From NCBI GenBank assembly GCA_016211085.1, contig JACQSY010000128.1:1863-65862 (forward strand): a stretch of 64,000 bases of DNA, given 5' to 3'. Below the pieces are notes generated by a model, which searched no databases, was not told where the DNA came from, and was given only the letters and a program-made list of their open reading frames with translations. Made by a program: the position numbers and the translations under genes. Origin of the DNA: Acidobacteriota bacterium. Lineage in GTDB: Bacteria; Acidobacteriota; UBA6911; RPQK01; JACQSY01. Of this stretch, positions 1 through 64,000 are shown in pieces; within the stretch, counting starts at the first letter, position 1, and each line of letters begins with the position of its first letter.

Positions 1-350
1 ACCCGCTCGTCCTGCAGAGTAGGAGTCTCATGGGCTCCTCGAATCCTTATGCCCCTTCTTACTTCCACACCATTGAACAAAAGCCAGGATTTTACAGCCT
101 TCAGGACCGACGCGATGTAGCCGCCGGCGAAGTCTTTCTTTTCCATCGCCGTGACGGTGTCCAGCAGCAAGTTGTAAAGACTTCTCTCTTTCATTTTGGT
201 CAGTTGTGCGGGGGAGACGTTGTGGAATTGCAAGAAGCCGCCGAGCCTTCTCAGATACACGTCGGCCGTCGTTCGCGATCCTCTTGACACGTTCTCGTAC
301 CAGCGCCTGACGTTTTTGTCCTCCAGGAGATGGCCATACCGCGAAGGCAT
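1..350 (-). CDS. Tyrosine recombinase/integrase-like protein, N-terminal part (gene runs off the left window edge)
   Basis: My own minus-strand translation from the ATG at 350 gives MPSRYGHLLEDKNVRRWYENVSRGSRTTADVYLRRLGGFLQFHNVSPAQLTKMKERSLYNLLLDTVTAMEKKDFAGGYIASVLKAVKSWLLFNGVEV... It stays open for 116 codons to position 1. It is absent from the ORF track because no stop lies in the window. It looks like the N-terminal core-binding (SAM-like) domain of phage-integrase family proteins. The catalytic domain is not visible. Confidence 0.5.
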   Translation of the reverse strand, partial: MPSRYGHLLEDKNVRRWYENVSRGSRTTADVYLRRLGGFLQFHNVSPAQLTKMKERSLYNLLLDTVTAMEKKDFAGGYIASVLKAVKSWLLFNGVEVRRGIRIRGAHETPTLQDER

Positions 351-444
351 AGCTATATCTGAAAGCGAACTTTCTTAAAGGTTCCGAACCCATTTGGGTA
401 TGGGCCCGACGGGATTTGGGCGCAAACGGGTCTGGGTCTTGCCA

Positions 445-499
445 TTTTGCGTCTCCTTTTGCGATTTTTGCGCGGCTTCAAAGAAGGAATATATTTCCT
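445..499. repeat. Three direct TTTTGCG repeats plus an AT-rich perfect palindrome in the divergent integrase / orc1-cdc6 intergenic region
   Basis: TTTTGCG occurs at 445-451, 457-463 and 466-472. AGGAA-TATAT-TTCCT lies at 485-499. The repeats are read directly; any function is unknown. Confidence 0.5.
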
Positions 500-720
500 G
501 CATCCAGGAGAATGTTGGCGGCTGAGATGCCAGCGATGCAGATTCACTCCATCGTTTTCATGCATGTTGCCTGCAATCTTCAAATACTTTCGTCGTCTTC
601 AACCATCGTGACCGCACGAGGCCGGACAGTCGGCACGCAAATCGCTCGTTGCGTTGTAGTGGGCGGCAAAAGCGTCACCAGCAAAACACGCAACACACAC
701 ACCCCCCGTCTCTTCAAACG

Positions 721-754
721 AATAACCCGCAATCTTCCTGCGTTCCCCTTTAAT
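721..754 (+). promoter_or_regulatory. Island-specific box AATAACCCGCAAT, then N15, then TTTAAT, 24 nt upstream of the orc1/cdc6-like copy 1 ATG
   Basis: The box is at 721-733, TTTAAT at 749-754 and the ATG at 778. The same architecture recurs at 2165, 6556, 15416 and 25869 (see findings); the copy at 3527 has the box but no clean TTTAA element. Confidence 0.45.
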
Positions 755-777
755 TTCTGTCCACCGCTGTCTGTAGG

Positions 778-1806
778 ATGCAACCGGCTTTCAGGGATCC
801 GACAGCTTTCGCCGAAGCGTTCCTGCCACCACGCTTTGTCAACAGGGAGAATGAAATCTCTCGTCTTCGCTCATGCCTGATGCCGGTTGTGCAGCAAAGG
901 CCAGTGAAACACGTCTGGATTCATGGCCAGCCCGGAACAGGCAAGACCTCGGTCGCGAAGTTCCTGCTCAACGAACTCGAAGACAGGCACGGCATCCGTG
1001 GCGTCTATGTGAATTGTTGGGAAACCGAGACCTTTTACGGGGTACTCGACAAGTTGGTGCGCGATTTCCGCCTGCTCGGCGCAGAGCGCCTGAGCACGCT
1101 CTTCAAGATGGAACGGCTCGAGAAGCACCTGACAGGAAAACCGCTGCTCGTAGTCCTCGACGAAATTGACAAGCCCTCGCCAAAAGAAAGGGACCGGATC
1201 ATTTACAGTTTCTGCAGTATTCCAAACGTCGCCCTGGTCTGCGTGTGCAACAGCCGCTACTTTTTCTACACGCTCGACAGCCGCGTGAGGTCTCGGCTCA
1301 ATCCAATCCTCATGGAGTTTCGGCCTTACGCTTCTGAACAGATTATGGAAATCCTGCGGCAGCGCGCGGAACTCGGGTTTGGAGGTGAAGCGATCCAGGA
1401 GCTCGTCTTGAAAAAGATAGCGAACATTTCCGAGGGCGACGCAAGAATTGCGATTCAGACGTTGCGGCACGCGATGATCCAGACAGAACAGCACGGCGGC
1501 AAGATCCTGTCGGCGCATCTCAAGAGCGGTTACGCCGCTGCCCGAAACGCCAAGAAAAAATATCTCATCGCCCGTCTGACTGACCATCACAGACTAATCT
1601 ACCAGCTCATTCAGACAGAGACAGAAATTCAATCCGGGCCACTATGGAAGGAGTACCTCGAGCATTGCAATCGTCTGCGTTGGCAACCTGTTGCCTCACG
1701 AACGTTCACGCTGTATCTGAAACAGTTGGAGCAACTGGAGCTGGTCACGCACCGGCGAGCGCTGGGGATCAAAGGGAACGTGCGGATCTTTCAGATGAGG
1801 GAATAG
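778..1806 (+). CDS. Orc1/Cdc6-like AAA+ ATPase with C-terminal winged helix, copy 1
   Basis: Lead-in FLPPRFVNRENEISRL, Walker A GQPGTGKTS, Walker B LLVVLDEID, and a C-terminal RTFTLYLKQLEQLELV...GNVRIF winged-helix-like tail. 342 aa. Confidence 0.85.
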   Translation: MQPAFRDPTAFAEAFLPPRFVNRENEISRLRSCLMPVVQQRPVKHVWIHGQPGTGKTSVAKFLLNELEDRHGIRGVYVNCWETETFYGVLDKLVRDFRLLGAERLSTLFKMERLEKHLTGKPLLVVLDEIDKPSPKERDRIIYSFCSIPNVALVCVCNSRYFFYTLDSRVRSRLNPILMEFRPYASEQIMEILRQRAELGFGGEAIQELVLKKIANISEGDARIAIQTLRHAMIQTEQHGGKILSAHLKSGYAAARNAKKKYLIARLTDHHRLIYQLIQTETEIQSGPLWKEYLEHCNRLRWQPVASRTFTLYLKQLEQLELVTHRRALGIKGNVRIFQMRE

Positions 1807-1847
1807 CACTGCTGCAAGGCTCAGCCACTTGTGTGCGTCTTCACAAA

Positions 1848-1910
1848 AGGTGATGACGAACGACCAGGCTTTCCCGCCTGCTCGACGGAGTCCCCACTTG
1901 TGCCGACTTC
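1848..1910 (+). pseudogene. Remnant of a methyltransferase 5' leader and first ~16 codons
   Basis: AGGTGA, then 6 nt, then ACG ACC AGG CTT TCC CGC CTG CTC GAC GGA GTC ... TGT GCC GAC. This aligns with the leaders of the MTase genes at 3609 and 6756 (peptides TTRLSRLLDGVPTCAD vs TKDIFRLLGRVHCADA and TTGLSRLLGKVHCTDA). Similarity then ends and no SPPY motif follows. Confidence 0.35.
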
Positions 1911-2164
1911 TCGCACCGCTATGCCAAATCCGAGAACAGCTCTTTGATGAGGTTCCTCCTTTTACTCCTTCTGAAGGAGATACCAGTCAACGAAGTCAGC
2001 GGCGTTGAGTGACATCCAAAGAAAAATGCCTGCCTGAGATTCATTTTTCTTCGAGGTTGGTTGCATCTCATGCAGCCAATGTGGAATCTGCGCCAGGTAG
2101 GAAGGGCGACGATATTCGTTGCACGAGGAGCGTTCTTGTCCAAAAGTTGCCAGCGGCGGCTGTT

Positions 2165-2207
2165 CTTACCCGCAAGAAACGCAATGTGTGGTCGTTTGAT
2201 ATTTAAA
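2165..2207 (+). promoter_or_regulatory. Box CTTACCCGCAAG, then N25, then TTTAAA, 23 nt upstream of the orc1/cdc6-like copy 2 ATG
   Basis: The box is at 2165-2176, TTTAAA at 2202-2207 and the ATG at 2230. The 14-nt string TTCTTACCCGCAAG is identical to 25867-25880. Confidence 0.45.
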
Positions 2208-2229
2208 GTCATCGGCCCAACCCAAAAGC

Positions 2230-3258
2230 ATGAGAGCCGGAAGGATTCTTCTCAGCCCGGATGTTCTAGAGGAAAGCTATATTCCTCGCGAAATCCATGG
2301 AAGGCGAGCACAACTGGATCAGCTCCGAAATTGCTTGGCTCCGGCTCGGCGAAACATGCGGCCACTCCATACTCTCCTCGTCGGACCTCCGGGCACCGGA
2401 AAGACGGCTTTAGCCATCAGTGTGCTGAGAAGTGTCCGAAAAAACTCGATAGCCCGTGCACATGTGGACTGCTGGCGCCATGGCAGCCTGTACTCAGTGG
2501 TGGAGAAAATAGCGAAAGAGTTGCAGGTGATTGATGCTCAGCGAATCAGCACCGATTTCAAAATCCAACAGATCGCCAAGAGTCTGAAGGGACGCCCTTT
2601 GGTCGTAACGCTGGACGAGGTTGACAAGCTCCCACCGCGGGTGAGAAGGGATACCCTATACGGGCTGTTAACCATTCCAAGGACAGGCCTGGTTTGTATC
2701 GTGCAGGACGAGTATTTCTTCGAATCGCTTCCCCACGAACTCAAGTCCAGGCTCTGCCCGACGCGCATCGATTTCCAGCCTTACGAGTTGGACGACATGG
2801 TGAAAATTCTTACTGATCGATGCACGCAGGCACTCAGAAGGGGCAGCATCGAGGCTAGCTTGGTGAGAGAGATTGCTCTGCAGGCTGGTGGAAATGCGCG
2901 CCAAGGTCTTGAAATTATCAGGGCTGCCGCTTCTCTCGTCCAACACAGGGCTGCCGGCAAGGTTACCAGAGCCTACGCCAAGCTTTCGTTAGCGGGAGCA
3001 AACGACAGCAAGACGCACTACGTTCTCGACCAGAATCCCCATCTTCGCAAAATCTATGAGCTTGTGAAGAGCAATCCCGGAATCCTTTCGGGGCCACTGT
3101 GGTCGTTGTACAGAAAGCAGTGTCTAAAGAATAAAGAACAACCTGTAGCAGAGAGGACGTTCTCGCTGTATCTAAACCAGCTCGCCTCTCGGAAGCTGGT
3201 TGTCTCCGAGAAGGCTCTGGTCAGAGGAAACGTGAGGAGATATCGGACCTCGGAATAG
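2230..3258 (+). CDS. Orc1/Cdc6-like AAA+ ATPase with C-terminal winged helix, copy 2
   Basis: YIPREIHGRRAQLDQLRNCL lead-in, Walker A GPPGTGKTA, Walker B LVVTLDEVD, tail RTFSLYLNQLASRKLV...GNVRRY. It is a paralog of copies 1 and 3. Confidence 0.85.
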   Translation: MRAGRILLSPDVLEESYIPREIHGRRAQLDQLRNCLAPARRNMRPLHTLLVGPPGTGKTALAISVLRSVRKNSIARAHVDCWRHGSLYSVVEKIAKELQVIDAQRISTDFKIQQIAKSLKGRPLVVTLDEVDKLPPRVRRDTLYGLLTIPRTGLVCIVQDEYFFESLPHELKSRLCPTRIDFQPYELDDMVKILTDRCTQALRRGSIEASLVREIALQAGGNARQGLEIIRAAASLVQHRAAGKVTRAYAKLSLAGANDSKTHYVLDQNPHLRKIYELVKSNPGILSGPLWSLYRKQCLKNKEQPVAERTFSLYLNQLASRKLVVSEKALVRGNVRRYRTSE

Positions 3259-3526
3259 TGAATTCCCTCCAGAAGTTCTACTCCCCTGCCTGCTGGCGGC
3301 ACCGGTTGATCACAGACGGCGAAACCTCGGATTCGCGCGCAGCCTGGACGCTCTTCTGACCGGCGGCGGTCTCGGCCACCGCCTGTTGGAGCATGGATCA
3401 AGGCTGCTGGAAGAACTGGTTAAAGTGTTGCGTTTTTTGATGGCGCGCCGCTCGCTCGAAAGCAGCTTGCGCATCTTCGTAGCTTGGCCAACGACACCCG
3501 AGGCAAATCTATCCCTGCCTTAGCGG

Positions 3527-3539
3527 AATAACCCGCAAT
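3527..3539 (+). promoter_or_regulatory. Box AATAACCCGCAAT upstream of methyltransferase 1
   Basis: It is an exact 13-mer copy of 721-733 and lies 82 nt upstream of the AGGTGA ribosome-binding-like site at 3609. No clean TTTAA element follows. Confidence 0.35.
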
Positions 3540-3650
3540 GAAGACGCGTTAACAATTTCCTTCTTTCCGTTCGTAGGTGAAAGCAGCTTGAGTATCGAGG
3601 TCATCCTCAGGTGATGGAGCACGAAAGATATTTTCCGCCTGCTCGGCAGG

Positions 3651-5063
3651 GTGCATTGCGCGGATGCGGTCACATTCATAAGCAAGCTGCCGGACCGATG
3701 CATTGACTTCGTCATGACGTCGCCGCCTTATTGGGGGCTCAGGGATTACAGCGTCCAGCCACAGATTTGGGACGGCAATCCAAACTGCGAGCATGAGTGG
3801 TACGAACACCCGATGACCCTGATTCATGAAAATCGAAACAATCTTCGGGGCGCGCAAGAAGAGGTGGCAGGTAAGACAGGCACGGCGTTCATCAAGAAGC
3901 TCGACGACAAGACCGCAGCATGCTGTACCAACTGCCGCGCATGGCGAGGGGAGCTCGGGCTGGAGCCCTACTTCTTCATGTACATAGATCACCTCTGCCA
4001 GATTTTTGACGAAGTGAAGCGGGTGCGGAAGCCTGCTGGCACACTGTGGGTCAACCTCGGCGACACCTATAACTCTCACTCTGCTCGCAGTAAGGATGTA
4101 GGTGGATTTCAGGGGAGGCAGATGAGGAACAACAGAGACTATGCAAATGCGGTAGTCGTCCCCAAGAAGACCGGCGTTCCTGATAAATCCCTCTGCCAAA
4201 TCCCCAACCGCTTTGCAATCGAGATGACAAACCGAGGCTGGATTCTCCGAAACGAACTGATTTGGTGGAAGCCAAACTGCATGCCCAGCAGTGCAAGGGA
4301 CCGCTTCACCGTCGACTTCGAGAAGATTTTTTTCTTCGCCAAGGAGAAGAAGTACTTCTTCGAGACACAGTACGAGCCTTATAAAGACCCACAACAAATG
4401 GCGGCATATTATGCCGAAGACGCTATCAGTTCAGTGAAGCCTTTTCACCGACGAGAATCCCCGTTCCAAGTCACCTCTCGAACACAACCAAATCGATCTA
4501 CTGCTGATCGCGATAACTTCATCATCAACAAATCGTCCATCGATCCTGGTGGTCGCAACAAGCGCACCGTTTGGCGCATCCCGACCAAACCTTTCCCGGA
4601 GGCGCACTTCGCCGTCTACCCGCCAGAGCTGGTCGAGACGCCGATAAAGGCAGGCTGCCCCGAGTTCGTATGCAGGAAGTGCGGGAGGCCGCGCGAGAAG
4701 ATTCTCAACAACAATCAAGAGCGAGTTTATGACTACAAGCAAATCGGAATTCCTCGAGAAAGCGACCAGAGAGGCCGCAGAACCGATCCCTGTGGGATTG
4801 CTGACTATTCTTTTGTCGGCTACACCGGCTGCGACTGCAACGCCGGCCTCCGCGCCGGAATTGTCTTCGACCCTTTCGCGGGCGCAGGAACCACGTTGGT
4901 GGTCGCAAAGAAACTCGGCAGGCTCTATCTGGGCTGTGAGTTGAATCCTGCTTACGTCAGGATCGCAAGGCAGAGGCTTGCCAGAGTACCCTCAGACAAG
5001 GCTGCCGGCCCTCGCGCAGCATCACTCGCAAAATCATCGTGGGAGCAATCCACGACTTCTTAA
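3651..5063 (+). CDS. DNA methyltransferase, beta-class N4-C/N6-A family (motif IV before motif I), with internal Cys-x2-Cys insert; copy 1
   Basis: Motif IV is DFVMTSPPYWGLRDY near the N-terminus and motif I is VFDPFAGAGTT near the C-terminus. CRKCGRP lies upstream of motif I. The start is ambiguous: conserved codons extend upstream of the GTG at 3651, and an ACG at 3621 sits 6 nt after AGGTGA. Confidence 0.85.
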   Translation: MHCADAVTFISKLPDRCIDFVMTSPPYWGLRDYSVQPQIWDGNPNCEHEWYEHPMTLIHENRNNLRGAQEEVAGKTGTAFIKKLDDKTAACCTNCRAWRGELGLEPYFFMYIDHLCQIFDEVKRVRKPAGTLWVNLGDTYNSHSARSKDVGGFQGRQMRNNRDYANAVVVPKKTGVPDKSLCQIPNRFAIEMTNRGWILRNELIWWKPNCMPSSARDRFTVDFEKIFFFAKEKKYFFETQYEPYKDPQQMAAYYAEDAISSVKPFHRRESPFQVTSRTQPNRSTADRDNFIINKSSIDPGGRNKRTVWRIPTKPFPEAHFAVYPPELVETPIKAGCPEFVCRKCGRPREKILNNNQERVYDYKQIGIPRESDQRGRRTDPCGIADYSFVGYTGCDCNAGLRAGIVFDPFAGAGTTLVVAKKLGRLYLGCELNPAYVRIARQRLARVPSDKAAGPRAASLAKSSWEQSTTS

Positions 5064-5074
5064 AAAGTCTTACC

Positions 5075-5314
5075 ATGGCCTCCTGCACCAAGGAGCTAGA
5101 CTGGATATTTGAACACGAATTCGAAGACGCGAAACTGTGGGCTCGGAAGGAAAAGGATTTGATAGCAGAGCTGCTTTCAGACCTGCAGGAACAGGAAGCC
5201 GAACCGAGGCCTTTCGACATCGAGCATTACTTTCAGGAACGCCTGGAGGTATCAAAGCGCAACGTCGAGCAAATTAGGAAGGAAGTGGATACACGCCTGG
5301 AGATGTATTGCTGA
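5075..5314 (+). CDS. Hypothetical small acidic protein
   Basis: The ORF starts at the ATG at 5075 and encodes 79 aa (MASCTKELDWIFEHEFEDAKLW...). I recognised no motif. Confidence 0.3.
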   Translation: MASCTKELDWIFEHEFEDAKLWARKEKDLIAELLSDLQEQEAEPRPFDIEHYFQERLEVSKRNVEQIRKEVDTRLEMYC

Positions 5315-5332
5315 GCTTATTCGCCGAAGACC

Positions 5333-5584
5333 TTGAGCATTGCCCTACCGGTGTCTACAGCTCTGGTGTCACAAGCAACAGAGATTGCAAGACGGCATGC
5401 AGTTAAGGCAGGAGACGCTATTCACATTGCAAGTGCTTTAAGATTAAGGCAGGCCCCTTCTCCGGAAGTTGTGTTCGTGACAAGCGACAGAGAACTCTTA
5501 CAAGCGAGTCAGGTGGCCGGATTCGCAACCCTCAATCCCGAAGCTGATGATGCATTGGAGACATTGAGTGATTGGAGAAGATGA
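5333..5584 (+). pseudogene. PIN-domain (VapC-like) C-terminal fragment
   Basis: ...AVKAGDAIHIASALRL...VVFVTSDRELLQASQVAGF matches the C-terminal half of PIN toxins. The N-terminal acidic-residue strand is missing. It is in the same frame as the upstream ORF but separated from it by a TGA at 5312-5314. Confidence 0.4.
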
Positions 5585-5696
5585 TTTATCTCGTAGGATA
5601 GTAGTTTCGAAAGCTCGCCAATATATTTCTCGCACAGCCATCACTCCAAGCTGCTTAAGCAAGCTCTACCGTAGCGGCGCAAGCGTGCGCATGTCC

Positions 5697-6476
5697 CTAC
5701 ATGTCTCCAAGCCTGACCCAGTGATACCATCCTTCGAGGCTGAGTTCCCTGGCCCAGGCATCGACAATACACATGTCGCCGGCGTGACCTCTGTCGGGCT
5801 CCCTGAGGTATGAGTCCAGCTTTTCCCCTATCTCGGCAAATCCTTGCTCCACATAGGGAACGGTCAGATACGGCTCATCCAACAGCTTGCCAATCGCCTT
5901 CGCCAGAACGTAGTTCATGGTGTTTGATTTTGCGTAGATTGGCGGCGGTGTCCACTTCCTTATTTCAGACTCAAGGCATCGCAGCGATGTGGCATGCAGT
6001 GTGTGGAGTGCGGAAGCCTGAATCTCTCTCAGCCACTCGAAGTTCTCATAAACCCATGCATCGATTCTGCAATCTGCGGGGATGCTTGTCAGCTGCCGTA
6101 CGAGCCCGAAGCACAGCGACTCGAGAAACTGGTCCGACAAGTCTCTGGAAATCACAGGCCGCAGCTTCCAGTGTTCAGCGACCTGCCGTTTTGCTCTCGA
6201 GAGGCCTGCGGCATACGTGGCTGGCACAAGGCGATCCTCAGGCCTTGCGGTAAAGAATCGGTAGATGTGGCCGCATTCGTGGGCGATGAGGTAATCGAGG
6301 AACTTTTCGCAGGAGGGATTGTAGGAGACAAGGCAGTTTTTTTCACCTTGCCTTGGATAGCGAGTGGAACTCCAGACATCGAGGTTCGAGTCGCTGCTGA
6401 CCACAATGGTATATCCGCTCATCGAAGCGGCGGACTCCAGAATGCCCCGAGTGTGCGCACGCAAAGAGGACAACAC
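5697..6476 (-). CDS. Hypothetical protein with HExxH metallopeptidase-like motif
   Basis: 259 aa containing LIAHECGHIY. This is a single-motif call only. The gene is encoded antisense between the two MTase genes. Confidence 0.45.
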   Translation of the reverse strand: MLSSLRAHTRGILESAASMSGYTIVVSSDSNLDVWSSTRYPRQGEKNCLVSYNPSCEKFLDYLIAHECGHIYRFFTARPEDRLVPATYAAGLSRAKRQVAEHWKLRPVISRDLSDQFLESLCFGLVRQLTSIPADCRIDAWVYENFEWLREIQASALHTLHATSLRCLESEIRKWTPPPIYAKSNTMNYVLAKAIGKLLDEPYLTVPYVEQGFAEIGEKLDSYLREPDRGHAGDMCIVDAWARELSLEGWYHWVRLGDM

Positions 6477-6555
6477 GTCCTCTTCTGGCTCTGTTTCTTT
6501 AAATAGCTTGCTCAGGCATGCCCCAAGTCTTGCGGATATGCCGGTTCGTGAAACG

Positions 6556-6589
6556 AATAACCTGCAACAAGCCCGCAGGATTCTTTAAT
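6556..6589 (+). promoter_or_regulatory. Box AATAACCTGCAAC, then N15, then TTTAAT, upstream of methyltransferase 2
   Basis: The box is at 6556-6568 (one mismatch to 721-733; the shared flank is AAACGAATAACC) and TTTAAT is at 6584-6589. The 15-nt spacing is the same as at 721. Confidence 0.4.
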
Positions 6590-6797
6590 TCTTTTCCCTG
6601 GCTTATCGTTGGAAATGCCTTACCCAACAGCCAACGGAACGCTGCATCCGCTTTCAGAATTGCACCTGCCGTTAATATTCGTCGGACGGGAAGCCGAGAT
6701 TAAGGGAATGCGCAGGATGGAGTAGCGCCACGCGGTGCAGAGTCGGGCTCTGAATAGGTGATGAAAAACGACAGGACTGTCTCGTCTGCTTGGAAAG

Positions 6798-8441
6798 GTG
6801 CATTGCACAGATGCTCGAGAGTTTGTCGCTAGACTCCCCGATGAATCCATAGACTTCGTTATGACCTCTCCACCCTACTGGGGGCTGCGCGATTACGGCA
6901 CAAATCCGCAGATATGGGGCGGCGAGCCGGATTGCCAGCACCAATGGCACCACTTCATCAAACCCGCATCCAACGGCATAGTTGAAGGAGCAATAACAGG
7001 TCCGACACTGTCTCCGCATGCCGGAACGTGGCGGCCCCATATGTCTCAAATTTGTTCTCTTTGCAACGCTTGGCGCGGGGAGCTTGGACTGGAACCCGAC
7101 TTCTGCCTGTACATTGAGCATCTCTGTGCGGTTTTCGATGGGATAAAGCGTGTTGTGAAGTCGACCGCCAGTGTGTGGGTAAATCTCGGGGACACCTATT
7201 GGTCTGCAAAGGGATCCTGTTTCAACCCCGGCGGCGGCCAGCATTCTCTGGAAACATCAAGGCGTGAGGTGTACCCGCTGCATCGGGGCAACAAAACCGA
7301 CATCCCATGGCTTCGCCCAAAGTCCCTTTGTCAGATTCCGAATCGCTTTGCCATCGCTATGACTGATCGTGGTTGGATTTTGCGCAACGATATCATCTGG
7401 TGCAAACCAAACGGAATGCCCTCCAGCGTAAAAGACCGGCTGACCAATAAGTACGAGCACATCTTTCACTTTGTCAAATCAAGGCACTACTATTACGACC
7501 TCGATCCAATCCGCGTCCCGCACACGTCCCTTCACCCGCAGGGACACTCGTGGCGCACCTTGGAGGGAAGGACGATGCACACACAAAGGCATCTGCTGGG
7601 CCTGAGGAAAGCCGGCGCCGGCTACATCGGTCACGCATCGGGCAAGAACCCCGGCGATGTCATGCAGATTGGCGCTGATGTAGCTACAACTGCGCCGCGT
7701 TCTCGTGGCCTTTGCGCAATGGAGTTCCATGGCGAGCCCGACGATTCGCTCGATTTCTGGAAGCGTGAGGTGCTTGAGAGCTTCCGATGCATAGGGAAGG
7801 CGACAGGGAGAAGATTCCGGGGCAAACACAACCAACTCTCCAAGAATTCCTTCAGGACGGCTCTAAACAGCGGCCAAGCAAGAACCGCCGTAAACGCGAT
7901 CATTGATGGTTTGGACATTCCGGCGGGAGTGAAGCGAGAACTCAAGAGATGGTGGCATGACCACAGCGGTCACGTTCAGGGAACCAACCCCGGCGACCTG
8001 TGGAAGGTCGCGACCAGGCCATTTCCCGAGGCGCACTTTGCCGTCTATCCAGAGACGCTATGCGAGCTGCCAATCAAAGCAACCTGCCCGCCGGCGGTCT
8101 GCTCAGAATGTGGCAAACCAAGACAGCGGATCATTGAAAAATCTGGGTACTCAGGGCGAAGCAGAAAAGACAATGGCCATCGCCGTCACGTACCCGGATT
8201 CAAGGAGCGGGAGAACCGATCACAATGGGGCGAGAAACCCGTTCATGTAACAACAGGCTGGACATCCTGCCACTGCAATGCTGGCTTTCGGCCGGGTGTT
8301 GTCTTTGACCCGTTTGCAGGGGCAGGCACCACGTTGGTTGTCGCAAAGAAACTCGGCCGGCTCTATCTGGGCTGCGATTTGAAACCCGCTTACGTGAAGC
8401 TTGCCAACCGACGGTTGAGAGAAACACCATGCCGGGCATGA
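6798..8441 (+). CDS. DNA methyltransferase, beta-class N4-C/N6-A family, copy 2 (longer central region)
   Basis: DFVMTSPPYWGLRDY, PFPEAHFAVYP, CSECGKP and VFDPFAGAGTT. The 3' ~100 nt are about 85 percent identical to copy 1. The start is ambiguous (ACG at 6768, 6 nt after AGGTGA). Confidence 0.85.
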   Translation: MHCTDAREFVARLPDESIDFVMTSPPYWGLRDYGTNPQIWGGEPDCQHQWHHFIKPASNGIVEGAITGPTLSPHAGTWRPHMSQICSLCNAWRGELGLEPDFCLYIEHLCAVFDGIKRVVKSTASVWVNLGDTYWSAKGSCFNPGGGQHSLETSRREVYPLHRGNKTDIPWLRPKSLCQIPNRFAIAMTDRGWILRNDIIWCKPNGMPSSVKDRLTNKYEHIFHFVKSRHYYYDLDPIRVPHTSLHPQGHSWRTLEGRTMHTQRHLLGLRKAGAGYIGHASGKNPGDVMQIGADVATTAPRSRGLCAMEFHGEPDDSLDFWKREVLESFRCIGKATGRRFRGKHNQLSKNSFRTALNSGQARTAVNAIIDGLDIPAGVKRELKRWWHDHSGHVQGTNPGDLWKVATRPFPEAHFAVYPETLCELPIKATCPPAVCSECGKPRQRIIEKSGYSGRSRKDNGHRRHVPGFKERENRSQWGEKPVHVTTGWTSCHCNAGFRPGVVFDPFAGAGTTLVVAKKLGRLYLGCDLKPAYVKLANRRLRETPCRA

Positions 8442-8507
8442 GGCAAATACGGACATCCCGAGATCAGCTCAACGCATGCTTTGCAATGGATTCGGAAGAG
8501 CCATTAA

Positions 8508-9095
8508 ATCAGGCCACGCCAACTTTCCTACATGGCTTCGCACTCAACCGAGTTCGGCGACTGGTATTTTCTTGAACAGGAGTTCGAGCAGATGTACTAT
8601 CGGAATCAAGCAGCTTTCGCCATGGTGGCGGGAGTCAACTAAAACAGTCTCCAGGAAACCCGGGGCGGTTCAATGCTCGAATGGGAAACGAAGGAGAGCG
8701 AAACACTTCTCAACGTTGGAAAACTAGCCAAGCCGTTCAGCTACGAGCTGCGGATTGCCGAAGGGCAGGAGACAAAGAAGAGAGTGGTCGAGATCCCGGA
8801 AACATTTAACTACCTGCTTGGCCTGCATGTCAAAACCCGTCGCGTTTATTACGACAAAGACAGAAGGTATGTTGTCTATCGTGGGCGTCTCGACCACCAA
8901 GAAGTCGTGATCATCTGGCGGGATACTGACGGGTGGACGAAACAGGATCTGGAGCGGGATAAGAAATTCATCTCCGATCAGGGACTTACGCAAGACGCCG
9001 AGGAAATATTTGTTAATGGCGACAGCTTCATTCCCAAGGCCAAGGCGTTGGAACCGATTTTCAAGAGCAGGATGTTCTCCACAGTGGAGGTTTAG
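8508..9095 (+). pseudogene. C-terminal fragment of a type III-like Mod methyltransferase (in-frame TAA at 8640; intact 140-codon ORF 8673-9095)
   Basis: MLEWETKESETLLNVGKLAKPFSYELRI...VVEIPETFNYLLGLHV...VVIIWRD matches, from memory, the conserved C-terminal region of large Mod-type methylases that precede Res helicases. No catalytic motifs lie upstream. The same frame is open from 8508 but is interrupted by a stop. Confidence 0.45.
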
Positions 9096-9098
9096 CAG

Positions 9099-12000
9099 AT
9101 GGCACAGGCGCGCTCAAGGACAGGAGAGTATCGGAAGTTAGAGCAACGGCTTGTTCTGCTGGCTTGGCTCAATAGTCTCTTCGGTTATGAGAGCAATCGA
9201 GACCTTTTAACAGATATGAAGGATGTCGCAGAGGGCTTCGACTCGTCCGGGCGGAGCTACATCTTCCACCAGATTGAAGCCCTGGGAGACAGAGTACGGA
9301 TTCCCCTGCAGGACCTGGCAAGGTACGACGACAATATCCGGGAGCATCTGCAAATGCTGAACGCCCGCCGGCCAGAGCCCATAACTCTCCGTTATTTCCA
9401 GTACCTGGCTGTGCTCTACTCGGAGATATTTCTGGACTGGTACTTCCAGCGACGGGCCGGGATGCTTCGGGCCCTGAACGAATTCGTGGAGAAGCGAAAC
9501 GCCGGGAAGTCGGCTAGCGAGCCGAAAGACCCGAAGTTCTCTGAACAAGAGCTAATGAAACTTGCGTTCTGGATGGCAACAGGCAGTGGCAAGACGCTCA
9601 TCATGCACATCAATTACCGTCAGTTCTTGCACTACAACGACAGGCCCTTGGACAACATCCTCTTAATTACACCAAATGAGGGCCTCACCGAGCAGCACAT
9701 GGCTGAGATGACAGATTCCAGCATTCCTTGTCAGCGTTTCGAGCTGAACGAAAGTGGTTTGGGTCTCCGCGAGGAAAATACAGTCCGCCTGATCGAAATC
9801 ACGAAGCTGGTCGAGGAGAAACGCGGCGGGGGCTTGAGCGTTCCGGTGGAAGCGTTTGAAGGCAACAACCTGATCTTCGTCGACGAAGGGCACAAGGGCT
9901 CTGGCGGGGAGGTATGGCGAAAGTTTCGCGACGCACTGGGCAGGACCGGCTTTACTTTCGAGTACAGCGCGACTTTCGGTCAGGCCCTTACCGCGGCCAG
10001 AAGGGATGAGCTTACCGCCGAGTATGGGAAGGCCATCGCTTTTGACTACTCTTACCGGTACTTCCATGGAGACGGCTACGGGAAGGATTTTCACATTCTC
10101 AATCTGAAGGAGGAGACGATAGAGGAAAAGATCGAAACGCTTCTTCTCGGAAATCTCCTGTCTTTCTATCAACAACAGCGGTGCTTTCAAGAACAGTCAG
10201 ACGATCTGAGGCCGTACCACCTGGAAAAGCCCCTATGGGTTTTCGTAGGGAGCAGCGTGAATGCCGTATACACTGAAAAGAAGCGTAAACGATCCGATGT
10301 CTTAACTGTGGCGCGTTTCCTTCACCACTTTCTTGAGAATAGGCGCGGCTGGGCTGTCAAGACTATCCAAAAGCTCATTGATGGTAAGAGCGGCCTCACC
10401 ACTCCCGACGGCGAGGACATCTTCACAGGGAAATTCGGCTACTTACAGGCAACGAAGCTGAACACTGAAAGTATCTACCGTGAGGTTCTTTCGGAAGTAT
10501 TCCATGCCGCTGCTAGCAGCGCCCTGCACATGTGCGACATACGCGGCTGCCCAGGCGAACTGGGTTTGAAGGCCAGCGGCACAGACAGTTACTTCGGACT
10601 AATCTATATCGGTGACACCAGCAGCTTTAAGAAGCTCGTGGAACAGGATGACTCCGGCATCGTCTTGGAAGACGACGCCATTTCGGATTCCTTGTTTGAG
10701 GAAATAAATAACCCGGACAGCCGTATACAACTCCTTGTCGGTGCCAAGAAGTTCATGGAGGGTTGGAACAGCTGGCGGGTCTCAAATATGGGACTTCTGA
10801 ACATCGGAAGAAAGGAAGGCTCCGAGATTATTCAGCTCTTCGGTCGGGGAGTAAGGCTGCGGGGCATGGACTTTACACTCAAGCGCAGCTCTGCAATTGA
10901 TGCGAAGCACCCCGAGCACATCCGTCTGTTGGAGACATTGAACATCTTTGCCGTTCGAGCGAATTACATGAGCCAGTTCCGGGAGTACCTGGAAAAGGAA
11001 GGTGTCGAAACAGAAGGAGCCGTCGAGCTGGCTTTAGCGATAAAGCCGAATCGGGACTTCTTGGATGGGGGCCTAATCGTGCCGAGGGTGCCGGAGGAGG
11101 AGAGCTTTGCAGCAAAGGCGCACGTCTTGTTGGAGCCAGAGCAAGAAGTAAATGTTCGCGTGGACATATCTCTTAAGATTCAGGCACTGGAAAGCGGTAC
11201 AGAGGGGATTACGGCTGTGGCTGCACGAGGCGGGCGTGAGAGGCCGATACCTCCCGAAAGCCTTCAGCTTGTCGACTGGGAAAAGATCTACCTCGATCTC
11301 TTGGAGTATAAAGAGCAAAAAGGCTTTTTTAACTTGGCTATCCGGCCGGATATTCCAAAGAAGGTTCTCTCTGCAACCGAGCCAGCTAGGCTGTATCAGC
11401 TTGTGGCGGATGAAGCCGTAACCAGGCCAACTTCCTTTGCGCAAGCCTCGCTGCTCCAAGAAGCCGTGCTTTCCATAATGCGCAAGTACGTGGACAAATT
11501 CTACCGGGTGCGCCAGGAGCGATGGGAATCCGAACATATGGACTATAAAGTCCTCGAAGACGGCGACCCGAACCTGCAAGACTATTCGGTCAAGATAGCA
11601 CGCTCAGAGGCCGCGCTTATAGGGGCAGTTCAGAAACTCATTAAGGAAGGTGCGCGGATATACAAGGAAGAGACGCGTGATCTACCCAGCATTCACTTCG
11701 ACCGTCATCTGTACCAGCCTTTGCTTGTCGAACGCGGTGACAGAGTTAAGAGCAAACCCCGCGGTCTTAACTCCGGCGAACAGCAGTTTGTCAAGGACAT
11801 GCGAGAATACTTCCGAGCCGAGAAAGACAAGTCGCTAGCCAAGAAGGAGGTATTTCTTCTTCGGAACCTAAGTCGTGGGAGAGGTATTGGTTTCTTTCAG
11901 ACAAGAGGCTTCTACCCCGATTTTATCTTGTGGATCAAGGACGCCAAGAAACAACGGATCGTTTTCGTGGAACCACACGGCATGCTGCATGCTGAGGCTT

Positions 12001-12290
12001 ACAAGCATGACGAGAAGGCAAAGCTGCACGAATCCTTGCCAAAGCTCGCCAAGGAAGTGGGCGCAAGAACCGGTCTGAAGAGTGTGATCCTTGACTCGTT
12101 CATTGTTTCGGCCACGCCTTTCGAGGCTCTTCGGAAGAAGTATGATGACGGAACGTGGGATAAGAAACGGTTCGCCGAGGCGCATATCCTCTTTCCCGAA
12201 CGGAACGGAGAATATGATTACATGGCGAGAGTATTCGAGGACGGCCGAAGCAAGATAGCGGATTACAGTGAAAGACAGGCGTTAACCTGA
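9099..12290 (+). CDS. Type III restriction Res-like SF2 helicase with C-terminal PD-(D/E)xK-like nuclease region
   Basis: Motif I is WMATGSGKT, motif II is IFVDEGHKG, motif III is YSATF and motif VI-like is IQLFGRGVRLRG. The C-terminus reads GFYPDFILW...IVFVEPHG. The N-terminus reads ...LRYFQYLAVLYSEIFLDWYF. 1063 aa. Confidence 0.8.
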   Translation: MAQARSRTGEYRKLEQRLVLLAWLNSLFGYESNRDLLTDMKDVAEGFDSSGRSYIFHQIEALGDRVRIPLQDLARYDDNIREHLQMLNARRPEPITLRYFQYLAVLYSEIFLDWYFQRRAGMLRALNEFVEKRNAGKSASEPKDPKFSEQELMKLAFWMATGSGKTLIMHINYRQFLHYNDRPLDNILLITPNEGLTEQHMAEMTDSSIPCQRFELNESGLGLREENTVRLIEITKLVEEKRGGGLSVPVEAFEGNNLIFVDEGHKGSGGEVWRKFRDALGRTGFTFEYSATFGQALTAARRDELTAEYGKAIAFDYSYRYFHGDGYGKDFHILNLKEETIEEKIETLLLGNLLSFYQQQRCFQEQSDDLRPYHLEKPLWVFVGSSVNAVYTEKKRKRSDVLTVARFLHHFLENRRGWAVKTIQKLIDGKSGLTTPDGEDIFTGKFGYLQATKLNTESIYREVLSEVFHAAASSALHMCDIRGCPGELGLKASGTDSYFGLIYIGDTSSFKKLVEQDDSGIVLEDDAISDSLFEEINNPDSRIQLLVGAKKFMEGWNSWRVSNMGLLNIGRKEGSEIIQLFGRGVRLRGMDFTLKRSSAIDAKHPEHIRLLETLNIFAVRANYMSQFREYLEKEGVETEGAVELALAIKPNRDFLDGGLIVPRVPEEESFAAKAHVLLEPEQEVNVRVDISLKIQALESGTEGITAVAARGGRERPIPPESLQLVDWEKIYLDLLEYKEQKGFFNLAIRPDIPKKVLSATEPARLYQLVADEAVTRPTSFAQASLLQEAVLSIMRKYVDKFYRVRQERWESEHMDYKVLEDGDPNLQDYSVKIARSEAALIGAVQKLIKEGARIYKEETRDLPSIHFDRHLYQPLLVERGDRVKSKPRGLNSGEQQFVKDMREYFRAEKDKSLAKKEVFLLRNLSRGRGIGFFQTRGFYPDFILWIKDAKKQRIVFVEPHGMLHAEAYKHDEKAKLHESLPKLAKEVGARTGLKSVILDSFIVSATPFEALRKKYDDGTWDKKRFAEAHILFPERNGEYDYMARVFEDGRSKIADYSERQALT

Positions 12291-12301
12291 GTTGATCTGC
12301 T

Positions 12302-15300
12302 ATGAACGTGCAGCAGAAAAGCGTAATTGAGCGGTTACGGGAGGAGATTGAAAGATCGAAGGGGTCTCACATCTGGACAGATTACGTCAACGCCTTGAAT
12401 CTAGTAGCTCAGGTTGTCTTTACTAGAAGCACAGGTTTTATTCTGGAACTGATTCAAAATGCCGAGGATTCCGGTCGGGACGATTCCGGTAAGGAGCTAT
12501 CTTATCCAGGAGTGTTTGACATCAGCATTAGCCCGACTAGGGTGAAAATTACCCACAATGGGCGTCCCTTCAGCGCAGCTGACGCTAAAGCCATCAGCGG
12601 AATTAGGTCCTCAAAGAAACCCGAAAAAGGGACGCTGGGCTATCTTGGTATTGGGTTCAAATCAATATTCAAGGTTAGCGACAGCCCGGAGGTTTACTCT
12701 AATGGTTACCAATTCAAATTCGACCGGAATTACTGGCCAGAATCCAGCGGTACACCGTGGCAAGCGATGCCAATTTGGATTGATGAGCCGTCTGAAGCGG
12801 TCGAACCAGGCGGCACAACCTTCATCATCCCTTTTACAAAACAAACTTCTGCGTCGGCTGTCCTCGAGGAAGTAAAAGAACTGGGAACGGAGCTGTATCT
12901 ATTTCTCCGATGGCTTAAGAAGATCCAAATAACTGACGAACTTTCAGGCAAAACTTGGTCCCTGGAGAACCTAGGAGAGAGTTCGGATAATATCGTCACA
13001 CTCCGGCGCGATGGTCAGCAACAGAGATTTAGATTCTTTCGCCGAACCCTAACGACCGTGCCGGATTCAGTGAAATCAGATCGATTGACCCAGGAGTACA
13101 GGCGGAACGTGACTCAGAGAGAAATCGCAATCGCCTTCGCCTTAGACGGGGAGGGCGACCTAGCCCCATCAGAGGCTGGCGCAATGTATGGCGGAGTCTA
13201 TTCGTTCTTACCACTAGGCGAAGCAAGGAGCGGGGCAAAGTTTCCGATTCAGGCCGATTTTCTCGTGCAGCCAGGACGCGATGCCATCAATTATGAGGCT
13301 CCATGGAATCACTGGCTGACCGAGGAGGTAGCCAGCCTTTGCAAGGAAGCCATACAAGCTTTCAAGGAGCATCAAAGATGGAAGTATCAGATTTTGCCTG
13401 TTTTTGAGTTCAGGAAGTCAATCGGACTGGAGTCTTACGATAGGCTTTTTGGACCAAAACTCATCGAGCCTCTAGAGAGCTTCTTAAAAGAAGATCCCTG
13501 CATACCAACCCACGACGGTCATTGGGTGAAACCTGGCCATGCGGTGCGATTGGTGGAAGATCAGCGAGCGAGTGACGACCTTGTAACACTGTGCATTCTC
13601 TCGAAAGATCAAATTGCGCAAGTTCTCGGCCGTGATTCAAATTTGAAACTGGCGCACCCAGCCGTTCAAGACAGCAAATCAATAACAATCAGAGAAGTAA
13701 AGCGACACGATTTGTTGACGAACGAAAGTTTCTTGGAGGAAATGAGCAAAGCGCCGGACGCGCCCGGCTGGTTTAGGTCAGTTTATCTTTGGCTTCAGAA
13801 GCATCCTATTTATCGCGAGTATAGACGGCGAAAAGAAGTCATTGGCTATCACGAATTCCCATTCATCCTAACGGCCAAGAAAGAACTTTTGAAGGGCGGC
13901 ACAGTGTGGATTCCCGACCTTCCACCTGCCGATCCAATACTAAATGAATTAGCCGGGTCGCTCCAGGAAACTCGCTCGGTGCTACACCCAGAGATTCTGG
14001 GAGGCGGGAATGAACAGGAACAAAGAGAACTTCGAGGTTTTCTGACGGGGTTAACGGGAGTTCAACTTTTAGATCGAAAAACAGTTTGCAGAGACGCAAT
14101 ACTGCCGAGGATTTTGACTACCGCTCCAAAGCCAGCGCGAGAGCTGCTCCTGAAGTACACTCGATATTGCCAGCAGATTCTTGGAGCCGAACTAGGCTTG
14201 GAACCAGAACTTTGGGTTCTCACGAAATCAGGAGAAGTAGAACCCGCTACACGCGTTCTATTCTCTTTCGAGTATAAGCCCGAGCAAGATTGGGAAACCA
14301 ACAAGAAGTACGTTCCAGGTCTGAGTTTTCTAAGTCCAGAATACCTTTCGACTCTAAATGATGATGCACACCTGAAAACCTGGCGTCAATTTTTTAAGGT
14401 AGGTGGCCTGAAAACCGCTCCCGATAACGGCGTCGAGGACTTTGCCATGAACTATGCGGTCGAATGTTTGAGATCACACTGCCGCTCGGTTACTAGATTA
14501 GAGAAGAGAAATTTTGGCTATGACTTGGAAGCAGAAAAGACCGATGGCCAAAAAATGTATATCGAAGTCAAAGGACAAACTCTGGACCATGATGTCGAGC
14601 TTACAGGTAATGAGACTGAGGCAGCGGATAAATACAAAGATGAATTCTATGTATTCGTGATCTCCTCGATACCCGAAAATCCTTCGCCGTATATAATTCG
14701 CAATCCCGCCGCTCCGGGGGTAGGTAAAAAGGACAAGCTCACAATTCCGACTGAGACCTGGAAGTCAGGCAGGTGGAAGTTGGATACACGATCGCGGGCG
14801 AAGATCGGGATCTTGGCTTATGGCTCCTTGATCGATTCTCCTGGGCCGGAAATCTCCCGTGTTACAGTAAATAGAATAAAAGTCGAAACGCCTTTTAATG
14901 TCGAGTTTGCTCGTTCTAGTCAGACACGCAGTGGCGCACCTACGTTAGTCCCCGTCTCGGAAGGCGGTGCAAGGGTGAACGCGTTGATCCTGGTCTTAGA
15001 CGATAAGGTGTCCGAACAAGACGCCATAAACATGTTGTGGCGTAGGGAGAGCAGTAACGTTGGCAGTTCGCTCTCCTACCGCCCACAGATAGAGCCTACG
15101 GAGAATTCGATTATTATTGAAAACCTGAAGGACTTTAATGGAATCGAGACGGTGTTGTACACGAGGATTAGTGCGAACATCAATCCAAGAACGCCGGCGC
15201 AACTCGCGCAGCTAGCAATCCGGAGTGCACAGTCCGAGGCGGGAGCAAACGGGAAGGATGGTATAACCTATTTGCTGGCCGCGAAGGGGGCCGGAATTCT

Positions 15301-15397
15301 TACGCCCTTGATGACGGAGTATGAGGCACAAATTCTGAGCCGGACGGGGGCCCAAACGCTTGAGCAAGCATTAGAGAAGATTCGGCAAAGTACCTAA
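12302..15397 (+). CDS. GHKL-type ATPase / DUF3883-like nuclease / ChaC-GGCT-like C-terminal domain fusion protein
   Basis: The Bergerat N-box is ELIQNAEDS (about 12446) and the G-box is GYLGIGFKSIF. GYDLEAE...MYIEVKG...FYVFVI (14426-14707) resembles the DUF3883 restriction-endonuclease fold. IGILAYGSLIDSPGPE...MLWRRE (14801-) resembles ChaC/gamma-glutamylcyclotransferase. Confidence 0.7.
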   Translation: MNVQQKSVIERLREEIERSKGSHIWTDYVNALNLVAQVVFTRSTGFILELIQNAEDSGRDDSGKELSYPGVFDISISPTRVKITHNGRPFSAADAKAISGIRSSKKPEKGTLGYLGIGFKSIFKVSDSPEVYSNGYQFKFDRNYWPESSGTPWQAMPIWIDEPSEAVEPGGTTFIIPFTKQTSASAVLEEVKELGTELYLFLRWLKKIQITDELSGKTWSLENLGESSDNIVTLRRDGQQQRFRFFRRTLTTVPDSVKSDRLTQEYRRNVTQREIAIAFALDGEGDLAPSEAGAMYGGVYSFLPLGEARSGAKFPIQADFLVQPGRDAINYEAPWNHWLTEEVASLCKEAIQAFKEHQRWKYQILPVFEFRKSIGLESYDRLFGPKLIEPLESFLKEDPCIPTHDGHWVKPGHAVRLVEDQRASDDLVTLCILSKDQIAQVLGRDSNLKLAHPAVQDSKSITIREVKRHDLLTNESFLEEMSKAPDAPGWFRSVYLWLQKHPIYREYRRRKEVIGYHEFPFILTAKKELLKGGTVWIPDLPPADPILNELAGSLQETRSVLHPEILGGGNEQEQRELRGFLTGLTGVQLLDRKTVCRDAILPRILTTAPKPARELLLKYTRYCQQILGAELGLEPELWVLTKSGEVEPATRVLFSFEYKPEQDWETNKKYVPGLSFLSPEYLSTLNDDAHLKTWRQFFKVGGLKTAPDNGVEDFAMNYAVECLRSHCRSVTRLEKRNFGYDLEAEKTDGQKMYIEVKGQTLDHDVELTGNETEAADKYKDEFYVFVISSIPENPSPYIIRNPAAPGVGKKDKLTIPTETWKSGRWKLDTRSRAKIGILAYGSLIDSPGPEISRVTVNRIKVETPFNVEFARSSQTRSGAPTLVPVSEGGARVNALILVLDDKVSEQDAINMLWRRESSNVGSSLSYRPQIEPTENSIIIENLKDFNGIETVLYTRISANINPRTPAQLAQLAIRSAQSEAGANGKDGITYLLAAKGAGILTPLMTEYEAQILSRTGAQTLEQALEKIRQST

Positions 15398-15415
15398 GTC
15401 TGGTCAGGAGACCCG

Positions 15416-15450
15416 CATAACCCGCAAGCCTCCTCCGTTACCGATTTAAA
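15416..15450 (+). promoter_or_regulatory. Box CATAACCCGCAAG (with tandem ACCCGCA half-repeat), then N16, then TTTAAA, ahead of the small-ORF array
   Basis: ACCCGCA-TA-ACCCGCA lies at 15411-15426 and TTTAAA at 15445-15450. The first ORF of the array starts at 15742. Confidence 0.35.
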
Positions 15451-15741
15451 CCCAGCCGCCCTCTTTTAGAAATCAGACCCGCACCCTATGCTGACCGGCG
15501 CACAGTGACGGCCATGGACGCAATACGTCAGAGAAGAAACTACAAGGTCCCCCCAAGTCGCTCCTGGCCTTCCAGGCGGAGCCAAGCAACGAACAAGTCC
15601 TGTATAAAGTCCACGCCACGGTTGACAGGTAGCGGGTGTTCCACAGCGGGCTGAGAGCCAGCGCGAACTAGAGAATATCGGCCTGCTCATGGAAGATTCG
15701 AAGAGGGGATATCCCTGACCGGCAAAGACGATGATGACCTA

Positions 15742-16107
15742 ATGAAGGAGCTCTTCGGCGATGTCATCTACGAATACACCGACGAACAGGCCGTCGCTGA
15801 CGGCGTGCTGATTCCCTTTATCGTCAACGAAAAGGATACCCATCATCGCATCACGAGTAATGCCTATCACGAGCTCACAGAGCACTATGAACAACAGGGA
15901 TACGAGTACGACGACGCACGGTATCTCGGCTTTTTCCTTCACGAACTGCTGCCCCTTGCGCCTGCGGCGGTGCGCGAATACCAGGCTGGCGGCATCCTGA
16001 AGACCGACTACGACTTCCGGGTAGTTAAGCGAGAGCAAGGAGAAATCTTGTGGTACCTGCCCAATGAAATCGGCGGGGTGACGATGATGAAGCCTGAGGA
16101 TTATTGA
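15742..16107 (+). CDS. Hypothetical protein (first gene of the small-ORF array)
   Basis: 121 aa, MKELFGDVIYEYTDEQAVADGVLIPF... It has an ATG start and is tightly followed by the next ORF. Confidence 0.55.
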   Translation: MKELFGDVIYEYTDEQAVADGVLIPFIVNEKDTHHRITSNAYHELTEHYEQQGYEYDDARYLGFFLHELLPLAPAAVREYQAGGILKTDYDFRVVKREQGEILWYLPNEIGGVTMMKPEDY

Positions 16108-16113
16108 GGTGTT

Positions 16114-16410
16114 GTGATGAGAATCGATGAGTACTCAAGGAGCGCTGGAGAATTCAGGCCAGTTGGTTGCGCTGAAGAGCTGCCCGCTTATGTGGTTTTT
16201 GATCAGGAACAAGAACCTGCTCCGGGTTACATCGCCACTGTTCTCGAGGAGATAACGACCGATGACTACTGTGCATTCCCGGAGCTTCTCCACGCGTACA
16301 GGGATTCCGACGAGGTAGGAAGATCCTTCATCAATTTCACCCTGGTGACGCTCTGCGGCTGGAGCCTTCCGAATCTGATAAGGCTCGCGCACGGAGAGAA
16401 ACCCGAATAG
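16114..16410 (+). CDS. Hypothetical acidic protein
   Basis: 98 aa, co-directional with and 6 nt after the previous gene. Confidence 0.45.
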   Translation: MMRIDEYSRSAGEFRPVGCAEELPAYVVFDQEQEPAPGYIATVLEEITTDDYCAFPELLHAYRDSDEVGRSFINFTLVTLCGWSLPNLIRLAHGEKPE

Positions 16411-16633
16411 GTGGTGGGATGAATTTCGAGAAGCTACCGGGAGAAATTCAGCCTGCTCCCGCCGACCTTGGAGGCGGCATCAGAGGGCACCCTGTGATCA
16501 ACCGCTATCTGGACAAATCCTAAATCGACTCCGTGTCCTTCTACGACTTTGTGTTGGAGAGGCTCTGGGAGGCCTACAGGCTCGCCCAGCAAAACAGGAG
16601 AGACACCGTCGAGATTATCGACCCGGAAAAGAA

Positions 16634-16852
16634 GTGATCTATGTGCCCGAGAAAAAAGACAGGATCGGCCCAGGCGGTTACGCGCCACTGACAGACTGCC
16701 CGTCCTGCGGGGGGGATGTTGACGCTTACCATCGGGATTATCCCGGAGAAGACACAATGACCCTCTACATGCGCTGCCTGTCGTGCAGCGCGGAGTACAG
16801 GGAGTACTGGGCGTTTGAAAAGTGGGAGAGAGCCGGGGAGAGGAAGAGGTGA
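16634..16852 (+). CDS. Small zinc-ribbon-like protein
   Basis: 72 aa with CPSCGG ... CLSC. Confidence 0.45.
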   Translation: MIYVPEKKDRIGPGGYAPLTDCPSCGGDVDAYHRDYPGEDTMTLYMRCLSCSAEYREYWAFEKWERAGERKR

Positions 16853-17103
16853 GCAATGTGCCAACGACTGTCAACCAGGAGAAACTGGAGGAATGGAAAC
16901 AGCGGCTCCCGCGGCGGCTGCACCTCTTCATGGAAAACTTCTACGACACGTGCGAGGTCTATGACCCGGCCGTCAGCTACCTGAATTATCTCGAGGACAT
17001 CCGGCTTTATTCCCTGACCACAGCGGCATACCGCGAGCACACCTCCGAACTGAAGAAGGCGTTCTACGACATCACAGGCTGGCAACCGGGACGTGATGAT
17101 TGA
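16849..17103 (+). CDS. Small protein, family D copy 1
   Basis: It ends ...ELKKAFYDITGWQPGRDD, and its paralog at 19979-20224 ends ...ELLKAFYDITGWQPGRDM. The GTG start overlaps the previous stop. Confidence 0.55.
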   Translation: MSNVPTTVNQEKLEEWKQRLPRRLHLFMENFYDTCEVYDPAVSYLNYLEDIRLYSLTTAAYREHTSELKKAFYDITGWQPGRDD

Positions 17104-17360
17104 TGGCAAAGGGCCAAATTGTTTCCGCACTGGACCATGGCACAATGTGGCAGCTTTTCTACGAGACAGACCAGGGAGTAGCCACCGTCTGCTTCGACCA
17201 TCGCCAGTTTGCCCACTTTTACGAGGGCGCGACTGGCGACAGCTTCTATCAGGACTACCGCTTTGGCGAAGGGCGCGGCTATGTCTCCAAGCGATTGAAG
17301 GGCTTGGCCATCAGGGTTGAGGGCGAACCTTTCAACGAGGTTGTCTACCTGGAGGACTGA
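17103..17360 (+). CDS. Hypothetical small protein
   Basis: The ATG overlaps the TGA of the previous gene (TGATG). 85 aa. Confidence 0.45.
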   Translation: MAKGQIVSALDHGTMWQLFYETDQGVATVCFDHRQFAHFYEGATGDSFYQDYRFGEGRGYVSKRLKGLAIRVEGEPFNEVVYLED

Positions 17361-18009
17361 TTGCATCGAAACCTGCGCAAGCTGCGAACGTGAATGGGAC
17401 GTACAGGCTGACTGGAGAAGCGTGGAAGCGCACCAGTCCCAGCTTCACTTTCCATTTATGGGGCGCTGCCCAGAAGCTGAGCCGAGGATGCCTGGGATCT
17501 TTGCTGAGCTTTACGACACGCCGTGGCAAGAGCAGCCGCGGACGGCGTGGTTTTGCTCCGACGCGTGTGAGGAGGCTTACACCAGCTCTGGCTCATTTGA
17601 TTACGATTGGTGCGACGGCTGTAACCGCCAGATATGCGGACAAAACCCAGGCAACGGCTGGCACGTGCAATTCCGCGAACATGAAGAGCTGGGGTACGTC
17701 TGCCTGCGCTGCTACGAAACGGAAATCCTAGAAAACGGCCAGCCGCGCTCTGACTTCGAAGGCTCAAGAATCAAAGGCGGCATGTTTTTTTCTCACGGCA
17801 ATGAGGAGCCAAAGCGAACCGGGTTTGAGGAGGTCAGTGGCTTCGATGACTACTTCGTCGCGACAACACAAGAAGCTAAAAAGTACAACTCCCACGCCCT
17901 GAGTCTCATCGACCACGGCCGCAAAGTCCTGACCGCCTACGAGAGAATGGCCATCGGTGGCCTTGAGGGCTACGTCACGATGATGGCCAAAGCCCCAGAA
18001 CAGAAGTGA
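17317..18009 (+). CDS. Cys-rich hypothetical protein (start uncertain)
   Basis: Multiple C-x2-C pairs (CASCE, CSDACEE, CDGCNRQIC, CLRCYE). The only early in-frame starts are TTG at 17317 or 17341. Confidence 0.5.
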   Translation: MRANLSTRLSTWRTDCIETCASCEREWDVQADWRSVEAHQSQLHFPFMGRCPEAEPRMPGIFAELYDTPWQEQPRTAWFCSDACEEAYTSSGSFDYDWCDGCNRQICGQNPGNGWHVQFREHEELGYVCLRCYETEILENGQPRSDFEGSRIKGGMFFSHGNEEPKRTGFEEVSGFDDYFVATTQEAKKYNSHALSLIDHGRKVLTAYERMAIGGLEGYVTMMAKAPEQK

Positions 18010-18230
18010 TATGCATGCGAACCCTGAAAGAGTACCGAGTCGTCTGGGAAATTGAGCTATACGCCTGCAGCCCAAGGGAAGCAGCGCAAAGGGCGCTGGA
18101 GACACAACGCGACCCTGATTCCACGGCAACCGGCTTTGATGTTTACCGCCTCGACGCAGGCACCGGAGTGCAATCGGCCACGGGCGAGCCCGTGCACGTT
18201 GACCTTGGGAGGTATCATCCGCTGGAGTGA
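18006..18230 (+). CDS. Small protein, family A copy 1
   Basis: MRTLKEYRVVWEIELYACSPREAAQRALE... It is near-identical at the nucleotide level to 19086- for about 120 nt. Confidence 0.6.
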   Translation: MICMRTLKEYRVVWEIELYACSPREAAQRALETQRDPDSTATGFDVYRLDAGTGVQSATGEPVHVDLGRYHPLE

Positions 18231-18484
18231 CGATCATGACCGACGACGCCAAGACATATCCGACATGCCCGGAGTGCGGGAGCGGGGAGTTCATCATTCA
18301 CGGGCTGGTCGCGTACCGCCAGGTATATATCGCCCCGCTTGATGAGTATGGCAAGAGCGCGGTTGACTGGGACACGTTTTATCCATCCGCAGCCCGCTGC
18401 CGATTGTGCGACTCCGACGCCACCGAGCTGTTCCGCCGGTATGATCACGTGCCGTTCTTGGTCAGCGTTCCGCCGCTGGAGTGA
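18227..18484 (+). CDS. Small zinc-ribbon protein, family B copy 1
   Basis: CPECGSGEF...DWD...CRLCDS. Paralogs lie at 19357 and 27543. Confidence 0.6.
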   Translation: MTIMTDDAKTYPTCPECGSGEFIIHGLVAYRQVYIAPLDEYGKSAVDWDTFYPSAARCRLCDSDATELFRRYDHVPFLVSVPPLE

Positions 18485-18518
18485 TCTGGGTGCCGACTCT
18501 GAAATTCGTGGGTGATCA

Positions 18519-18815
18519 ATGATGGAGCCCGTCAAATATATTCTCAAAATGTATCCAAGAACCGCAGCGCATCTCATGTGCGAAGGCGGTGTTGATTCGG
18601 TGAGCCCGGCAGAAGCAGCAACAGTCATAGGGCATGCAAAGTATCCTCACACAAAATATCCCCATCTCTACTATGAAGAATGGATTGCGCACCGCTACGG
18701 GGGAGACTCCATGTACGCAGTCAGTTTGTCTTTCAAAAACCGGCACTCGCACAGGGAAAAAGACTACCGGCTCGCCAGAGATTGGGTTGAGTTGGCAATT
18801 GACGGGGTGCTCTGA
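18519..18815 (+). CDS. Small protein, family C copy 1
   Basis: YPRTAAHLMCE...SPAEAA...EWI...KNRHSH...DYRLARDWVELAI. Paralogs lie at 19644 and 27198. Confidence 0.6.
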   Translation: MMEPVKYILKMYPRTAAHLMCEGGVDSVSPAEAATVIGHAKYPHTKYPHLYYEEWIAHRYGGDSMYAVSLSFKNRHSHREKDYRLARDWVELAIDGVL

Positions 18816-19079
18816 ATGCCAAAATATGACGTCCACTTGTATGCCGTCGTCAGGCTCAAAATACCGGACATTGGGGCCGAGACCCAGCAAGAGGCCATGA
18901 AGAAGGCCGACGAACTGATAGCCCCGCATCTGTACGATTTGCTGTATGCAGAAAAGCCCATCCCGATCGTGGAATGCACCGAGTACGCGGAGGAAATTGA
19001 CGGCTACCTTGTGGACGAGATCGGGGACGAGGAATACCTGAAGTCGACCTTTTACAACAAGCGGAAGGAGCCGGTCTGA
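18816..19079 (+). CDS. Hypothetical small acidic protein
   Basis: 87 aa. The ATG overlaps the previous stop (TGAATG context). Confidence 0.45.
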   Translation: MPKYDVHLYAVVRLKIPDIGAETQQEAMKKADELIAPHLYDLLYAEKPIPIVECTEYAEEIDGYLVDEIGDEEYLKSTFYNKRKEPV

Positions 19080-19085
19080 ACGGAT

Positions 19086-19331
19086 GTGACATGCATGCGA
19101 ACCCTGAAAGAGTACCGAGTCGTCTGGGAAATTGAGCTGTACGCCTGTAGCCCAAGGGAAGCAGCGCAAAGGGCGCTGGAGATACAGCGCGACGCTGATT
19201 CGATAGCAACCGTGTTTGATGTGTACCGCTTAGATGAAGATCCTAAACGGTTGTTGACCATGAATGAACCGGTGCGCGTCGACCTTCAGAGGTACAAGTC
19301 TTCCAGAAAAGCGAGGAGGACTAAGTCATGA
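19086..19331 (+). CDS. Small protein, family A copy 2
   Basis: MRTLKEYRVVWEIELYACSPREAAQRALEIQRD... It lies exactly 1080 nt downstream of copy 1. Confidence 0.6.
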   Translation: MTCMRTLKEYRVVWEIELYACSPREAAQRALEIQRDADSIATVFDVYRLDEDPKRLLTMNEPVRVDLQRYKSSRKARRTKS

Positions 19332-19356
19332 TGACGACACAGGCCGGAGGCGATTC

Positions 19357-19647
19357 ATGATGCCGGCAACCGGCAACATCAAAGGTGGCACCAAGGCGGT
19401 CTCCTGCCCGTATTGCGGCTCGGGCGATTTTGAAGTCTGGGGCGTGGTCGAGTACAGCAAGTCTTATAGCTCTGACAGCAACGAGTACGGCCCCGCCCGC
19501 CTCAACTGGGACTTTGAGTTCCCGACATACGCGGAGTGCGCTGGCTGCAAAAAGCCGGTCACGGAATACCTGCAGGAAAGCGCGGTAATCGGCGCGTGCT
19601 ATGACGTTCGCAAAAGAAAACGAAAACGGGCGCCGGGCCCGTTGTGA
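19357..19647 (+). CDS. Small zinc-ribbon protein, family B copy 2
   Basis: CPYCGSGDF...NWD...CAGCKK. I prefer the ATG at 19357 over the longer track ORF starting at 19264. Confidence 0.55.
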   Translation: MMPATGNIKGGTKAVSCPYCGSGDFEVWGVVEYSKSYSSDSNEYGPARLNWDFEFPTYAECAGCKKPVTEYLQESAVIGACYDVRKRKRKRAPGPL

Positions 19648-19979
19648 CGGAGGTGAAACATGTGGAAAATGAAATGGAATCTGTCTTGGAGATCATGAGG
19701 CGCTACCCGCGCGTCACTGCCCACGTTATCTGTCATAGCCTTGGCTATGCGACGCCCTCGTGCGCGGCAAGCATTGTTCGTGATGCGAAGTACAGACAGG
19801 AGAATTTTTGCGAATGGATTTATTCATGCTACAACCGCGACCCTCTGCCGGCAGTGCAAAGGGCAATCCGCGGGCGGCATGCGCATCACGGTTTCATGGC
19901 CGAGTACAAGCTGGCGAAGGCGCTGGTGGACAGAGCCATCAGAACGGGAGAGGAGCCCATTTTTGCGAGCTGGTTTTGA
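19644..19979 (+). CDS. Small protein, family C copy 2
   Basis: RRYPRVTAHVICH...EWI...RGRHAHH...EYKLAKALVDRAI. The exact start is uncertain (GTG at 19644 or 19662, ATG at 19674). Confidence 0.55.
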   Translation: MTEVKHVENEMESVLEIMRRYPRVTAHVICHSLGYATPSCAASIVRDAKYRQENFCEWIYSCYNRDPLPAVQRAIRGRHAHHGFMAEYKLAKALVDRAIRTGEEPIFASWF

Positions 19980-20224
19980 TGCCTACTCACGTCAACCGCG
20001 AAGAATTGGAGCGCTACAAGGCGACCTTGCCCGGGAGCCTCAATAGATTCCTGGACAGCTTCTTTCGCGAGCATGTGCATCTGGACCCAGCAACCGCCTA
20101 TCTCCGTTATCTGGGCGACGTGAAATTCCACCAAATATTCCATCGCGAGTACCGCGAGCACGGGCCTGAATTGCTGAAGGCCTTCTACGACATCACGGGC
20201 TGGCAGCCGGGGAGGGATATGTGA
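19979..20224 (+). CDS. Small protein, family D copy 2
   Basis: The ATG overlaps the stop of the previous gene (TGATG). The C-terminus is ...FYDITGWQPGRDM. Confidence 0.55.
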   Translation: MPTHVNREELERYKATLPGSLNRFLDSFFREHVHLDPATAYLRYLGDVKFHQIFHREYREHGPELLKAFYDITGWQPGRDM

Positions 20225-20460
20225 TGCCGGCGCCCGAAAACGAGGGGCACTGCACAGGCTTTTTCGTCTCGGACGAGGACATCAAGCACGTCTACGCCGC
20301 CAACAAGGAACTCCATGCCTACAGCCCGCGGGAGCTTGCCCGTGGAATCCACACTCTGAAATTCATGGGCATCATGCCCGAGTACATCGTCACGAGGCAG
20401 AGCGTGTTCTACTCGTACTTCGAGAAGGAGGGGAGGAAGGAGGTCTGCGTGATTTCCTGA
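20221..20460 (+). CDS. Hypothetical small protein (last gene of the array)
   Basis: 79 aa. The GTGATG start overlaps the previous stop. Confidence 0.45.
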   Translation: MMPAPENEGHCTGFFVSDEDIKHVYAANKELHAYSPRELARGIHTLKFMGIMPEYIVTRQSVFYSYFEKEGRKEVCVIS

Positions 20461-20484
20461 AACACAGGGACGAACCGTCAAACT

Positions 20485-20880
20485 TCAGCCATCCCGCGTC
20501 TCATCGTCCTCAACAAGCCGTTCGAGCTCGTGCAGCTTCCTCCGGAGGTTCAGCAGGTCCTCGTCCAGGTCAGTGAGGAATTTCTTGGCCGCCACGTCTC
20601 TCCGTTTCAGCAGCCGCCTTATCCTGCTCCGCAGCTCGTCCTTTCCAGAGGAAGGGGGCTCGTCCGGAAAGTTCAGCAGCTCGGAAAGCGTGATGTGGAA
20701 GGCTTCGGCGAGTTTTGCCAGGTTCTCCAGGGACACGTTCCTCTCGCCCCTCTCAATCCCTCCGACATAGGTGGGGTGCATGCCAGCCTCCTCACCCAGC
20801 TTTTCCTGCGACCACCCGAGGCTGTTCCGCAAGTAGCGGACGCGCTCGCCCAGCCTGTCCCGTATCCCAGTCGTCTGCAT
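20485..20880 (-). CDS. XRE-family helix-turn-helix transcriptional regulator
   Basis: LGERVRYLRNSLGWSQEKLGEEAGMHPTYVGGIERGERNVSLENLAKLAEAF is a classic HTH_3 pattern. I prefer the ATG at 20880 over the TTG at 20910. The gene is convergent with the small-ORF array. Confidence 0.85.
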   Translation of the reverse strand: MQTTGIRDRLGERVRYLRNSLGWSQEKLGEEAGMHPTYVGGIERGERNVSLENLAKLAEAFHITLSELLNFPDEPPSSGKDELRSRIRRLLKRRDVAAKKFLTDLDEDLLNLRRKLHELERLVEDDETRDG

Positions 20881-21021
20881 GATTGAAACCAGCCCTCCCC
20901 TTTTAAGCAAGGCAGAGGCGGCTTGCTACAGACGATGAGAACTATTTATTGATATAAATACTATGAGTATTATACACTGCCACCCCCGGGATCGGCCTCC
21001 GGTTAAGCCAAGGAGGAGAAG

Positions 21022-21804
21022 ATGAGAGCAAAGGGTGCACGCCTTTCCGTGCTGGTCTGTGCTTTCTTCGCAGCCAGCACTGCCTTTCCGCAAAACGACA
21101 ATGACAGGGAAGATTTCCGGGTGGAAGTGACGGGATACTACTGGGCGCTCAGGCCCAGCGGCCAAATCAACACCAATGGTCAGCCCATCGACCTGGAGTC
21201 CGATCTCGGCCTTGGGGAGCGGACGCCGCACTTCGTCGGGAAGCTTGTGGCCAAGCCGGCGAGAAAGCACCGCATCCTCTTTGAGTTTATCCCCTACCGC
21301 CTGGACGGCCAACACGTGCTCTCGCGGCAAATCCGGTTCGCCGGCCGCGACTACGCCATTCGGGAACGCATCACCTCAAGCGCCGAAATCAACAGCGTTT
21401 TTGCCGGGTATCAGTACGACTTCGTCAGCCGGGAGCAGGGACATTTCGGCGTCCTTGTTGGGGCAGCCTACATGGACGCGAAGGCCAGGGCCGCAAGCGA
21501 GAGCGGCGTCACGGGCAGCCAGGAGCAGTCCGTCCCGTTCCCTGTTGTCGGAGTCGGGTTCCGGGGCTTCCCGTCTCACAACGAGCTGTTCAACATCAAC
21601 GGGGAAGTCCGAGGAATGTCTTTTGGGAGTTACGGCCGCATCATACAAGCAACATTCAATGCCGGTTTCAGCATCGGGTCTCACTTCACTTTCCAGGCCG
21701 GCTACATGATCCTGGACGCCGATCTCCATGACAAGGGAGGGAGCGACGCCATCAAGCCCCGATTCAGCGGTCCGGTCTTCTCGGTCCAGGTCAGGGACCG
21801 GTGA
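21022..21804 (+). CDS. Putative outer-membrane beta-barrel protein
   Basis: Signal-peptide-like N-terminus MRAKGARLSVLVCAFFAASTAFPQ, followed by alternating aromatic/hydrophilic strands rich in G, Y and F. Confidence 0.5.
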   Translation: MRAKGARLSVLVCAFFAASTAFPQNDNDREDFRVEVTGYYWALRPSGQINTNGQPIDLESDLGLGERTPHFVGKLVAKPARKHRILFEFIPYRLDGQHVLSRQIRFAGRDYAIRERITSSAEINSVFAGYQYDFVSREQGHFGVLVGAAYMDAKARAASESGVTGSQEQSVPFPVVGVGFRGFPSHNELFNINGEVRGMSFGSYGRIIQATFNAGFSIGSHFTFQAGYMILDADLHDKGGSDAIKPRFSGPVFSVQVRDR

Positions 21805-21933
21805 CGTGACGGTCCTTGGGCTTAAGAGTGATCAAATATTGGGAAACCCATCCGATCTCTTCTGTTCCTCGCGTGGGCCCAACCAAAAGAGTGCAACGAT
21901 ATCAGCGACAATTCGCCTGCCGGAGGGATTCCG

Positions 21934-23592
21934 ATGAAGAAGTGGTTGTTTTTACCAGTTCTGACCTTGTGCAGCCTCCCTGTTCACGGGGCAATTGAAG
22001 AAAAGTACCAGTTCGACCAGCCGCCTTACTCCGTTGAGATAGATACCGCACGCCACATCGCAGTCCTCCAAGTTGGTGATGAGTCCATCGCTTTATTCGA
22101 TTTGAAGGAACGACGCACGCTGGCTACCGTCGCCGTTGCCAAGGCTGGAGATACGGTCCGGCAGACTCTTCTGAACCCCGTTGACAGCACCACAGTAGCG
22201 ATCTTGCGGAGGAATACCCTCGGAGTCCTTAATCTGGAGTCCCTCCAAGTAAGCACAACAGATATCGTTCTGCCCTTTGAATTCTCCAATTACATAAGCT
22301 GGGTCGCTCCGAACTTCAATACGCTTCTCGCAGTCGCTGATGAGGGCATATTTCGTGGCCCGGATGTTGGCTTTGTTAGACGTCACGCGATAGTGTCTCT
22401 TAACTCCGGGAAAATCGAGCTAATAAAAGAACTTCAGTATGGGCGTATTGTTAGTGACGGGAGGAGTGCTCTCCTTGCTTTCCAAGGCCGTCAGCCGAAG
22501 ATCGACATTCTCAATCAAAGGACTCTTGAGAAGGAAGCGGAGGTGGCTGTCACAGGGGATTACAGTGTATCCCATGTGCTGGGAGAGCCATGGCTCCTGA
22601 TTGGCCTTGGTCCAAAGGGTGAGCTCTCCATAATCGATTTGGCCAAAAGGACGGAGACATTCAAAACGAAGTTAGATAATATCCGTCTCCTCCGTGGCTC
22701 GGCACTTGATGACTCCAGGGGCCTCCTCTATCTTCTTGCGGAACCAGAAGATAGCGAATCAGCTGAACTCATTGTCTGGGAGATAGCATCACGGTCCATT
22801 GCCCGGAAGCTCAAGCTTTCTTTCCGGGCTGACGAACTAGCGGGTTTTTCACCTTTAGTGCGCTCTTTAGATGTAGATTCATCTGAGAGTTTAGCGGTGA
22901 TCAGTCGGCCTGACTCGAAATCGATTACACTACTGGAATTGCCGATTGGCTTCGACCTGAATTTCGCCCACTCTGTGGACGGACAGAACGTGAGATCGGT
23001 ATTCCATGTTGCGAATCCGTCTGAAGTAAAGACGGCCACTTTTGGGTTTACATTTCATGACTCAAACGGCTTAGTGTTGCAGCCGGCACCCGTCACGCCA
23101 AGCGAAGGCTTGACCCTTGAACCCCTGGGATCAAGAGTGGTGTCGACTGCTGGGACTGGGCCGGACATCAGGGTCGGATCCGTCAGAATAAGCTCGAACG
23201 TCGATTTGGCCGCAACGCTAATTTACGACCTTCCGAGATTCGGCGAGGTTGGAGTCGGGGAAAGCACAGCCTTGAGAAAATTCATCGTTCCGGTTGAGAG
23301 AAGTGAAACGAAGAACGCGAATTCCGGCCTTGCTGTAGCAAACTATTCGGCAGCGAGCAACAAAGTGATTCTGGAATTACGAAGCCCATCGGGAAGCGTG
23401 GTTCTAAGCAAAGAGATCACGCTTCCGCCAAACGGACAAAGCGCCAAGTTTCTAAACGAAATATTCCCCGAGGCGCAAACGAATGAATTTGTCGGCAGTA
23501 TCACAGCTTCGGCTACGTTTCCAATTGGCGCTGTTGCTCTGCGGCTGAGGGGGAATTCCCTGACCACGTTGCCGGTCAAGGAGGTCAGATAA
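21934..23592 (+). CDS. Secreted protein of unknown function
   Basis: Signal peptide MKKWLFLPVLTLCSLPVHG. 552 aa with a beta-rich composition and no recognised motif. Confidence 0.55.
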   Translation: MKKWLFLPVLTLCSLPVHGAIEEKYQFDQPPYSVEIDTARHIAVLQVGDESIALFDLKERRTLATVAVAKAGDTVRQTLLNPVDSTTVAILRRNTLGVLNLESLQVSTTDIVLPFEFSNYISWVAPNFNTLLAVADEGIFRGPDVGFVRRHAIVSLNSGKIELIKELQYGRIVSDGRSALLAFQGRQPKIDILNQRTLEKEAEVAVTGDYSVSHVLGEPWLLIGLGPKGELSIIDLAKRTETFKTKLDNIRLLRGSALDDSRGLLYLLAEPEDSESAELIVWEIASRSIARKLKLSFRADELAGFSPLVRSLDVDSSESLAVISRPDSKSITLLELPIGFDLNFAHSVDGQNVRSVFHVANPSEVKTATFGFTFHDSNGLVLQPAPVTPSEGLTLEPLGSRVVSTAGTGPDIRVGSVRISSNVDLAATLIYDLPRFGEVGVGESTALRKFIVPVERSETKNANSGLAVANYSAASNKVILELRSPSGSVVLSKEITLPPNGQSAKFLNEIFPEAQTNEFVGSITASATFPIGAVALRLRGNSLTTLPVKEVR

Positions 23593-23735
23593 CTCCTGGC
23601 ACGCCTTCTTCTGTTGCAAAGCGTTGTCCCGAATTTACCACCAAGAACAACTTTGCGTCGAGGGTACCGCAGCCATGATCCTGAGAGACGCAAAGGACAC
23701 GCTTCACCAACACCGTAAAACCGGCGCTCCGCTTA

Positions 23736-23969
23736 TTACGTGCCCTTCTTCTGCAGAAGGTCGTTCAGGGAATCCACGCCCTCGCGCTCCAGGAGCGTAT
23801 CGAGGTGCATGTCGTCCCGGACGCCGAAGTCCCTGTGGTACTGCTCCTCAATCGTCTTCACATGGGTGTCTCCCCGCTTCTCGCGGAGCTGGCCGTCCTG
23901 GTTCCGGGAACGCGGGCCTTTCATATCCGGAGCGTCACTCTTGACCGGCGGCGCCTTTCTGTGCGGCAT
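23736..23969 (-). CDS. Small basic hypothetical protein
   Basis: AAGGAG lies 8 nt upstream of the ATG at 23969. 77 aa, MPHRKAPPVKSDAPDMKGPRSRNQDGQLREKRGD... The longer 248-aa track ORF is rejected. Confidence 0.5.
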   Translation of the reverse strand: MPHRKAPPVKSDAPDMKGPRSRNQDGQLREKRGDTHVKTIEEQYHRDFGVRDDMHLDTLLEREGVDSLNDLLQKKGT

Positions 23970-24016
23970 AATCATAACTCCTTGAAAGACAAATCTCTCC
24001 TTCACTATTATACGGA

Positions 24017-24298
24017 TTGCCGGTGACTTTTTTTGGCGGTTTGATGCTGGAAGCGAGACCGGGCTTTTGTCCTGACAGGAGGCCTGAGAAATGTGCCTAT
24101 GTGAGAAAGCAGTGGGACATCCTTGAAGACGGTAAGACGGACAAGCCGCTGAACGTGTGGGTTTATTTCGCCAACCGACAGAACAAACCACCTCTACCGA
24201 ACGCCGAATACAAACGGCTGATAGTCGAAGGAGCGCGGCACTGGTGCCTGCCCGCCGAATACATACGGCAACTTGAACAGATTCCAACGGAAGGATAG
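24017..24298 (+). pseudogene. Gamma-glutamylcyclotransferase (GGCT) family, C-terminal fragment
   Basis: ...NVWVYFANRQNKPPLPNAEYKRLIVEGARHWCLPAEYIRQLEQIP parallels the GGCT C-terminus (...PSPQYKKIICMGAKENGLPLEYQEKLKAIE, recalled from memory). The N-terminal YGSN(L) catalytic region is absent. Confidence 0.45.
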
Positions 24299-24427
24299 GT
24301 TGATGAACCACCGGAGCTCCCGCTGGAATTTCCGATCTTCTTCCTGATTTTGGAAAGCCGGGCACGCAACGTCCAAGCTTCCCTTTTAGTAAGGGGGAAG
24401 TCGCAACAGGGTCGTATACTTTCTGAC

Positions 24428-25000
24428 ATGGCAACGAACCCACCGATTCCAGGCCTCGGCTACGTGTCGGATTATCTGACAACAGAAGAAGAGCAGGAAC
24501 TCCTCTCGGTGATCGATGTCCAGCCGTGGCTCAGCGACCTCAAGCGCCGCGTCCAGCATTACGGTTACCGGTACGACTATAAGCGCCGGTCAGTGGATCG
24601 GTCGATGTATCTCGGTCCCCTCCCTGAATGGGCCGCTGAATTGGCTGCCGGGCTCGTAGGTGACGGCTGGGTCACTGAGAGGCCTGACCAGCTCATCATC
24701 AATGAATATCTTCCCGGCCAGGGCATCCTGGGCCATGTCGACTGCATTCCCTGTTTCTCCGACACGATCGTGTCCATCAGTCTGGGTTCATCCTGTGTAA
24801 TGGTCTTTACACATCGGCGTACAGGGGTACAGGAACCTGTGCTCCTGGAGCCCAGGAGTTTGGTCGTCTTAAAAGGTGAGGCTCGTTACCAGTGGAAGCA
24901 CGGCATACCAGCCCGCAAAACCGATGACTACAATGCTCGGAAAATTGCAAGAGGCCGCCGCATTTCGCTGACGTTCAGGAAAGTTCTTTTGAATGGCTGA
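24428..25000 (+). CDS. AlkB-like Fe(II)/2-oxoglutarate-dependent dioxygenase
   Basis: LIINEYLPGQGILGHVD (HxD), ...WKHGIP...RISLTFRKV. I prefer the ATG at 24428. Confidence 0.8.
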   Translation: MATNPPIPGLGYVSDYLTTEEEQELLSVIDVQPWLSDLKRRVQHYGYRYDYKRRSVDRSMYLGPLPEWAAELAAGLVGDGWVTERPDQLIINEYLPGQGILGHVDCIPCFSDTIVSISLGSSCVMVFTHRRTGVQEPVLLEPRSLVVLKGEARYQWKHGIPARKTDDYNARKIARGRRISLTFRKVLLNG

Positions 25001-25353
25001 GTCTGATTGACATCCTCTCAGGGCTTTGCAAATTCAGCAGATGAAACAACTCACCTCTCCTCAACGAAAAACGCCGATAAGCTCCAGCAAGACAGTCGAA
25101 GCCCTCTAATCTAAAGCGCACTCGTCATCGTGGGCAGCCCAGCCGGCCAGCGACGGAGAACCAGAACCAATCCGCAGGCGCCGGCGCGAGACTAAGAACG
25201 GGTCAACCTGTCGAAGCAACACTCCCGAAACCTCGACGCAATCGAAAAGCGACACCTTCTCCAGGCAGCCCTGACCCGGCCTCAATGGTTTATCCGCACG
25301 GCTTGCAGGCTCCGTGAGTCAGGTTTAAGAGGCTGGAGTGACAGGCAGAATCG

Positions 25354-25839
25354 ATGCCGCCGCGTTCCTCAGCCGTTCGTTCAAGTTGCTTCGCCAACGG
25401 CTCGTATCACGGCTATGAGGTCCGGCTTCGCGTGGAGCGCGTGGGCAACGGGTACGAGCCGTACCAGGTCAGGAACAGCCGCGACATCTACGACTTCATG
25501 CAGCCGCTGGCTGACGAGAGCAGCGAGTTCATGTACAGCTTGAATTTCGACGGCAAGAACCGCGTCACCGGCGTCTACCTGGTCGGCAAGGGCAGCTGCA
25601 CCTGCTGCATGGTCGATCCCAAGGAGGTCTTCAAGTCCGTGCTTGTCGCAAACAGCCCGGCCTTTGCCCTGGCCCACAATCACCCGTCCGGAATTGTGGA
25701 GCCGAGCCAGGAGGACCTTTCCATGATGACGCGTGTCAGTGACGGCGCCCGGCTGCTCGGCCTGACCTTCCTGGATTTCCTTATTGTCGGCTATGAGTCC
25801 TACCTGTCCGCGCTGGACCAGGGGTTGCTGAGAAGGTAA
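25354..25839 (+). CDS. radC: RadC-like JAB/MPN domain protein
   Basis: FALAHNHPSGIVEPSQEDLSMMTRV...GLTFLDFLIVG is a JAMM motif (H-x-H-P-S-G ... S/E-x2-D). Confidence 0.85.
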   Translation: MPPRSSAVRSSCFANGSYHGYEVRLRVERVGNGYEPYQVRNSRDIYDFMQPLADESSEFMYSLNFDGKNRVTGVYLVGKGSCTCCMVDPKEVFKSVLVANSPAFALAHNHPSGIVEPSQEDLSMMTRVSDGARLLGLTFLDFLIVGYESYLSALDQGLLRR

Positions 25840-25868
25840 GGAGAGGCGCGGGCGAGCCTTGCGTAATT

Positions 25869-25907
25869 CTTACCCGCAAGCTCTGCAAATCGCCGCACTC
25901 CTTTAAG
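25869..25907 (+). promoter_or_regulatory. Box CTTACCCGCAAG, then N21, then TTTAAG, 27 nt upstream of the orc1/cdc6-like copy 3 ATG
   Basis: The box is at 25869-25880, TTTAAG at 25902-25907 and the ATG at 25934. Confidence 0.45.
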
Positions 25908-25933
25908 TGAGAACATCACGAATCAATTACAGG

Positions 25934-26968
25934 ATGAGCGCGGATAAAATCATCGTGAAGCCCGAGATTCTTTCTGAAGGCTTTGTGCCGGAAACGATTC
26001 ACGGGAGAAGCGAGCATCTGGCGCAGCTGAGAAACTGCCTGGCTCCGGCCCTCAAGGGAAGAAAGCCTCTACACGCCCTTCTGACCGGGCCGACAGGGTC
26101 AGGCAAGACCGCTGTCGGTAAAGCGGCATTGAGCATGCTCAGGGAAAGCAAGGTCCCGATCGCGTTCGTGAACTGCCGCCTGAACAACAGCTTCTACGCG
26201 ATTCTCGACCAGGTGGTCGCGCAACTCGGAATCCTTCGGGCAGAGAAAATCGACACCGGATTCAAAATCAAAGCTGTGGAGGAGTACCTGGAAGGAAGGC
26301 CCGCGGTCATCGTGCTCAACGAGATCGACACCCTCACGCCAAAGGAGCGGAACAGCGTGCTCTACAATCTAACGGGCATCGGCAATATCGGCCTGGTGTG
26401 CATTTGCGAGGACGCGCACTTTCTCCACTCCCTGGAAGAGGAGGCAAAGTCGAGGCTCTACCCAACCCACATCGAGTTTCAGCCATACGAGCACCAGGAC
26501 ATGGCGCAAATAATCCGGGACAGATGCACGGCAGCCCTGGCCGAAGGAGCAGTTGAGCAAAAGCACATCGATTTCATAGCCGCGCAGTCAGAAGGCAATA
26601 TTCGCATTGCATTGGAGATTCTGCGGAAGGCGGCTTCCTTTGCGGAGCAGGACGGGAAACAAAGGCTCAGCGTAAAGCACCTCAAGCTGGCTTCGCTCGC
26701 GGCAAACGGGAGCAAGCGCGACTATTTGCTCAGTCAGAACGAGCATTACCGGATAATTTACGAGATCGTCCAAAAAAACAGCCCTGAGGGCATCATGTCC
26801 GGCCACCTCTGGAAAGCGTACACTGATTTTTGTTACCAGGAGAGCAAGCAGCCTGTCGCCAACCGAACGTTTTTGCTCTACCTGAAAAAACTTCAGTATC
26901 TCTCCCTGGTCATGGCAGAGCGGGCGGGCATCCGTGGGAATGTGAGGAGGTGGAGGGTGAGGGAGTAG
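25934..26968 (+). CDS. Orc1/Cdc6-like AAA+ ATPase with C-terminal winged helix, copy 3 (Walker B Asp replaced by Asn)
   Basis: FVPETIHGRSEHLAQLRNCL, Walker A GPTGSGKTA, Walker B AVIVLNEID, tail RTFLLYLKKLQYLSLV...GNVRRW. It is closest to copy 2. Confidence 0.85.
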   Translation: MSADKIIVKPEILSEGFVPETIHGRSEHLAQLRNCLAPALKGRKPLHALLTGPTGSGKTAVGKAALSMLRESKVPIAFVNCRLNNSFYAILDQVVAQLGILRAEKIDTGFKIKAVEEYLEGRPAVIVLNEIDTLTPKERNSVLYNLTGIGNIGLVCICEDAHFLHSLEEEAKSRLYPTHIEFQPYEHQDMAQIIRDRCTAALAEGAVEQKHIDFIAAQSEGNIRIALEILRKAASFAEQDGKQRLSVKHLKLASLAANGSKRDYLLSQNEHYRIIYEIVQKNSPEGIMSGHLWKAYTDFCYQESKQPVANRTFLLYLKKLQYLSLVMAERAGIRGNVRRWRVRE

Positions 26969-27031
26969 CCACATATTTTGGGGCCTGCGGTTTTAAAAAG
27001 TTTCGGCAGGAGGACTGGTTTGACTGGTGCA

Positions 27032-27197
27032 AGTGGATTTAACAGCTGCTACAACTGCGACCCGCCGCCAGCGGTTCAGGCAGCGATCCGCGGGAGGCAT
27101 TCGCACTGCGGTTTTATGGCAGATTATAGGATTGCCAGCGTTGGTTGACCGGGCAATCGAGACTGGGGAAGGAGCCGCTGCTTGCGAGTTGGTTTTG
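27032..27197 (+). pseudogene. 5'-truncated, frameshifted remnant of a family C small gene
   Basis: It aligns at the nucleotide level with 19813-19979 (CYNCDPPPAVQAAIRGRHSHCGFMADY vs CYNRDPLPAVQRAIRGRHAHHGFMAEY). Indels occur near 27130 and 27185. The second one removes the stop, which produces the chimeric track ORF 27027-27476. Confidence 0.6.
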
Positions 27198-27476
27198 ATG
27201 TGGTTCGAGGATGAGTTTCTCCGTCGATATCCATGTCTCGCCGCCCACCTGATGTGCGAGCGGGATGTGTACCAGCTCAGTCCCGCGGAAGCAGCCCTGG
27301 TTCTCAGAGATGCGAGGCACGGCTACCACTGCGAGCACGAATGGATTGAATACAAATACGAGGGCGATGCGATTGCCGCTGTCCGCGTGGCCATTCGCAA
27401 CCGGCACTGCCACAAAAAGGAAGATTACAGCACAGCAAAGACGCTGATCGACTTGGCGCTTGAAGGGGCGTTGTGA
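27198..27476 (+). CDS. Small protein, family C copy 3
   Basis: MWFEDEFLRRYPCLAAHLMCE...SPAEAA...EWI...RNRHCH...DYSTAKTLIDLAL. Confidence 0.55.
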   Translation: MWFEDEFLRRYPCLAAHLMCERDVYQLSPAEAALVLRDARHGYHCEHEWIEYKYEGDAIAAVRVAIRNRHCHKKEDYSTAKTLIDLALEGAL

Positions 27477-27542
27477 AGGGATCACATTTGGCGCCCATTG
27501 ACCAAAAAGGCGCGGCATTAACATCTGAGGAAGCTGTTCATC

Positions 27543-27786
27543 ATGGAAGAAATCAAAAGGTATCCCATCTGCCCGGCCTGCCAATCTTACGAGTTCGTCA
27601 TCGAAGGATTGGTTGGATATCGACAGTGGTACAACTCGCACGACGGGGACCACAGCGCCAGCAAGATTGACTGGGACGCAGATTTACCCGCAAAAGGTCT
27701 ATTGCGAGCGGTGCAAGCACGGCATGACCGATACCTTCATGGAAGACAAAATCCTGCCTTTTTACGGTGAGCCGCCTTTGGAATGA
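27543..27786 (+). pseudogene. Family B zinc-ribbon gene, copy 3, with a frameshift near 27681-27685
   Basis: Frame 0 gives YPICPACQSYEFVIEGLVGYRQWY...KIDWDAD. The family-conserved continuation YPQKVYCERCKHGMTDTFMEDKILPFYGEPPLE* is in the +1 frame and ends at 27786. Confidence 0.55.
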
Positions 27787-27881
27787 ATCATTAAACCGCA
27801 AATTCCGCATGCGGCACGACATCAGTTTTTCTCCACTCCGATGGGAACAAAAGAAGCGGTGGTCTTACGCAGCACATCGTC

Positions 27882-28628
27882 ATGTTTTCCGGCGGGATTG
27901 GAAGCTGGGCAGCTGCGAAGCGAGTGGCCGAGCAACACGGCACGAAAGATCTGCTGTTACTCTTTGCGGACACCCAGATGGAGGACGAAGACCTCTATCG
28001 TTTCCTTCACGAGGCTGCTGCAAACATCGGCGGTGAGCTTGTAAAGATTGCTGACGGCAGAGATCCCTGGCAGGTGTTCATTAATTGCCGGTTTCTGGGC
28101 AACAGCCGCGTGGACCCGTGCTCCAGAATCCTGAAGAGAGAGCTGCTCCGGCGTTGGCTGGAGCAAAATTGCAAGCCCGAATCGACAACCGTATATCTGG
28201 GAATCGACTGGACTGAAATCCATAGATTCGAGAGGGCGAAGCGTTACTGGCATCCCTGGAAGGTGGCGGTGCCGCTCTGCGAAAAGCCGTACCTTTCAAA
28301 GCCGGACATGTTTCAGCTTTTGGAAAGGGCAGGAATCGAGCCGCCCCGCCTCTACAAGATGGGCTTTCCTCACAACAACTGCGGGGGATTCTGCGTGAAG
28401 GCAGGCCAGGCGCAATTCCGGTTGCTACTGGAAAAGATGCCGGAGCGCTATCACTACCACGAAGCCAGAGAGCAGGAATTGCGCCGCCATCTCCGGAAAA
28501 ATGTGGCCATTCTCAAGGATAGGAGCGGCGGGAAGACGACGCCGTTGACACTGCGGGAATTCCGTGGCCGGGTAAAAGCAGGCCTGAACACCGGCAACGA
28601 TTGGGGAGGCTGCGGCTGTTTTCTGTGA
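27882..28628 (+). CDS. PAPS reductase-like PP-loop ATPase family protein
   Basis: The N-terminal PP-loop is MFSGGIGSWAAA and the Cys-rich C-terminus reads HNNCGGFCVKAG...GGCGCF. This is typical of the mobile-element PAPS-reductase/DndC-like group. Confidence 0.7.
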   Translation: MFSGGIGSWAAAKRVAEQHGTKDLLLLFADTQMEDEDLYRFLHEAAANIGGELVKIADGRDPWQVFINCRFLGNSRVDPCSRILKRELLRRWLEQNCKPESTTVYLGIDWTEIHRFERAKRYWHPWKVAVPLCEKPYLSKPDMFQLLERAGIEPPRLYKMGFPHNNCGGFCVKAGQAQFRLLLEKMPERYHYHEAREQELRRHLRKNVAILKDRSGGKTTPLTLREFRGRVKAGLNTGNDWGGCGCFL

Positions 28629-28681
28629 TGCTAAAAAGGTGATGACCTATCTCCTACATCTTCAAGCCCAAGACCAAGCAG

Positions 28682-28849
28682 GTGGATGAGGTGGCGCAGG
28701 TAGTCAAGGAGCTCAACATTGAAGGGCTGAATATTTCCAAATTTTACGAGTTTGCGGTCGACAGAGTGCTTTCGGATTACAAGAATAACCCGCGGGAGTT
28801 TGAACACAATCTCCGCATTTATCTCGACCTGCGAGGAAAAACCGAGTGA
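28682..28849 (+). CDS. Possible small protein (below the track threshold)
   Basis: My own translation gives VDEVAQVVKELNIEGLNISKFYEFAVDRVLSDYKNNPREFEHNLRIYLDLRGKTE. It reads as protein-like, whereas the antisense 86-aa track ORF does not. The start is uncertain. Confidence 0.3.
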   Translation: MDEVAQVVKELNIEGLNISKFYEFAVDRVLSDYKNNPREFEHNLRIYLDLRGKTE

Positions 28850-28880
28850 AAATAGGCGACAGCATCGGGCAGCAGCGAAA

Positions 28881-29576
28881 ATGACCGACACTAAGAGATT
28901 TCATCCGGTAGCTCTTTTTGTTCTCCTTACACTTGCGGTCACTCTCTACGCCCTCGCCATCGAGCCCTTCTCCGGCAAATGCGTGGGCGTCCAGGATGGA
29001 GACACGATTGAGGTCATGCGCTCTGCGCGGGCAGTCAGGGTCAGGTTGGATGGCATTGACTGTCCTGAGGCTGGTCAGGATTTCGGCTCCCGAGCCAAAC
29101 AGTTTACCTCCTCGATGGCTTTCGGCAAGCAGGTCACGGTGATGCCCAAAGAGTATGACAGGTACGGCAGGATCGTGGCTCGTGTGCTGGCGGACGGAAA
29201 AGATATCTCATTTGAGCTTGTTAAAGCCGGCCTTGCCTGGCACTACAAGCAGTATTCATCAGATCCGGAGCTGGCGGAAGCCGAGACGATGGCCAGAGCC
29301 CAGCAAATCGGTATCTGGTCGATGCCGAACCCCATTTCGCCACGGGCATATCGACGCGGGGAAAGGGGAGGACGAGTGGCGGCTCCAAGCGCCTCACCTC
29401 CACAGATGATCGCTGCAGTTTTTCACGGCAACGTGAGGAGCCGCGTCCTCCATGCGCCAACCTGTCGATATTACGACTGTAAGAATTGCACGGCTGTTTT
29501 CACATCCGTAGAGCAAGCAATCAAGGCCGGATACCGCGTTCACCGGGAGTGCATACATAATGCAGGAGTGGAGTAA
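28881..29576 (+). CDS. Staphylococcal-nuclease (SNase/thermonuclease)-like nuclease with N-terminal membrane anchor and C-terminal Cys/His motif
   Basis: VQDGDTIEV...VRLDGIDCPE...YGRIVARV...ELVKAGLAWHY...IGIWS carries the SNase signature residues. The C-terminus reads HAPTCRYYDCKNC...GYRVHREC. Confidence 0.8.
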   Translation: MTDTKRFHPVALFVLLTLAVTLYALAIEPFSGKCVGVQDGDTIEVMRSARAVRVRLDGIDCPEAGQDFGSRAKQFTSSMAFGKQVTVMPKEYDRYGRIVARVLADGKDISFELVKAGLAWHYKQYSSDPELAEAETMARAQQIGIWSMPNPISPRAYRRGERGGRVAAPSASPPQMIAAVFHGNVRSRVLHAPTCRYYDCKNCTAVFTSVEQAIKAGYRVHRECIHNAGVE

Positions 29577-29808
29577 GGAATCCCTGGGCCTGAAGATCGG
29601 CGACGTGATCGAATGGCAGGACGAGGCTCTGCCCGGACCGAACGGAATCCTCGTGGCCCCGGGAAGGAAGGGGAAAGTTGTCCAGCTGCTTGACGGCGCG
29701 TTTTTGGACGTTGTGTCGGGCTCAATCCCGCCCGGTGCGATTGTAGAGTTTAAGGGCGGGTTCAGGTTAATGATCGACAGCAGGGCGAAATTCAGGAAGG
29801 TTCTATGA
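29560..29808 (+). CDS. Hypothetical small protein
   Basis: 82 aa. The start overlaps the end of the nuclease gene. Confidence 0.4.
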   Translation: MQEWSKESLGLKIGDVIEWQDEALPGPNGILVAPGRKGKVVQLLDGAFLDVVSGSIPPGAIVEFKGGFRLMIDSRAKFRKVL

Positions 29809-29959
29809 ATCGATTCGAAGGTCCTCCTCGTCGTTACTTTGATGGGGAGTGTTATGACTGCCGTGGCGGTCTCATGGAACAGGCTGGTGAGGGCAAAGCC
29901 AATAACCTGTAATCCTAAATATCAGAAGCCACACTATTAATAATAGGCGGATGAAGCAA

Positions 29960-31342
29960 TCATGCGCCCGGAGGTAGTAGTACCTGTTCCAAGATTTTGC
30001 AGTTCACCTCAGAGCCGCCGGAGTTTTCCCGTATCCAGTCGATCTGGTTAAAGCCCTTCAGCGTATCCTGTGGGTACCACTGGGCCCGACGAGGCTGCAG
30101 CTTGAGCCATCCCTTTACAGCAAATCGCTGCACCACAGGGTCAAGCATTTCCAAACCGTTCGATCCACGTTTCCCCTGTTCCTCGGATAAGACAGCCTGC
30201 ATTATGGCCCCGAGCAGGAGTGCGCGCGTCATCTGGATGTCTTTTGCCTGCACAGATTCAGGACTTCCATCGAAATTAATGGGGAATCCACCCCGGAGGA
30301 TTCTCAGATAACCACGGGGAAGTTCATAAGAAACGTCGTCCAAAGCGTTGGGTGCCGGCAGACTTTGCCACAGTCTGTTGAAAGACCTCAGCAGCGAGAG
30401 AAACTCGCTATCCTCTGAGGAACAACTTATAAAGGTCTTGCAGCCCTCCACCTTCTCCAGCCATTTTGCAAGCCACAGAATATCTTTCCCTGTGCAGCCG
30501 AAGATATAATCCGCTTGCTTGAAAACATCTTGGATGTCCTCACACCAGTTAACATCGGGAGCACATCCGACGGCGGAGGGGTCACTGTCATGGGCAAAGA
30601 CCCCATACCCTCTACTTCGGAGTTCCCGTGCTACCGCTCGTCCGATGTTACCTAGGCCTATTACGCCGCACTTCCCCATTTTGCCATTCCGTGGAATCGC
30701 CAATCCGATCTTATCTATTACGGTTTTGCCGATCATCGGAGGCTCGATTTTCTTTTTAGCTGCCGAGCTTGCTACCTGTATGACCGGCAGCCTGAATGGC
30801 AATTGTTGAAGTCCGCTTGTTGTCTGTTCGATGCCGACAACTGTGTAATTCTTCAGCACCCACCTCGGAACCCCAGCTAGGCAGTGTCCGCCGTCGTCAA
30901 GCACCACTATGGTCTTGAATCCGGCTTCTGATGCTCTTTCCTGAAGCATTTTCCACATCTTTGCAATATCCCTCTTCAGGACATCGCCAAAGCCGCCCCA
31001 CCCTCTTGGCACCGTATCTTCTTGAACTTGAACCCCTAAGTTGCGCAGTTTGCGCTTGACCTCCTGGTTGGTAGAGTAGAATTTTCCGAGCAAGTAGATG
31101 TTTTGCGGCCGCGCGCCGAGCCGGATCAAAGTCCTGAACAGACTTCCGGTAGTTTCGAGCAAGTGCTGCACGCAAACAAACGCCACGTCCCCTATTCGCA
31201 CGTGTGCCATAGGAAACAGCTGCTGGTACATCTCTTCTAGAATTGGAAGTGTCGGAAAAGTGTTCTGGATTTCCGCATCCACGCGTGCCACCATCTGAAA
31301 AGCTCTATAAATATAAGAGTAACGAAAACTATTTAGCCTCAA
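29960..31342 (-). CDS. Adenosylhomocysteinase (AHCY)-fold, NAD-binding protein, divergent
   Basis: VQHLLETTGSLFRTLIRLGARPQNIYLLGKFYSTNQEV resembles AHCY ...TAVLIETL.ALGAEV...STQD. VVLDDGGH resembles ILDDGGD. GIEQTTSG resembles GxSEETTTG. The Rossmann motif is GVIGLGNIGRAVARELRSRGYGVFAHDSDP. Confidence 0.65.
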   Translation of the reverse strand: MRLNSFRYSYIYRAFQMVARVDAEIQNTFPTLPILEEMYQQLFPMAHVRIGDVAFVCVQHLLETTGSLFRTLIRLGARPQNIYLLGKFYSTNQEVKRKLRNLGVQVQEDTVPRGWGGFGDVLKRDIAKMWKMLQERASEAGFKTIVVLDDGGHCLAGVPRWVLKNYTVVGIEQTTSGLQQLPFRLPVIQVASSAAKKKIEPPMIGKTVIDKIGLAIPRNGKMGKCGVIGLGNIGRAVARELRSRGYGVFAHDSDPSAVGCAPDVNWCEDIQDVFKQADYIFGCTGKDILWLAKWLEKVEGCKTFISCSSEDSEFLSLLRSFNRLWQSLPAPNALDDVSYELPRGYLRILRGGFPINFDGSPESVQAKDIQMTRALLLGAIMQAVLSEEQGKRGSNGLEMLDPVVQRFAVKGWLKLQPRRAQWYPQDTLKGFNQIDWIRENSGGSEVNCKILEQVLLPPGA

Positions 31343-31473
31343 CCCGCCTGCAAAGCAGTGCGTTGTCCCCAGACTCGGATGACATACACGAAACGATGAT
31401 CCGGCTTCCTGATTTGGATACGTTGCAATGTTGAGATCCCTTGGACGATCATGACCACGTTCGTTATCGTCGT

Positions 31474-32802
31474 CTATTTTCGAGTAAGTTTGATCAAGGC
31501 ATGATAGAACTCAACGTCCAATGAGATCTTGCTATCTTTTGGAGCCCAGTCCTTTGTAGGGATCTCGCTCACATCCTTAAGGAGTCCAGACTCACCGGAA
31601 TAGGCAGTTCGGTCATCTCTTGTTTGCCGGAGTCGGGGGCTGCTCTTCTCGCCCTTCCTTGCTAACGACCGGCAGAAGAATTCAGTCCTGCCTAAATCTA
31701 TGTACTGATCTCCCGCCGCAAACTTCTTAAGATCTAAAGCAATCTCGTCGAGGAACAACTTCCAGCTTCTAGCCTTGGGGGGAATATACGCTAAAACAGA
31801 TGGACGACGTAAGGAATAAAAGCCGGTCATGCCAGAATCGGTCAAATGACAAGGCTGGAATATCACGGGGAAAAATCTGCCGATTCTGTTACTGACGATA
31901 AGTTCTTGGAATTGACTGAACGGTCCGGCAGGTTGTTTCGTTTTGACGACCGGTTGAAAAGCCGGTACATCACCTCTGGTGATTTGAAAGAGGTGCTTAA
32001 TTGTCTCGTAGTAGAAAACGGCCTCAACAGGAAGCCACTTTAATTTTGGTTTGTTGGCATGCTCAGAGTCGTAGACAGTGGCTTCGTGGGTGAAAGGACG
32101 GGCCTGCAAGCTGAATATCCTGCGTAGATAGTTGTCCATCTCACTGAACCCAGGCCGGCTTCCCATATACCATTCACCCGGGAATATCAAGACACAAGCA
32201 GCCCAATCCAACGTCCCTACTTGAGCCGCAAACTTGATTAATTCCCAGTTATCCTTCTCAAGCTTATCCCACTCCTCACGGCTTATTTGCTGGCACACGG
32301 CCTTCTCGAACTGATTCCTTAGTTTCGAGTCTTTGGTAGGCATTCCTATTACAACCGATCTCGCCCCTGAAGATATACTCCAAGGATACGCGATTGTCTG
32401 CTTGTCCAGTCTATCGACTGCTTCAAAGACTCCAAAGATTTCACCTTGGCTGAGCAAACGACGGGGAGACGGGAGATTTGGGTGCCCCCGCTTTACGAAA
32501 ACCTCCACGCAGTTTTGGAGAACTAAGGTCAAGGGGATTAAGCGATCGTTTAGAGAGGCCTCGAGTTCTTTACAAGAGTCACATCGGTCTGTCTTCTCGG
32601 CGGCGCATGGGGACAAAAATTTGCCTCTGTCTGCCAAAAGCTGACCGTAAGAATAAGTTGCGCGAAAAAGAAATAGATTCTTTGCAGATGAGCCTAGCGA
32701 GGCTGCGACCTTATCAGCGGCACCAGCAAAGTGTGAGTTTACTTTGCTTACGTCTTTGGCCACTTCCTCCCATCGGACTTTGGAAACGTGCTCACCCCTC
32801 AT
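31474..32802 (-). CDS. Unknown 442-aa protein, co-operonic with the ECF module and the AHCY-like gene
   Basis: It is a long clean ORF in the same orientation, starting 16 nt after the ATPase gene. I recognised no motif. Confidence 0.6.
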   Translation of the reverse strand: MRGEHVSKVRWEEVAKDVSKVNSHFAGAADKVAASLGSSAKNLFLFRATYSYGQLLADRGKFLSPCAAEKTDRCDSCKELEASLNDRLIPLTLVLQNCVEVFVKRGHPNLPSPRRLLSQGEIFGVFEAVDRLDKQTIAYPWSISSGARSVVIGMPTKDSKLRNQFEKAVCQQISREEWDKLEKDNWELIKFAAQVGTLDWAACVLIFPGEWYMGSRPGFSEMDNYLRRIFSLQARPFTHEATVYDSEHANKPKLKWLPVEAVFYYETIKHLFQITRGDVPAFQPVVKTKQPAGPFSQFQELIVSNRIGRFFPVIFQPCHLTDSGMTGFYSLRRPSVLAYIPPKARSWKLFLDEIALDLKKFAAGDQYIDLGRTEFFCRSLARKGEKSSPRLRQTRDDRTAYSGESGLLKDVSEIPTKDWAPKDSKISLDVEFYHALIKLTRK

Positions 32803-32817
32803 TGCCCGCCTCCTTTG

Positions 32818-34110
32818 TCACTGGCTTAAGAGGCCGTCTTCCAAACGGATGATCTTAGCGGGAAACCTCTGATGCAGCCATGTTGAGTGAGAAATCGCAA
32901 TGACTCCGGTCCCTGAATCGACAAGCTGGGTAATAATGCGGGCGATTGCTTCAGCCGAAGCGTTGTCTTGCCCGAGCATTGGCTCGTCAAGGATTAGCCA
33001 GGGTCGTCCCATTGCCACTGTAGCGGCAAGCGCCACACGTTTTCGAATCACGAACGGCAGGTCGAGAGGGTGCTCGGAGCTAATGTGAGAAATGCCGAAG
33101 GCAGCCATTACACTCCGGCAGCGTGCAACGCATTCCTGCCCTCTCAGTCCGAGGGCAACTGGCCCAGCTTTGACTTCTTGCTCAACCGATGTTGAGAATA
33201 ACTGAAGGTCGGGATTTTGAAAATGGTACCCAACCACCTGACCAGGCTGTTTCCATGGATGTGATTGGTTACCATTGGCAAGAATCAGTCCAGAGTCTGG
33301 CCTAAGTGCTCCGCAGAGCAGCTTTGCAAGGGTGCTTTTCCCCGCCCCGTTGCGGCCTTCCAAAAAATAAAGGGTACCCGGTTCGAGGTCGGCTGCAACG
33401 TTGCGAAGAACTGTCGGACCTTGTGGATAACGGAAGGACAGCGAATCAAGTCTAAGGCAGTAAGGGGAGAAGTGCTGAATCCCTAGGTCTACACTAGAGT
33501 CGATCGGGTCAAATCGTAGTCGCCGCTTGGGAAACCTCTGATTGTTCACTGACAGCTTTGTGCGGCTATCGGATTTCGCCCATTCCCTCAGCCGGTTATC
33601 GGCAATCAAAGTTGACGTTTTGGAAAACCGGTCATCACCTAAATAATCTAGCAGTTTCATTTTCAATGAGGGCGCAATTTGCTCCAACGCGCAGTCAATA
33701 GCCAGAATAAACGGCTTGATCGATAGAGCACACGTTATTGCCAGGCACGCTTGTTCTCCTCCAGAAAGAGTGAACGGATTACGCCCGAAGAGTGGGCTGA
33801 TTCCAAGACTATCGATCACCTCTGCCAAAGGTGAATATTTCAGTTCCTCAACCAGGTGGAGTTGCAGCTCATGCCGCACCGTTGGAGCTAGTCCCGAGAT
33901 CGAGTTGTAAAGCTCCGGCCCAACATAAGCCAACCGAGGCACTGCGGCCCATGCTTGTGGCCTAGCTTGACCCTGGTTCACCAAACCGGTCAACTCACGG
34001 AGCAGCTCTGTTCGGCCGCTGAAATTGTTGCCCTCCAGGACAGCCACTCGAGATGACTCCAGATTTCCTAGCCACTCGCCTGTCAACCCTTCCCGTTTTT
34101 CAGCGGTCAT
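32818..34110 (-). CDS. Tandem-domain ABC ATPase of ECF type (EcfA-A' fusion) with one degenerate site
   Basis: Domain 1 has a degenerate Walker A (GNNFSGRTELL), signature LSGGEQ and LAIDCALEQ. Domain 2 has Walker A GRNGAGKST and Walker B WLILDEP, with the signature replaced by LPFVIRKR. Confidence 0.75.
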   Translation of the reverse strand: MTAEKREGLTGEWLGNLESSRVAVLEGNNFSGRTELLRELTGLVNQGQARPQAWAAVPRLAYVGPELYNSISGLAPTVRHELQLHLVEELKYSPLAEVIDSLGISPLFGRNPFTLSGGEQACLAITCALSIKPFILAIDCALEQIAPSLKMKLLDYLGDDRFSKTSTLIADNRLREWAKSDSRTKLSVNNQRFPKRRLRFDPIDSSVDLGIQHFSPYCLRLDSLSFRYPQGPTVLRNVAADLEPGTLYFLEGRNGAGKSTLAKLLCGALRPDSGLILANGNQSHPWKQPGQVVGYHFQNPDLQLFSTSVEQEVKAGPVALGLRGQECVARCRSVMAAFGISHISSEHPLDLPFVIRKRVALAATVAMGRPWLILDEPMLGQDNASAEAIARIITQLVDSGTGVIAISHSTWLHQRFPAKIIRLEDGLLSQ

Positions 34111-34877
34111 CCACTAACCCTCGTGGCGATGTTATAAACGAGCCAACTGAACGCAAGAAACACGAAAAAAGCACTGCCGGTGCTTGACCCGGCGCAGGGT
34201 TCAACTGGAAGAGTCTGAAGACGGGCGAGCAAGCCACGCTGGTGCCAAATCTCGGACCGCTGAATCGCAGACCGAAGCACCCATGCCAGCAGGGGGCGCA
34301 ACAGGAAGGGCAGTTGGCGAAGGCGGTTCGAAAAAGACCGATTTGGCACGAGGCCCCTCGCGTACCTGGCCGTGAGAACCTGGTCAGAACGAAGCCTCAG
34401 TTCTGGGCCGAGTGCGAGGGTACCCGCCACAATCACAAGACCTTCTCCTCTCAAACCCCAACACCTGACAGTAGCTATGAGCTGCTCTGGTGAGATGGTG
34501 AGAAAGCAGAGTTGGATCACTCCTCCGAGTACCGTTAATCGAAGCGCAACCATGCACCCAAAGCTCAGGCCTTCTTCTGGACTACTCCCGACCGGCATTC
34601 CTGGTGGCGCCGCCACCATCCAGCCCCAGACTAGCAATAGAGCAGCCGTCACAGGTCCGAGGAATACCGTGACAAACTTCATGTGCTGTCGCGCAATTCC
34701 ACCAGCGATTGTCAGAGGGAGGAGAATACCTAACCACGCCAACAGAAGCAGGTGTAGGTCGTTCGAAATCAGCGTCCCTACAATTGCCGCCGCCGCCGCC
34801 GCGCCGCGGGCACGGGGACTTGGTTCATACCGTCTCATTTGCACCCCGGAGAAAACCATTTCGAAAGAGGGCTTCAT
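34107..34877 (-). CDS. ECF transporter T component (EcfT/CbiQ-like)
   Basis: It is a polytopic membrane protein with the coupling-helix motif VLTARYARGL. The stop overlaps the ATPase start (ATGA). The start is uncertain (34877, 34859 or 34838). Confidence 0.6.
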   Translation of the reverse strand: MKPSFEMVFSGVQMRRYEPSPRARGAAAAAAIVGTLISNDLHLLLLAWLGILLPLTIAGGIARQHMKFVTVFLGPVTAALLLVWGWMVAAPPGMPVGSSPEEGLSFGCMVALRLTVLGGVIQLCFLTISPEQLIATVRCWGLRGEGLVIVAGTLALGPELRLRSDQVLTARYARGLVPNRSFSNRLRQLPFLLRPLLAWVLRSAIQRSEIWHQRGLLARLQTLPVEPCAGSSTGSAFFVFLAFSWLVYNIATRVSG

Positions 34878-35463
34878 TATGGAATCGGTCTAACAGCGTC
34901 TGGGGAATTCCGCGGAGCAGCCACACTGCCAGCAAGCATTGAATAGTCTTGTCTAAGGGTTCAGCCGCCAAGCCGGATAACACGACGGATTGGAGGACAC
35001 TCTTGCCGCTCGCAAGTAGAAAGGCCACGATGAGAGAAGCACCACTTCCTGTTATGCCTGCAAAGAGCGCCGTGATAACCGGAGCGCTGACAACTCCGGC
35101 AACAATCCCCAAACCGACTCCCGTTACTATGACAAGTTTATATGTTCGAAACGCCCCTTTTTTTGCAGCAAAGTAAGTGTAAATGGCGATAGCAGCCTGA
35201 GTACCTGAGAACCAAGGAAGGACGGGATTTACGAAAATTCCCCCGACTATGAAACTAACAACCCCGACTATGATCCCCGCCCGCATCCCAGCCAGTAAAG
35301 TGACCAGGATAGTGCCTACTGCGTCAACATAAATTGGAGCCTTGATCGTGTGCACCAAGGTGCCAAGGGAGAGATTGAGCGCAATCCCTAGAGGCAAGAG
35401 TGCAAGAACTAGCTGAGGATTTGTGGGACTGTGGGTTTCGTTACTGCGCGTTAGATTTTCCAT
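34825..35463 (-). CDS. ECF S-component-like substrate-capture membrane protein
   Basis: 212 aa with about 6 hydrophobic helices, first gene of the operon. A strong GGAGGTG lies 7 nt upstream of the ATG at 35463. Confidence 0.55.
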   Translation of the reverse strand: MENLTRSNETHSPTNPQLVLALLPLGIALNLSLGTLVHTIKAPIYVDAVGTILVTLLAGMRAGIIVGVVSFIVGGIFVNPVLPWFSGTQAAIAIYTYFAAKKGAFRTYKLVIVTGVGLGIVAGVVSAPVITALFAGITGSGASLIVAFLLASGKSVLQSVVLSGLAAEPLDKTIQCLLAVWLLRGIPQTLLDRFHNEALFRNGFLRGANETV

Positions 35464-36841
35464 TACCTTACACCTCCGTCGGTCTTTTTCGGTTTTTTCT
35501 CTAGAAATTTTACTGGACAGTTTGAAACAAGGCGATTCGGACTTTTGGCTGCAAAAAATGTGGTCAAAAAAACAAACGAATATTTTGCAAGTGAAATCAA
35601 AAGCAAGGGATTGCCCTCTTTAAATTACGCAGACATTTTTGCTCCTTTTCTGGGATCTCAGTATGAGACCGACTCGTACGTCCAAAAGTCACTCTTGCCA
35701 TCCCCAGTGACCCCTCTAAAATCGCCACCATGGAACATCATCCCTCTCCATCGGTCAGAGAGGCTGTGCAGCAAAGGAGGAGCGCGGAGGCAACCACGGC
35801 CCAGAGATGTTACGGTTGCCACAAACCAAAGACGAATTCAGACCAAAACTTCTACCTTTGCAGCGGCCATCTTTCCGTCCAGCTTTCTCAGGTGCAGGCG
35901 GTGAAACTGGATCGCCAGGGGACGAATCTCGGCAACCACGAGATCGCTGCCGCGGACAACGGGCCGTGCCAAGTCATCGAGAACGGAATCTGCCAGTTCC
36001 CGCAGAGTGTGCCAACGCTCGTTAGCTTCGTGAACGAAAAGCGGAACCATGGCGCGGCCATCTTTTATGTGAGGCGTGCTGCTGGAGAATAACAGAAGAG
36101 GGCGGGGTTTAATTTAAGGGTATCAACCTTTGGGCTCAGTCAAGGTGCGGCGGACCGGGCCGGGGTAACGAAATCGTCGGCTTCCCAGGTGCAGGGGGCG
36201 GGAAGGAATTAAAAATATTGTTGACCCGACGATCACAAGAAAAACTGCCGGCCATGACTGATTTCCGCCGTTTACACGGGGGGCTAAACCCACCGAAGAG
36301 AGCACAAGAAAGATGGAGGACAACGCCATACGCTCAATGTGGCTCGATGACCTCTGGAAGCGAATTCGCGCGGATTTCGGTCTGACGCCACTGCCGGAGC
36401 ATGCCCTTGTAACCTGTGGCTTTCCCTCTCGGGGGGCGCGTGGAGATTCGCCGGGCCGCAGGCCGGCAGAGATACTGAGAGAGGAGTGGAAGCGAAATGA
36501 CGGTTATGAAAGAAAAAACGTTCGTCCAAGCTGAAAACCCAACATCCCACGGCAGAAATCTGAACCCTAGATCAGCTGCACCGAACCCACCAGCTTCTCC
36601 TAATGAGGAGGGAGCTACGTGGGAGGAAGGGTACCGCGACGCGGTGCGCCGCTTATTCGAACTTTGTTTACAGGAGCAGTGACGAAATGGGAACGTGAGA
36701 AAAGATGGCCCACCGCCAGCCCCGAGATCGCGCCCCGGCCAGGAGCAACGAAATCGCAGACCAGTGATGGGCTTTTCTATTTATACGCCATGCTTCGGAC
36801 CCATGCAATCCGTCAACCAATGTAATCAGGAGAAAAATCTT

Positions 36842-37144
36842 ATGGCCAAATCCCAAACCTCGCCGTGCCTCTGGCTCAGCGTGGAGGCGGGCATTCGTAA
36901 GCTGGTGTCGCGCTGCCCGGAAGTTCGACAGCTGTTCCATGGATTCCGGCTGCAAGGCTGCAAGAAAATTCGAGACATCCCCTGCGGCGCCGAGGAGAAA
37001 GAACAGCTACTTCGGCAGCTGGTCGAAATGGTCAAGCAAAACGGAGCCTACCGCTTTCGGCGTATCCCGAAACGGGGAGCGCGGCGTGCGGGTTTAGATC
37101 CATGTGGACGGTCGCCAAAAATATTCAGGCCGAGATCTACCTAG
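36842..37144 (+). CDS. Hypothetical basic protein
   Basis: AGGAGA lies 8 nt upstream of the ATG at 36842. 100 aa, MAKSQTSPCLWLSVEAGIRKLV... Confidence 0.35.
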   Translation: MAKSQTSPCLWLSVEAGIRKLVSRCPEVRQLFHGFRLQGCKKIRDIPCGAEEKEQLLRQLVEMVKQNGAYRFRRIPKRGARRAGLDPCGRSPKIFRPRST

Positions 37145-37300
37145 TGTGGGTCCAAGGCCAGGATGCGATACCTCCGAAGATTTTGTATGGGCCACCAGAA
37201 AGCAGATCGACCTCGCACGGAGACTGCTTTCGGCGCCGCCCTCGCCGGTCGTAGGGAAGGACATCAACGGAATTGCAGAAAAGAGAAAGTGTTGAAAACC

Positions 37301-38215
37301 ATGACTTCAGATATCGGTCTGATTCGACAGTTGCTTGAGGCTACCGGCTGCCGCGGGTCGGGAACGTCCGCAACGGAACGTCGGCTTGCGGCTCTCCTTA
37401 TTCTCTCTTCAGTCTTGATGTCGGCCTGCGGGTATGATGGCCTTGCTCCGGCGCTGAAATCCATCGGACTCTCCAAGGACGTTCCCGGTCCCATCCAGGT
37501 GGATATCGTTCTTGACCCGTCGGATGGTTCTCCAGGCGCAAACGAGGCCAGCCTGAAATCCGCCCTCAACGTCGTGCTCCCAATAGCGGGCGAGCGCTTT
37601 GGCAGCGATGTCAGGCTGTGGGCCATGGCCGCCTCGGCGGGCGAGACGCGTATTCTTGAAGAACTGCGCTCTGAGCGACCAAAGCGTCTGACGACCGCAG
37701 CGCGCCGGGCGCAGGTGGAAAGATTTATAAGCCTTGCTGAGGCTGCATTTCTCAAGAGCACCGCGCCGCTGTTAAGCGATCCCCATCGGGACCGCTCCCG
37801 CAGTCCCATTCTGGAGTCCATAGCCAAGGTTGCTGCCTACTCCGCGGTGCCGGAGAACGTGCGGCGGTTTCTCATCGTGATATCCGACCTCAGGGAGGTC
37901 AGTGAGCTGGGAGGTGACTGGGAGTGCAACCGCTTGCCGCAGCCGGAGCAGTTCCTCAAGAGACTCCATTCTGCGCAGATACTCACTCCTGGGTCGCTTA
38001 GCGAGGCGCATGTAATTCTCACCTACGCTTCCGGTGTCTTTGACGAAGTCCCACGCCAGCGGTGCCCGTTCGTTTTCGGTCACGGTGTCCAGATTCGCCG
38101 GCTCTGGGAAGCTGTCCTGAAAGCCGCTGGCAGGCAGTCCGTGCGCTTCAAGGGCGGGGCCATCACGCGGGACGACCTGGCTGTTCCCGAAAGGCGGGAG
38201 GCAAGAAACCAATGA
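37301..38215 (+). CDS. Putative lipoprotein of unknown function
   Basis: The hydrophobic stretch LAALLILSSVLMSAC ends in a lipobox-like Cys. The rest is soluble. The stop overlaps the next start. Confidence 0.5.
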   Translation: MTSDIGLIRQLLEATGCRGSGTSATERRLAALLILSSVLMSACGYDGLAPALKSIGLSKDVPGPIQVDIVLDPSDGSPGANEASLKSALNVVLPIAGERFGSDVRLWAMAASAGETRILEELRSERPKRLTTAARRAQVERFISLAEAAFLKSTAPLLSDPHRDRSRSPILESIAKVAAYSAVPENVRRFLIVISDLREVSELGGDWECNRLPQPEQFLKRLHSAQILTPGSLSEAHVILTYASGVFDEVPRQRCPFVFGHGVQIRRLWEAVLKAAGRQSVRFKGGAITRDDLAVPERREARNQ

Positions 38216-38988
38216 GCGATATTTTGACGTTGTCTGAATCGTTCCGACTATGGCGTATCCGGAAGTTCATCCGAAACGGCGGCAACCCGGAAGCTGCGAT
38301 TCCGGTCGTCATTGGGAAACGCCCAGAGCCCCTTAACCCGGTAGAAAACTACCGCCACGGCCGCTGGAGGGATGTTGTCAACGAGCGCTTGCCCATCGTT
38401 GAGAACCTTCGGGAGGATCTGCGGGAAGTGGTGGCCAAGATGAGCAGCCACCGGTACATCAGCCCGTGGCTGTTGAGGTTTGTCCTTCCCTTCCTGCTGG
38501 CAGGGGAATTTGCCGGAGCCCTTCTGATAATGCCGGCCATTGGCATTGAAGAGGCTACACGAGCAGTTCCGGCCTTCATGTTGGCCTGCATCGTTTTTGC
38601 TCTTGTTCAGTGGGCTGCCCGCGCACGTATCCACCGTCTCGTCGCGCTCACGGCGTGTGGCCTCATCATCGTCGCGCTCGGCGCGGTTCGCGCAAATGAA
38701 ATCATTCAGGAGGACGAGTCGCCGGCCGTTGCCATAGCGTTGCTGGTGATCGGCGTTGCTCTTTCAGTTGGCCCGGCTGCTTTGGCGGAAGCCGCGATGC
38801 GGCGGCTTCACGAGTCGGTGGAGCTGTCGCGGAAGAAGAAGGCGATCGAGTGCGAGCTGCGCGGGCACGAGAACGAGGTTTCAAAAGCGGATTCCAGCGC
38901 CATGTCTGCTGCGTCAGCCCCCGAGGAGTGGGACATGAAGGCGGCGTGGCTTCGCGCATGGTGTGAAGCGGTCCGTAGGAACAAATAA
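38212..38988 (+). CDS. Membrane protein (about 4 TM) with C-terminal coiled-coil-like tail
   Basis: ATGA start/stop overlap with the upstream gene. Hydrophobic segments include LRFVLPFLLAGEFAGALLIMPAIG, AFMLACIVFALVQWAA, LTACGLIIVALGAV and VAIALLVIGVALSVGPAAL. Confidence 0.55.
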   Translation: MSDILTLSESFRLWRIRKFIRNGGNPEAAIPVVIGKRPEPLNPVENYRHGRWRDVVNERLPIVENLREDLREVVAKMSSHRYISPWLLRFVLPFLLAGEFAGALLIMPAIGIEEATRAVPAFMLACIVFALVQWAARARIHRLVALTACGLIIVALGAVRANEIIQEDESPAVAIALLVIGVALSVGPAALAEAAMRRLHESVELSRKKKAIECELRGHENEVSKADSSAMSAASAPEEWDMKAAWLRAWCEAVRRNK

Positions 38989-39010
38989 CAACCAATGGAG
39001 GATTAACAAC

Positions 39011-39949
39011 ATGAGCAGGGAATTAACAGTTCCAGACCACAAACCCGCCTCTGTGGGGGCTGCAAGAGTCCTCACCATCGGTTCAAACCGTGCCGCACGG
39101 GAAAACCTGCGGCATCTTCTTGAGCTGCCCGTCGCGCCTGGGAGCCTCGTCCGCCGAGTCGATTATCTGGACGCTGTTCCCGGCCGGGCATCGCAGCTGG
39201 CTGTGATGGCGGCCTCTGCGGGCCTGGAGTCCCGCGGCTATGACTCGGTGTTTACCGAACGTGCACCCGTAGACCTCGTGGACCAGTACGATGCCGTCGT
39301 TTTCACCCCGGACAACGCGGCCACAATAGCGGATGGTTTCCGGATGCTCCTGGCAAAGCCTGTGGTTGCTTATCTGCTTTTGGGAATGCCAGACGGTTTG
39401 CTTTTCGGCGTAGCTGCCATCGGTGGAGTGGGTGACGAACCGAACCGCCACAAGCCCACAGCTTTCTTTGACGCTGTGCAGCGCGTTACGGCGCGCAGCA
39501 GGGCTCGGGATTTCTGGGGAGAAAATGCTCCGTCCCAGTACAGGACCATGGAACCAGCCTATCGCCAGGTTTTCGGCAGACATCTTCAGGACAATCTGTC
39601 GCGGATTCTTGCGGGTCTTGAGCCTGAGTCGTACCCGATGGAAATCACGCGGGACGGCCGGTCGATGAATCCGATGGTGGTCCATGACAGCGGTGGTGGG
39701 TGGGCGGAGCCTCGCCAACTGGCAGAGATGGCGATCAATGAAGTCGGCGTTCTGCCGGGTCGGAGTTTCGTCATCGCCGAAATCGGTCCACAGGGGTTGC
39801 GCTTCCACATCGCACAGCTCCGGAAAATCGACCGTGAATTGTCGGTTCAGGGCACGGTCCGCTTTGACCCAGATGCGTTTGAGCAGGCTATCCGGGAAGC
39901 TGAGCGCAAGGCGCTGTCGGCGCGGAATCGGGTCATCACGACCGACTGA
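39011..39949 (+). CDS. Hypothetical soluble protein
   Basis: 313 aa from the ATG at 39011. I recognised no motif. Confidence 0.5.
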   Translation: MSRELTVPDHKPASVGAARVLTIGSNRAARENLRHLLELPVAPGSLVRRVDYLDAVPGRASQLAVMAASAGLESRGYDSVFTERAPVDLVDQYDAVVFTPDNAATIADGFRMLLAKPVVAYLLLGMPDGLLFGVAAIGGVGDEPNRHKPTAFFDAVQRVTARSRARDFWGENAPSQYRTMEPAYRQVFGRHLQDNLSRILAGLEPESYPMEITRDGRSMNPMVVHDSGGGWAEPRQLAEMAINEVGVLPGRSFVIAEIGPQGLRFHIAQLRKIDRELSVQGTVRFDPDAFEQAIREAERKALSARNRVITTD

Positions 39950-40048
39950 TTGAGGGGGAACAGTCGCCGGCGCGTCCTGGCTGCCGCTGCCGGCTGTCAA
40001 CGTTTCGCGGCTCCGGGGACGGAGCCCCAGATTTAGGAGGCAAATTCG

Positions 40049-40255
40049 ATGCAAACTTTCTGGTACATATTCAGGCTCCGGATTCTTCCGGCTCTCGCGT
40101 TCTTTTTCAGGCACGTTGTTCCGATCGGGCTCTGGTTCGTCGGGGTCTACCTATTCGCGATGCTGGTCCTTCCCATGGTAGCGGTGGCATGGCTCCCCAT
40201 TGCGATACTCTGCACGGTTCTGGCGATTTTGGACCGCACAAAGGGGGCGCGATGA
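40049..40255 (+). CDS. Small 2-TM membrane protein
   Basis: 68 aa with two hydrophobic helices. Confidence 0.45.
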   Translation: MQTFWYIFRLRILPALAFFFRHVVPIGLWFVGVYLFAMLVLPMVAVAWLPIAILCTVLAILDRTKGAR

Positions 40256-40464
40256 GCAGGCCGGAATATTCAAAAGCCGTCGGCATGCCTGGCGGACGAC
40301 GGCAAGAGCAGCCGACGGCGCTGATTTTAGAAAAGGGCAAATCGACTGAGGATACACATCAGTTTCGGACGTCGAAGGTCCTAGTTCGAGAAGGGGGTAA
40401 CCATGGAATCAAGGGAAGAAGAATGCGTCACATGTCTGCTCGATCCCAGCGCGGTAGTTGCTGA
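40252..40464 (+). CDS. Possible small basic protein
   Basis: The ATG overlaps the previous stop (ATGA) and AAGGGGG lies 5 nt upstream. It overlaps the next ORF by 62 nt. Confidence 0.3.
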   Translation: MSRPEYSKAVGMPGGRRQEQPTALILEKGKSTEDTHQFRTSKVLVREGGNHGIKGRRMRHMSARSQRGSC

Positions 40465-40975
40465 CAAGGCGCAAATGCTCGCTGACTACCTTCAATACTA
40501 CGCGGCGGTGGGTGCGAGTATCGGTGTAGGGAGGCGAGGAGGTCGTGAAACGGCCATTCGAGTGCTGTGTCAAACCCTCTCGCCGAATATCGAGGCAGCT
40601 CTGGATAAATTGCGACCCATCTTTGTCGAGATAGACCAATACAGGGAATCAGAAAAGGCGGCACGACGGGCCAGAACAAGAGAGACATCGCGCCGACTCC
40701 ATGAAGTGCCGTCAGGAACCCCTGTGGCTATCAAGAATTACAATCGTGACGAGCTTGTCTTTTTCCTTGAGGCGAAGCGCACGAGGTTTGTTGCTGAATA
40801 CCCCGATGGGAGACTTGTCAGTGTTCCAGTGGAATTGTTCCTCCGGGTCCATGATGAGCCGTCGCCAGAGAGACTATCTGAGAACAATAAAGAGATCCGA
40901 CAACTCATAAGGGCACTCGCCAGCCGCCAAAGACAAGAAGTGAGTAGGAGGACGGTTCCCCTGGAAACAATATGA
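40403..40975 (+). CDS. Hypothetical protein
   Basis: 190 aa, with AAGGGGG 5 nt upstream of the ATG. Confidence 0.45.
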   Translation: MESREEECVTCLLDPSAVVADKAQMLADYLQYYAAVGASIGVGRRGGRETAIRVLCQTLSPNIEAALDKLRPIFVEIDQYRESEKAARRARTRETSRRLHEVPSGTPVAIKNYNRDELVFFLEAKRTRFVAEYPDGRLVSVPVELFLRVHDEPSPERLSENNKEIRQLIRALASRQRQEVSRRTVPLETI

Positions 40976-41110
40976 TCAGTAAACCAGTGGCACTTATCCA
41001 AATCCCAAATCAAAGGCTCTTCGGCGCCAAGATCGCGCGGGGCCCTGGGGAGGCGGAACGGCACGGCCATACTTTTTGGGTGAATCGCTATTTCAGCAAC
41101 GAAAGGAGAT

Positions 41111-41872
41111 ATGACAATGCTCAAAACTGAATCCATTCAACAGCCAGTTTCGTGGCTCCAGCTATTGCCGCCTCTTGACAGGCCCAAGCATCCCGAGCTC
41201 CGTGCAGGGCTGAGGCTGCACGAGGAAGCAATCCAGCGCCTCGTGCGGAAGTGGGATGAGGAGGGTATTCGCTGGCACGAGGAGCAGATCGAGATCCTGC
41301 AGTCTGCCCATGTCGCCAACTGCGTTGTAGAGGACCTGAACATCGCAGGAATCCCAGCGGCCCAGTTCGCTCGTGTGCCGGTATTTCCGGGCTCGCGCGA
41401 GCCGCAGGTCGTTTACAGCCATGGCGATGACGGCTGGCTCGTTACCCGACTCGAGGACAGCAAAATCCTGCCGCCGGACGAGGGTCTTGAAATCCTCGAC
41501 CGCGTGCGCCGGCAGAGTGGGTATCCGATCCCCGCTGTATACGTCGCCGAGGAGATTACGCTTCTGCCGCTTCGCCGGGAGAAGTCTCTCGGCCAGGTCA
41601 TCAAGGAGACCGCTGACCAGGTCGGCGGCATGATGAACGGCACGGTCGCTGTGGCGGCTTTCGCTGGCGCGGTCCTCAGCTCAGCGGCAAGCTCACTTTT
41701 GATGGTCGCGACCACGTGCCCACTCATTCTTGTATGCGTCGGTGAATGGGGACACTTGCTTAGCATTTACAAGTTCGACCTGCCTGCGCCCGAGAAGATG
41801 TCCCAGCGCTTGCGCAGGCTTTCGAGCACAAAAACATGGCGGTCTACGAAGGCCAGCGATACTACGAAGTAG
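41111..41872 (+). CDS. Hypothetical protein with C-terminal hydrophobic segments
   Basis: 253 aa, including GTVAVAAFAGAVLSSAASSLLMVATTCPLILVCVG. Confidence 0.5.
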   Translation: MTMLKTESIQQPVSWLQLLPPLDRPKHPELRAGLRLHEEAIQRLVRKWDEEGIRWHEEQIEILQSAHVANCVVEDLNIAGIPAAQFARVPVFPGSREPQVVYSHGDDGWLVTRLEDSKILPPDEGLEILDRVRRQSGYPIPAVYVAEEITLLPLRREKSLGQVIKETADQVGGMMNGTVAVAAFAGAVLSSAASSLLMVATTCPLILVCVGEWGHLLSIYKFDLPAPEKMSQRLRRLSSTKTWRSTKASDTTK

Positions 41873-42453
41873 CGGGCGCGGACTGGCGGCCCAAGGGCTG
41901 GAAAGCCCGGCACGTCCGGAACTGCGCCACCTTTTCCTGGGTGGCGCTGTGTGCCTTCGCGGTTGTCTGCTTCGAGCGCCACATCGATTTTCACTTCTAC
42001 GGCGCCAATTATTTCTTGGCAGGAATACCGTGGGTGTTCATGCGTTTCTGGGTAGGACTGTTCCTGGCAGTCGAGGCGGCCTTCTTTCTGGACAAAAAGA
42101 TAGATCATGAGCTCAGGGAGTTCCTGGTGCCGCTTGCTGCGGTGGTCTCAATGCTATTTCTTCTGTTTGAAATGACCAGGGCGTTCGAGGGTTTCGCGTG
42201 CTTCCTGCTGTTCCTCGCGATCTATGTCCTGTGGCCGGTTGCCACACACGTTGTTTTCCGTTACTGGGCCCAGCAGTCGCGCGCATTCCCCAAGTACCCG
42301 GTGATGCCGGTCGCGGCCGTGGTCGGAGTGGTCGCGGGTCTGGCCCTCGGATTTGCGCTCCCGGCCCGTTTTCTCCTTGACATCATCTTCCTGCAAACGA
42401 GATCAGGCCAGTACGTCGTGAGGCTTATTGACTCTCAGGGCAGGCTTTGGTGA
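41836..42453 (+). CDS. Polytopic membrane protein
   Basis: 205 aa with 4-5 hydrophobic helices. It overlaps the previous gene by 37 nt. Confidence 0.5.
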   Translation: MAVYEGQRYYEVAGADWRPKGWKARHVRNCATFSWVALCAFAVVCFERHIDFHFYGANYFLAGIPWVFMRFWVGLFLAVEAAFFLDKKIDHELREFLVPLAAVVSMLFLLFEMTRAFEGFACFLLFLAIYVLWPVATHVVFRYWAQQSRAFPKYPVMPVAAVVGVVAGLALGFALPARFLLDIIFLQTRSGQYVVRLIDSQGRLW

Positions 42454-42538
42454 CAAACATTTGCTCTTCCAGGCAAGGGCGGAGAATGTGGCAGCGAGAA
42501 AAATCAGCGACTTCTACATCAGGTTTACGCTCGAGCTG

Positions 42539-42673
42539 ATGAACACGAGTCTTGAGGATGAAGTGGTGCGGCTGCTGGTCGAAAAATTCCTGGCTGAAAA
42601 GCGTGCGCGGAACCTTAGCAGGAAGAAATCGAAGACGTATAATGTCTCCTCCAATAGGAGGCCCAGACCATGA
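42539..42673 (+). CDS. Possible small basic protein translationally coupled to the recombinase
   Basis: MNTSLEDEVVRLLVEKFLAEKRARNLSRKK... Its stop overlaps the recombinase ATG (ATGA at 42670-42673). The start is uncertain (the track gives 42428). Confidence 0.3.
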   Translation: MNTSLEDEVVRLLVEKFLAEKRARNLSRKKSKTYNVSSNRRPRP

Positions 42674-44565
42674 AACCTGCCATCGCTTTTGCGAGGAAGT
42701 CGAGCACGGATCGCCAACAACAGTCCATCGAGAGCCAGTTGCGCGATATCCGGGAGTACGCAAGAAAAAATCACTATGAAATCGTCCGCGTCATTGCCCT
42801 CGAGGAAACAGGATACTCCGCCGGGGAGTCGCGGCGGTTCAGGCGAGAGTTTGAGCAGTCCAAGGAGCTGCTATTCTCTCTTGCGGGACAGTACGGCAGC
42901 CTGGTTGCCATTTTTTGGTCCGTCGACCGCTTGGGGCGTATCGATCCTGACGAAGGCGCACACTTCATCTGGGAATGCAAACAACGCAGAATCCAAGTGA
43001 AGTTTGTCATTGACCCTGAAGCCAGCGAGGAAGGCATCACAGGCAATTTTTTTCGCACAATAAAGTTCGATTCAAGTCGGCAGTTCTCAGAGACGCTGGC
43101 GACATCAGTCAAGCGCGGCAAGACAAGGACCATGGAGAAGGGCGAGGAAAGACATATCTGCTTCTCCCCAGGCGGGCGCGACCCGTTTGGGTTCAGGCGC
43201 AGCCTGTGCGATGAGAATGGAAAATTCATAGACATCGGAGGAGACGAAGTTGCGGAGCCTGTCGTTCTCAAGAGAAAGTTCTGGAACGTAAATCCGCATC
43301 TCAAATCCCGTTACGTCGTGTTCCCACCAGAAGCAGACGTTGTGAAACGGGTTTTCGCGCTGGCATCAGAAGGGAAAGGGGCATTGCGCATTGCCGGCCT
43401 GCTCAATCGCGATCTCGATGAGGCTGAGAAACTAGAAAAGCAGAACACGCTCGAAGGCAACAGTGAGCTAAACGCTCCCAAAAAGCACCATCCATCCGTC
43501 GCTCCCCCTGTCGCCAAATGTTGGTCGAAGAGGTCGGTTCGGCATGTTCTCCAGAACAGGATGTACACTGGGCAATTCATGTTCAATAGGCGAACAGTGG
43601 GGAAAACTTTCAAGAACATGGACCCCAAGAAAGTGCCGGAGTACAAGGTCGTCACGGTTTACGACCCGTCTCTTGCCATAATTCCCAGGGACGTCTTTGA
43701 GCGGGTGCAGGCACTGGCCGCCTCGAAGAGGACTTCATCCGGGGCCTCCATCGCTGGCCGCCCGAGTTCCTATCCCTTTTCCAAGAAAATAATCTGCGCT
43801 GTTTGTGGTGGGTTTTACGTGGGCCGCCGCTATGCAAACGGTCCTGTTTACGTGTGTTCTGGCAAGCGCTATCTGGGGATATGCAATTCTAGAAATGATC
43901 TCGATGGCAACAGCCTGATGGAGGTTTTCACGACGCTCACAAACGATCTCCTGAAGCACATGAAAACTCCTGCAAGCCTGAAGCGAGTTGTGGACGGCAT
44001 CAACGCGGAACTTCAGACGGCAATGCCTGAACTGTCGATTCTTGATAAGCGGATTGTCGATCAAAGCCGGAAGCTTGAAAGGCTCTTTCAGGGCGAAATG
44101 ACGCCGGAATTGGAAAAATTGTTCGAGGCGGAAAAGGTGAGCTTGGTGGAGTTGGAAAAGCGGCGCGAGAGGCTTTTTCAGATGAATGCCCTAGCTGGTT
44201 CACGACATGTCGAGGTGGATGAAGTAGCGGCATTTCTTGATACGGTCGAGTTAGACGAAGGCGACACGTCGCGGCTTCTCGACCGGATGCTTCACTCCAT
44301 CACGGTAAAGGATTCCGAAGCCGTCATCAATCTGTATGCGGCACCGTCGCGGGCGGTTATTGATGGCGTTGTTGCGCACGCAGAAATAGCCTCCGCTGTC
44401 TCGGTCGGAGAAGAGGTGAAATTGTCCGCAACATCAGGATGTTGTGACCACCCGCCGTTGCCACTTCCAAAGCGCGCTTGGCGCCGGCCTGGCCTTTTAC
44501 ATCCGCAAAATTTGGAAGCCCCTGAACCTGGCCTCTCAGCAACTCCTCGCGATCCACTTTTGTAG
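42670..44565 (+). CDS. Large serine recombinase (integrase)
   Basis: The resolvase-type N-terminus is AIAFARKSSTDRQQQSIESQLRDIREYA (catalytic Ser region). A recombinase domain and the zinc ribbon CAVCGG...VCSGK follow, then a coiled-coil region. The last ~45 codons (after about 44430) are antisense to comM. Confidence 0.85.
   Translation: MKPAIAFARKSSTDRQQQSIESQLRDIREYARKNHYEIVRVIALEETGYSAGESRRFRREFEQSKELLFSLAGQYGSLVAIFWSVDRLGRIDPDEGAHFIWECKQRRIQVKFVIDPEASEEGITGNFFRTIKFDSSRQFSETLATSVKRGKTRTMEKGEERHICFSPGGRDPFGFRRSLCDENGKFIDIGGDEVAEPVVLKRKFWNVNPHLKSRYVVFPPEADVVKRVFALASEGKGALRIAGLLNRDLDEAEKLEKQNTLEGNSELNAPKKHHPSVAPPVAKCWSKRSVRHVLQNRMYTGQFMFNRRTVGKTFKNMDPKKVPEYKVVTVYDPSLAIIPRDVFERVQALAASKRTSSGASIAGRPSSYPFSKKIICAVCGGFYVGRRYANGPVYVCSGKRYLGICNSRNDLDGNSLMEVFTTLTNDLLKHMKTPASLKRVVDGINAELQTAMPELSILDKRIVDQSRKLERLFQGEMTPELEKLFEAEKVSLVELEKRRERLFQMNALAGSRHVEVDEVAAFLDTVELDEGDTSRLLDRMLHSITVKDSEAVINLYAAPSRAVIDGVVAHAEIASAVSVGEEVKLSATSGCCDHPPLPLPKRAWRRPGLLHPQNLEAPEPGLSATPRDPLL
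44429..44444. repeat. Perfect inverted repeat CAACATC-AG-GATGTTG at the island/comM junction (candidate attR core)
   Basis: Read directly. It coincides with the last comM-like codons (NILML). Confidence 0.5.
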
Positions 44566-45097
44566 GCGTGTACTGCTCACATCCCCCGTTCAGCAGCTGA
44601 AGCACCTGGGGCAGCGTGACCGCCGGGTAAACATCGACGCCATCCACCACCGCTGCTTCCAGGGCATTGTCGGAAGGAAGCAGCAGGCGCCGGAAATTTT
44701 TTTTCTCCGCATTTAAAGCCACCGGCAGGGCGCCTCGAATCGGCCTTACACGCCCGTCGAGCGAAAGCTCTCCCAAAACCAGCCAATCCCGAACTGCCTG
44801 AGGCTGCAAATCTCCGCCCAGGCCAAGGATTGCCAGCGCAATCGGCAAGTCGTAACAACTCCCCTCCTTTTTTAGGTCGGCAGGCGCCAGGTTAACGGTC
44901 AAATGACACGTTTCCGGAAATTGATAGCCGCAATTGCGAATCGCTGCCCGCACCCGTTCTCCACTTTCTTTTATTGCCGGGTCGGGCAGCCCGACGACGT
45001 TATATTTGGGTCCGTGGCGGATCGAAATATCTACCTCGATATCAATGATTTGGGCCTGAATGCCCAGTACTGACGCACTGTGTATTTTCAGTAGCAA
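44429..45097 (-). pseudogene. comM: comM (YifB/Mg-chelatase-like competence protein), N-terminal ~223 codons, truncated by the island
   Basis: The Lon-protease-like N-domain is MLLKIHSASVLGIQAQIIDIEVDI...YDLPIALAIL. The ORF then reads ...VKGQAGAKRALEVATAGGHNILML, where the Walker A GPPGxGKT should follow. Instead it continues 23 unrelated codons into island DNA. Confidence 0.8.
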
Positions 45098-45287
45098 GTT
45101 ACCTCCCTGTGGAAGTACGGCGACAAAAGTTGGAAACGAATTCGAGACTTGGCGCGTACCTTTATCGATTCAGCCGCTTCGTCGTCTTTGCCTTCCCATA
45201 ACGACCAAGCAAGCAAAAGCGTGAACCGATGGAAAACGGGCTCAGGGCAGAGACAGGCGGCTAAAAGGACGAAGAGATTGATGTAAT

Positions 45288-46394
45288 ATGAAGGGCGTGA
45301 ATGACTCCCGCTTTCTGAGAGCGTGCCGGCGAGAACCCGTCGACTGTACGCCGGTCTGGTTTATGCGCCAGGCAGGTCGTTACATGGAGGAGTATCGTCG
45401 CGTTCGCGAACGGTATTCACTTCTCGAGATTTGCCGAACCCCTGAATTGGCTGCCAGGGTGACGCTTCAGCCGATTCGGAGGCTCGACCTGGATGCCGCG
45501 ATCATCTTTGCAGACATCCTGCTCCCTCTGCAAAGCATGGGAATTGATTTTGATTTTTCCAAGGGGGAAGGACCCGTCATTCACAACACGCTGCGCACGC
45601 CTAACGATATCCGGAATCTCGAGGTGCCGCACCCTGAAGAGGGCCCGGTAAGTGTTTTTGAGGCCATCCGGCTGGTTCGGCGAGAACTGGATTCCAAGAT
45701 TCCGTTGATCGGATTTGCGGGAGCTCCTTTTACGGTGGCCAGCTATTTAATCGAGGGCGGCTATTCGCGCCGCTTCGTTAATACCAAAATGATCATGTAC
45801 TACCATCCTGAATCGTGGCACGATCTCATGAAGAAACTCACGACGATGACGATTCAGTACCTTCAAGGTCAGGTAAAGGCTGGCGCCCAGGCGGTCCAGT
45901 TGTTCGACAGCTGGATTGGATGCCTTTGTCCGGCCGACTATACAAGTTTCGTACTTCCTTACTCCAAGAGCATTTTCGAGCGGCTGCGGCCGCTTGGCAT
46001 CCCTACAATCCATTTCGGCACCGGCACCGCAGCCTTGCTGGAATTAATGAGACGGGCGGGCAGCGATATAGTTGGAGTAGATTGGCGTATTGGATTGAAA
46101 GAGGCGTGGAGACGGCTGGGGGGCAAAGTCGGAATTCAAGGAAATCTTGATCCGGTCGCAATGCTCGGACCACGCGACAAACTCAAAGAAAAGGTCGAGC
46201 AAGTCCTGGAGCAGGCTGAAGGGAAAGTGGGTCACATTTTCAATCTTGGCCATGGAATTCTTCCTGAGACTCCGGTCGAAAATGTGGAAGCGGTGATTGA
46301 GTGGGTCAAGCAGAAAAGCAAGAGGACGCATTCCGTCAAAAGCAGGGCCGCCAAGGCCGTCTCAGCGGTTGGAGCCAGAAGGAAGAAAAGATAA
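45288..46394 (+). CDS. hemE: Uroporphyrinogen decarboxylase
   Basis: FLRACRREPVDCTPVWFMRQAGRYMEEYR and the rest of the protein are typical of HemE. Confidence 0.9.
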   Translation: MKGVNDSRFLRACRREPVDCTPVWFMRQAGRYMEEYRRVRERYSLLEICRTPELAARVTLQPIRRLDLDAAIIFADILLPLQSMGIDFDFSKGEGPVIHNTLRTPNDIRNLEVPHPEEGPVSVFEAIRLVRRELDSKIPLIGFAGAPFTVASYLIEGGYSRRFVNTKMIMYYHPESWHDLMKKLTTMTIQYLQGQVKAGAQAVQLFDSWIGCLCPADYTSFVLPYSKSIFERLRPLGIPTIHFGTGTAALLELMRRAGSDIVGVDWRIGLKEAWRRLGGKVGIQGNLDPVAMLGPRDKLKEKVEQVLEQAEGKVGHIFNLGHGILPETPVENVEAVIEWVKQKSKRTHSVKSRAAKAVSAVGARRKKR

Positions 46395-46405
46395 GCTGGC
46401 GGAGC

Positions 46406-47353
46406 GTGAAAAAAGAAAAGATAGCCGTGTTGCTGATGGCTTACGGCGGCCCTGGTTCACTGGACGAGGTCGAGCCGTACGTCCTGGATGTACGCGGTGG
46501 AAAAACATTGCCTGCCGCCGCCCTCACTGAGATCAAGAATCGCTACTCGAGCATTGGCGGAAAGTCTCCGCTTCTAGAAATCACCAGCGCACAGGCGCGA
46601 AGTCTTCAACGAGAATTGCTCAGACGGGGCCTGCCGAATCGCACTTTTGTGGGGATGCGCCACTGGCACCCGCGAATCACTGAAGCAGTGGCTGAGATGA
46701 GAAAAGAAAAATTCAAGAAAGTCGTAGCCCTTTGTCTGACGCCGCAGTACTCCGCGCTCAGCGTGGGAGCTTATTTTGAACAATACCGGGTTGCCTTAAA
46801 AGAACATTCTGCACAGTGGGAGACTATTTACGTGAACAGCTGGCACACACAACCTCAGCTGGTAGAGGCTTACGCCTCAAAGCTCAAAACTGCTTTAAAC
46901 ACGTTTCCGGCGGATGCGCGATCTCAGGTGATGGTGGTTTTCACGGCCCATAGTCTTCCTGAGAAAATCCTTCAGTTAAATGATCCCTATGACATCCAAG
47001 TCAAGACAACATCAGCAGAGGTTGCTCGCAAGCTGGCGCTCCCCTGCTGGGTGTTTGCTTATCAGAGCCAAGGTTACGGGAACGGAAAATGGCTGGGTCC
47101 TTCAGTGGAAGAGATCCTGCAAGCACTCGCAAAAGGCGGGACCCGGAATGTGGTTATAGCACCGGTTGGATTTGTTTCCGACCACGTCGAGATTTTGTAC
47201 GATGTGGATATTGCTTTCAAACGGCTGGCCGCCTCACTGGGTATCAGGCTGGAGAGACCCGGTTCGCTGAATACAACACCTTTATTCATCCGCTCCATGG
47301 CGACAACCATCAAGGAACACTTAGAAGAATCCTCCGTGTGTCTCGGGGCGTAA
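46406..47353 (+). CDS. hemH: Ferrochelatase
   Basis: VKKEKIAVLLMAYGGPGSLDEVEPYV..., FTAHSLPE and QSQG motifs. I prefer the GTG at 46406 over the track start 46301, which overlaps hemE. Confidence 0.85.
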   Translation: MKKEKIAVLLMAYGGPGSLDEVEPYVLDVRGGKTLPAAALTEIKNRYSSIGGKSPLLEITSAQARSLQRELLRRGLPNRTFVGMRHWHPRITEAVAEMRKEKFKKVVALCLTPQYSALSVGAYFEQYRVALKEHSAQWETIYVNSWHTQPQLVEAYASKLKTALNTFPADARSQVMVVFTAHSLPEKILQLNDPYDIQVKTTSAEVARKLALPCWVFAYQSQGYGNGKWLGPSVEEILQALAKGGTRNVVIAPVGFVSDHVEILYDVDIAFKRLAASLGIRLERPGSLNTTPLFIRSMATTIKEHLEESSVCLGA

Positions 47354-47594
47354 ATAAGCGTATATGTTTCTTGCGATCGCGACGGGGCTCAGAGTTGGGA
47401 CCACGAGTCGATGTTGTTTTATCAGCGAGCAGGAGCAACAAAAAGATGGCCGACGTCTCGCCGCAACCCTCCAGGCAGCGGGGCTCGCGGGCGATTTCTG
47501 CGTCGCTTGTCATCGGCGAGGTCCGCGCCTGAGACATCACAGCTTTGCCCCAGGCCAGGACGTTCACGTTCCCGGTTGTTATCCTAGTTGAGCA

Positions 47595-47936
47595 GTGGCC
47601 AAACTTCCCATTAAGAAAATTTATTTCTTAGCCGCCACCTTCGTAATGTTCGTGGGGGCTGTATTGTTTAAAAACCCATTCTGGTTTGCGCTTTCAATCA
47701 CGGGAATACTGGTGTTCCTGACTGCGTTGGCATTTCCTTCAAAGCCCTTGCTGATGGTTTTCGGCTGCTGGCTAGTCGGGGTGTTTACGTTTTTGCATTG
47801 GGTGGGAGATCAAACTGATGGAATTTTGGGATTGCCAGCTCCCGCTTTTGCCATGCTTGCAGGAATCTGGATTATTCCGATTTTAATCTGGCCTCTGGGT
47901 TTCCTTCTGGCCTTTCGACGTTGGTTCGACCAATGA
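47595..47936 (+). CDS. Small membrane protein coupled to the SSS transporter
   Basis: 113 aa with 3-4 TM helices. It overlaps the transporter start by 16 nt. Confidence 0.5.
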   Translation: MAKLPIKKIYFLAATFVMFVGAVLFKNPFWFALSITGILVFLTALAFPSKPLLMVFGCWLVGVFTFLHWVGDQTDGILGLPAPAFAMLAGIWIIPILIWPLGFLLAFRRWFDQ

Positions 47937-49372
47937 CCCTCATCGTCGCGTTGCTTTACCTGTTGGCGCTTGTGGGCATCGGATTGTGGAGTATCAGTCG
48001 CACCAGAAATGACAGGGACTTTTATCTGGCTGGCAGCCGTCTGGGTCTGCTTCCCGTTTCCGCCGCCACCATGTCATCCATTATGAGTGGTTTCGTGTTT
48101 GTTGGAGGGCCGGGACTGTTCTACAGCGTGGGTCTGAGTTCTTTTTGGATAACCATCTCAAGCTCTTTTACCGGAGCCATGATGTGCTGGCTGCTGGCGC
48201 GTCCGCTGCAACAGATGGCGGAACGCGAGGGATGTTTAACCATTCCCGACATTGTTTTTCAACGCTACCGATGCCGTTTTTCGAGCGCGATGGCTACCGT
48301 CGGCATCATGCTGGGTGTCGTTGGATATCTGGCCACACAGTTGGAGGCAGTAGGCTTTATTATCCAATCGCAATTCCCGGTTTCGCCCGGATGGGCTGCG
48401 CTAATTGCGATGGCCGTCCTAGTCTTCTACACCGTTGCAGGCGGAATGATAGCGTGCGTCTACACCGACATCCTTCAAGGCGCTTTAATTCTTTTTACCA
48501 GTCTGGCGGTGTTCTTTGTAGCTTTGAAAACAGGCGGGGGACTTTCGGCCATGAGTTACACGCTGGTAGAGTCCGATGCCGGATTGATGCATCCCTGGGG
48601 AACGGTGGGAGCGTTTGGCGCATTAAGCTGGTTTTTTGTTTTTTCAATCGGGTCTCTTGGACAGCCGCATGTGGTTCACAAGATGATGATGGTGCGTGAT
48701 CTCCGCGTGCTTCGCTATTTCCCGTTGATACTCGCCCTCGCGATGGTGCTTTGCGGCGCCGTCTGGCTGGGCGGAGGGCTGGCGATCAAATCCCTGGTCC
48801 TGCGCGGCGAAATTGCTCCGCTGAGGGCACCTGACTTTGCCATCACTGAATTTCTGAGATTCGCCGCGCCAGCGTGGCTTCAGGCCTTGGCTTACACGGG
48901 CGTGCTGGCGGCGATCATGTCTACTGTGGATAGTTTTGCCAACGTGGGAGCAGGTGCAATGGTGCGGGATTTCCCGAGAGCTCTGCGGAGGCCTTTGCCA
49001 AAGCGGTTGTTGTGGGGGCGTTTAGCTACCTTCAGTTTATTTTGTGCGGCATATTTGTTCGCCCGGTACTGGGGCGGGTTGGTGGCTTACTTGGGGATCT
49101 TTGGTTTCAGCACCTTCGCGGCGGCGCTCACGCCGACGCTAGCGCTTGGCTTGAACTGGCCCGAAGCCGGGCCTTGGGCAGCTCGTTTGAGCATTCTCAC
49201 CGGATTGATAGCGAACCTCCTTTTTGAGCTGCTTTCACGGGCGGGGCTTTATGACTTGGCAATTCTGCCTTCAGCCTGCGCGTTGGCTCTCTCCTTTATG
49301 GTCTTCATTGGTGCCGCGCTGTTGCTGGATTCACCGACGAAAATATCGGCCATCCCCATCTCTAGGGTCTGA
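47921..49372 (+). CDS. Sodium:solute symporter (SSS) family transporter
   Basis: 483 aa, polytopic, with an SSF-like N-terminus ...RDFYLAGSRLG... and GGM..V.YTD.LQG. Confidence 0.8.
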   Translation: MVRPMTLIVALLYLLALVGIGLWSISRTRNDRDFYLAGSRLGLLPVSAATMSSIMSGFVFVGGPGLFYSVGLSSFWITISSSFTGAMMCWLLARPLQQMAEREGCLTIPDIVFQRYRCRFSSAMATVGIMLGVVGYLATQLEAVGFIIQSQFPVSPGWAALIAMAVLVFYTVAGGMIACVYTDILQGALILFTSLAVFFVALKTGGGLSAMSYTLVESDAGLMHPWGTVGAFGALSWFFVFSIGSLGQPHVVHKMMMVRDLRVLRYFPLILALAMVLCGAVWLGGGLAIKSLVLRGEIAPLRAPDFAITEFLRFAAPAWLQALAYTGVLAAIMSTVDSFANVGAGAMVRDFPRALRRPLPKRLLWGRLATFSLFCAAYLFARYWGGLVAYLGIFGFSTFAAALTPTLALGLNWPEAGPWAARLSILTGLIANLLFELLSRAGLYDLAILPSACALALSFMVFIGAALLLDSPTKISAIPISRV

Positions 49373-49609
49373 AAGAACAGACACGCCAGAATCTTCGTAT
49401 CCCAGTTCGTTAATTGCGAGCGTGACGGCGGACAGAGCCAGGACGCGGCGATGTCATGTCCATCGCCGAGGTAGCAAGACCCACTCACAAACGTTACCGT
49501 ATTTATGCACTGATGCTAGGAGAGTGCTCACCGCGCCCGCACGGATTCTCTGCGGGCAGACGTGGTTTTCACGATCTTTTTCCTTCCTTCTGGTCGTGAC
49601 GGCTGTACA

Positions 49610-50110
49610 ATGCGATTGGTGTCTCAAGAACTTGGCGCTAGATTACCGGGGGATGTGCTGGCAGAGGTCAGCAAGGAAGTGCCGCGCTTTAACGCAGTTC
49701 CCCTTGTAACCCTCGATCGGGAAGGTTTCTCTCACGTGGCTCTTCTTTCCTATTTTGAGCTTTTTCTGCACGGTGATTCGCTCCATTTTTTTCTCAACTG
49801 CTTCAGCCGTTCCACCAAATTTTTGAAGGAGCGTCCTCGATGCACCTTAATGTTTGTCCACAGTGATTTTGTGTATTACATCAAGGGGCATGTTAGATGG
49901 GTGGGTGACTTTGAATCCCAGTCGGTATTCCAGTTTGCTGTGGAGTCGGTCTGGGAGGACTTCCCCAGCCGTGAGGAGGGCGAGGTATTCCTTAAGACGG
50001 GCATACGTATCGGCGGCGGTGAGGAAGAGACATTACGGCGCAGGCATTTTCGCGAGAAGATCGCTTCGCAAGTTGAAGTGCGGGCGCGCGAAGGCCGGGT
50101 GAAGATATGA
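49610..50110 (+). CDS. Hypothetical protein (possibly a PNPOx-like split-barrel)
   Basis: 166 aa from the ATG at 49610. The resemblance is weak. Confidence 0.4.
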   Translation: MRLVSQELGARLPGDVLAEVSKEVPRFNAVPLVTLDREGFSHVALLSYFELFLHGDSLHFFLNCFSRSTKFLKERPRCTLMFVHSDFVYYIKGHVRWVGDFESQSVFQFAVESVWEDFPSREEGEVFLKTGIRIGGGEEETLRRRHFREKIASQVEVRAREGRVKI

Positions 50111-50568
50111 AACGCACCAAAACAGTATCTTTGATTCTCAAGGATCGCATCTTTCTTTCACTGGAAGGAGCGCGGCTTATGGTGGAGGCGGCAGAACAGA
50201 AGGCCCGTGAAATCGGCGTGGACATGGACATTGCCGTTTGCGACTCCGGAGGCAATCTGCTTTGTTTTCATCGCATGGACGGGGCCAAAGTCACCAGCAT
50301 CGATATCGCTATTAACAAAGCTTTTACTTCCGCAGCTACCCGCCTTCCTACTTCCAAATACGCCAAGGTCGCTGGGCCCGGGGGGCAGGCTTTTGGCATC
50401 CATGTCAGCAATCAGGGTCGCTTCATGATTTTTGGCGGAGGGCTGCCCATTGTCGTCGACAATCAAGCCATCGGCGGAATTGGATGCAGCAGCGGCAGTG
50501 TCGATCAAGACACCGAAGTGGCCCAGGCGGGCATCGATGCCTTGTTGAAAGCCCTGAAAGGATCCTAA
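50107..50568 (+). CDS. GlcG/HbpS-like (DUF336) heme-binding family protein
   Basis: LSLEGARLMVEAAEQKAREIGVDMDIAVCDSGGNLL...GGLPI...IGGIGCSSGSVDQDTEVA. Confidence 0.75.
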   Translation: MKRTKTVSLILKDRIFLSLEGARLMVEAAEQKAREIGVDMDIAVCDSGGNLLCFHRMDGAKVTSIDIAINKAFTSAATRLPTSKYAKVAGPGGQAFGIHVSNQGRFMIFGGGLPIVVDNQAIGGIGCSSGSVDQDTEVAQAGIDALLKALKGS

Positions 50569-50779
50569 GCACCCCACTCTGGCCGCCGTCGCGCACGCAA
50601 CAGAAGTTACCGTATTGTGGATATGAATGGGGGTACTGAATCAAAAAGTTTGAATCGAATTTCCGCTTTCCTCGTCTGTAAGGAGCGACCCCACTACCCC
50701 GGGGGTGGGGTCCCACAGGCGAGGAGAATGACACATTTATGGTATTATCTGACTTTTTTGTTGATGGAGGTCGATTATC

Positions 50780-51400
50780 TTGTCGGTCTGGCTCGGCTAC
50801 GGTCGCATCGCTCTAACTTATCTACATAGTTTTGCATTAAACCTGGGAGGGCCAGGTCTCTTTTTTCTGGCGGTCGCCGACTCGTCTTTTCTTTCTCTGC
50901 CCGAGGCCAATGATTTATTGATTGTACTGCTTTCGAAAGGTGAAAGCTGGGGCAGCATGATTTATTTTGTTGCCATGACGGTGCTGGGCTCCGCACTGGG
51001 ATGCACGCTCCTTTATAGCGTGGGGAGAAGTGGCGGTAGCTTCATAGGGCGGCGCCTGGGGGCGGCTAAGATTGACCGTGCCGGGCAGCTTTTCCAGCGC
51101 TGGGGAGTGTGGGCCATCATTATTCCCTGTTTGCTACCTCCTCCCACTCCTTTCAAGATTTTCGTTTTTACTGCCGGATTGACCGGGGTGTCCTTTAAGA
51201 AGTTTATTGCCGCCGTTCTTTTGGGACGCAGCGTTCGTTATTTAACCTGGGGAATCCTGGCGGTCATCTATGGAGAAGCTGCCCGGGTTTTTTTGCAGGA
51301 GAAGTTTAAAGCCAACGGCTTGCTGGTCATTCTCCTTCTCGCCCTTCTCATTGCAGTTCTGTTTAAAATGAAGAGGTCACTCCCACAGGAAGCCGCATGA
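50780..51400 (+). CDS. YqaA/DedA-like (SNARE-associated) membrane protein
   Basis: GGPGLFFLAVADSSFLSLPEAND... and WGVWAIIIPCLLPPPTPFKIFVFTAG. Confidence 0.6.
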   Translation: MSVWLGYGRIALTYLHSFALNLGGPGLFFLAVADSSFLSLPEANDLLIVLLSKGESWGSMIYFVAMTVLGSALGCTLLYSVGRSGGSFIGRRLGAAKIDRAGQLFQRWGVWAIIIPCLLPPPTPFKIFVFTAGLTGVSFKKFIAAVLLGRSVRYLTWGILAVIYGEAARVFLQEKFKANGLLVILLLALLIAVLFKMKRSLPQEAA

Positions 51401-52275
51401 GATCCCGGCGTTTTATGATTTTCTGGGTCCTGGCTCTGCTACTGATAGGTGGGGGGTGCGCCCGTCTCGCCAAGTCGAAGAAAAAAATTGAAATTCCTCC
51501 TGCCTATACCTCAGCAAGAACAGCAACTTTAGAAGAGCTGGTGGGAATCATAAACCGCGAATATACCGGATTGGAGGCGCTTTCAGTCTCTCAATTCGAA
51601 GTGGAATTTACCGGCGGCTCCTTGGAACGGGGCTATCTGGAGCAATACCCACGCGGGAAAGGTTATCTGGTGGTTCGCTTTCCTGATTCGATTTTTGTTA
51701 ACATCCTCAATCCGCTCTCGAACTCCACGGTGGCTGCGATGGCGTCGCGGGGGGAAGATTTCCAAATCTGGGTGCCGGGGGAAAACAAGTTTTTCGTGGG
51801 CAAAACCACTGTAAAGCTTCGGGAGAAGAACCCCCTTTACAGTGTGCGGCCGCAGCATATCCTGGATGCTCTAAGGACAGAGCCGGTCCCGGTAGCAGAC
51901 GGCACGCGCCGATTCTTTTTGGAAGAAATTCAGGACGAACAGTTCAAATACTATATTGTGGCGGTAGTGAGACTGGTGGAGGGAGCCGTATCGGCCCAGT
52001 TGGAGCGAAAGCTGTGGGTGGAGCGGAGTGATTTGGAGTTGGTGCGCAAACAATATTTTGAAGATGGGGAGTTGATGATGGATATTCGTTATTTGCAGGC
52101 CGCAAAGAAAGATGGGAGAAACCTGTTCACCAGTCTCGCGATAGAGCGACCCCAGGATGGCTATTCACTTCAGCTCGATTTTAACGAACAAGAGCTTCAA
52201 ACCAATCCCGCAATTAAAGAAGGAGCTTTTGAAATTCGCCAACCTCCAGGCGCAGAAATGGTGCTGGTAAAGTAG
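51397..52275 (+). CDS. Lipoprotein, possibly of LolB/DUF4292-like fold
   Basis: The signal and lipobox read LLLIGGGCA. It lies upstream of the FtsX-type ABC genes. Confidence 0.4.
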   Translation: MRSRRFMIFWVLALLLIGGGCARLAKSKKKIEIPPAYTSARTATLEELVGIINREYTGLEALSVSQFEVEFTGGSLERGYLEQYPRGKGYLVVRFPDSIFVNILNPLSNSTVAAMASRGEDFQIWVPGENKFFVGKTTVKLREKNPLYSVRPQHILDALRTEPVPVADGTRRFFLEEIQDEQFKYYIVAVVRLVEGAVSAQLERKLWVERSDLELVRKQYFEDGELMMDIRYLQAAKKDGRNLFTSLAIERPQDGYSLQLDFNEQELQTNPAIKEGAFEIRQPPGAEMVLVK

Positions 52276-52291
52276 GGTTGGCAGACGCGGA

Positions 52292-53383
52292 ATGATGAAA
52301 CTGATCTTAAGCAATTTTCTTCAACGGCCCACACGCACTTTTGTCAGCATTATGGCCGTGGCGCTGGGGGTGGTGCTGGTGCTGGTCAGCGTGGGACTCT
52401 GCTACGGCCAATTGACCGATACTGCGGAGCGGACACGCCGTATTGGGGGTGACTTCCTGTTTCAACCCTCAGATGCCTCCCTACTTTTTGCTCTGAACAG
52501 CGGAACCCTGCCCGTAAGAATCAAGGAGGTCCTGGAAAAAGTAGAAGGAGTGGAGGCGGCTACACCCATCCTGGCCAAGTTTTTGGCGGATCGCTTTCAT
52601 CTAGTTTTCGGGATCGATCATGAAAGTTTCGAAGAGGTCAACAGCTCGCTTCGTTTTGTGGACGGGGCCCTTTTTACCCAGCCCTTTGAAGCGGTAGTGG
52701 ATACGGTTTATTCCACCTCCAACCAGGTTAGGGTCGGAGACGAGATTGAAATCTTGGGACATCGCTTTAAGGTGCGCGGTGTTTTTGTACAGGGCACGGC
52801 GTCCAGGGTCATGGTTCCGCTGGCCACGCTTCAGGAAATTAACGGCACTCCGGAAAAGGCAACCATGTTCTTTATTAAGGGCCGGCAAGGAGTTCCGGAA
52901 GAACAGGTTTACAAACGGTTGAGGGATCGCTTCAAGCATTATAAAATAACGCGAACGGCAGATTTGCAGGAGATCATGGCTTCCAGTACGCCTGTCTTCC
53001 GCCAATTTGTTGCAGCCGTGGTGTTCTTATCGGTGGTGATCAGCTTTTTGGTGATCCTGTTGGCCATGTACAGCACCATTACCGAACGAACGCGCGAAAT
53101 TGGAATTTTGAAATCACTCGGAGCTTCACGAAGCTACATTGTGCAACTCATATTGAAGGAATCGGTTCTTATTTGCGCGGCTGGAGTGACCGTGGGTTTT
53201 ATTTTGAATTACCTGGCCCTCCAGCTGATTCTGGCAAACTTTCCCACTATGCCGGTAAGCATCACGCTGTTCTGGAAGGTGGCCGCAGCGGTGTTGGGTA
53301 TTGGGGGCGGTGTCATGGGAGCTCTGTATCCTGCCTTGAAAGCGGCCGGTCAAGATCCGGTAAAAGCCCTTGGTTATGAATAA
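52292..53383 (+). CDS. ABC transporter permease, FtsX/MacB/LolCE type
   Basis: An N-terminal TM helix, a large periplasmic domain and a C-terminal FtsX-like 3-TM bundle ([11 protein letters not shown]). Confidence 0.8.
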
Positions 53384-54122
53384 CCGCATTGAGCTGGCCC
53401 AGAGAAAAGACGCGGTGGTCGTGGAGAACCTCCAGATGGTGTACCGGGTCGGCAAAGTGGATGTGCCGGCTCTCCGGGGCGTTGAAATTACCGTCAAACA
53501 AGGGGAATTTGTTGCGGTCATGGGCCCCAGCGGCTGCGGCAAATCAACGTTGTTGCATCTTCTCGGGGGACTGCTCAGGCCTACCAGTGGCCGCATTTTT
53601 GTAGATGGCATTGAAATCAGCGCCGTTAATGACACCGAACGGACTCGCATTCGAAGGGAAAAGATTGGTTTTGTTTTTCAACGCTTTAATCTGCTCCCCA
53701 CTTTAAACGCCCGCGACAATATCGAGTTGGCGCGCAGGATTCATGGCAACGGCTACCGTAATGGCAGCGGCCTGGCGGTGGATGAGGTCCTGCGTCTGCT
53801 TCGTCTCGAAGATAAGATGAGGCACAAACCGGCCGAGCTTTCAGGAGGGGAACAACAGCGCCTTTCCATTGCCCGTGCAGTGATCAACAAGCCCGCTTTG
53901 CTGTTGGCTGACGAGCCCACGGGGAGCCTGGACTCTGATAACTCGCTGCTGGTCTTGCAGATGCTCCAAGAGCTCAACATCCGCTACGGTCAGACCATCA
54001 TCATGATCACCCACGATCTTGAAGCAGCCTCTACGGCAAGCCGCATTGTGGAAATGCGCGATGGGCGTATCCTCAATCGTGTCCAGAATCTCGTTTACGC
54101 GAGGGAACAGGGGCTTTTCTAA
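53370..54122 (+). CDS. ABC transporter ATP-binding protein (LolD/MacB-type)
   Basis: Walker [10 protein letters not shown], signature LSGGEQQR, Walker B LLLADEPT. Confidence 0.9.
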
Positions 54123-54124
54123 GA

Positions 54125-54352
54125 ATGTCCGGTATTCTTACACGTGCTTTGAGCCGTGTATTCTTTTGGAATTTCGAGAGAGGTTCCTGGCAATACGACA
54201 TTTTGTGCGGGTTGATTCTCTGCTTTATTTTCCTCACCCCTAAGACCGTTTTTGACGGATCACTGTTTACAAAGTCTGAAAAGCCTTCTGAGCAGCTTGA
54301 AGACGTTCCGCAGCAAGAGAGGACGCAGTTGCAGCCGTTTTTAATTCGGTAG
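54125..54352 (+). CDS. Small membrane protein
   Basis: 75 aa with one hydrophobic helix. Confidence 0.35.
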   Translation: MSGILTRALSRVFFWNFERGSWQYDILCGLILCFIFLTPKTVFDGSLFTKSEKPSEQLEDVPQQERTQLQPFLIR

Positions 54353-54372
54353 CTCTCAGCGGAATCTATCGC

Positions 54373-55071
54373 ATGCGCCACAGTTTATCTCAGTTTTTGT
54401 CACTGCTTACAGTCGCTCTGACTTCCTTTGCCTCTACGGAATCAGCATCCGCGCAATCACTCACGCTGGATCGAATTCTTGGTGAAATGGATCGCGCCGG
54501 CAGCCGCCTTCAGTCGATGAGCGCTGCCATCACGCAGAAAAAGTGGACCGATATCCTGGAAGAATTCGACCAGGGTGAAAAAGGGCGCCTTTCTTTCTTA
54601 AAGACCAAAGACGGTGTCTCTATCCGGAAGCATATGGTGGAGCCTTTTGAAAACGTTCTCGTCATCGATCGTGGGAACGTGCTGTTCTATCAGCCGCGGA
54701 TTAAACAGGCGCAGAGGTACAAGTTGGGAAGCAATCGCGACAAGGCCGAGTTTCTACTGCTGGGCTTTGGTTCCGACAAGAAAGCGCTTCAGGATGCCTA
54801 TAAGATCGTACTTCTCAAGAAAGAGGACGTCAGAGGGCGGGAAACCTACGCTCTGGAACTGACTCCCAAATCCAACCAAGTCTCTGCTTTTTTTTCTCGC
54901 ATCACCATTTGGGTCGACAGTAAATTGTGGCTACCCATCCGTCAACAGTTGACGGAGCCTAACCAGGACTATCTGTTGATTGATTTTGAGGATATTCGGA
55001 TCAACGACCCGATCTCTCCTTCACTATTCCAGTTGAAAATTCCCAAGGACGTGAAAATCGTCGGAAGCTGA
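54373..55071 (+). CDS. LolA-like outer-membrane lipoprotein-sorting family protein
   Basis: A signal peptide, a size of ~230 aa and the genomic context. The sequence-level resemblance is weak. Confidence 0.45.
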   Translation: MRHSLSQFLSLLTVALTSFASTESASAQSLTLDRILGEMDRAGSRLQSMSAAITQKKWTDILEEFDQGEKGRLSFLKTKDGVSIRKHMVEPFENVLVIDRGNVLFYQPRIKQAQRYKLGSNRDKAEFLLLGFGSDKKALQDAYKIVLLKKEDVRGRETYALELTPKSNQVSAFFSRITIWVDSKLWLPIRQQLTEPNQDYLLIDFEDIRINDPISPSLFQLKIPKDVKIVGS

Positions 55072-55081
55072 TATCCAGAGG

Positions 55082-55759
55082 TCAATCAGCTTCGAGAGGC
55101 AATGGCGGAGTTCTATCGCGGTGCTTGGATGGATTCTTGGGACTGGTTAAGGTCCGTTCTTTACGGGGAACCGTATTTTCCTGGGTTCCTCGAATGGCGG
55201 CCTGCGTATACACGATGCGGTGCAGAACCGTCCAGTTCGAGAGAACTGCGATCACCCATAAGACAGGTTCCATGCGATAGAAGGAACCGATGATCAGAAG
55301 AACGATGCGTTCGGGCCGCTCCAGAAATCCGACCTTACAGTGCGGGATGAGGCATTCGGCGCGCGCGCGCGCGTAACTGGTAAGTACCGATCCCATCATG
55401 ACCACACCCACCAGGACCACGTAAGCCAGGCGCCCCTGTTTTCCGTACCAAATAATCAGCCCCAAAAACATAATCAAATCGGAGTACCGATCCATCACCG
55501 AATCGAAGAAGGCCCCGAAAGGCGTTTCCGCCTTCAGAGCACGGGCCACCATCCCATCTACCATGTCGAACATGCCGGCAATAATCAGAATCACGCCGGC
55601 CAATCCAAATCTCCCCTCCGAGAAAGTCCACGCGGTCACAATGCTCATGAGAAAGCCGAAGAAGGTGAGATGATTGGGGTGGATGCGCAAGGTAATCAGG
55701 GCCTTCACGACGCCTTTCAGCAAAAACCTGCCGCCTTGCCCGATCTTGTTGCTTATCAT
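55082..55759 (-). CDS. CDP-alcohol phosphatidyltransferase
   Basis: FDMVDGMVARALKAETPFGAFFDSVMDRYSD fits D-x2-D-G-x2-A-R-x8-G-x3-D-x3-D. Confidence 0.85.
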   Translation of the reverse strand: MISNKIGQGGRFLLKGVVKALITLRIHPNHLTFFGFLMSIVTAWTFSEGRFGLAGVILIIAGMFDMVDGMVARALKAETPFGAFFDSVMDRYSDLIMFLGLIIWYGKQGRLAYVVLVGVVMMGSVLTSYARARAECLIPHCKVGFLERPERIVLLIIGSFYRMEPVLWVIAVLSNWTVLHRIVYTQAAIRGTQENTVPRKERTLTSPKNPSKHRDRTPPLPLEAD

Positions 55760-55765
55760 GAGCCG

Positions 55766-57172
55766 TTAGAAAATTTCGAACTTAATCGTAAGGAACTTCT
55801 TGGGATCCTGTCTAAAATCGTACAAAAGCTTCATGACTTCGGAAGAAAGCTGGTTGAGATTTTGATAAAGCTTTTCGTCTTTGGCAAGCCGACCCAGAGT
55901 ACCTTTTCCCTGGTCGATGTCGGCCATGAAGCGAGCCAACTGATCCAGCGAGCGGGTCATGTCCTGATACAGTTTCTCGTCAGTTGAAAGCTTACCGAGG
56001 GTGCCCTGGCCGGCATGGATCCGCTGTGTAATTCCGCCCAGATTGGCCATTACCTCGTTGCTCTTTTGATAGAGCGAAGGATCGGTGACGAATTTTCCGA
56101 GTGCGCCTTCTCCTTTTTCAATGGCGGCAATCACCGTTGCCAGCCCCCCCATGGCGTCGTTGAGTTTATCATAAAGTTCTCGTTCCTGAATCAGCTTGGG
56201 GACCGTCCCTTCTCCCTGTGCAATGCTTTGAATCAAACTGGATGCCTGATCGATGGAGCTTCGTGCCCCGATAACGGCGTCATTCAGGTTGTTATAAAAG
56301 CTGGGATCGGTAAAAAATTTTCCCACGGATCCCTCGCCTTGCTCAAAACGATCCATGATGTTCTGGAGTTTGCGGGTGAGGACTTCGAAATTGGCAATGA
56401 CGTCGTCCGCCCCGGTGATCAGTTCCTGGAAATCGGCCTGGCGGGTACCCGTTATTACTACGACATCGCGAGACTGTTTGCCAAAGAAAGTATCGAATTC
56501 TTCCTTGATGGTGATGGGGGGCAAATTACTGCGGCCGAGCGACAGATCAATGTAACGGTCGCCCAGCAGACCAATGGAACCGAGGGAAATATTGCTGTCG
56601 CGTTTGATCCAACCCCGGTATTCGTCTTTCACTTCCATATAGACAACGATGTTCTGAAGGTTGGCCTCGGCATTTTCTATGGCCTCTTGGGCTTCATCGA
56701 GCGCGCTGATCATATTGTCCAACTCTAACTGCGCCCGGCGCAGTTCGGCGTCCTCCTGTTTTGCCTGGCGGGACTCCACGCCGTATTGCTGGGCCGCAGC
56801 CACCTGTTGCCGGGTAAGGTGAGTCACGGTCGCTTGCGCCGCAGCCACCCGGCCCTCCAGCTGGCGTGTTTTTTCGCTAAGCAATGAGATCAGCTCGATG
56901 TTGCGCTGGTTCTGCTGGGTTGAGACGGTTTCAACAGGCTTTGAAACCCGGACCTCAGTCACGTTTCCCGCTTCGACCCCGGCCAGCAGCACGATATCGC
57001 CTGGTTTCAACCCGGAAACGTTATTCAAGTAGGTCTTGGCAGCGAAAGTGCTTTCAAAAAGCCCCACCTGTGTCCCGATGGTAAAAATAGCAGCCGCTAA
57101 AACCGTGCAGGCAATGAGGACGAAGATGCCCACCTTCAGCTCGGACAGGCTAAGCTGGCGTTTTCTTTCCAT
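55766..57172 (-). CDS. MCE/MlaD-family protein with inserted coiled coil and C-terminal tandem repeats
   Basis: An N-terminal TM helix and an MCE core (GLKPGDIVLLAGVEAGNVTEV ... SLGSIGLLGDRYIDL). Five GxGxxGK/R-containing repeats of about 34 aa follow. Confidence 0.8.
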   Translation of the reverse strand: MERKRQLSLSELKVGIFVLIACTVLAAAIFTIGTQVGLFESTFAAKTYLNNVSGLKPGDIVLLAGVEAGNVTEVRVSKPVETVSTQQNQRNIELISLLSEKTRQLEGRVAAAQATVTHLTRQQVAAAQQYGVESRQAKQEDAELRRAQLELDNMISALDEAQEAIENAEANLQNIVVYMEVKDEYRGWIKRDSNISLGSIGLLGDRYIDLSLGRSNLPPITIKEEFDTFFGKQSRDVVVITGTRQADFQELITGADDVIANFEVLTRKLQNIMDRFEQGEGSVGKFFTDPSFYNNLNDAVIGARSSIDQASSLIQSIAQGEGTVPKLIQERELYDKLNDAMGGLATVIAAIEKGEGALGKFVTDPSLYQKSNEVMANLGGITQRIHAGQGTLGKLSTDEKLYQDMTRSLDQLARFMADIDQGKGTLGRLAKDEKLYQNLNQLSSEVMKLLYDFRQDPKKFLTIKFEIF

Positions 57173-57205
57173 GACGACTCCTTAGAGATATTTCCTCATT
57201 CAAAA

Positions 57206-58003
57206 TTAGCTCAGGAATTCCTGAATATATTCCTCTTTTACGCTTCTCAACGTTTCATCAGGACCTTCGAACAAGACCTTACCCTCCTTGAGCATCAGAA
57301 AGCGTGTGTTGATCAGGCAGAATCGATCGTTTTCACTGACAAACGTTGCCTCTCCGTGAGGACCCAAGACTGCAAATTCGCTGGCCATTGTATAAGCCGA
57401 CTTCAGATCATGTGTGACGAAAATGGAGCTCACCCGTTCGAGGTCCCTCAATTTAATTATCAATTCACAAATAGCGCGGCTTGTAATCGGATCGAGACCG
57501 GCGGTGGGTTCATCGTAGAGCAGGATACGGGGATGGCCCACGAGTGCGCGGGCAATCGCGACCCGTCTTTTCATGCCTCCTGAAAGCTCTGCGGGCATTT
57601 TTGCGATGGCGTCTTCCAGCCCAACAAAGCCCAGCACTTCGCGAACGATCTCATCGATTTCCTTCTCGTTGCGAACCCCGTTCTCCCGAAGACGGTATGC
57701 CACGTTTTCCTTGACGCTCAGCGAGTCAAAAAGCGCGCCTTCCTGGAAAACAAATCCGATCTTGCGACGGATAGGCTGAAGCTCGTTTTCAGTAAGATCG
57801 GTGATGTCCTCGTCTTCCACGAGGACTTGTCCTGAATCAGGTTTGACGAGACCTGCCACCATCTTGAGCACGGTCGATTTTCCGGACCCTGTGCCTCCAA
57901 GAATTACCTTGGTCTCAGCCGTTTGTACAACCATGCTGAAGTTCTGGAGCACGATTTGCCCATCATAGGACTTGCTCACGTTTTCAAAGCGGATGGCGCT
58001 CAT
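57206..58003 (-). CDS. mlaF: MlaF-like ABC ATPase
   Basis: Walker A GGTGSGKST, signature LSGGMKRR, Walker B ILLYDEPT. It overlaps the permease gene. Confidence 0.85.
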   Translation of the reverse strand: MSAIRFENVSKSYDGQIVLQNFSMVVQTAETKVILGGTGSGKSTVLKMVAGLVKPDSGQVLVEDEDITDLTENELQPIRRKIGFVFQEGALFDSLSVKENVAYRLRENGVRNEKEIDEIVREVLGFVGLEDAIAKMPAELSGGMKRRVAIARALVGHPRILLYDEPTAGLDPITSRAICELIIKLRDLERVSSIFVTHDLKSAYTMASEFAVLGPHGEATFVSENDRFCLINTRFLMLKEGKVLFEGPDETLRSVKEEYIQEFLS

Positions 58004-58758
58004 GGCCTGAGTTCCAAGACGATTTTGGTGAGGAAAAAATCCGCCACAATGACCAGGATGGAGGCGGTCACGACGGCCTGGGTGGTGCTGCGGCCCACGC
58101 CCTGGGTGCCGCCGGTGGTGCGCAATCCGAAATAGCAGCCGACCATCCCGACGATGAAGCCGAAAACAATGGGTTTGATCAAACCCTCAAGAGCGTAGTT
58201 GTAATCCAATGAACGGATAGCCGTGGTCCAGAACAGTTCCGTGTTCAGACGCAAAGCGTAGAAGGAAACGATCCAGCCGCCGACAAGACCGAACAGATCG
58301 GCCATTACCGTGAGCAGAGGCGCCATGGTCGTGGTGGCAATCATCCGGGGTGTTACCAGCTTCTTAGTGGGGTCGGTTCCCAGGGCTCGCATGGCGCTGA
58401 TTTGTTCCGTTACAACCATCGATCCCAGTTCGGAGGCGATCCCGGAACCCACCCGACCTGCCAGCATCAGTGCTGTAAGAACGGGTCCCAACTCTTTGAT
58501 CAGGGAAAGAGACACCAGCTGTCCCGTCAAGTTCACGGCTCCAAAGGCCTTGAGGGAGTTTGCCGACTGAAGGGCCAGAACGGCGCCAGTGAAGAACCCG
58601 GTCAAAACGATAATGACCAACGATCCGACGCCGATAATATCCATCTGCTGCAGAGTGTCCTGCAGGTATCTCGGCTTTCGAAAAAGGTTTGTGACCGCCC
58701 GGAATGAAAGTAGTGTGAATTCCTGGACTTCATAGACCGACTGGTAAATAAAGCTCAT
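58000..58758 (-). CDS. mlaE: MlaE-like ABC permease
   Basis: 252 aa polytopic protein with an MlaE-like pattern (GAV..TG.LV.LSL..ELGPVLTALM.AGR.GS). The stop overlaps the mlaF start. Confidence 0.8.
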   Translation of the reverse strand: MSFIYQSVYEVQEFTLLSFRAVTNLFRKPRYLQDTLQQMDIIGVGSLVIIVLTGFFTGAVLALQSANSLKAFGAVNLTGQLVSLSLIKELGPVLTALMLAGRVGSGIASELGSMVVTEQISAMRALGTDPTKKLVTPRMIATTTMAPLLTVMADLFGLVGGWIVSFYALRLNTELFWTTAIRSLDYNYALEGLIKPIVFGFIVGMVGCYFGLRTTGGTQGVGRSTTQAVVTASILVIVADFFLTKIVLELRP

Positions 58759-58872
58759 GTTTTCGTGCCGCTGCTGCTCTTTCCTCCACCGAAAACACCC
58801 AATTCTGCTAACCTTTAATGTTACACTTTAGCAGAATATGGCTGTCTTACTAAAGGGTTTAGGGTGTTTACC

Positions 58873-60042
58873 ATGCTCCGTTTTTTGACCTCTGGAGAAT
58901 CGCACGGGAAGGGCCTGGTTTCGGTGATTGAGGGCTTTCCGGCCAAGGTTCCAGTGGACGTCGGCTTTATCAATTCCGAACTGAAGCGCCGCATGGGCGG
59001 TTATGGTCGTGGCGGCCGGATGAAGATTGAAAGCGATGAAGTGGAGCTTTTGGCCGGAGTGCGTCACGGGTACACGCTGGGGTCACCCATCTCTTTCTGG
59101 ATACGTAATCGCGATTGGATCAACTGGACCGACATTATGTCCGCTGAAGTTGAGGAGGAGGGGGCCCAACGGCGCAAGGTCACTCGTCCTCGTCCCGGCC
59201 ATGCAGACTTGGTCGGTGGTTTGAAATATCAGTTTACCGATATGCGCAACATCCTGGAGCGCTCCAGCGCCAGGGAAACGGCCTCCCGTGTGGCGGTGGG
59301 CGCTTTTTGTAAGCTGCTACTGCGCCAGTTCGGCATCCAGATTTATAGTCACGTGGTTTCCGTAAAAGATGTTCACATTTCCGAGGAACAGCTTCAACAA
59401 GTTTCACCCGCACTTATTCCAGTCATTGAATCTTCAGAAATGCGCTGCAGCGATCCGTCGCTGGATGAAGCGATGAAAGCCACCGTGGATGGGGCAATTG
59501 AGCGAGGTGACACCATCGGCGGCGCTTTCGAGGTGCGCGCGGCGGGGCTTCCCGCCGGTGTGGGCAGCCACGTTCATTGGGACCGACGTCTGGACGGACG
59601 CATTGCTCAAGCTCTTATGTCCATCAATGCGGTGAAAGCCGTGGAGGTGGGCAGTGGTCTTGACGCGGGCCCTTACGGCAGCGAATTTCACGACGAGATC
59701 TTTTACGATCAGGAGAAGCGCGAGTTTTATCGAATGACCAATCGCGCCGGAGGAATCGAAGGCGGCATATCGAATGGCGAGGAAATCATCGCGCGAGGCT
59801 TCGTTAAGCCAATTGCCACCTTGAAAAAACCGTTGATGTCTGTGGACACGGAAACCAAGCAGCCTTTCGAAGCGCAGTATGAACGCTCGGATACCTGCGT
59901 GGTTCCGGCTGCCGGCGTTATTGGTGAAGCCATGCTCGCTATAGTGCTGGTTGGCGCATTACAGGAGAAATTTGGAGGGGACACTCTGGACGAGATGAAA
60001 TGTAATCTTGAGAATTATCGTCGCCTCACTAGAGGGATGTAA
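58873..60042 (+). CDS. aroC: Chorismate synthase
   Basis: MLRFLTSGESHGKGLVSVIEG..., RPGHAD and GGISNGE motifs. Confidence 0.9.
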   Translation: MLRFLTSGESHGKGLVSVIEGFPAKVPVDVGFINSELKRRMGGYGRGGRMKIESDEVELLAGVRHGYTLGSPISFWIRNRDWINWTDIMSAEVEEEGAQRRKVTRPRPGHADLVGGLKYQFTDMRNILERSSARETASRVAVGAFCKLLLRQFGIQIYSHVVSVKDVHISEEQLQQVSPALIPVIESSEMRCSDPSLDEAMKATVDGAIERGDTIGGAFEVRAAGLPAGVGSHVHWDRRLDGRIAQALMSINAVKAVEVGSGLDAGPYGSEFHDEIFYDQEKREFYRMTNRAGGIEGGISNGEEIIARGFVKPIATLKKPLMSVDTETKQPFEAQYERSDTCVVPAAGVIGEAMLAIVLVGALQEKFGGDTLDEMKCNLENYRRLTRGM

Positions 60043-60051
60043 GAAGAAACA

Positions 60052-60561
60052 ATGATACGACCCATTCTAAAGTATGGGGCGCCGGAGCTTGAGAAAGAGA
60101 GCCTACCTGTAACCGACTTCAACGATCAATTAAGACAGCTGGCCCAGGACATGCTCGAGACCATGTACGCGGCACCCGGCATCGGTCTGGCTGCTCCTCA
60201 GATTGGTATCAACTTACGTTTGATTGTCATTGACCTCAGCAGCGGCGAGGAAAAAGGAAGCCAAATCGTCATGGCGAACCCGCAGATTCTCCACCAGGAG
60301 GGCATTCAGAAAGGAGAAGAAGGATGCTTGAGCATTCCGAGTTTTACCGCAATCGTCGAGCGCCCTTTGAAAGTCCGCGTTGAGGGACAGGATCTGGAAG
60401 GCCGGCGGATGCAAATAGATGCCGAGGGATTGTTGTCACGTGCTTTTTGCCACGAGATTGATCACATCGACGGCATTCTTTACCTGGAGAGGATCTCGCC
60501 TCTGAAACGGGAGATGATCAAGAGGAAAATTAAGAAATTGATGAAGGCGGGCGAGTGGTAA
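60052..60561 (+). CDS. def: Peptide deformylase
   Basis: GIGLAAPQIG, EGCLS and HEIDH motifs. Confidence 0.95.
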   Translation: MIRPILKYGAPELEKESLPVTDFNDQLRQLAQDMLETMYAAPGIGLAAPQIGINLRLIVIDLSSGEEKGSQIVMANPQILHQEGIQKGEEGCLSIPSFTAIVERPLKVRVEGQDLEGRRMQIDAEGLLSRAFCHEIDHIDGILYLERISPLKREMIKRKIKKLMKAGEW

Positions 60562-61499
60562 TGAAAATAGTGTTTCTGGGCACGCCGGATTTTGCCGTAC
60601 CTTCTCTGAAAGGTTTGTTGGAAAGCCACTACCACATTGCCGCCGTGATCACCCAGCCGGACCGGCCCGCCGGCCGCGGGCAGCAACTGGCCACTCCTCC
60701 CGTTAAACGCCTTGCCGCAGCATATAAAGTCCCCGTTTTTCAGCCGGAAAAAATTCGTGGCAATCCTGAGGCGCTCCAGCTTCTGCAACGCGTCCAACCC
60801 GATCTGAACGTGGTGGTCGCTTTTGGTCAAATCCTCCCTCGCGAGTTCTTTGCCTTTCCTCCCCTGGGCACTTTGAACGTGCATGCCTCGTTGTTGCCGT
60901 TTTACCGCGGCGCCGATCCGGTGACGCACACGATCCTGCGCGGTGAAACGGAGACTGGAGTCACCATCATGCGAATAGACGAAGGGATGGATACGGGAGA
61001 CATCCTGGCGCAGCGGCATGTTCCTATAGGGGAGAACATGACCGCGGGCGAGTTGGAGGTAATTCTTTCTGAAGAAGGGGCCCAGCTGTTGGTGGAGACC
61101 ATACCGCATTATGCGTCAGGAGAAATTTCACCGGTGCCTCAGGATTCCCACCGGGCCAGCTATGCCCCCCGTGTTAAAAAAGAAGATGCTCAAATCGACT
61201 GGAGGCGATCTGCCCAGGAAGTCCACAATCATGTTCGCGCCTACAATCCCTGGCCCGGTGCTTTTACAAGCTTTCGATCCATTACGGTGAAAATCTGGCG
61301 GAGTGAAAAATTAAGCGATCATTCCGGATCCTCCGGAACTCCTGGAAAAGTCCTGGACATTTCTCCAAAGGGAATTCTTGTCCAGTGTGGATCCGGCTCA
61401 TTGATGTTGAAAGAATTGCAAATGCCCAGCCGCTCCAGAATCGGGGCGCACGATTTTGCCAACGGTGTGGATCTGAAAACGGGGGAGTTTTTCAGTTGA
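60561..61499 (+). CDS. fmt: Methionyl-tRNA formyltransferase
   Basis: MKIVFLGTPDFAV..., HASLLPFYRGADP. The ATG overlaps the def stop. Confidence 0.9.
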   Translation: MKIVFLGTPDFAVPSLKGLLESHYHIAAVITQPDRPAGRGQQLATPPVKRLAAAYKVPVFQPEKIRGNPEALQLLQRVQPDLNVVVAFGQILPREFFAFPPLGTLNVHASLLPFYRGADPVTHTILRGETETGVTIMRIDEGMDTGDILAQRHVPIGENMTAGELEVILSEEGAQLLVETIPHYASGEISPVPQDSHRASYAPRVKKEDAQIDWRRSAQEVHNHVRAYNPWPGAFTSFRSITVKIWRSEKLSDHSGSSGTPGKVLDISPKGILVQCGSGSLMLKELQMPSRSRIGAHDFANGVDLKTGEFFS

Positions 61500-62851
61500 A
61501 GCAGCCGTCTCCACGCGTCCTGGCGGTGCGGCTGCTCCAGGAAGTTTTGTCCCGAAAACACCTGGGTGAAATCAGCGAAGATGCGGATTTTGAGCAGTTA
61601 GAGCCACGGGACAGGCGCCTGGTGCTTCAGCTTGTCTACGGCGTGTTGAGCAATAGGGAGCTCCTGCGGTTTTACCTGAAGTCGCTTGCGCAGGAACCGT
61701 CCAGGAAAGTGGATTCCGTGGTGAGCCTGGTCGTATGGCTCGCTCTCTACCAAATTGAGTTTTTGCGCGTTCCCGAACGGGCGGCTGTGCACGAAGCGGT
61801 GCAGCTTTGTGAAGACTTTGACAAGCCTTTTGCGAAAGGCTTTGTGAATGCGGTCCTGCGGCAATTTATCCGGCAAAAACCCCCACTCCCCGCAGGAGAT
61901 TCCGCAGAGGAGCTTTCGATTCGGTTCAGCCACCCTGTATGGCTGGTGAGACGCTATATCAGCCGGTACGGTCGGTCCCAGGCGCTCGCGCTGATGGAAC
62001 GCAACAATCGGCCTCCCGAACCCTCGCTATGGGTGAACCCTTTCCAAATCTCGTTGCTTGATTTTTGCGCGCAGTTGGAGAAGGAACAGATCTCCTATGA
62101 ACTGTACCCGGCCCTGCCCGATTGCGTACTAGTTTCCTCCCCAGCCTTCACGCAACACCGCCTGTATCGTAAGGGCTTTTGTTTTTTTATGGACGTATCC
62201 AGTCAGAAGATTGCTTATCTTCCGGATTTGGAAGGAAAGAAGCTGCTGGCGGATTTTTGCGCAGCCCCGGGAGGCAAATCTTTTATTATCGCAGCGAGGA
62301 AGGTTGCCGGTTCCACCCTGGTCTGCTGTGAGGTAAGTGCGCGAAGGCTCTGGTCCATGAAGGCTCGCTCGCAGCAGGCGGCTGTTCCCGGATTGAGCTT
62401 CGTCCAAGCTGACCTGCAACAGTCCGCTCCTTTTCGCTGCAGCTTTGAATTCGCGCTCCTGGACGTCCCTTGCAGCGGCCTGGGTACACTGCGCAGCAAT
62501 CCAGACATCCGCTGGAAAATTCAAGAGGAAGACCTGCAGAATCTCAAGACAAAACAGCTCAGGTTATTGCGCAATGGATTTGATGCCGTGGGGAAAGGTG
62601 GAGAGTTAATTTATTCCACCTGTTCGACGGAACCTGAAGAGAACGAGCAGGTGGTGGAACAATTCCTTTCAGAAGACCCGCGTGCTGAGCTGCAAGACGG
62701 GTATTTTCGCAGCTTTCCTGGCTCAAGCAGTGGTGTGACGGATTCTTTGCGGCGCGCATTAGACACTCCTAAAGACGGTATGTTAGAGTACAATCCTTCC
62801 GTTCTTTTATGGCCTCAGAGCTGCCTTCAAGTCTTCAAGAAAAATTCCTGA
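61496..62851 (+). CDS. rsmB: 16S rRNA (cytosine-C5) methyltransferase RsmB/Sun
   Basis: A NusB-like N-domain, DFCAAPGGKS, DVPCSGLGTLR and YSTCS motifs. The TTG at 61496 overlaps the fmt stop. Confidence 0.85.
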   Translation: MKQPSPRVLAVRLLQEVLSRKHLGEISEDADFEQLEPRDRRLVLQLVYGVLSNRELLRFYLKSLAQEPSRKVDSVVSLVVWLALYQIEFLRVPERAAVHEAVQLCEDFDKPFAKGFVNAVLRQFIRQKPPLPAGDSAEELSIRFSHPVWLVRRYISRYGRSQALALMERNNRPPEPSLWVNPFQISLLDFCAQLEKEQISYELYPALPDCVLVSSPAFTQHRLYRKGFCFFMDVSSQKIAYLPDLEGKKLLADFCAAPGGKSFIIAARKVAGSTLVCCEVSARRLWSMKARSQQAAVPGLSFVQADLQQSAPFRCSFEFALLDVPCSGLGTLRSNPDIRWKIQEEDLQNLKTKQLRLLRNGFDAVGKGGELIYSTCSTEPEENEQVVEQFLSEDPRAELQDGYFRSFPGSSSGVTDSLRRALDTPKDGMLEYNPSVLLWPQSCLQVFKKNS

Positions 62852-63549
62852 CGCTGGGTAAGTTTTTGTTGCTGACAGGGATCCTGGTTGCAGTCGCACT
62901 GCTCAGCGCCTTTGTTGCGATGCGGATGGCGGTACGGGGTACAGAGGTGAAGGTTCCTTCGGTCCTGGAAAAGCCGGTGGAGGAAGCCCGAAACGTTCTA
63001 AAAAAGTCAGGCCTGGGTCTGGAAGTAACAGTCGAGCGCTATGACGATAAAATTCCGCAGGGAGCGATCGTGACTCAACATCCCGGCGCTGGTGTTCATA
63101 TGAAAGCTAACCGCAAGGTCCAGGTGATCATGAGCCTGGGTAGAAGACAAAATCCGGTGCCGGAATTGAGAGGGAGCAGTTTGCGTGCTGCCCGGCTGAT
63201 GGTGATGCAATACGGCTATGAGGTAGGAAGTATCGCCGAGATGCAGTTCGAAAAACCGGCGGGTGAAGTGATTCAGCAATTCCCATTGCCCGACTCGAAG
63301 AGCCCGGCCAGCCGCAAAATTGATATATTGGTGGCTCGCAACCCTACAGTGCAGTATGTGATGCCGGAATTGGTGGGACAGGATTTAAACCGGGTGCTTC
63401 CCTTTCTTCAGCAGAAGGGACTCAAAGTAGGTAAGATTCAGTACCGGGCATATCAGAATATTGCCAAAGGGACTGTGGTCAGGCAGTTTCCCGAGCCTGG
63501 CCATCCTTTAGAGGAGAAGAAGGAGATCAACCTGGAGGTAGCGCGTTAA
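62809..63549 (+). CDS. PASTA-domain protein with N-terminal membrane anchor
   Basis: One TM helix, then three PASTA-like repeats (VKVPSVLEKPVEEARNVLKKSGL..., VPELRGSSLRAARLMV..., VMPELVGQDLNRVLPFLQQKGL...). Confidence 0.75.
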   Translation: MASELPSSLQEKFLTLGKFLLLTGILVAVALLSAFVAMRMAVRGTEVKVPSVLEKPVEEARNVLKKSGLGLEVTVERYDDKIPQGAIVTQHPGAGVHMKANRKVQVIMSLGRRQNPVPELRGSSLRAARLMVMQYGYEVGSIAEMQFEKPAGEVIQQFPLPDSKSPASRKIDILVARNPTVQYVMPELVGQDLNRVLPFLQQKGLKVGKIQYRAYQNIAKGTVVRQFPEPGHPLEEKKEINLEVAR

Positions 63550-64000
63550 TGGTGTGGATTGCCCCCTCCCTGCTCTCTGCAGATTTCTGTAATTTGGGGA
63601 GGGATATTGAGAGCATGGAAGAGGCCGGAGCTCGCATACTGCATCTGGATGTGATGGACGGTCATTTCGTCCCCAACCTGAGCCTCGGCACGCCGGTGGT
63701 CGGCGCTGTAAGGAAGAAGACCCGGCTGATCCTGGATGTTCACTTGATGATTTCCAATCCTGATCACATGATTGATGCCTTTATCGATGCCGGGGCTGAC
63801 TACCTCAGCGTTCACTATGAATCTTCTTTTCACTTGGACAACCTCCTGGACCGTATACGGAGTCGCGGTGTCCAACCCGGGGTGGTTTTAAATCCTCAGA
63901 CTCCTGTGGCAGTATTGGAGGAAATCATCCATAAATGCCATCACGTGCTCATAATGTCGGTAAACCCGGGGTTTGGCGGGCAAAAATTCATTTCCACGAG
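63549..64000 (+). CDS. rpe: Ribulose-phosphate 3-epimerase (partial, runs off the right edge)
   Basis: My own translation gives MVWIAPSLLSADFCNLGRDIESMEEAGARILHLDVMDGHFVPNLSLG...VHLMISNP...SVNPGFGGQKF. It is absent from the track because there is no stop in the window. Confidence 0.9.
   Translation, partial: MVWIAPSLLSADFCNLGRDIESMEEAGARILHLDVMDGHFVPNLSLGTPVVGAVRKKTRLILDVHLMISNPDHMIDAFIDAGADYLSVHYESSFHLDNLLDRIRSRGVQPGVVLNPQTPVAVLEEIIHKCHHVLIMSVNPGFGGQKFIST

What the first reader, a model, noticed from the sequence alone, without database searches (positions are those of the whole stretch)
721..5063. Three diverged Orc1/Cdc6-type AAA+ genes on a bacterial integrated element, arranged as a repeated Cdc6-like + DNA methyltransferase module
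ORFs 778-1806, 2230-3258 and 25934-26968 (345 aa from that ATG; copies 1 and 2 are 342 aa) have the complete Orc1/Cdc6 layout. Each has an N-terminal [FY]-[LIV]-P-x-x-[FI]-x-[NG]-R lead-in, Walker A G-x-P/T-G-T/S-G-K-T, Walker B, and a C-terminal winged-helix tail RTF-x-LYL-x-x-L...GNVR. The flanking core genes (def, fmt, mla, lol-like) are clearly bacterial. Copies 1 and 2 are tandem, and each is followed by the 5' end of a beta-class MTase. Only a ~60-nt remnant (1848-1910) follows copy 1, and the full gene (3651-5063) follows copy 2. This looks like a duplicated two-gene module. A tyrosine-integrase-like gene (1-350, minus) is divergent from copy 1. From memory, an integrase next to orc1/cdc6 is typical of archaeal integrated plasmids and proviruses. 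The Cdc6-like proteins could be replication initiators for an excised form of the island. Alternatively they could be NTPase partners of the methyltransferases in an uncharacterised epigenetic or defence module. I know of no description of this pairing.
Basis: partly seen in the sequence, partly recalled or inferred. Interest (0 to 1): 0.8.

Follow-up and report, generated by a model that had tools for sequence, protein, structure and literature searches.

The report
Bacterial Orc1/Cdc6-like ATPase–methyltransferase cassette
A bacterial genomic island carries three genuine relatives of the archaeal/eukaryotic replication-origin protein Orc1/Cdc6; in related islands from other bacteria this gene forms a conserved, undescribed three-gene cassette with a DNA methyltransferase and a zinc-protease-like gene, which looks more like an epigenetic defence module than a replication origin.

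Summary
ORFs 778-1806, 2230-3258 and 25934-26968 are full-length Orc1/Cdc6 proteins: TIGR02928 E 3e-53, 2e-44 and 8e-56; best PDB profile hit S. solfataricus Orc1-1, E 4e-56; AlphaFold model pLDDT 90, TM 0.82 to DNA-bound Orc1-1, winged helix included. The host is bacterial (def, fmt, rsmB, aroC). The 60-nt methyltransferase remnant after copy 1 is real.

The copies are not local duplicates (34-46% identical to each other, 55-60% to proteins elsewhere). The unit is a three-gene cassette: a divergent ~258-aa HExxH zincin-like gene, the Cdc6-like gene, and a PF01555 methyltransferase whose ribosome-binding site starts 7-20 nt after the Cdc6 stop. It recurs in four other loci, two from Binatia and Acidobacteriia genomes. 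The window holds three decayed cassettes; the third (5697-8441) keeps the HExxH gene and methyltransferase but has lost its Cdc6 gene.

All contexts are integrase-linked defence islands. I found no AT-rich origin, helicase or primase, and no bacterial plasmid or virus copies. The best reading (about 0.4) is an ATP-dependent DNA-binding partner of the methyltransferase, working like BREX BrxC-PglX or SspC. Rivals are an island regulator (0.2) and a replication initiator (0.15). No description was found. Interest is moderately high.

The parts
1..355 (-). 5' part (about 116 codons) of a gene that runs off the window. It is a possible tyrosine recombinase N-terminal domain, divergent from Cdc6-like copy 1.
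   Evidence: Translation. The only hit is weak: NCBIfam archaeal XerA, E 0.0029, profile positions 9-85. No Pfam hit. No similarity to the integrases of L001, L003, L030 or L031.
706..777 (+). Conserved block upstream of Cdc6-like copy 1: GAATAACC at 720-727, CCGCAA at 727-732, a 17-nt spacer, then TTAATT at 750-755. It is a likely promoter or operator of the Cdc6-methyltransferase operon.
   Evidence: The block aligns with the HExxH/Cdc6 intergenic regions of L029-L032 and with window 6541-6600. GAATAA and TTAAT are invariant; see also repeat D9. The generic sigma-70 scan did not call it, so the promoter role is inferred.
778..1806 (+). Cdc6-like copy 1 (342 aa). Walker A, Walker B, arginine finger and sensor 2 are intact. 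It is the orthologue of the cassette ATPases in L029-L032.
   Evidence: TIGR02928 E 2.9e-53. AlphaFold pLDDT 90, TM 0.82 to 2qby_A. 55-57% identical to the L029 and L030 proteins.
1848..1910 (+). Remnant of a methyltransferase 5' end: the conserved AGGTGATG leader plus about 15 codons. The rest of the gene is deleted.
   Evidence: Repeat family D4, 1848/3609/6756. Translation. Alignment with the leaders of L029, L031 and L032.
2230..3258 (+). Cdc6-like copy 2 (342 aa). It belongs to a different subclade. At the position taken as sensor 1, Asn is replaced by Gln.
   Evidence: TIGR02928 E 1.9e-44. 34% identical to copy 1, 45% to copy 3, 44% to L024. Motifs.
3609..5063 (+). Methyltransferase 1, beta-class PF01555. 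It has motif IV SPPY, motif I FDPFAGAGTT and Cys-rich inserts, and includes the conserved leader. The annotated GTG 3651 is probably not the true start.
   Evidence: PF01555 E 1.1e-35. PADLOC MTase_II E 1.7e-73. 45% identical to the L001 methyltransferase, which lies downstream of a Cdc6-like gene. Leader analysis.
5697..6476 (-). HExxH (HECGH at residues 66-70) zincin-like protein of 259 aa. It is the third conserved gene of the cassette and belongs to an uncharacterised family.
   Evidence: 50-62% identical over its full length to the gene divergent from the Cdc6-like gene in L029, L030, L031 and L032. No Pfam, NCBIfam, PHROG, PADLOC or PDB sequence hit. AlphaFold pLDDT 95.7. Weak zincin-like fold matches in BFVD. 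The HExxH motif is kept in 24 of 28 homologues.
6477..6755 (+). Intergenic region that keeps the conserved Cdc6 promoter block (6541-6600). The Cdc6-like gene expected here is missing.
   Evidence: Alignment A9 and repeat D9. tblastn finds no Cdc6-like remnant here.
6756..8441 (+). Methyltransferase 2 (PF01555, 547 aa from GTG 6798, plus the leader). It is the orthologue of the cassette methyltransferases in L029 and L032. Its central region differs from methyltransferase 1.
   Evidence: PF01555 E 1.7e-34. 40-42% identical over about 480-550 aa to the L029 and L032 methyltransferases. Against methyltransferase 1 it is 47% identical at the N-terminus and about 50% at the C-terminus.
25934..26968 (+). 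Cdc6-like copy 3 (344 aa). It has no adjacent methyltransferase and follows a RadC-like JAB gene by 94 nt. Walker B reads LNEID (Asp to Asn), and the position taken as sensor 1 is Glu.
   Evidence: TIGR02928 E 8.2e-56, above the cut-off. 60% identical to P0002/L024. Motifs. Neighbours.

Best explanation
Proposed function. The window holds three decayed copies of a conserved three-gene cassette on an integrase-linked defence island. In intact form the cassette has two parts. One is a divergently transcribed zincin-like HExxH gene. The other is an operon of a short (about 345 aa) bona fide Orc1/Cdc6-type AAA+/winged-helix ATPase followed directly by a beta-class (SPPY) DNA methyltransferase. I propose that the Cdc6-like protein is not a replication initiator here. 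I propose it is the ATP-dependent DNA-binding or loading partner of the methyltransferase in an epigenetic self/non-self module.

Proposed mechanism. The ATPase binds or encircles duplex DNA through its initiator-specific motif and winged helix. It then either guides methylation of host DNA, or occupies unmethylated incoming DNA and blocks its replication. The zincin-like protein would be a regulator or effector. This is how BrxC-PglX in BREX and SspC in the Ssp system are thought to work.

Shown: the family assignment, the conservation of the cassette, the operon coupling and the defence-island context.

Inferred: DNA binding, dependence of methylation on the ATPase, discrimination of methylation state, and any protease activity.
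For: 1. The Orc1/Cdc6 identity is solid, with intact ATPase motifs, two helices between strands 2 and 3 (read as the initiator-specific motif) and a winged helix.
2. The cassette [HExxH gene, minus strand] <-> [Cdc6-like] -> [PF01555 methyltransferase] recurs in L029, L030 (Binatia MAG), L031 and L032 (Acidobacteriia MAG), while the flanking genes differ.
3. The methyltransferase ribosome-binding site (GGTGATG) begins 7-20 nt after the Cdc6 stop codon in L029, L031 and L032. That points to one transcript.
4. Seven of the 13 Cdc6-like genes examined have a PF01555 methyltransferase (for window copy 1, its remnant) on the same strand within 2 kb. This covers two subclades.
5. The two window methyltransferases keep their catalytic ends (47-52% identical) but differ in the centre. 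Under the usual beta-class layout that would mean different target specificities (inference).
6. Every context is a defence island: type I and type III R-M, CBASS, Thoeris-like TIR, SIR2, Tiamat-like, SLFN/AlbA_2.
7. A distant HExxH homologue sits in another defence-type operon with MazG-like and SLFN helicase genes.
8. There is precedent: ORC/Cdc6-clade ATPases partner DNA-modifying enzymes in BREX (BrxC) and Ssp (SspC) (PMC12839542, PMC10853773, PMC12707154).
9. Nothing points to replication:
   - the intergenic regions have 45-53% GC against 54% for the loci;
   - the island has no helicase, primase or polymerase;
   - IMG/VR has no carriers;
   - plasmid and phage collections give only haloarchaeal hits below 30% identity.
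Against: - Six of the 13 Cdc6-like genes examined, including window copy 3, have no adjacent PF01555 methyltransferase. The family as a whole is therefore not tied to methylation.
- The cassette has no recognisable nuclease or other effector.
- The zincin-like fold assignment is weak (BFVD E 3e-3 and above; nothing in PDB).
- No PADLOC model matches the ATPase or the HExxH protein.
- The proteins are much closer to true archaeal initiators than BrxC or SspC are. By homology the default function is origin binding.
- A related integrase, a DUF87/HerA-like pair and a short Cdc6-like gene also co-occur in a Thaumarchaeota locus. There, such genes are read as replication modules (PMC6563490).
- The methyltransferases in L030 and L031 are split, so the cassette may often be non-functional.
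Confidence: 0.4

Rival explanations
1. Transcriptional master regulator of the island. The Cdc6-like protein would bind the conserved divergent promoter region through its winged helix. It would control the methyltransferase and cargo genes. The zincin-like protein would act as its anti-repressor protease, working like ImmR/ImmA, DdrO/IrrE or CapH/CapP.
For: - The regulatory region between the HExxH gene and the Cdc6-like gene is conserved. It holds tandem yTTGCrrGT repeats that vary in step between the two copies in L030 and L031.
- The protease/DNA-binder pair is arranged divergently.
- Other metalloprotease-type genes lie next to other Cdc6-like copies: a RadC-like JAB gene before window copy 3 and an M48 peptidase gene next to L024.
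- Cdc6-like genes sit beside very different cargo.
- An archaeal Orc1/Cdc6 paralogue (Orc1-2) is a DNA-damage-response regulator (PMC6061795, title and abstract as listed).
Against: - Co-translation-style coupling to a methyltransferase is not typical of ImmR- or CapH-type regulators.
- A full AAA+ ATPase with conserved catalytic motifs is more than a repressor needs.
- The fold matches to IrrE-type proteases are weak (E above 1).
- No cleavage site or HTH repressor is identifiable.
Confidence: 0.2
2. Replication initiator of an integrative element. After excision, the Cdc6-like protein would bind an origin in the adjacent intergenic region and recruit a replicative helicase. The methyltransferase would protect the element from restriction in new hosts.
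For: - The proteins are true Orc1/Cdc6 orthologues, and their closest solved structures are origin-bound initiators.
- The same integrase family lies near short Cdc6-like genes in L001, L003, L031 and in a Thaumarchaeota MAG (L006). A DUF87/HerA-like ATPase recurs in L001, L003, L029 and L032, with a weak fragment in L006. This looks like a shared mobile backbone.
- Thaumarchaeal integrated elements carry Cdc6/Orc1 that is interpreted as a replication initiator (PMC6563490).
- No other replication gene is seen in the island, so an excised form would need one.
- Short direct repeats occur upstream (TTTTGCG three times at about 445-477).
Against: - The host is a bacterium, and bacteria lack MCM, the helicase Orc1/Cdc6 loads (established knowledge).
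- There is no AT-rich unwinding element and no ORB-like dyads.
- One island carries three diverged copies, two of them in tandem.
- No circular contigs, bacterial plasmids or viral contigs carry the family.
- The conserved upstream blocks can be read as two divergent promoters (my reading).
- Copy 3 has an Asn in Walker B.
Confidence: 0.15
3. Decaying hitch-hikers. The Cdc6-like genes would be non-functional or functionally unrelated passengers acquired from archaeal elements. Their adjacency to methyltransferases would then reflect only shared descent of one mobile segment.
For: - The window cassettes are visibly decayed: a methyltransferase remnant, a lost Cdc6 gene, a truncated type III Mod and a PIN fragment.
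- The methyltransferases in L030 and L031 are split.
- Names in the family list include archaeal MAGs.
Against: - More than 150 clusters at 50% identity keep a constant length of about 345 aa. The family alignment keeps Walker A/B, the SR arginine and the sensor-2 arginine nearly invariant.
- The cassette proteins are only about 50-60% identical between loci, yet gene order, leader and promoter blocks are kept. That indicates long-term selection.
Confidence: 0.1

Closest known systems
Archaeal Orc1/Cdc6 replication initiators (for example S. solfataricus Orc1-1, PDB 2qby; A. pernix Orc1, PDB 2v1u; TIGR02928)
   Same: The three-domain architecture is the same: an AAA+ core with an initiator-specific helical insert, a Cdc6 lid and a C-terminal winged helix. 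The GDAR-type sensor 2 and the N-terminal Y/F-hydrophobic-P...R lead-in are also shared. The profile E-value is 4e-56 and TM is 0.82.
   Different: - About 345 aa rather than about 390-420.
- Encoded in bacteria.
- No adjacent AT-rich origin.
- Fused into an operon with a methyltransferase.
- Several diverged copies in one island.
- The copy 2/3 subclade has Gln or Glu at the position taken as sensor 1.
Cdc6/Orc1-encoding integrated elements of Thaumarchaeota and other archaea (Krupovic et al. 2019, PMC6563490)
   Same: Both combine an integrase with Orc1/Cdc6, R-M and other cargo, and small RHH or Zn-ribbon genes. An integrase of the same family as in L001, L003 and L031 lies 4 kb from a short Cdc6-like gene in a Thaumarchaeota MAG.
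   Different: The hosts here are bacteria. The cassette with the methyltransferase and HExxH gene is not described there. The replication role is only presumed even in archaea.
BREX (BrxC ATPase followed by PglX methyltransferase) and BREX-related DUF499 systems (PMC12839542)
   Same: [quoted passage not shown] The context is a defence island, and no nuclease is present. BREX type 1 also includes a protease-domain protein (BrxL).
   Different: - BrxC is about 1200 aa with extra domains, and PglX is a different methyltransferase class.
- PglZ, BrxA and BrxB are absent from the cassette (none is among the genes annotated in these loci).
- No PADLOC BREX model matched any of the ten proteins scanned.
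- The ATPase here is a canonical short Orc1/Cdc6.
SspABCD phosphorothioation (SspC ORC/Cdc6-clade ATPase with SspD PAPS reductase; PMC10853773, PMC12707154)
   Same: An ORC/Cdc6-clade ATPase partners a DNA-modifying enzyme. Window copy 3 lies 0.9 kb upstream of a PAPS-reductase-like gene (27882-28628) that hits SspD at E 6e-13.
   Different: There is no SspC, SspA or SspB match. The link between copy 3 and the PAPS reductase is seen only once and is absent from its closest relative, L024.
HerA/FtsK + Orc/Cdc6 'capture' systems (Aravind lab, PMC10853773)
   Same: An Orc/Cdc6-family ATPase occurs in mobile defence neighbourhoods. A DUF87/HerA-like ATPase with a small partner recurs within 8 kb in L001, L003, L029 and L032.
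   Different: Those systems have an inactive restriction-endonuclease domain inserted between the AAA+ core and the winged helix, plus an active nuclease. Here there is no insert (342 aa, lid directly followed by the winged helix). The window has no DUF87 gene.

Membership tests
Orc1/Cdc6 family (TIGR02928; initiator clade of AAA+) | AAA+ core with Walker A (GxxGxGKT), Walker B (hhhhDE), arginine finger and sensor-2 arginine | tested here: met
   All are present in copies 1 and 2. Copy 3 has LNEID (Asp to Asn) in Walker B. The SR arginine and the GDAR/GNAR/GNIR sensor 2 are invariant.
Orc1/Cdc6 family (TIGR02928; initiator clade of AAA+) | Initiator-specific motif: an extra helix between strands beta2 and beta3 | tested here: met
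   The AlphaFold model has two helices (86-97 and 107-117) between strands 74-79 and 123-128. The model superposes on 2qby_A and 2v1u_A. Reading these helices as the motif is an inference.
Orc1/Cdc6 family (TIGR02928; initiator clade of AAA+) | Cdc6-type lid domain (PF22703) | tested here: met
   36.9, 30.2 and 47.3 bits against a cut-off of 27.
Orc1/Cdc6 family (TIGR02928; initiator clade of AAA+) | C-terminal Cdc6 winged-helix domain (PF09079) | tested here: met
   The sequence score is below the cut-off (21.0, 19.8 and 16.9 bits against 25.1). The profile alignment to 2qby_A runs to its residue 348. The model has the helix-strand-helix-helix-hairpin layout at 269-340 and a full-length TM of 0.82.
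Orc1/Cdc6 family (TIGR02928; initiator clade of AAA+) | Whole-protein score at or above the curated TIGR02928 cut-off (181.3 bits) | tested here: inconclusive
   Copy 3 scores 189.4 (passes), copy 1 scores 181.0 (0.3 bits short) and copy 2 scores 152.1 (fails).
Orc1/Cdc6 family (TIGR02928; initiator clade of AAA+) | Function: binds an adjacent origin (ORB repeats plus an AT-rich unwinding element) and loads MCM | tested here: not met
   No ORB-like dyads or AT-rich element lie next to any copy. The host is bacterial. Biochemical origin binding and helicase loading cannot be tested here.
IS21 IstB / Tn7 TnsC-TniB / DnaC helper ATPases | Best profile match to IstB, TniB or DnaC families, no Cdc6 lid or winged helix, and an adjacent transposase | tested here: not met
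   None of the three proteins has an IstB, TniB or DnaC hit at E <= 0.01. The only trace is a 'faint' precomputed TniB entry for L024. No transposase is adjacent.
BREX | BrxC (about 1200 aa, DUF499-type), PglX, PglZ and BrxA/BrxB | tested here: not met
   PADLOC gives no BREX model for the ATPases or methyltransferases. The ATPase is 342 aa. The methyltransferase is beta-class PF01555.
SspABCD phosphorothioation | SspA, SspB, SspC and SspD together | tested here: not met
   The only hit is weak: SspD-like, E 5.7e-13, for 27882-28628. That gene scores far better as a phage-type PAPS reductase (PHROG 424, E 2.5e-51). Copy 3 has no SspC hit.
HerA/FtsK + Orc/Cdc6 capture systems | Inactive REase domain inserted between the AAA+ core and the winged helix; an active REase; a HerA/FtsK ATPase | tested here: not met
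   The model has no insert. The window has no DUF87/HerA gene. DUF87 genes are present in four related loci.
Classical type II or type III restriction-modification | A methyltransferase with a cognate restriction endonuclease in the same unit | tested here: inconclusive
   The methyltransferases are PF01555 and PADLOC MTase_II. No nuclease lies inside the conserved cassette. A type III Res-like gene (9099-12290, PADLOC REase_III E 3e-156), preceded by a Mod C-terminal fragment (8673-9095), follows methyltransferase 2 in the window. A separate Mod-Res pair lies near the L029 cassette.
Zincin metallopeptidases (for the 259-aa partner) | HExxH on an active-site helix after a mixed beta-sheet, with a third metal ligand downstream | tested here: inconclusive
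   HECGH at 66-70 lies on helix 54-75, after strands 23-28, 36-39 and 47-52. The motif is kept in 24 of 28 homologues. BFVD gives zincin-type matches only at E 3e-3 or weaker (TMq 0.36-0.47 for the best hits), and PDB gives none. No family profile matches.

The most novel reading that the evidence does not exclude
A canonical archaeal-type Orc1/Cdc6 initiator has been adapted to start replication of an excised integrative element inside bacteria. It would recruit a bacterial (DnaB-type) helicase instead of MCM. The co-transcribed methyltransferase would protect the element, and the element family would move between archaea and bacteria.
Probability: 0.12. Interest if true: 0.9.

Novelty: new variant of a known kind. 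Interest (0 to 1): 0.66.

Why it matters
Orc1/Cdc6 is the signature replication initiator of archaea and eukaryotes, and bona fide copies in bacteria are unusual.

This work shows a sizeable family of short Orc1/Cdc6 proteins: more than 150 clusters at 50% identity, almost all about 345 aa. Source names place members in bacterial and archaeal metagenome-assembled genomes. The loci fetched here are integrase-linked defence islands. One branch has become part of a tight, conserved cassette with a DNA methyltransferase and an unknown zincin-like protein.

If the ATPase directs or reads DNA methylation, this would be a minimal and tractable counterpart of BREX and Ssp. In those systems the role of the ORC/Cdc6-clade ATPase is still unclear. 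It would also show how an origin-recognition protein was re-used for self/non-self discrimination.

If instead it initiates replication, it would be the first archaeal-type initiator working with a bacterial replisome. Either outcome can be tested with a three-gene construct.

Tried and rejected
Searches that gave little:
- The genome-contig scan with the three window copies returned mostly unrelated AAA+ proteins of about 740 aa that matched only the Walker A pattern. Only a Thaumarchaeota locus (L006) was a full-length relative. The window's own genome was not found.
- The metagenome-contig scan gave only two short contigs. The viral-contig scan gave none.
- Exact look-up of the window's own proteins failed, so I could not read the DNA to the left of the window.
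- I could not build a tree against archaeal Orc1 because no canonical archaeal sequences were held locally. Best-hit identities were used instead.

Readings considered and rejected:
- IstB/TniB/DnaC assignment: no hits.
- SspC or BrxC membership: no PADLOC hits.
- Origin-like features: no AT-rich region, and no repeats beyond short promoter-like blocks.
- The generic sigma-70 and terminator scan was no better than shuffled sequence.
- Circular contigs: no terminal overlaps.
- The long antisense ORF 871-1590, 'conserved' in L029 and L024, merely mirrors the conserved sense frame.

Unresolved:
- The fold of the HExxH protein has no PDB match.
- The base specificity of the methyltransferases is open. 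PDB relatives include both N6-adenine and N4-cytosine enzymes. From my own knowledge of beta-class enzymes, the SPPY motif only leans towards N4-cytosine.

Full report

Yes. The three ORFs exist at 778-1806, 2230-3258 and 25934-26968, all on the plus strand.
- Each matches the NCBIfam orc1/cdc6 model TIGR02928 from end to end (E 2.9e-53, 1.9e-44, 8.2e-56).
- Each passes Pfam AAA_16, AAA_22 and the Cdc6 lid domain. The Cdc6 winged-helix model is seen only below its cut-off.
- A profile of the family finds S. solfataricus Orc1-1 (2qby_A) as the best solved structure (E 3.9e-56), aligned through the winged-helix region. Other archaeal Orc1/Cdc6 proteins follow, then eukaryotic Cdc6 and Orc1.
- An AlphaFold model of copy 1 (pLDDT 90.2) superposes on the DNA-bound Orc1 structures 2qby_A and 2v1u_A with TM 0.82 and 0.81 over about 350 columns.
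- The model has two helices between strands 2 and 3 (read as the initiator-specific motif), a lid, and a helix-strand-helix-helix-hairpin winged helix at residues 269-340.
- No IstB, TniB or DnaC signal appears.

The host is a bacterium: def, fmt, rsmB, aroC and an MlaD-like gene lie to the right.

The short methyltransferase remnant after copy 1 is also real. Positions 1848-1891 form a three-member repeat family with the leaders of the two complete methyltransferase genes at 3609 and 6756. The remnant translates into the same N-terminal peptide.

The gene at the left edge is only weakly recombinase-like (archaeal XerA N-terminus, E 0.003; no Pfam hit).

**2.

*The copies are old paralogues.* They are 34-38% identical to copy 1, and copies 2 and 3 are 45% identical to each other. 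Each has closer relatives elsewhere. Copy 1 is 55-57% identical to proteins in L029 and L030, and to P0272 (L031) at a similar level in the profile search. Copy 3 is 60% identical to L024.

*The unit has three genes.* In the closest relatives of copy 1, a gene of about 258 aa is transcribed divergently from the Cdc6-like gene, and a PF01555 methyltransferase follows the Cdc6-like gene on the same strand.
- This holds for L029, L030 (Binatia MAG GCA_050735075.1), L031 and L032 (Acidobacteriia MAG GCA_027717655.1).
- The window gene 5697-6476 (minus strand, 259 aa) is the orthologue of that third gene, at 50-62% identity over its full length.
- It carries an HECGH motif that is kept in 24 of 28 homologues.

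*The window holds three cassettes in different states of decay:*
- (A) Cdc6-like copy 1 plus a 60-nt methyltransferase stump.
- (B) Copy 2 plus methyltransferase 1, 350 nt downstream.
- (C) The HExxH gene plus methyltransferase 2. Here the promoter block of the missing Cdc6-like gene is still present at 6541-6600.

*Ribosome-binding site and operon.* The conserved methyltransferase leader, GGTGATG, is read here as a ribosome-binding site. It starts 7-20 nt after the Cdc6 stop codon in L029, L031 and L032, so the two genes form an operon.

Counting all loci, seven of 13 Cdc6-like genes have a PF01555 methyltransferase, or its remnant, within 2 kb downstream on the same strand. Window copy 2 and the second L001 copy belong to subclades other than copy 1.

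**3. The family**

An exhaustive profile search finds more than 150 clusters at 50% identity scoring better than E 1e-61. Nearly all full-length members are 340-350 aa. This is a distinct 'short Orc1/Cdc6' family.
- Names attached by sources include Planctomycetota, Latescibacterota and Binatia bacteria, and Helarchaeota and Aenigmarchaeota archaea.
- Plasmid and phage collections contain only haloarchaeal Orc1 at under 30% identity.
- IMG/VR has none.

**4. Context**

Every locus is a defence island linked to an integrase.
- In the window, the cassettes are followed by a truncated type III Mod fragment, a type III Res-like helicase-nuclease (PADLOC E 3e-156) and a Tiamat-like sacsin/NOV protein (E 1e-98).
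- Related loci carry type I R-M, CBASS, TIR, SIR2, SbcCD-like and SLFN/AlbA_2 genes.
- A DUF87/HerA-like ATPase with a partner of about 175 aa recurs in four loci but is absent from the window.
- One integrase family is shared by L001, L003, L031 and a Thaumarchaeota locus that also has a short Cdc6-like gene.
- Small Zn-ribbon and unknown genes are shared between the window (15.7-19.6 kb, 27.0-27.8 kb) and L030, L001 and L032.

The Cdc6-like gene therefore belongs to a mobile island backbone that crosses the bacterial/archaeal divide.

**5. The HExxH partner**

It has no Pfam, NCBIfam, PHROG, PADLOC or PDB sequence match. Its model is very confident (pLDDT 95.7). The model has a three-stranded sheet followed by the HExxH helix, which is a zincin-like layout.
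- Foldseek finds nothing in the PDB.
- In BFVD it finds weak matches (E 3e-3 to 4e-2, TMq 0.35-0.47). The targets are phage VWA-domain proteins of about 600-700 aa, a 'Peptidase', and, at E 0.2 or weaker, SprT-like and IrrE-like proteins.
- A distant homologue (28% identical) sits with MazG-like and SLFN-helicase genes and without a Cdc6-like gene.

**6. Mechanism**

No origin signature accompanies any copy.
- The intergenic regions are 45-53% GC against 54% for the loci.
- The conserved intergenic blocks can be read as two divergent promoters of the form [CT]TGCA[AT]-N17-TTAAT, plus short tandem repeats.
- The island has no helicase, primase or polymerase.
- None of the six short related contigs held end to end has the terminal overlap of a circle.
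- By established knowledge, bacteria lack the MCM helicase that Orc1/Cdc6 loads.

In contrast, several features are what a DNA-modification defence module looks like:
- the tight operon with a methyltransferase;
- the divergence of the central region between the two window methyltransferases while the catalytic ends stay 47-52% identical;
- the conserved accessory gene;
- the defence-island setting.

ORC/Cdc6-clade ATPases already partner modification enzymes in BREX (BrxC next to PglX) and Ssp (SspC with SspD) (PMC12839542, PMC10853773, PMC12707154).

I therefore favour, at about 0.4, an ATP-dependent DNA-binding or loading partner of the methyltransferase. The zincin-like protein would be its regulator or effector. 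The rivals are:
- an ImmR/ImmA-like regulator pair (0.2);
- a replication initiator of the excised island, as presumed for thaumarchaeal elements in PMC6563490 (0.15);
- decaying passengers (0.1).

Against my preferred reading:
- Six of 13 Cdc6-like genes, including window copy 3, have no adjacent methyltransferase.
- The cassette has no recognisable effector.

**7. Comparison and novelty**

By sequence and fold the proteins are members of the Orc1/Cdc6 family. They are not members of BREX, Ssp, the HerA/Orc capture systems (no inserted nuclease domain) or transposon helper ATPases.

Five literature searches found no description of a short Orc1/Cdc6 + PF01555 methyltransferase + HExxH cassette. 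The library is incomplete, so this is not proof of novelty.

I rate it a new variant of a known kind: an ORC/Cdc6-clade ATPase working with a DNA-modifying enzyme on a mobile defence island.

**8. Limits**

- All relatives come from metagenomes, and the taxonomy of several loci is unknown.
- Only 13 Cdc6-like genes were examined in context.
- Promoter, ribosome-binding-site and zincin assignments are inferences.
- No function was tested.

Noticed in passing
window 3609-3660, 6756-6810, 1848-1900; L029 8076-8130; also the L031 and L032 leaders: All cassette methyltransferases share a leader, GGTGATG. Its ATG is out of frame with the enzyme, and TGA is an in-frame stop. The in-frame peptide x-T-x-x-I-S-R-L-L-G-K-V-H-C is conserved with synonymous changes, yet it has no ATG, GTG or TTG start. 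Translation may begin at a near-cognate codon: the strictly conserved ACG, or ATT, ATC or CTG. Gene callers therefore truncate the N-terminus.
   Followed up: partly
window 8673-9095 and 9099-12290: A 140-aa ORF matches only the C-terminal end of a large type III Mod (PADLOC MTase_III positions 904-1026 of 1057, E 1.7e-15). It lies directly before a type III Res-like gene (REase_III E 3e-156). The Mod gene seems to have been truncated where the cassette array ends.
   Followed up: partly
window 12302-15397: A 1031-aa protein with a sacsin-type HATPase N-terminus and a NOV_C domain. It matches the Tiamat defence protein TmtA (PADLOC E 1.2e-98).
   Followed up: no
window 18227-18815, 19264-19979, 27027-27770: Three paralogous pairs of small genes: a Zn-ribbon protein of about 75-127 aa plus a protein of 98-149 aa with no known domain. 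One pair lies directly after Cdc6-like copy 3. Homologues occur in L030 and L032. This suggests several related elements accreted in tandem.
   Followed up: partly
window 24350-29576: Around copy 3 lie an AlkB-like 2OG-Fe(II) oxygenase, a RadC-like JAB protein, a phage-type PAPS reductase (PHROG 424 E 2.5e-51; weak SspD hit) and a staphylococcal-nuclease-like protein with a signal or anchor region. This gene set is typical of anti-restriction or leading regions of mobile elements.
   Followed up: partly
window 25934-26968 (copy 3), residues about 127-132: Walker B reads VLNEID, with Asn in place of the Asp that is nearly invariant in the family. Copies 2 and 3 and their relatives also carry Gln or Glu where most members have Asn, at the position I take to be sensor 1. 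This subclade may bind ATP but not hydrolyse it.
   Followed up: no
window 5333-5584: An 83-aa ORF matches only the C-terminal part of a PIN domain (profile positions 70-116 of 120, E 5e-5). It is probably a truncated VapC-type toxin gene between cassettes B and C.
   Followed up: no
window 42670-44565: A 631-aa protein with a weak match to the XisF large serine recombinase (E 1e-10). It sits among housekeeping genes, well outside the island described here.
   Followed up: no
window 443-477: Three direct TTTTGCG repeats, spaced 12 and 9 nt apart, lie between the recombinase-like gene and copy 1. In the L029-L031 intergenic regions the tandem repeat is yTTGCrrGT twice, and both copies change together in L031. 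These are possible protein-binding sites.
   Followed up: partly
L001 6026-8576, L003 6736-9269, L029 15164-17733, L032 1006-3578: A two-gene unit recurs within 8 kb of the Cdc6-like gene in four related loci. It consists of a protein of about 175 aa with no known domain and a DUF87/HerA-like ATPase of about 670 aa with faint TraG P-loop similarity. It is absent from the window and could be a DNA translocase of the element or a separate defence pair.
   Followed up: partly
L030 13051-14410 and L031 11178-12564: The cassette methyltransferase is called as two pieces in both loci (399 + 85 aa and 118 + 345 aa). The cause could be assembly error, real decay or frameshifting.
   Followed up: no

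Follow-up and report, generated by a model that had tools for sequence, protein, structure and literature searches.

Enterobacterial CP4-type islands carry clusters of YfjQ/DUF932, YfjX/ArdB-like, YfjY/RadC and CbeA/CbtA genes, most of which are of unknown function except for the anti-restriction-like and toxin–antitoxin (TA) members. In conjugative plasmids and ICEs, gene arrays occupy the leading or establishment regions (Samuel & Burstein 2024, PMC11541004; pLS20 establishment genes, PMC8708921), and in plasmids these same-strand leading regions are rich in anti-defence genes (PMC11541004). Phages and conjugative elements encode polyvalent-protein domains and stand-alone versions of them (Iyer et al. 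2017, PMC5512222), and the early-establishment proteins of conjugative elements have RadC and ArdC-N as signature domains (PMC5512222).

We analysed a 64,000-nucleotide stretch of a contig from an uncultured groundwater member of the Acidobacteriota (the window), in which an array of small genes at 15742–20460 resembles each of these systems in part. Like leading-region arrays, it consists of dense same-strand small genes on a mobile element, many without known function, and its relatives lie near ArdC-N, methylase and relaxase/coupling-protein genes. However, the window showed no oriT, relaxase or T4SS, no ArdA/B/C, PsiB, SSB or Acr gene was found in the array, no ssDNA-promoter-like fold was found upstream of it, and its families are absent from 72,556 PLSDB plasmids. 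With CP4-type islands the locus shares an integrase-bounded setting, same-strand small genes around RadC and DUF932, and paralogs within one genome, but the array has no sequence similarity to those clusters, ArdB/KlcA, DUF987 and CbtA/CbeA were not found here, and the element instead has a serine recombinase and Cdc6-like ATPases. Polyvalent proteins have a similar neighbourhood (RadC, ArdC-N, methylases, SNF2/ResIII helicases and zinc ribbons) and a proposed early-establishment role. By contrast, the array proteins match neither the Pfam LPD models nor other polyvalent-protein domain models, and they are encoded by separate small genes rather than as one giant polypeptide. Finally, the array protein g03 resembles Lar (PF14354) of the Rac prophage in being a CPxCG...CxxC zinc ribbon of about 70 aa on a mobile element, with Lar as its best Pfam and PHROG match, but its 19.2 bits fall short of the gathering cut-off of 28.6 (PHROG E = 0.023); ribbons of this kind are generic, and the B family matches other ribbon models just as weakly.

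An array of 16 small genes

The initial annotation described a run of at least 15 tightly overlapping small ORFs. All 15 are present on the + strand where it had placed them, and one further gene, g02b, brings the count to 16 same-strand ORFs, mostly overlapping. A convergent XRE repressor-like gene, also noted then, brackets them:

15742–16107, +: g01, 121 aa, acidic (pI 4.6), conserved family
16114–16410, +: g02, 98 aa, acidic orphan, GC3 0.60
16419–16637, +: g02b, 72 codons, 16th gene, in the apparent g02–g03 gap; its stop overlaps the g03 start
16634–16852, +: g03, 72 aa, zinc ribbon (CPSCGG...CLSC)
16858–17103, +: D1, 81 aa, ending in FYDITGWQPGRDD; the longest ORF starts at 16822, and the start is most likely GTG 16858, giving 81 aa as in D2
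17100–17360, +: g05, 86 aa, conserved family
17341–18009, +: g06, about 222 aa, Cys-rich N-terminal part (multiple CxxC) and alpha/beta C-terminal domain; the longest ORF starts at 17317, and alignment of homologs makes TTG 17341 the most likely start
18006–18230, +: A1, 74 aa
18227–18484, +: B1, 85 aa, zinc ribbon (CPxCGS...CxxC), B1-type
18519–18815, +: C1, 98 aa, C1-type, without the EEPxFASWF tail; nearest relative C3 (46% identity)
18816–19079, +: g10, 87 aa, acidic orphan, GC3 0.75, annotated gene in the NCBI record
19086–19331, +: A2, 81 aa, basic tail
19357–19647, +: B2, 96 aa, zinc ribbon, B2-type (C.GCKK..T.YL, basic tail)
19644–19979, +: C2, 101–111 aa, helical, highly conserved
19979–20224, +: D2, 81 aa
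20221–20460, +: g15, 79 aa
20485–20910, −: XRE-family HTH regulator (HTH_3, E = 2.9e-17), convergent, closing the array, with a 22-nt imperfect inverted repeat on its flanks

Neighbouring ORFs overlap by 1–44 nt at 9 of the 15 junctions, six of these overlaps being of the 4-nt GTGA/TTGA type, and the other junctions are gaps of 0–34 nt. The genes are translationally coupled, and their products are all soluble by prediction, with a pI of at most 5.3 in 11 of 16. GC3 is 0.56–0.85 across all array ORFs, and 20 comparisons between paralogs or orthologs gave a pN far below pS. The array genes are real, conserved and under purifying selection.

It is extremely improbable that the array, in part or as a whole, consists of non-functional ORFs, whether spurious calls or decaying duplicates. 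Such a reading could point to g02, g02b, g03 and g10, for which no homologs were found among 124 related loci, to the decayed copies of B and C described below, and to g02b, which has an in-frame TAA (16521–16523) in the window sequence and whose remaining population variants are all non-synonymous (4 of 4). Position 16522 is C in metagenome runs X1 (depth 18) and X3, giving TCA (Ser) and an intact frame. Against this reading stand the selection seen in every family tested, the uniformly synonymous variants of g02 in run X4 (6 of 6), the tight packing with start/stop overlaps, the high GC3 of each ORF and the hundreds of homologs of g06 and C.

Ancient paralogs within the array

Four paralogous families, A to D, had been proposed, and blastp within the array places each pair far beyond chance: A1/A2 are 76% identical (E = 7e-35), D1/D2 51% (E = 5e-29), B1/B2 40% over 55 aa (E = 2e-15) and C1/C2 34% over 95 aa (E = 3e-14). 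The duplicated A-B-C(-D-E) cassette of the initial annotation stands for A-B-C, which is repeated in order, but not for its -D-E part, because D1 lies upstream of A1, with g05 and g06 between them. At the DNA level, 17998–18159 and 19078–19239 are 89% identical over 162 nt at a spacing of 1,080 nt, and the roughly 93% identity first given for the 5′ part of A holds only for its most similar portion; 17029–17105 and 20150–20226 are 78% identical. In A1/A2, dS is 0.29 over the first ~50 codons, compared with ~1.9 in the remainder, which looks like recent homogenisation of the 5′ ~160 nt only.

Synonymous sites are saturated in the paralog pairs, and pN is far below pS throughout. The B1-type and B2-type subfamilies, and likewise the C1-type and C2-type, have separate orthologs in other elements, with B2-type orthologs in loci L021 and L029. 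Orthologs of D1 occur in L006 and L025 (dN/dS 0.18–0.30), where those of A1 form the N-terminal domain of longer proteins. The paralogs within the window represent ancient subfamilies maintained side by side, and the saturation, the low pN, the orthologs of each subfamily and the conservation of C2 do not support the earlier picture of fast-evolving genes produced by repeated duplication and diversification. Further copies of B and C lie outside the array:

26978–27190, +: C2-type remnant, C-terminal half, frame-shifted, directly after a Cdc6-like gene
27198–27476, +: C3, 92 aa, C1-type paralog
27543–27786, +: B3, B1-type paralog, pseudogene with a frameshift near 27685; an indel variant of B3 was absent from the reads

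Previously undescribed protein families

The array families gave nothing at threshold in Pfam, PHROGs or NCBIfam, anti-defence and anti-restriction models included, and no match to PDB sequences, in agreement with the earlier statement that no motif could be assigned. The array proteins are members of previously undescribed families. Structure prediction, which had been proposed, was run on g01 and g06 and gave confident AF2 models (pLDDT 93 and 85.7, respectively), neither with a match in the PDB; g06 has marginal matches in BFVD to uncharacterised phage proteins. There are two direct hints of anti-restriction, both sub-threshold. One is the Lar-like ribbon of g03. The other is in g01, whose N-terminal ~30–58 aa weakly resemble, below cut-off, the segment that follows motif III in HsdR/SWI2-SNF2 restriction helicases (FG.PIY.YS..Q.I.DGFL.P); hhalign found no similarity between g01 and the Res protein of the window itself.

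The families differ in breadth. The largest and most widespread is g06 (60 homologs; 395 representatives at 50% identity), with 15 invariant alignment columns. C2 has more than 251 homologs, 62–88% identity across more than 100 proteins and 43 invariant columns, and contains an HTH-like segment (IAESLGYATPS.AA.IL.DA) and an RxRHxH motif. For g01, 27 homologs at 50–79% identity keep invariant D/D/DT.HR/N/W residues, and distant copies occur in 10 viral contigs. Orthologs of g05 were found at 10 loci (56–62% identity, dN/dS ~0.1), often directly upstream of C2, and those of g15 at 9 loci (34–48% identity, dN/dS 0.69), usually after D or B. On sequence and position g03 is probably a divergent B-type member: it can be aligned with B, although at an hhalign probability of only 12%, and it takes the place of B within the conserved g01-B-D order.

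Recurrence in related elements

Eight families (g01, g05, g06, A, B, C, D and g15) recur together in more than 100 metagenomic, MAG and viral loci, including L002, L006, L009, L010, L021, L025 and L029. The comparison of related islands for copy-number change that had been suggested showed that copy number varies among loci and that gene order is shuffled, with the adjacencies g06–g01, g01–B, B–D, D–g15 and g05–C conserved. Some of these adjacencies (g05–C, g01–B and D–g15), together with the small overlapping genes and a decay of B3 and the C2 remnant that looks like TA turnover, could indicate that TA or addiction pairs, or else abortive-infection modules, keep the island stable. The RadC-linked small-gene clusters of the enterobacterial islands CP4-57, CP4-6 and CP4-44 include TA pairs, and in E. 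coli CP4-type islands RadC is followed by CbtA/CbeA pairs, which offers a parallel. We nevertheless regard this reading as improbable. No TA family matched in Pfam, NCBIfam or PADLOC-style models, and the Foldseek matches of g01 to ParE/HigB are at noise level (E > 3). Nor are the adjacencies obligate: the window has g06 directly after g05, and B2 directly before C2, and elsewhere C2 stands alone beside RadC or DUF932.

The proposal that the array lies on a mobile element is borne out both by the window and by the relatives. The island ends at a large serine recombinase (42670–44565) beside hemE/hemH, and the window encodes RadC, an SNase, a PAPS-reductase-like protein, two N4/N6 methylases and three Cdc6-like ATPases. 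The neighbours most relevant here are:

6798–12290, +: Type III R-M, defence cargo upstream of the array
12302–15397, +: Tiamat TmtA, defence cargo, with the array immediately downstream on the same strand
25354–25839, +: RadC, a usual neighbour of family C in other elements
25907–26968, +: third Cdc6/Orc-like AAA+ ATPase, likewise a usual neighbour of family C

Near the relatives are RadC, ArdC-N, DUF932, N4/N6 methylases, Cdc6-like ATPases, tyrosine integrases, a Replic_Relax and TrwB-like relaxase/coupling-protein pair, and defence cargo (BREX, Type I/III R-M and GmrSD). This proximity to R-M, BREX or GmrSD, and the position of the array directly behind Type III R-M and TmtA, would fit small genes that encode accessory or regulatory subunits of the two adjacent systems. 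We judge that quite improbable, since none of the related loci with the small-gene families has a homolog of Res or TmtA, and the type of cargo changes between elements while the small families stay constant.

A replication, regulation or partition role is a more substantial alternative, although we still consider it rather unlikely. In this case, C would be a small DNA-binding protein of HTH type that partners or regulates the Cdc6/Orc-like initiator ATPase, the zinc ribbons would be Ogr/Delta-type or TFIIS-ribbon-type transcription factors, and the XRE protein at the array end would be the element's repressor. C2 adjoins RadC, a Cdc6-like ATPase or DUF932 in other elements; the order Cdc6-like gene then C2 is kept in L108 and L109, and the window has Cdc6c, the C2 remnant and C3 in succession. 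The extreme conservation of C2 and its HTH-like segment also fit, as do the weak Ogr_Delta and TFIIS ribbon matches of g03 and the presence of g06 in replication modules (helicase, primase, polymerase) of genuine phage contigs with terminase and major head genes. However, neither C1 nor C2 of the array adjoins a Cdc6-like gene, and no HTH or replication family was found at threshold among the array proteins. Such free variation in order and copy number would be unusual for core replication genes, and the presence of ArdC-N, DUF932 and orphan-like methylases nearby speaks for establishment or counter-restriction.

A possible establishment operon

The neighbour set of the relatives (RadC, ArdC-N, DUF932, methylases, Cdc6-like ATPases, integrases and defence cargo) is consistent with an operon that serves an integrative element in an accessory or establishment role. 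Judging from these neighbours, the array most likely helps the element to settle in new hosts, although the association itself is compatible with counter-defence, replication or regulation alike. Taken as a whole, we think there is about an even chance that the array is a single polycistronic operon for 16 small cytoplasmic proteins, belongs to an accessory gene pool of integrative elements and some phages in uncultured soil, sediment and groundwater bacteria, and aids establishment. The operon would be expressed when the element enters a cell or is induced. Its products, namely the zinc ribbons (B, g03 and g06), the mostly acidic small proteins (g01, g02 and g10) and the HTH-like C, may bind DNA, or DNA-processing and defence proteins of the host or element. 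Counter-restriction would be the most likely single activity of some members, and B1/B2, C1/C2 and D1/D2 may be specificity variants that cover different targets. Counting against the establishment reading, C2 is conserved far above typical arms-race proteins, and its conserved place behind a Cdc6-like ATPase points to a housekeeping function for the element.

A translationally coupled operon of 16 small genes

All of the open reading frames (ORFs) that the initial annotation had named on the plus strand of 15742–20460 were recovered in our ORF listing and are real genes; its count of at least 15 was slightly low, as the total is 16. The apparent 223-nt gap between array genes g02 and g03 is a 72-codon ORF at 16419–16637, which we call g02b; its stop codon and the GTG of g03 overlap. 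The window copy of g02b is broken by a TAA at 16521–16523. Two groundwater metagenome runs that hold the window sequence, X1 (depth 18, all contigs) and X3, have C at 16522, giving TCA (Ser), and g02b is therefore intact in the population. All of the runs found to hold this sequence are DNA runs.

Nine of the 15 junctions overlap, six of them by 4 nt (GTGA or TTGA), and the remaining gaps are 0–34 nt. GC3 is 0.56–0.85 across all of the ORFs, hydrophobic segments are absent from all 16 proteins and the pI is at most 5.3 in 11 of them. Two starts are probably internal to the longest frames: alignment of D1 with its paralogue D2 points to GTG 16858 (81 aa beginning MPTTVN, compared with MPTHVN in D2), and the N termini of g06 homologues point to TTG 17341 for g06. 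Purifying selection, one of the coding signals named in the initial annotation, was evident throughout, with pN far below pS in 20 of 20 Nei–Gojobori comparisons. Where dS was unsaturated, dN/dS was 0.1–0.36, with g15 at 0.69. Even in g02, an orphan with no homologue in any related locus, all six differences in a variant contig from run X4 were synonymous. The array is a translationally coupled operon whose small proteins are conserved and under selection; the explanation that these are non-functional ORFs fits the data poorly and is highly improbable.

The convergent XRE gene said to close the array, at 20485–20910 on the minus strand, was confirmed (HTH_3, E = 3e-17, 62.9 bits against a cut-off of 23). 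It is almost exactly bracketed by a 22-nt inverted repeat (20499–20520/20919–20940, 82% complementary). Promoter and terminator scans gave no excess over shuffled expectation.

Old paralogues with one recent event

An all-against-all blastp search of 15 translations recovered the four proposed paralogue pairs and nothing else of note: A1/A2 (76% identity, E = 7e-35), D1/D2 (51%, E = 5e-29), B1/B2 (40% over 55 residues, E = 2e-15) and C1/C2 (34% over 95 residues, E = 3e-14). Only two repeats in the array stand out at the DNA level, 17998–18159 with 19078–19239 (162 nt, 89% identical, spacing 1,080 nt) and 17029–17105 with 20150–20226 (78% identical). Of the duplicated A-B-C(-D-E) cassette that had been described, A-B-C is indeed repeated in order, but the D-E extension is not part of the repeat because D1 stands outside the cassette position.

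Iterated HMM searches of all window ORFs found extra paralogues directly 3′ of the third Cdc6-like ATPase gene:

Paralogues outside the array
26978–27190, plus strand: frame-shifted C-terminal remnant of a C2-type gene
27198–27476, plus strand: C3, an intact C1-type gene, 46% identical to C1
27543–27786, plus strand: B3, a B1-type gene split by a frameshift

No indel variant was seen in reads across 26978–27786. B3, the C2 remnant and the g02b nonsense allele indicate birth-and-death turnover.

Synonymous sites are saturated for B1/B2, C1/C2 and C1/C3, and almost so for D1/D2. B2-type genes, with the signature C.GCKK..T.YL, occur in two related loci (L021 and L029), and C2-type genes share 62–88% identity in a list of more than 100 proteins; a sample of 15 sequences has 43 invariant columns. 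Judged from these alignments, the array paralogues are not young, and each subtype has its own orthologues elsewhere. The fast, recent diversification inferred earlier was wrong, given saturated synonymous sites, pN well below pS and subtype orthologues in other loci. Only A shows a recent event, at its 5′ end, where the first 50 codons have a dS of 0.29 and the remainder about 1.9. Because identity between A1 and A2 begins 8 nt upstream of both start codons, this appears to be the signature of gene conversion or of a partial recent copy.

New protein families

As the initial annotation had noted, no array protein has an assignable motif: nothing reached a curated threshold in Pfam, PHROGs or NCBIfam (ten proteins for NCBIfam), and these searches gave only sub-threshold zinc-ribbon noise. 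Sequence-profile searches of the PDB with g06, g01 and C returned nothing significant, and hhalign comparison of all array families detected no cross-family homology; a D–B value of 48% probably arises artefactually from extended ORFs.

The most widespread anchor, g06, has about 395 representatives at E ≤ 1e-3 (exhaustive search, 50% identity clusters). It is rich in cysteine; several CxxC pairs and an NGW motif are invariant. Its AlphaFold model (pLDDT 85.7, pTM 0.78, core above 90) had a best Foldseek E value of 0.8 against the PDB; searching BFVD gave marginal full-length matches to uncharacterised Bacillus phage and mycobacteriophage proteins (E = 1.6e-3 and 8.5e-3, TM 0.35–0.43). Domain fusions in long g06 homologues involve only DUF3768, DUF7447 and DUF7576 and are uninformative; we found no mention of DUF3768 in the literature.

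The g01 model (pLDDT 93) also found nothing close in the PDB (best Foldseek E = 2.3). Its N-terminal 30–58 residues (LFG.VIY.YTD.QA..DGVLIPF) match one segment of restriction-type SF2 helicases: Pfam SWI2_SNF2 (PF18766, profile positions 164–213 of 221, E = 0.004), the NCBIfam EcoAI R subunit (NF046051, positions 324–379 of 768, E = 6e-4), a dnd restriction enzyme model (E = 0.03) and HsdR in PDB 3h1t (residues 347–378, E = 0.8). These HsdR-type matches are one motif, not four independent confirmations, and are best treated as a lead. Against the Res protein of the window, hhalign gave g01 a probability of 0.1%. We rejected g01 as a restriction helicase itself, as only residues ~2–61 align, far below cut-off and without the full SF2 core of motifs I–VI.

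The B proteins and g03 are CPxCG...CxxC zinc ribbons. The best match of g03 was Lar_restr_allev (PF14354), an assignment that we rejected at 19.2 bits against a gathering threshold of 28.6. g03 fills the B slot of a g01-B-D order, and its two zinc knuckles align with those of B; g03 is probably a diverged member of the B family, with an hhalign probability between the two of only 12%. The C proteins are helical and contain an HTH-like stretch; their E-W...Y...R.RH.H pattern is invariant. The array families are new: they have no Pfam or NCBIfam model and no solved or similar structure, and we found none of them in the literature.

The array lies in an integrated island

The window comes from a 94,996-bp groundwater MAG contig in NCBI. 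The genes around the array are as follows:

Features of the island
778–1806, 2230–3258 and 25907–26968: three paralogous Cdc6/Orc1-like AAA+ ATPases (AAA_16/AAA_22, Cdc6_lid, Cdc6_C)
3651–5063: N4/N6 methylase, left of the array
6798–8441: Mod of a Type III restriction–modification (R-M) system, left of the array
8673–9095: separate 140-aa piece matching the Type III methylase C terminus, left of the array
9099–12290: Res of the Type III R-M system (PADLOC REase_III, E = 3e-156)
12302–15397: Tiamat-type TmtA (E = 1e-98), with a GHKL/sacsin-like N terminus and NOV_C
27882–29576: PAPS-reductase-like gene (phrog_424, E = 3e-51), then a staphylococcal-nuclease homologue
32818–34110, minus strand: ABC-type ATPase, mad3/mad8-like (MADS matches, E = 2e-20 and 2e-12)
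42670–44565: large serine recombinase (Resolvase, Recombinase, Zn_ribbon_recom), then hemE, hemH and housekeeping genes

The defence block of Type III R-M and TmtA (6798–15397) lies directly upstream of the array. The beta-class N4/N6 methylases at 3651–5063 and 6798–8441 are paralogous and share a 149-nt repeat (4818–4966/8256–8404, 79% identical); elsewhere their relatives are embedded in small-gene arrays, for example at 11151–12896 of L025. To the right of the XRE gene are two secreted or outer-membrane-like genes, then an AlkB-like oxygenase, RadC and the third Cdc6-like ATPase; the three ATPases may be the replication initiators of the element. Pairs of PAPS-reductase-like and staphylococcal-nuclease genes are common on plasmids and phages. 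In the pair found here, the phrog_424 match covers only the C-terminal 250 profile positions of the first gene, and the nuclease homologue has a signal- or TM-like N terminus. The block at 29960–35463 on the minus strand, otherwise unannotated, may be another defence system, and several ORFs at 35.7–42.5 kb have no Pfam match.

A recombinase beside housekeeping genes, together with RadC, the staphylococcal-nuclease homologue, methylases and defence cargo, marks the region as an integrated mobile island with defence cargo. Its probable right boundary is 42670–47353 (serine recombinase, hemE, hemH) and its left end is outside the window. A tRNA scan of the window and an Rfam search of its whole length found no match, and exact-protein look-ups for the window proteins TmtA and P0001 returned no record. 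A candidate element boundary at 21344, a loose end in three runs, was not reproduced with a shorter query and was discarded. An imperfect palindrome at 15406–15434, just past the TmtA stop, can fold on the minus strand into a stem of 12 pairs if G-T pairing is allowed, but not otherwise. The 9-mer AGACCCGCA, our guess for the 'box' that had been placed at 15416, occurs at 15409–15417 and 15475–15483, 66 nt apart; we rejected it as a signal, as its three copies in the window were equalled by 2 of 100 shuffles.

Array families in related elements

We gathered 105 related loci from MAGs, metagenomes and IMG/VR with g06 as the anchor and later added 19 via C2 and g01. By tblastn and iterated HMM searches, g01, g05, g06, A, B, C, D and g15 co-occur in many of these loci. 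Checking for cassette variation, as had been advised, showed that the order and copy number of the families differ between loci:

Gene orders in related loci
L006: g06-g01-B-D-A-...-g15-ArdC-N
L025/L026: g06-B-methylase-g05′-g01-B-D-g15-A-g05-C
L009: g06-g01-B-g05-C
L021: B-g06-B2-g05-C
L029: g06-C-B2
L106/L107: tyrosine integrase, small ORFs, RadC, 73-aa ORF, C2, small ORFs, Type I R-M
L108/L109: Cdc6-like ATPase directly followed by C2, with RadC and a methylase nearby
L110/L111: TrwB-like and Replic_Relax, two integrases, g01-like, DUF932, C2, methylase/ResIII, KAP NTPase

Adjacencies conserved among the loci are g06-g01, g01-B, B-D, D-g15 and g05-C. Toxin–antitoxin modules would call for an obligate two-gene adjacency and a recognisable toxin or antitoxin fold. 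Both the window and other loci have gene orders that break these adjacencies, and no toxin–antitoxin family matched; this explanation fits poorly and is improbable.

Homologues of window genes occur beside the array families, with methylases in 12 related loci, RadC in 6, Cdc6-like ATPases in 4 and the staphylococcal nuclease in 1; the loci fetched later had RadC in five more and Cdc6-like ATPases in two more. No homologue of Res or TmtA was found in the related loci. That the array encodes accessory subunits of the adjacent defence systems agrees poorly with the data, and we consider it quite improbable. A Pfam census of 150 genes neighbouring g06 homologues was headed by ArdC-N, HTH_3, DNA_pol_A, RadC, N6_N4_Mtase, UDG and AAA_22; DUF932, Ku, Prim-Pol, integrase, resolvase and BrxL were each seen once. 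Homologues of g06 are also present in true phage genomes, IMG/VR contigs that encode a terminase and a major head protein; there they form part of replication modules that also encode a DnaB-like helicase, a primase, a polymerase and a dNMP kinase. The array belongs to the flexible pool of accessory genes found in integrative elements and phages. The 53.7-kb contig Ga0315277_10000665 (L006/L030) has two distant g06 paralogues ~26 kb apart and also carries BREX, an ArdC-N protein and a Mu-type transposase/IstB pair.

The DNA of 15400–20950 had no match in PLSDB plasmids or INPHARED phages, and tblastn found no match to g06, g01 or C2 among 72,556 plasmids or to g06 among 50,697 phage records. 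On the basis of these tblastn results, the families appear to occur only in lineages that are uncultured, namely Acidobacteria, Binatia, Desulfobacteraceae and, on a few MAG contigs, archaea.

The main alternative to a role in establishment arises from these neighbourhoods. Cdc6-like homologues lie directly upstream of the C2 gene in L040, L108 and L109, and C could be a partner or regulator of a Cdc6-like initiator, with the zinc ribbons as transcription factors, all serving maintenance of the element. The conserved adjacency of a Cdc6-like gene and C, the extreme conservation of C2 and the placement of g06 in phage replication modules speak for this explanation, which we regard as a genuine possibility, though a rather unlikely one. 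If C does work with a Cdc6-like ATPase, it would offer insight into how bacterial integrative elements use Orc/Cdc6-type initiators.

A candidate establishment role

The array is a feature of a known kind. Leading regions of conjugative elements adjoin oriT and the relaxase and are the first part to enter the recipient; their genes are uniformly oriented and densely packed, include anti-defence and SOS-inhibition genes (ArdA/B/C, KlcA, PsiB, SSB and Acr) and follow an upstream ssDNA promoter, a Frpo-like long hairpin (PMC11541004). In the array, all 16 genes are on the plus strand with gaps of at most 34 nt. Pfam searches of the 40 larger window ORFs found no relaxase, T4SS or coupling protein, the element running off the left end, and no oriT is visible in the window; in L110/L111, Replic_Relax and a TrwB-like gene lie about 5 kb from C2. 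None of the listed anti-defence and SOS-inhibition genes was found in the array with Pfam, PHROGs or NCBIfam, and ArdC-N occurs only in relatives. Folded as ssDNA, the 344-nt spacer upstream of the array had no excess structure (−46.2 kcal/mol, z = +0.91 compared with shuffles). Membership of a leading region cannot be claimed for the array. By analogy, the array may work as leading-region or establishment arrays do in conjugative elements; clusters of small genes linked to RadC and DUF932 in enterobacterial CP4-type islands offer a second parallel.

We propose that the array would be transcribed on entry or induction, that its products would bind host or element proteins or DNA in ways that favour establishment, and that counter-restriction would be the best single guess for some members. 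We give this proposal an even chance. It is suggested by the neighbours of the families, as ArdC-N, RadC, DUF932 and orphan-like methylases are hallmarks of early establishment (PMC5512222; PMC11541004), by the way in which the families come, go and change order from element to element, as accessory genes do, by the retention of divergent paralogue subtypes side by side, and by two sub-threshold anti-restriction hints, in g03 and g01. The establishment or anti-defence function envisaged in the initial annotation is plausible from sequence and context.

A more specific version would make the array a toolbox of structurally novel counter-defence proteins. In it, g01 would act as a decoy: by imitating the 'FG.PIY.Y...AI.DG.L.P' segment found in restriction helicases of the HsdR/Res type, it would poison the assembly or translocation of these enzymes. 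The zinc ribbons of B and g03 would alleviate restriction in the manner of Lar. Joined with C, RadC and the Cdc6-like ATPases, these genes would mark out a family of integrative elements that has not been described before, is widespread among uncultured bacteria of the Acidobacteriota type and has genes in common with the phages of these bacteria. That all of these parts hold together is unlikely.

Accessory operons of mobile elements have been the source of most new anti-defence and host-takeover proteins, and to our knowledge the known examples are almost all from cultured Proteobacteria and Firmicutes. At this locus, at least eight families are conserved, under selection and unannotated (C with more than 251 proteins); two of them have confidently predicted folds that lack a PDB counterpart. 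All come from uncultured lineages of groundwater and soil, and their genes adjoin Type III R-M and Tiamat cargo. Should any of them turn out to counter restriction, the anti-defence catalogue would gain new folds and new phyla.

Variants in the aquifer population

Two low-depth contigs join array sequences differently from the window. A contig from X3 joins 19148 to 18069, which could be an extra tandem copy of the 1,080-bp A1-B1-C1-g10 unit or an assembly chimera across a 34-nt exact repeat; we place no reliance on this joint. A contig from X1 joins 20214 to 18033, linking D2 to an A gene through 19 foreign bases, and has the D-A order of L006. Together, these aberrant joints suggest that variants of related elements are present in the same aquifer.

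Follow-up and report, generated by a model that had tools for sequence, protein, structure and literature searches.

Five adjacent genes, encoding a complete transporter of the ECF type, a protein of an unannotated family and an NAD-binding protein with the fold of adenosylhomocysteinase (AHCY), form a real module that is conserved across many bacterial phyla and is apparently undescribed. Neither a paper nor a model in Pfam, NCBIfam or PADLOC was found for the combination, in agreement with the initial annotation, which knew of no such system. The module was analyzed in a 64,000-nucleotide stretch of an Acidobacteriota contig, here called the window. According to the reading that we prefer, and to which we give about an even chance, a nucleoside-like compound is imported and then processed by a complex of the last two gene products with AHCY-style NAD chemistry. 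The five open reading frames proposed earlier were all read on the minus strand, at the positions originally assigned to them, and are listed with the upstream region.

S: 35463-34825, minus strand, 212 aa, ECF substrate-capture component, CD3073-like superfamily
T: 34877-34107, minus strand, 256 aa, ECF transmembrane coupling component, EcfT/CbiQ-like
A-A': 34110-32818, minus strand, 430 aa, fused tandem ECF-type ABC ATPase
U: 32802-31474, minus strand, 442 aa, unannotated family with a cNMP-binding-like barrel
H: 31294-29960 (ORF from 31342), minus strand, 444 aa (460-aa ORF), AHCY-fold NAD-binding protein
Leader: 35464-35840, minus strand, 5' leader and promoter region of the operon, sequence read directly

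A Shine-Dalgarno sequence (GGAGGTG, 35477-35471) lies 7 nt ahead of the ATG of S at 35463; for T, an alternative start at Met14 (34838) may be the true one. The overlaps and short gaps from which a single transcript had been argued are present between S and T, between T and A-A' (4 nt, ATGA) and between A-A' and U (15 nt), but the gap between U and H is larger than had been implied, at 131 nt to a TTG start (31342) or 179 nt to the ATG at 31294. The latter start, giving 444 aa, is more likely since the sequences of homologues start around residue 28 of the ORF. The minus strand showed no terminator-like site in this gap and no sigma-70-like promoter match in 35464-35840. The leader had also been proposed for a riboswitch search; across the window no Rfam family reached its gathering score, 35300-36300 gave only chance-level lncRNA matches (E ≥ 1), and nine other cassette loci gave no match.

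The identical order S-T-AA'-U-H recurs in unrelated contigs with differing flanks, and the arrangement is thus not due to chance. It was found in at least eight phyla. When approached from the H side, it is present in 11 of 80 species genomes and in one further contig-truncated case, the cassette genomes belonging to Verrucomicrobiota, Pseudomonadota, Cyanobacteria, Bacteroidota, Nitrospirota, Desulfobulbia and Acidobacteriota. When approached from the S side, U and/or H lies directly 3' of S-T-A in 19 of the 24 distinct metagenome loci having room downstream. Co-conservation, on which the initial annotation had made its proposal depend, is therefore seen from both ends of the cassette. U adjoins H in every locus where U was found, and the two are a single ORF in at least six lineages (L056, L067, L107, L119, L134, L135 and the contig-truncated L114); such fusions identify U as a physical partner of H. 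The pair occurs without an ECF module in 24 genomes, and H alone is also widespread. The conserved core consists of U-H; an ECF module accompanies it in only part of the family. In two loci in which U-H is missing (L120 and L140), S-T-A is followed by a 2OG-Fe(II) oxygenase, and in L120 also by a Gfo/Idh/MocA enzyme; small-molecule oxidoreductases in this position count in favor of import followed by processing.

S matches the NCBIfam model NF045596 (ECF_S_CD3073) with an E-value of 8.5e-30 over profile positions 2-172 of 174, under the equivalog cutoff, and its family profile has FolT as the sole PDB match (E 0.02). It contains about six hydrophobic segments and can be aligned over its whole length with annotated ECF S components from haloarchaea, Salmonella, Paracoccus and Enterococcus. 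By its NCBIfam and family-profile matches, S is not CbiM/N-like. S is also the best-conserved gene of the cassette, with a mean column identity of 58% and invariant residues N30, K41, D47, T51, T88, Q89, E168, D171 and K172. Its homologues are 43-71% identical to the protein of the window, compared with 12-34% for U; this much better conservation fits a fixed small-molecule ligand. The indication of a nucleoside comes from RefSeq annotation labels on the neighbours of S relatives that are only 29-34% identical to the S of the window, with which they have core motifs in common. In three haloarchaeal species the relative is flanked by two nucleoside hydrolases, in another haloarchaeon two nucleoside 2-deoxyribosyltransferases lie nearby, and in Enterococcus the relative follows a CD3072 TudS-related desulfidase.

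As a single sequence, T gave a weak CbiQ match (E 0.005), and its family profile gave full-length matches to three EcfT crystal structures (E 2.9e-5 to 5e-5). The coupling motif A170-R171-x-A173-x-G175 (ARxARG), R207 and W211 are invariant and E209 is nearly so; four to five hydrophobic segments are present. A-A' contains two ABC_tran stretches, and its C-terminal half matches the cbiO/ECF_ATPase HMMs with E-values of 1e-37 to 1e-44. The N-terminal half has a Walker A motif with Lys replaced by Arg (GNNFSGRT), a Walker B motif without the catalytic Glu (ILAIDCA), no H-loop His and a canonical signature (LSGGEQ). The C-terminal half is canonical in GRNGAGKST, LILDEP and SHS and has a degenerate signature (LPFVIRK). 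A-A' thus combines a consensus ATP site with a degenerate one, a pattern kept in 15 cassette homologues. Together, the matches of S, the T profile and the ATPase bear out the ECF-type transporter originally proposed.

The motifs first pointed out in H, HLLETTGSLFRTLIRLGA, YSTNQ, VLDDGGH, GIEQTTSG and GLGNIGRAVA...HDSDP, were all found and occupy invariant or near-invariant columns in a 34-member family alignment. The family profile covers both domains of AHCY/AHCYL structures (E 1.1e-16), and the best 50 PDB fold matches of the AF2 model (pLDDT 92) are all AHCY (TM ~0.7), so that the AHCY fold assigned earlier is a complete two-domain fold extending beyond the Rossmann domain. D-2-hydroxyacid dehydrogenases match the Rossmann part only, at 1e-5 or weaker, and H was rejected as one of these enzymes. 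In the public records, H homologues are labelled 'S-adenosylhomocysteine hydrolase', 'D-isomer specific 2-hydroxyacid dehydrogenase' or 'NAD(P)-dependent oxidoreductase'. When H is mapped onto human AHCY, it is seen to retain His55, Asp131, Lys186, Asn346 and the GxGxxG...D motif, whereas Glu156 is replaced by Gln, Asp190 by Glu, and His301 and His353 by Ser. The catalytic residues and NAD contacts that the initial annotation wanted compared are therefore retained in part: the fold, His55, Asp131 and Lys186 are common to both proteins, but Glu156, His301, His353 and the C-terminal tail belong to AHCY alone. With 26 bits against TIGR00936, for which the cutoff is 497.6 bits, and without these residues and the tail, H was rejected as an adenosylhomocysteinase. 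Judged by its sequence and predicted structure, H is a separate family with a full-length AHCY fold, in which AHCY-type catalysis would be an analogy. For the same reasons SAH itself is not indicated as the substrate; of the nucleoside or SAH-like cargo suggested at first, the nucleoside is independently favored by the neighbourhoods of the S relatives. The family has many polar residues of its own that are invariant (K71, N340, D342, Q354, R357).

U gave no match as a single sequence to Pfam, NCBIfam, PADLOC or PDB sequences. It had been called an orphan, but it belongs to a large unannotated family that comprises 1132 or more clusters at 50% identity (E ≤ 1e-3). Its AF2 model (pLDDT 90) has an N-terminal cyclic-nucleotide-binding-like β-barrel (residues ~45-155) and an α/β C-terminal part. 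All 50 PDB fold matches listed have a cNMP-binding or CRP/FNR-type sensory domain (E 2.5e-4 to 6e-3), among them CRP/CAP, Clr, GlxR, FNR, PKA, PKG, GORK and Bd1971; BFVD gave a single match with E < 0.1, to a phage Crp-like protein, and PF00027, with weak matches, is the sole recurrent Pfam family among 70 members. A motif similar to a phosphate-binding cassette is present (G-E-x-F-G-V-F-E...W-x-V-x-A-G-A-R-S). No catalytic signature was seen in U, which is the fastest-evolving component and is cytoplasmic; neither U nor H has TM segments.

The setting of the operon had been described as a mobile island rich in methyltransferases, which is partly right. Immediately next to hemE/hemH is a large serine recombinase (42670-44565), and to its left lie two N6/N4 DNA methylases, a ResIII helicase, a NOV_C protein, RadC, SNase and three Orc1/Cdc6-like ATPases; the recombinase and methylases are thus present, but the latter are at least 21 kb away from the operon. 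The cassette is patchy across phyla and often resides in mobile or defence islands. Among the neighbours of 37 cassettes are integrases, resolvases, E1-E2/ThiF and DUF4407 proteins and matches to the PADLOC models PDC-S05, DpdJ, BrxH, Mokosh, pVip and DrmC; transposases also recur. The partners of H in Legionellales, conjugative L. pneumophila plasmids included, are hybrid PAS sensor kinases in place of the transporter, together with a methyltransferase-like gene; the kinases suggest that the H family may take part in signalling. Distant H relatives are paired with a protein bearing a Pycsar PycTM domain.

These neighbourhoods, and the type III-like R-M genes, NOV_C, RadC, SNase and serine recombinase of the island, are what a signalling or defence module would lead one to expect, although we regard this explanation as unlikely. 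H would make or destroy a nucleoside-derived signal or sense a metabolite change during infection, U would be the receptor, and the ECF-type ABC module would be the output, taking up or expelling the signal or a toxic nucleoside, or perturbing the membrane. The sole recognizable fold of U is indeed that of a cyclic-nucleotide receptor domain, with the Arg/Glu cassette-like motif retained and no catalytic residues, and its rapid evolution is also in keeping. Nevertheless, PADLOC has no model matching S, T, U or H and only generic ABC models for A-A'; no known effector domain (nuclease, TIR, SIR2 or pore former) is present, and an S-T-A importer, complete and highly conserved, is not known to serve as a defence effector. 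S, unlike typical defence components, is the most conserved protein and has relatives within ordinary nucleoside catabolic neighbourhoods. Phage and viral collections yielded no homologues, and residence in an island is guilt by association only. Conversely, a receptor-like, fast-evolving U without a catalytic signature counts against import and processing, as do the loss from H of Glu156, His301 and His353, its pairing with sensor kinases in Legionellales, the patchy spread with integrase, transposase, resolvase and defence-type neighbours, typical of defence systems, and the finding of no riboswitch or metabolite-responsive regulator at cassette loci.

In animals, AHCYL/IRBIT is a pseudo-enzyme, and by analogy H could be a non-catalytic binder. 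U-H might then be a regulatory sensor that gates the ECF ATPase by metabolic state, with H binding NAD(H) and/or a nucleoside. The replacement of Glu156, His301 and His353, the catalytically inactive AHCYL1/AHCYL2 as the best PDB sequence matches of H, the receptor-type domain of U and the degenerate, potentially regulatory nucleotide site of A-A' are compatible with such a role, which we consider improbable. The invariance of His55, Asp131 and Lys186 and of the many family-specific polar residues argues for an active pocket, the methyltransferase-like genes directly 3' of H suggest a pathway, and the function cannot be transporter regulation only, since U-H pairs and lone H are widespread without any ECF transporter.

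The genes following H, of the DUF2332 or MTS methyltransferase type in seven loci (L102, L119, L134, L135, L160, L164 and L166), would also suit biosynthesis or export, in which a modified nucleoside or a nucleoside-like secondary metabolite is formed by U-H, joined in some lineages by the methyltransferase, and the ECF-like module handles a precursor or the product. AHCY chemistry is reversible, and the condensation of a nucleoside with a nucleophile is possible; in Legionellales, H with its methyltransferase-like gene and sensor kinases resembles an autoinducer synthase/receptor pair. This proposal seems to us just as improbable as the last: known ECF transporters act solely as importers, no further conserved biosynthetic genes were found around the cassettes, and the cassette of the window has no adjoining methyltransferase gene. 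Finally, the public labels of H homologues and the cobalt-type CbiQ/CbiO matches of T and A-A' might imply that ordinary genes for a vitamin or cobalt ECF transporter and for an SAH hydrolase or 2-hydroxyacid dehydrogenase, with a hypothetical gene, came together by chance; this is highly improbable and contradicted by the co-conservation data, with the order kept across phyla from both sides, U-H fused in several lineages, H far under the AHCY cutoff without key residues and resembling dehydrogenases in the Rossmann domain alone, and S not CbiM/N-like.

Import followed by processing would proceed as follows. On the outside of the cell, S would capture a polar compound of the nucleoside type, and uptake would be driven by T and the fused A-A' with its single catalytically competent ATP site. 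In the cytoplasm, the U-H complex would handle the imported compound. H would be an enzyme with tightly bound NAD, probably AHCY-like in action, in which a ribose-like secondary hydroxyl is transiently oxidized, the neighbouring carbon is thereby activated for elimination or addition, and the hydroxyl is re-reduced; its remodelled pocket points to a substrate other than SAH. U may be a non-catalytic ligand-binding accessory subunit that either supplies H with the ligand or regulates the enzyme. The locus would thus pair a dedicated ECF-type ABC importer of group-I style with cytoplasmic proteins that handle the imported cargo, and in some lineages the pathway would be extended by a methyltransferase-like sixth gene.

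The five genes of the cassette lie consecutively on the minus strand, and all of them are present in the ORF listing of the window, as the initial annotation had proposed:

35463-34825, minus strand: S, 212 aa, ECF substrate-capture component
34877-34107, minus strand: T, 256 aa, coupling component
34110-32818, minus strand: A-A', 430 aa, fused tandem ABC ATPase
32802-31474, minus strand: U, 442 aa, partner protein
31342-29960, minus strand: H, 460-aa ORF, AHCY-fold NAD-binding protein

The Shine-Dalgarno sequence ascribed to S was likewise confirmed, with GGAGGTG read at 35477-35471, 7 nt before the S ATG. The overlaps and short gaps that had been claimed hold for the first four genes (S and T overlap, T and A-A' overlap at ATGA, and 15 nt separate A-A' from U) but not for the U-H junction, where the intergenic distance is 131 nt to the TTG start of H or 179 nt to the ATG at 31294. 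The ATG fits the homologues better as the H start than the TTG, and the coding strand of the gap contains no terminator-like hairpin. In the public annotation of this contig both genes are called shorter than the ORFs and the homologues (389 aa for H and 289 aa for U), with starts that cut into conserved N-terminal regions; such truncation would hide both the cNMP-binding-like domain of U and, in H, the VQHLLETTGSL motif. A riboswitch in the leader, a possibility raised at the outset, was not found: no Rfam family reached the gathering score in the window, a permissive E-value gave chance-level matches alone in the leader (E ≥ 1), and nine other cassette loci gave none at gathering score. No tRNA gene that could serve as an integration site is present in the window.

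The ECF nature of the membrane and ATPase genes was borne out for all three components, which form a single same-strand cluster. S matches NCBIfam NF045596 (ECF_S_CD3073, 'CD3073 family putative ECF transporter S component') almost from end to end, with an E-value of 8.5e-30; its score is below the equivalog cutoff, which places it in the same superfamily rather than in the same family. It has approximately six hydrophobic segments and can be aligned with annotated ECF S components, and FolT is the sole PDB match of the S family profile. As a single sequence T is weakly CbiQ-like, and a profile of 15 cassette T proteins matches the EcfT structures 5d3m_D, 4hzu_T and 4huq_T over the full length (approximately 3e-5 to 5e-5). 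The ARxARG coupling motif (A-R-x-A-x-G), R207 and W211 show no variation in the family, and E209 is nearly invariant. A-A' consists of two fused CbiO/EcfA-type domains (TIGR01166 cbiO, 1.7e-44; ECF_ATPase_1/2, approximately 1e-37 to 1e-40; two ABC_tran stretches) with a conserved asymmetry. The N-terminal half has the Walker A sequence GxNFSGRT, a 'DCA' Walker B, no H-loop histidine and a canonical LSGGEQ signature, and the C-terminal half combines canonical Walker A, Walker B and H-loop motifs with a degenerate signature (LPFVxRK). Since ABC dimers have a head-to-tail geometry, these half-site motifs imply one competent and one degenerate ATP site.

ECF transporters are commonly viewed as vitamin and metal importers. 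The cassette resembles the group I ECF transporters (CbiMNQO, BioMNY, YkoEDC and the queuosine-precursor systems) in its S component of approximately six transmembrane segments, its EcfT-like T with Arg-containing coupling helices, its two ABC ATPase domains and its one-operon arrangement with cargo-handling genes. Nevertheless, there are clear differences. The first is that S falls in the uncharacterised CD3073-like superfamily, outside the families of known substrate. The second is the fusion of the ATPase domains with one conserved degenerate site. The third lies in the partners, as U and H are unannotated families for which we found no link to ECF systems in the literature.

The initial description of H as an adenosylhomocysteinase-fold enzyme stands in part: the AHCY fold extends over both domains, the substrate-binding and the NAD-binding one, but the full catalytic set is not retained. 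AHCY and AHCYL ranked first in single-sequence searches, and a 34-sequence H profile matched both in the PDB over the two domains (1e-16 to 1e-9, best 1.1e-16). With the AlphaFold model (pLDDT 92), the top 50 Foldseek matches in the PDB are all AHCY, with query-normalised TM-scores of 0.52-0.71, mostly approximately 0.7, and 404-477 aligned columns at 15-21% identity. Residues were mapped onto human AHCY by hmmalign and hhalign, using a human sequence that was checked for length and residue positions only. In human numbering, His55, Asp131, Lys186, Asn346 and the GxGxxG...Asp NAD motif are retained and family-invariant, and conservation extends to the DDGG and ExTTxG motifs. Glu156 is replaced by an invariant Gln, Asp190 by an invariant Glu, Asn191 by Pro, and His301 and His353 each by Ser; the AHCY tail is absent, its place in the C-terminal third being taken by the family-specific invariant motifs SCSSEDxEF, GGFPxNFD and IQxTR.

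Two identities were rejected for H. A true adenosylhomocysteinase (TIGR00936, EC 3.13.2.1) is contradicted by a score far below the cutoff (26.2 bits against 497.6; Pfam AdoHcyase_NAD, 17.1 against 27) and by the incomplete set of catalytic and ligand residues. A D-isomer-specific 2-hydroxyacid dehydrogenase, which would have undone the initial assignment, matches in the NAD domain alone (residues 224-281; PF02826, 28 bits); when the PDB was searched with the profile, enzymes of this class covered about positions 197-287 only, at E ≥ 1.7e-5 compared with 1e-16 for AHCY, and other Rossmann proteins are similarly confined to this domain. Because the AHCY fold is kept while residues are changed and the C-terminal third is family-specific, H constitutes a separate AHCY-fold family and is no adenosylhomocysteinase. 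It shares the whole-length two-domain fold (TM approximately 0.7), the NAD motif, the four retained residues and the DDGG and ExTTxG motifs with both AHCY and the inactive AHCYL1/2 (IRBIT), and it differs from them in having a dedicated partner protein, U. The family holds at least 412 database proteins at E ≤ 0.001; the closest homologues are 45-52% identical and include proteins from MAGs of Acidobacteriota and Verrucomicrobiota.

U had been regarded as an orphan. As a single sequence it gives no match in Pfam, NCBIfam, PADLOC or the PDB, and a word-indexed homology search returned five relatives only, even with a 34-sequence profile. An exhaustive HMM search, on the other hand, revealed a family of at least 1132 clusters at 50% identity (E ≤ 1e-3), so U is no orphan. 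All 50 PDB matches listed for the U model (pLDDT 90) carry a cyclic-nucleotide-binding (CNB) or CRP/FNR-type sensory domain, among them CRP/CAP, Clr, GlxR, FNR, PKA, PKG, GORK and Bd1971; these matches are of moderate significance (E 2.5e-4 to 6e-3, probability 0.85-1.0, TM ≤ 0.67 against isolated CNB domains). Weaker, independent signals agree with a cNMP-binding-like fold. The cNMP domain of Bd1971 is the sole near-threshold domain match of the U family profile in the PDB, at E 0.25 beside a chance DnaJ match at 0.18; a phage Crp-like protein is the sole fold match below E 0.1 in BFVD; and PF00027 is the sole Pfam family that recurs among 70 U members (4/70, best E 0.004), with no match in the U of the window.

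In the predicted model, the N-terminal half of U forms the same eight-stranded barrel as the CNB domains of CAP/CRP effectors and PKA/PKG, with a helix at the cassette position, and keeps the Gly-Glu...Arg-Ser pattern at their ribose-phosphate site. With its Glu and Arg, the best conserved motif, GE(L/I)FGVFE...W-V-AGARS, resembles a phosphate-binding cassette. Gly, Pro, Trp and Phe make up most of the nearly invariant residues, joined by E100, E127, R148 and S330, and no catalytic constellation was seen among the conserved positions. The remaining approximately 280 residues (alpha/beta) gave no fold match, and neither a transmembrane segment nor an HTH domain was detected. U thus differs from CNB-domain proteins in having no HTH, kinase, channel or transmembrane output domain, and in always standing beside, or being fused to, an AHCY-fold protein.

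The claim that the five genes belong together was upheld by surveys from both ends of the cassette. The same genes in the same order occur in three metagenome contigs with unrelated flanks, and in two more. Starting from H (one genome per species, ORFs classified by iterated HMMs), 80 loci comprised 11 complete cassettes and one truncated by a contig end, from Verrucomicrobiota, several Pseudomonadota, a cyanobacterium, Dyadobacter, Nitrospirota, Desulfobulbia and Acidobacteriota; U adjoins H without ECF genes in 24, and H is alone in 44. Starting from the S profile, 24 distinct metagenome loci with at least 4.4 kb downstream comprised S-T-A-U-H in 12, S-T-A with a single U-H fusion ORF in four, S-T-A-H in two, a convergent U in one and neither U nor H in five. 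Approximately the first 325 profile positions of U are joined to H in one ORF at loci L067, L107, L119, L134, L135 and the contig-truncated L114, and L056 has a U-H fusion of a different topology. In a neighbour-joining tree of H, the ECF-linked cassettes fall in two deep clades with U-only loci interspersed, and the Legionellales clade, in which U is missing, appears from its placement to be derived. From the two surveys, the fusions and the tree, U-H is the core unit and the ECF module a frequent, ancient companion. S is the best conserved component, with 43-71% identity to the window across phyla and many invariant polar residues (T, 23-50%; U, 12-34%), and this ECF subfamily is tied to U and H across at least eight phyla.

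Clues to the cargo come from relatives of S. A tblastn search of plasmid and chromid records gave relatives with 31-35% identity in local matches, or 29-34% in end-to-end alignment, with core motifs in common. All of these relatives lie in ECF contexts. N30, P43, D47, G50, T51, D171 and K172 are invariant in both groups, whereas the cassette subfamily has its own invariants (T88-Q89, S70-F71 and E168-P169) and its S is partnered by U-H instead of hydrolases or a desulfidase. According to annotation labels, a pair of 'nucleoside hydrolase' genes, together with an oxidoreductase, flanks S-T-A in Haladaptatus pallidirubidus, H. halobius and Halomarina, and a second Haladaptatus S gene is near two 'nucleoside 2-deoxyribosyltransferase' genes. 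In Enterococcus gilvus, a selenium-metabolism cluster contains a 'CD3072 family TudS-related putative desulfidase' with a CD3073-family S gene immediately after it. The partner of the Salmonella and Paracoccus relatives is a PPC-domain protein. For the substrate class of the S superfamily, these neighbour annotations repeatedly point to nucleosides or nucleobases, which fits a nucleoside-binding fold for H. No experimental characterisation of these relatives was found in the literature searched.

Several variants were observed alongside. A related S-T-A-A' system preceded by a 'PPC domain-containing DNA-binding protein' is present in Salmonella Senftenberg between epd and tkt (L169) and on a Paracoccus yeei plasmid (L170), and S also matched an unannotated E. 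coli record (H12); this type of transporter is apparently uncharacterised, though it occurs in well-studied organisms. S and T are fused in one ORF at three loci without U-H (L120:4948-9638, L140:7962-11628 and L144:7977-10616). At L120 and L140, S-T-A is followed by a 2OG-Fe(II) oxygenase (DIOX_N + 2OG-FeII_Oxy), with a Gfo/Idh/MocA oxidoreductase also at L120. Elsewhere a sixth gene directly follows or overlaps H, encoding either DUF2332 (L102:6589-7704, L119:6745-7854, L134:13327-14466 and L135:7065-8150), for which we found no relevant paper in the literature searched, or an MTS-type SAM methyltransferase (L160:12801-13487, L164:4336-5085 and L166:3948-4697). The window cassette has no sixth gene.

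We favour, with middling confidence, the reading that the cassette encodes an ECF importer dedicated to a nucleoside-like compound, which a cytoplasmic U-H complex would bind and transform. In this scheme U would be the ligand-binding accessory subunit. H would use bound NAD for an AHCY-style transient oxidation, as its fold and the retained His55, Asp131, Lys186 and NAD motif suggest; SAH is disfavoured as the substrate because of the remodelled pocket.

The window cassette lies inside a mobile region with the following features:

778-1806, 2230-3258 and 25907-26968: three paralogous Orc1/Cdc6-like AAA+ ATPases (AAA_16 + Cdc6 lid + Cdc6_C winged helix)
3651-5063 and 6798-8441: two N6/N4 DNA methylases
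9099-12290: ResIII/SNF2-like helicase, 1063 aa
12302-15397: sacsin-like + NOV_C (DUF3883) protein, 1031 aa
27882-28628: 248-aa ORF starting MFSGGIGSW..., like the PP-loop (SGGxDS) ATP pyrophosphatase motif
28752-29576: membrane-anchored staphylococcal-nuclease homologue, after the 248-aa ORF
42670-47353: large serine recombinase (Resolvase + Recombinase + Zn ribbon; 42670-44565) directly next to hemE (URO-D) and a likely hemH

The recombinase junction with hemE and with what we take, by eye, to be hemH (ferrochelatase) probably marks the right-hand boundary. Three Orc1/Cdc6-like ATPases are an unusual number for a bacterium. The block at 3651-15397 has the look of a restriction cluster of type III-like kind or of a defence cluster; RadC and an SNase are among the genes of the region, and the 248-aa ORF has no Pfam match at E ≤ 0.01. 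An AT-skew dip at 47-50 kb was discarded as a special feature, being a polytopic membrane transporter gene. Elsewhere the genes beside the cassettes are transposases (IS110 and DDE), tyrosine integrases, DUF4407, or ThiF/E1-E2 together with AAA proteins, and some neighbouring ORFs match the PADLOC models PDC-S05, DpdJ, BrxH, Mokosh, pVip and DrmC. Among pooled neighbour ORFs, DUF4407 gave three matches and the candidate PDC-S05 models up to three, counted over the pool as a whole. A gene pair of approximately 500 and 750 aa stands beside the cassette at L070:11214-14893, L082:11246-15252, L168:8123-11049 and L085:832-5236, the L085 pair being DUF4407 and a Transgly/PBP-like protein. This patchy, island-borne distribution is compatible with accessory metabolism and defence alike.

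Outside the cassettes, H keeps other company. In Legionella, Coxiella, Rickettsiella and Aquirickettsiella (L011-L030, L036, L038, L046, L048 and others), H has no U or ECF partner and is syntenic with a hybrid PAS-HisKA-HATPase-receiver kinase, often with a divergent Methyltransf_23-like gene. H and the hybrid kinase also occur on conjugative L. pneumophila plasmids (L088, NZ_CP015948.1, locus coordinates 4533-8224), and the two look like a pair of signal enzyme and sensor. At L071:7725-10101, L074:7805-10149 and L080:7898-10158, distant H relatives (approximately 28% identity) come immediately after a gene for a protein of approximately 390 aa, with a HIT-like gene nearby. This protein ends in a match to the Pycsar effector transmembrane domain (PycTM) and carries class III cyclase-like motifs (FIDI...FGDGFLL) at its N-terminus; it was rejected as a U homologue, looking instead like a class III cyclase-like domain fused to PycTM, and the pair may form a separate nucleotide-signalling system.

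The main rival, which we consider unlikely, is a role in signalling or defence: U is receptor-like and fast-evolving, the cassette is set in an island, and throughout the Legionellales, conjugative L. pneumophila plasmids included, H is paired with a methyltransferase-like gene and hybrid PAS sensor kinases, as its distant relatives are with the PycTM-carrying cyclase-like protein, but S, T, U and H have no match in PADLOC-DB 2.0 at E ≤ 0.1 and no phage homologues were found. On the PADLOC result a known defence system was rejected (A-A' matches generic ABC ATPase models only, mad3 and mad8), and with regard to a phage origin there was no H homologue in the phage collection and no S homologue in viral contigs. 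Quite unlikely is a broader scheme with U-H as the core of a small-molecule signalling system, in which the AHCY-fold enzyme would make or convert a nucleoside-derivative signal, the receptors would differ by lineage (cNMP-binding-like U, the PAS hybrid kinases of Legionellales and PycTM-type membrane proteins), and on mobile or defence islands the ECF transporter would import or release the signal between cells. A regulatory pseudo-enzyme is improbable, and a biosynthetic module is equally doubtful. Chance adjacency is contradicted by the data and can hardly be entertained.

The initial statement that no system of such composition has been described agrees with the literature searched, where queries on CD3073, on ECF with AHCY-like proteins and on AHCY with anti-phage systems gave nothing relevant. 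The transporter class is known; the combination of a CD3073-like S subfamily, an asymmetric fused ATPase, a cNMP-binding-like partner and an AHCY-fold enzyme is not described there. If the signalling or defence reading were true, the cassette would be a nucleoside-based circuit of a new type, carried on mobile islands, and the broader scheme with U-H as a signalling core would make it a communication or immunity circuit of mobile elements. U and H are two large families without annotation or literature, and H is a remodelled form of the textbook enzyme AHCY. Identifying the cargo would assign a function to thousands of genes labelled 'NAD(P)-dependent oxidoreductase' or 'hypothetical', including some on L. 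pneumophila conjugative plasmids, and would probably bring new NAD-assisted chemistry of nucleosides to light. The substrate class would also be defined for the CD3073-like S superfamily, whose members occur in Salmonella, E. coli, Enterococcus and haloarchaea as well.
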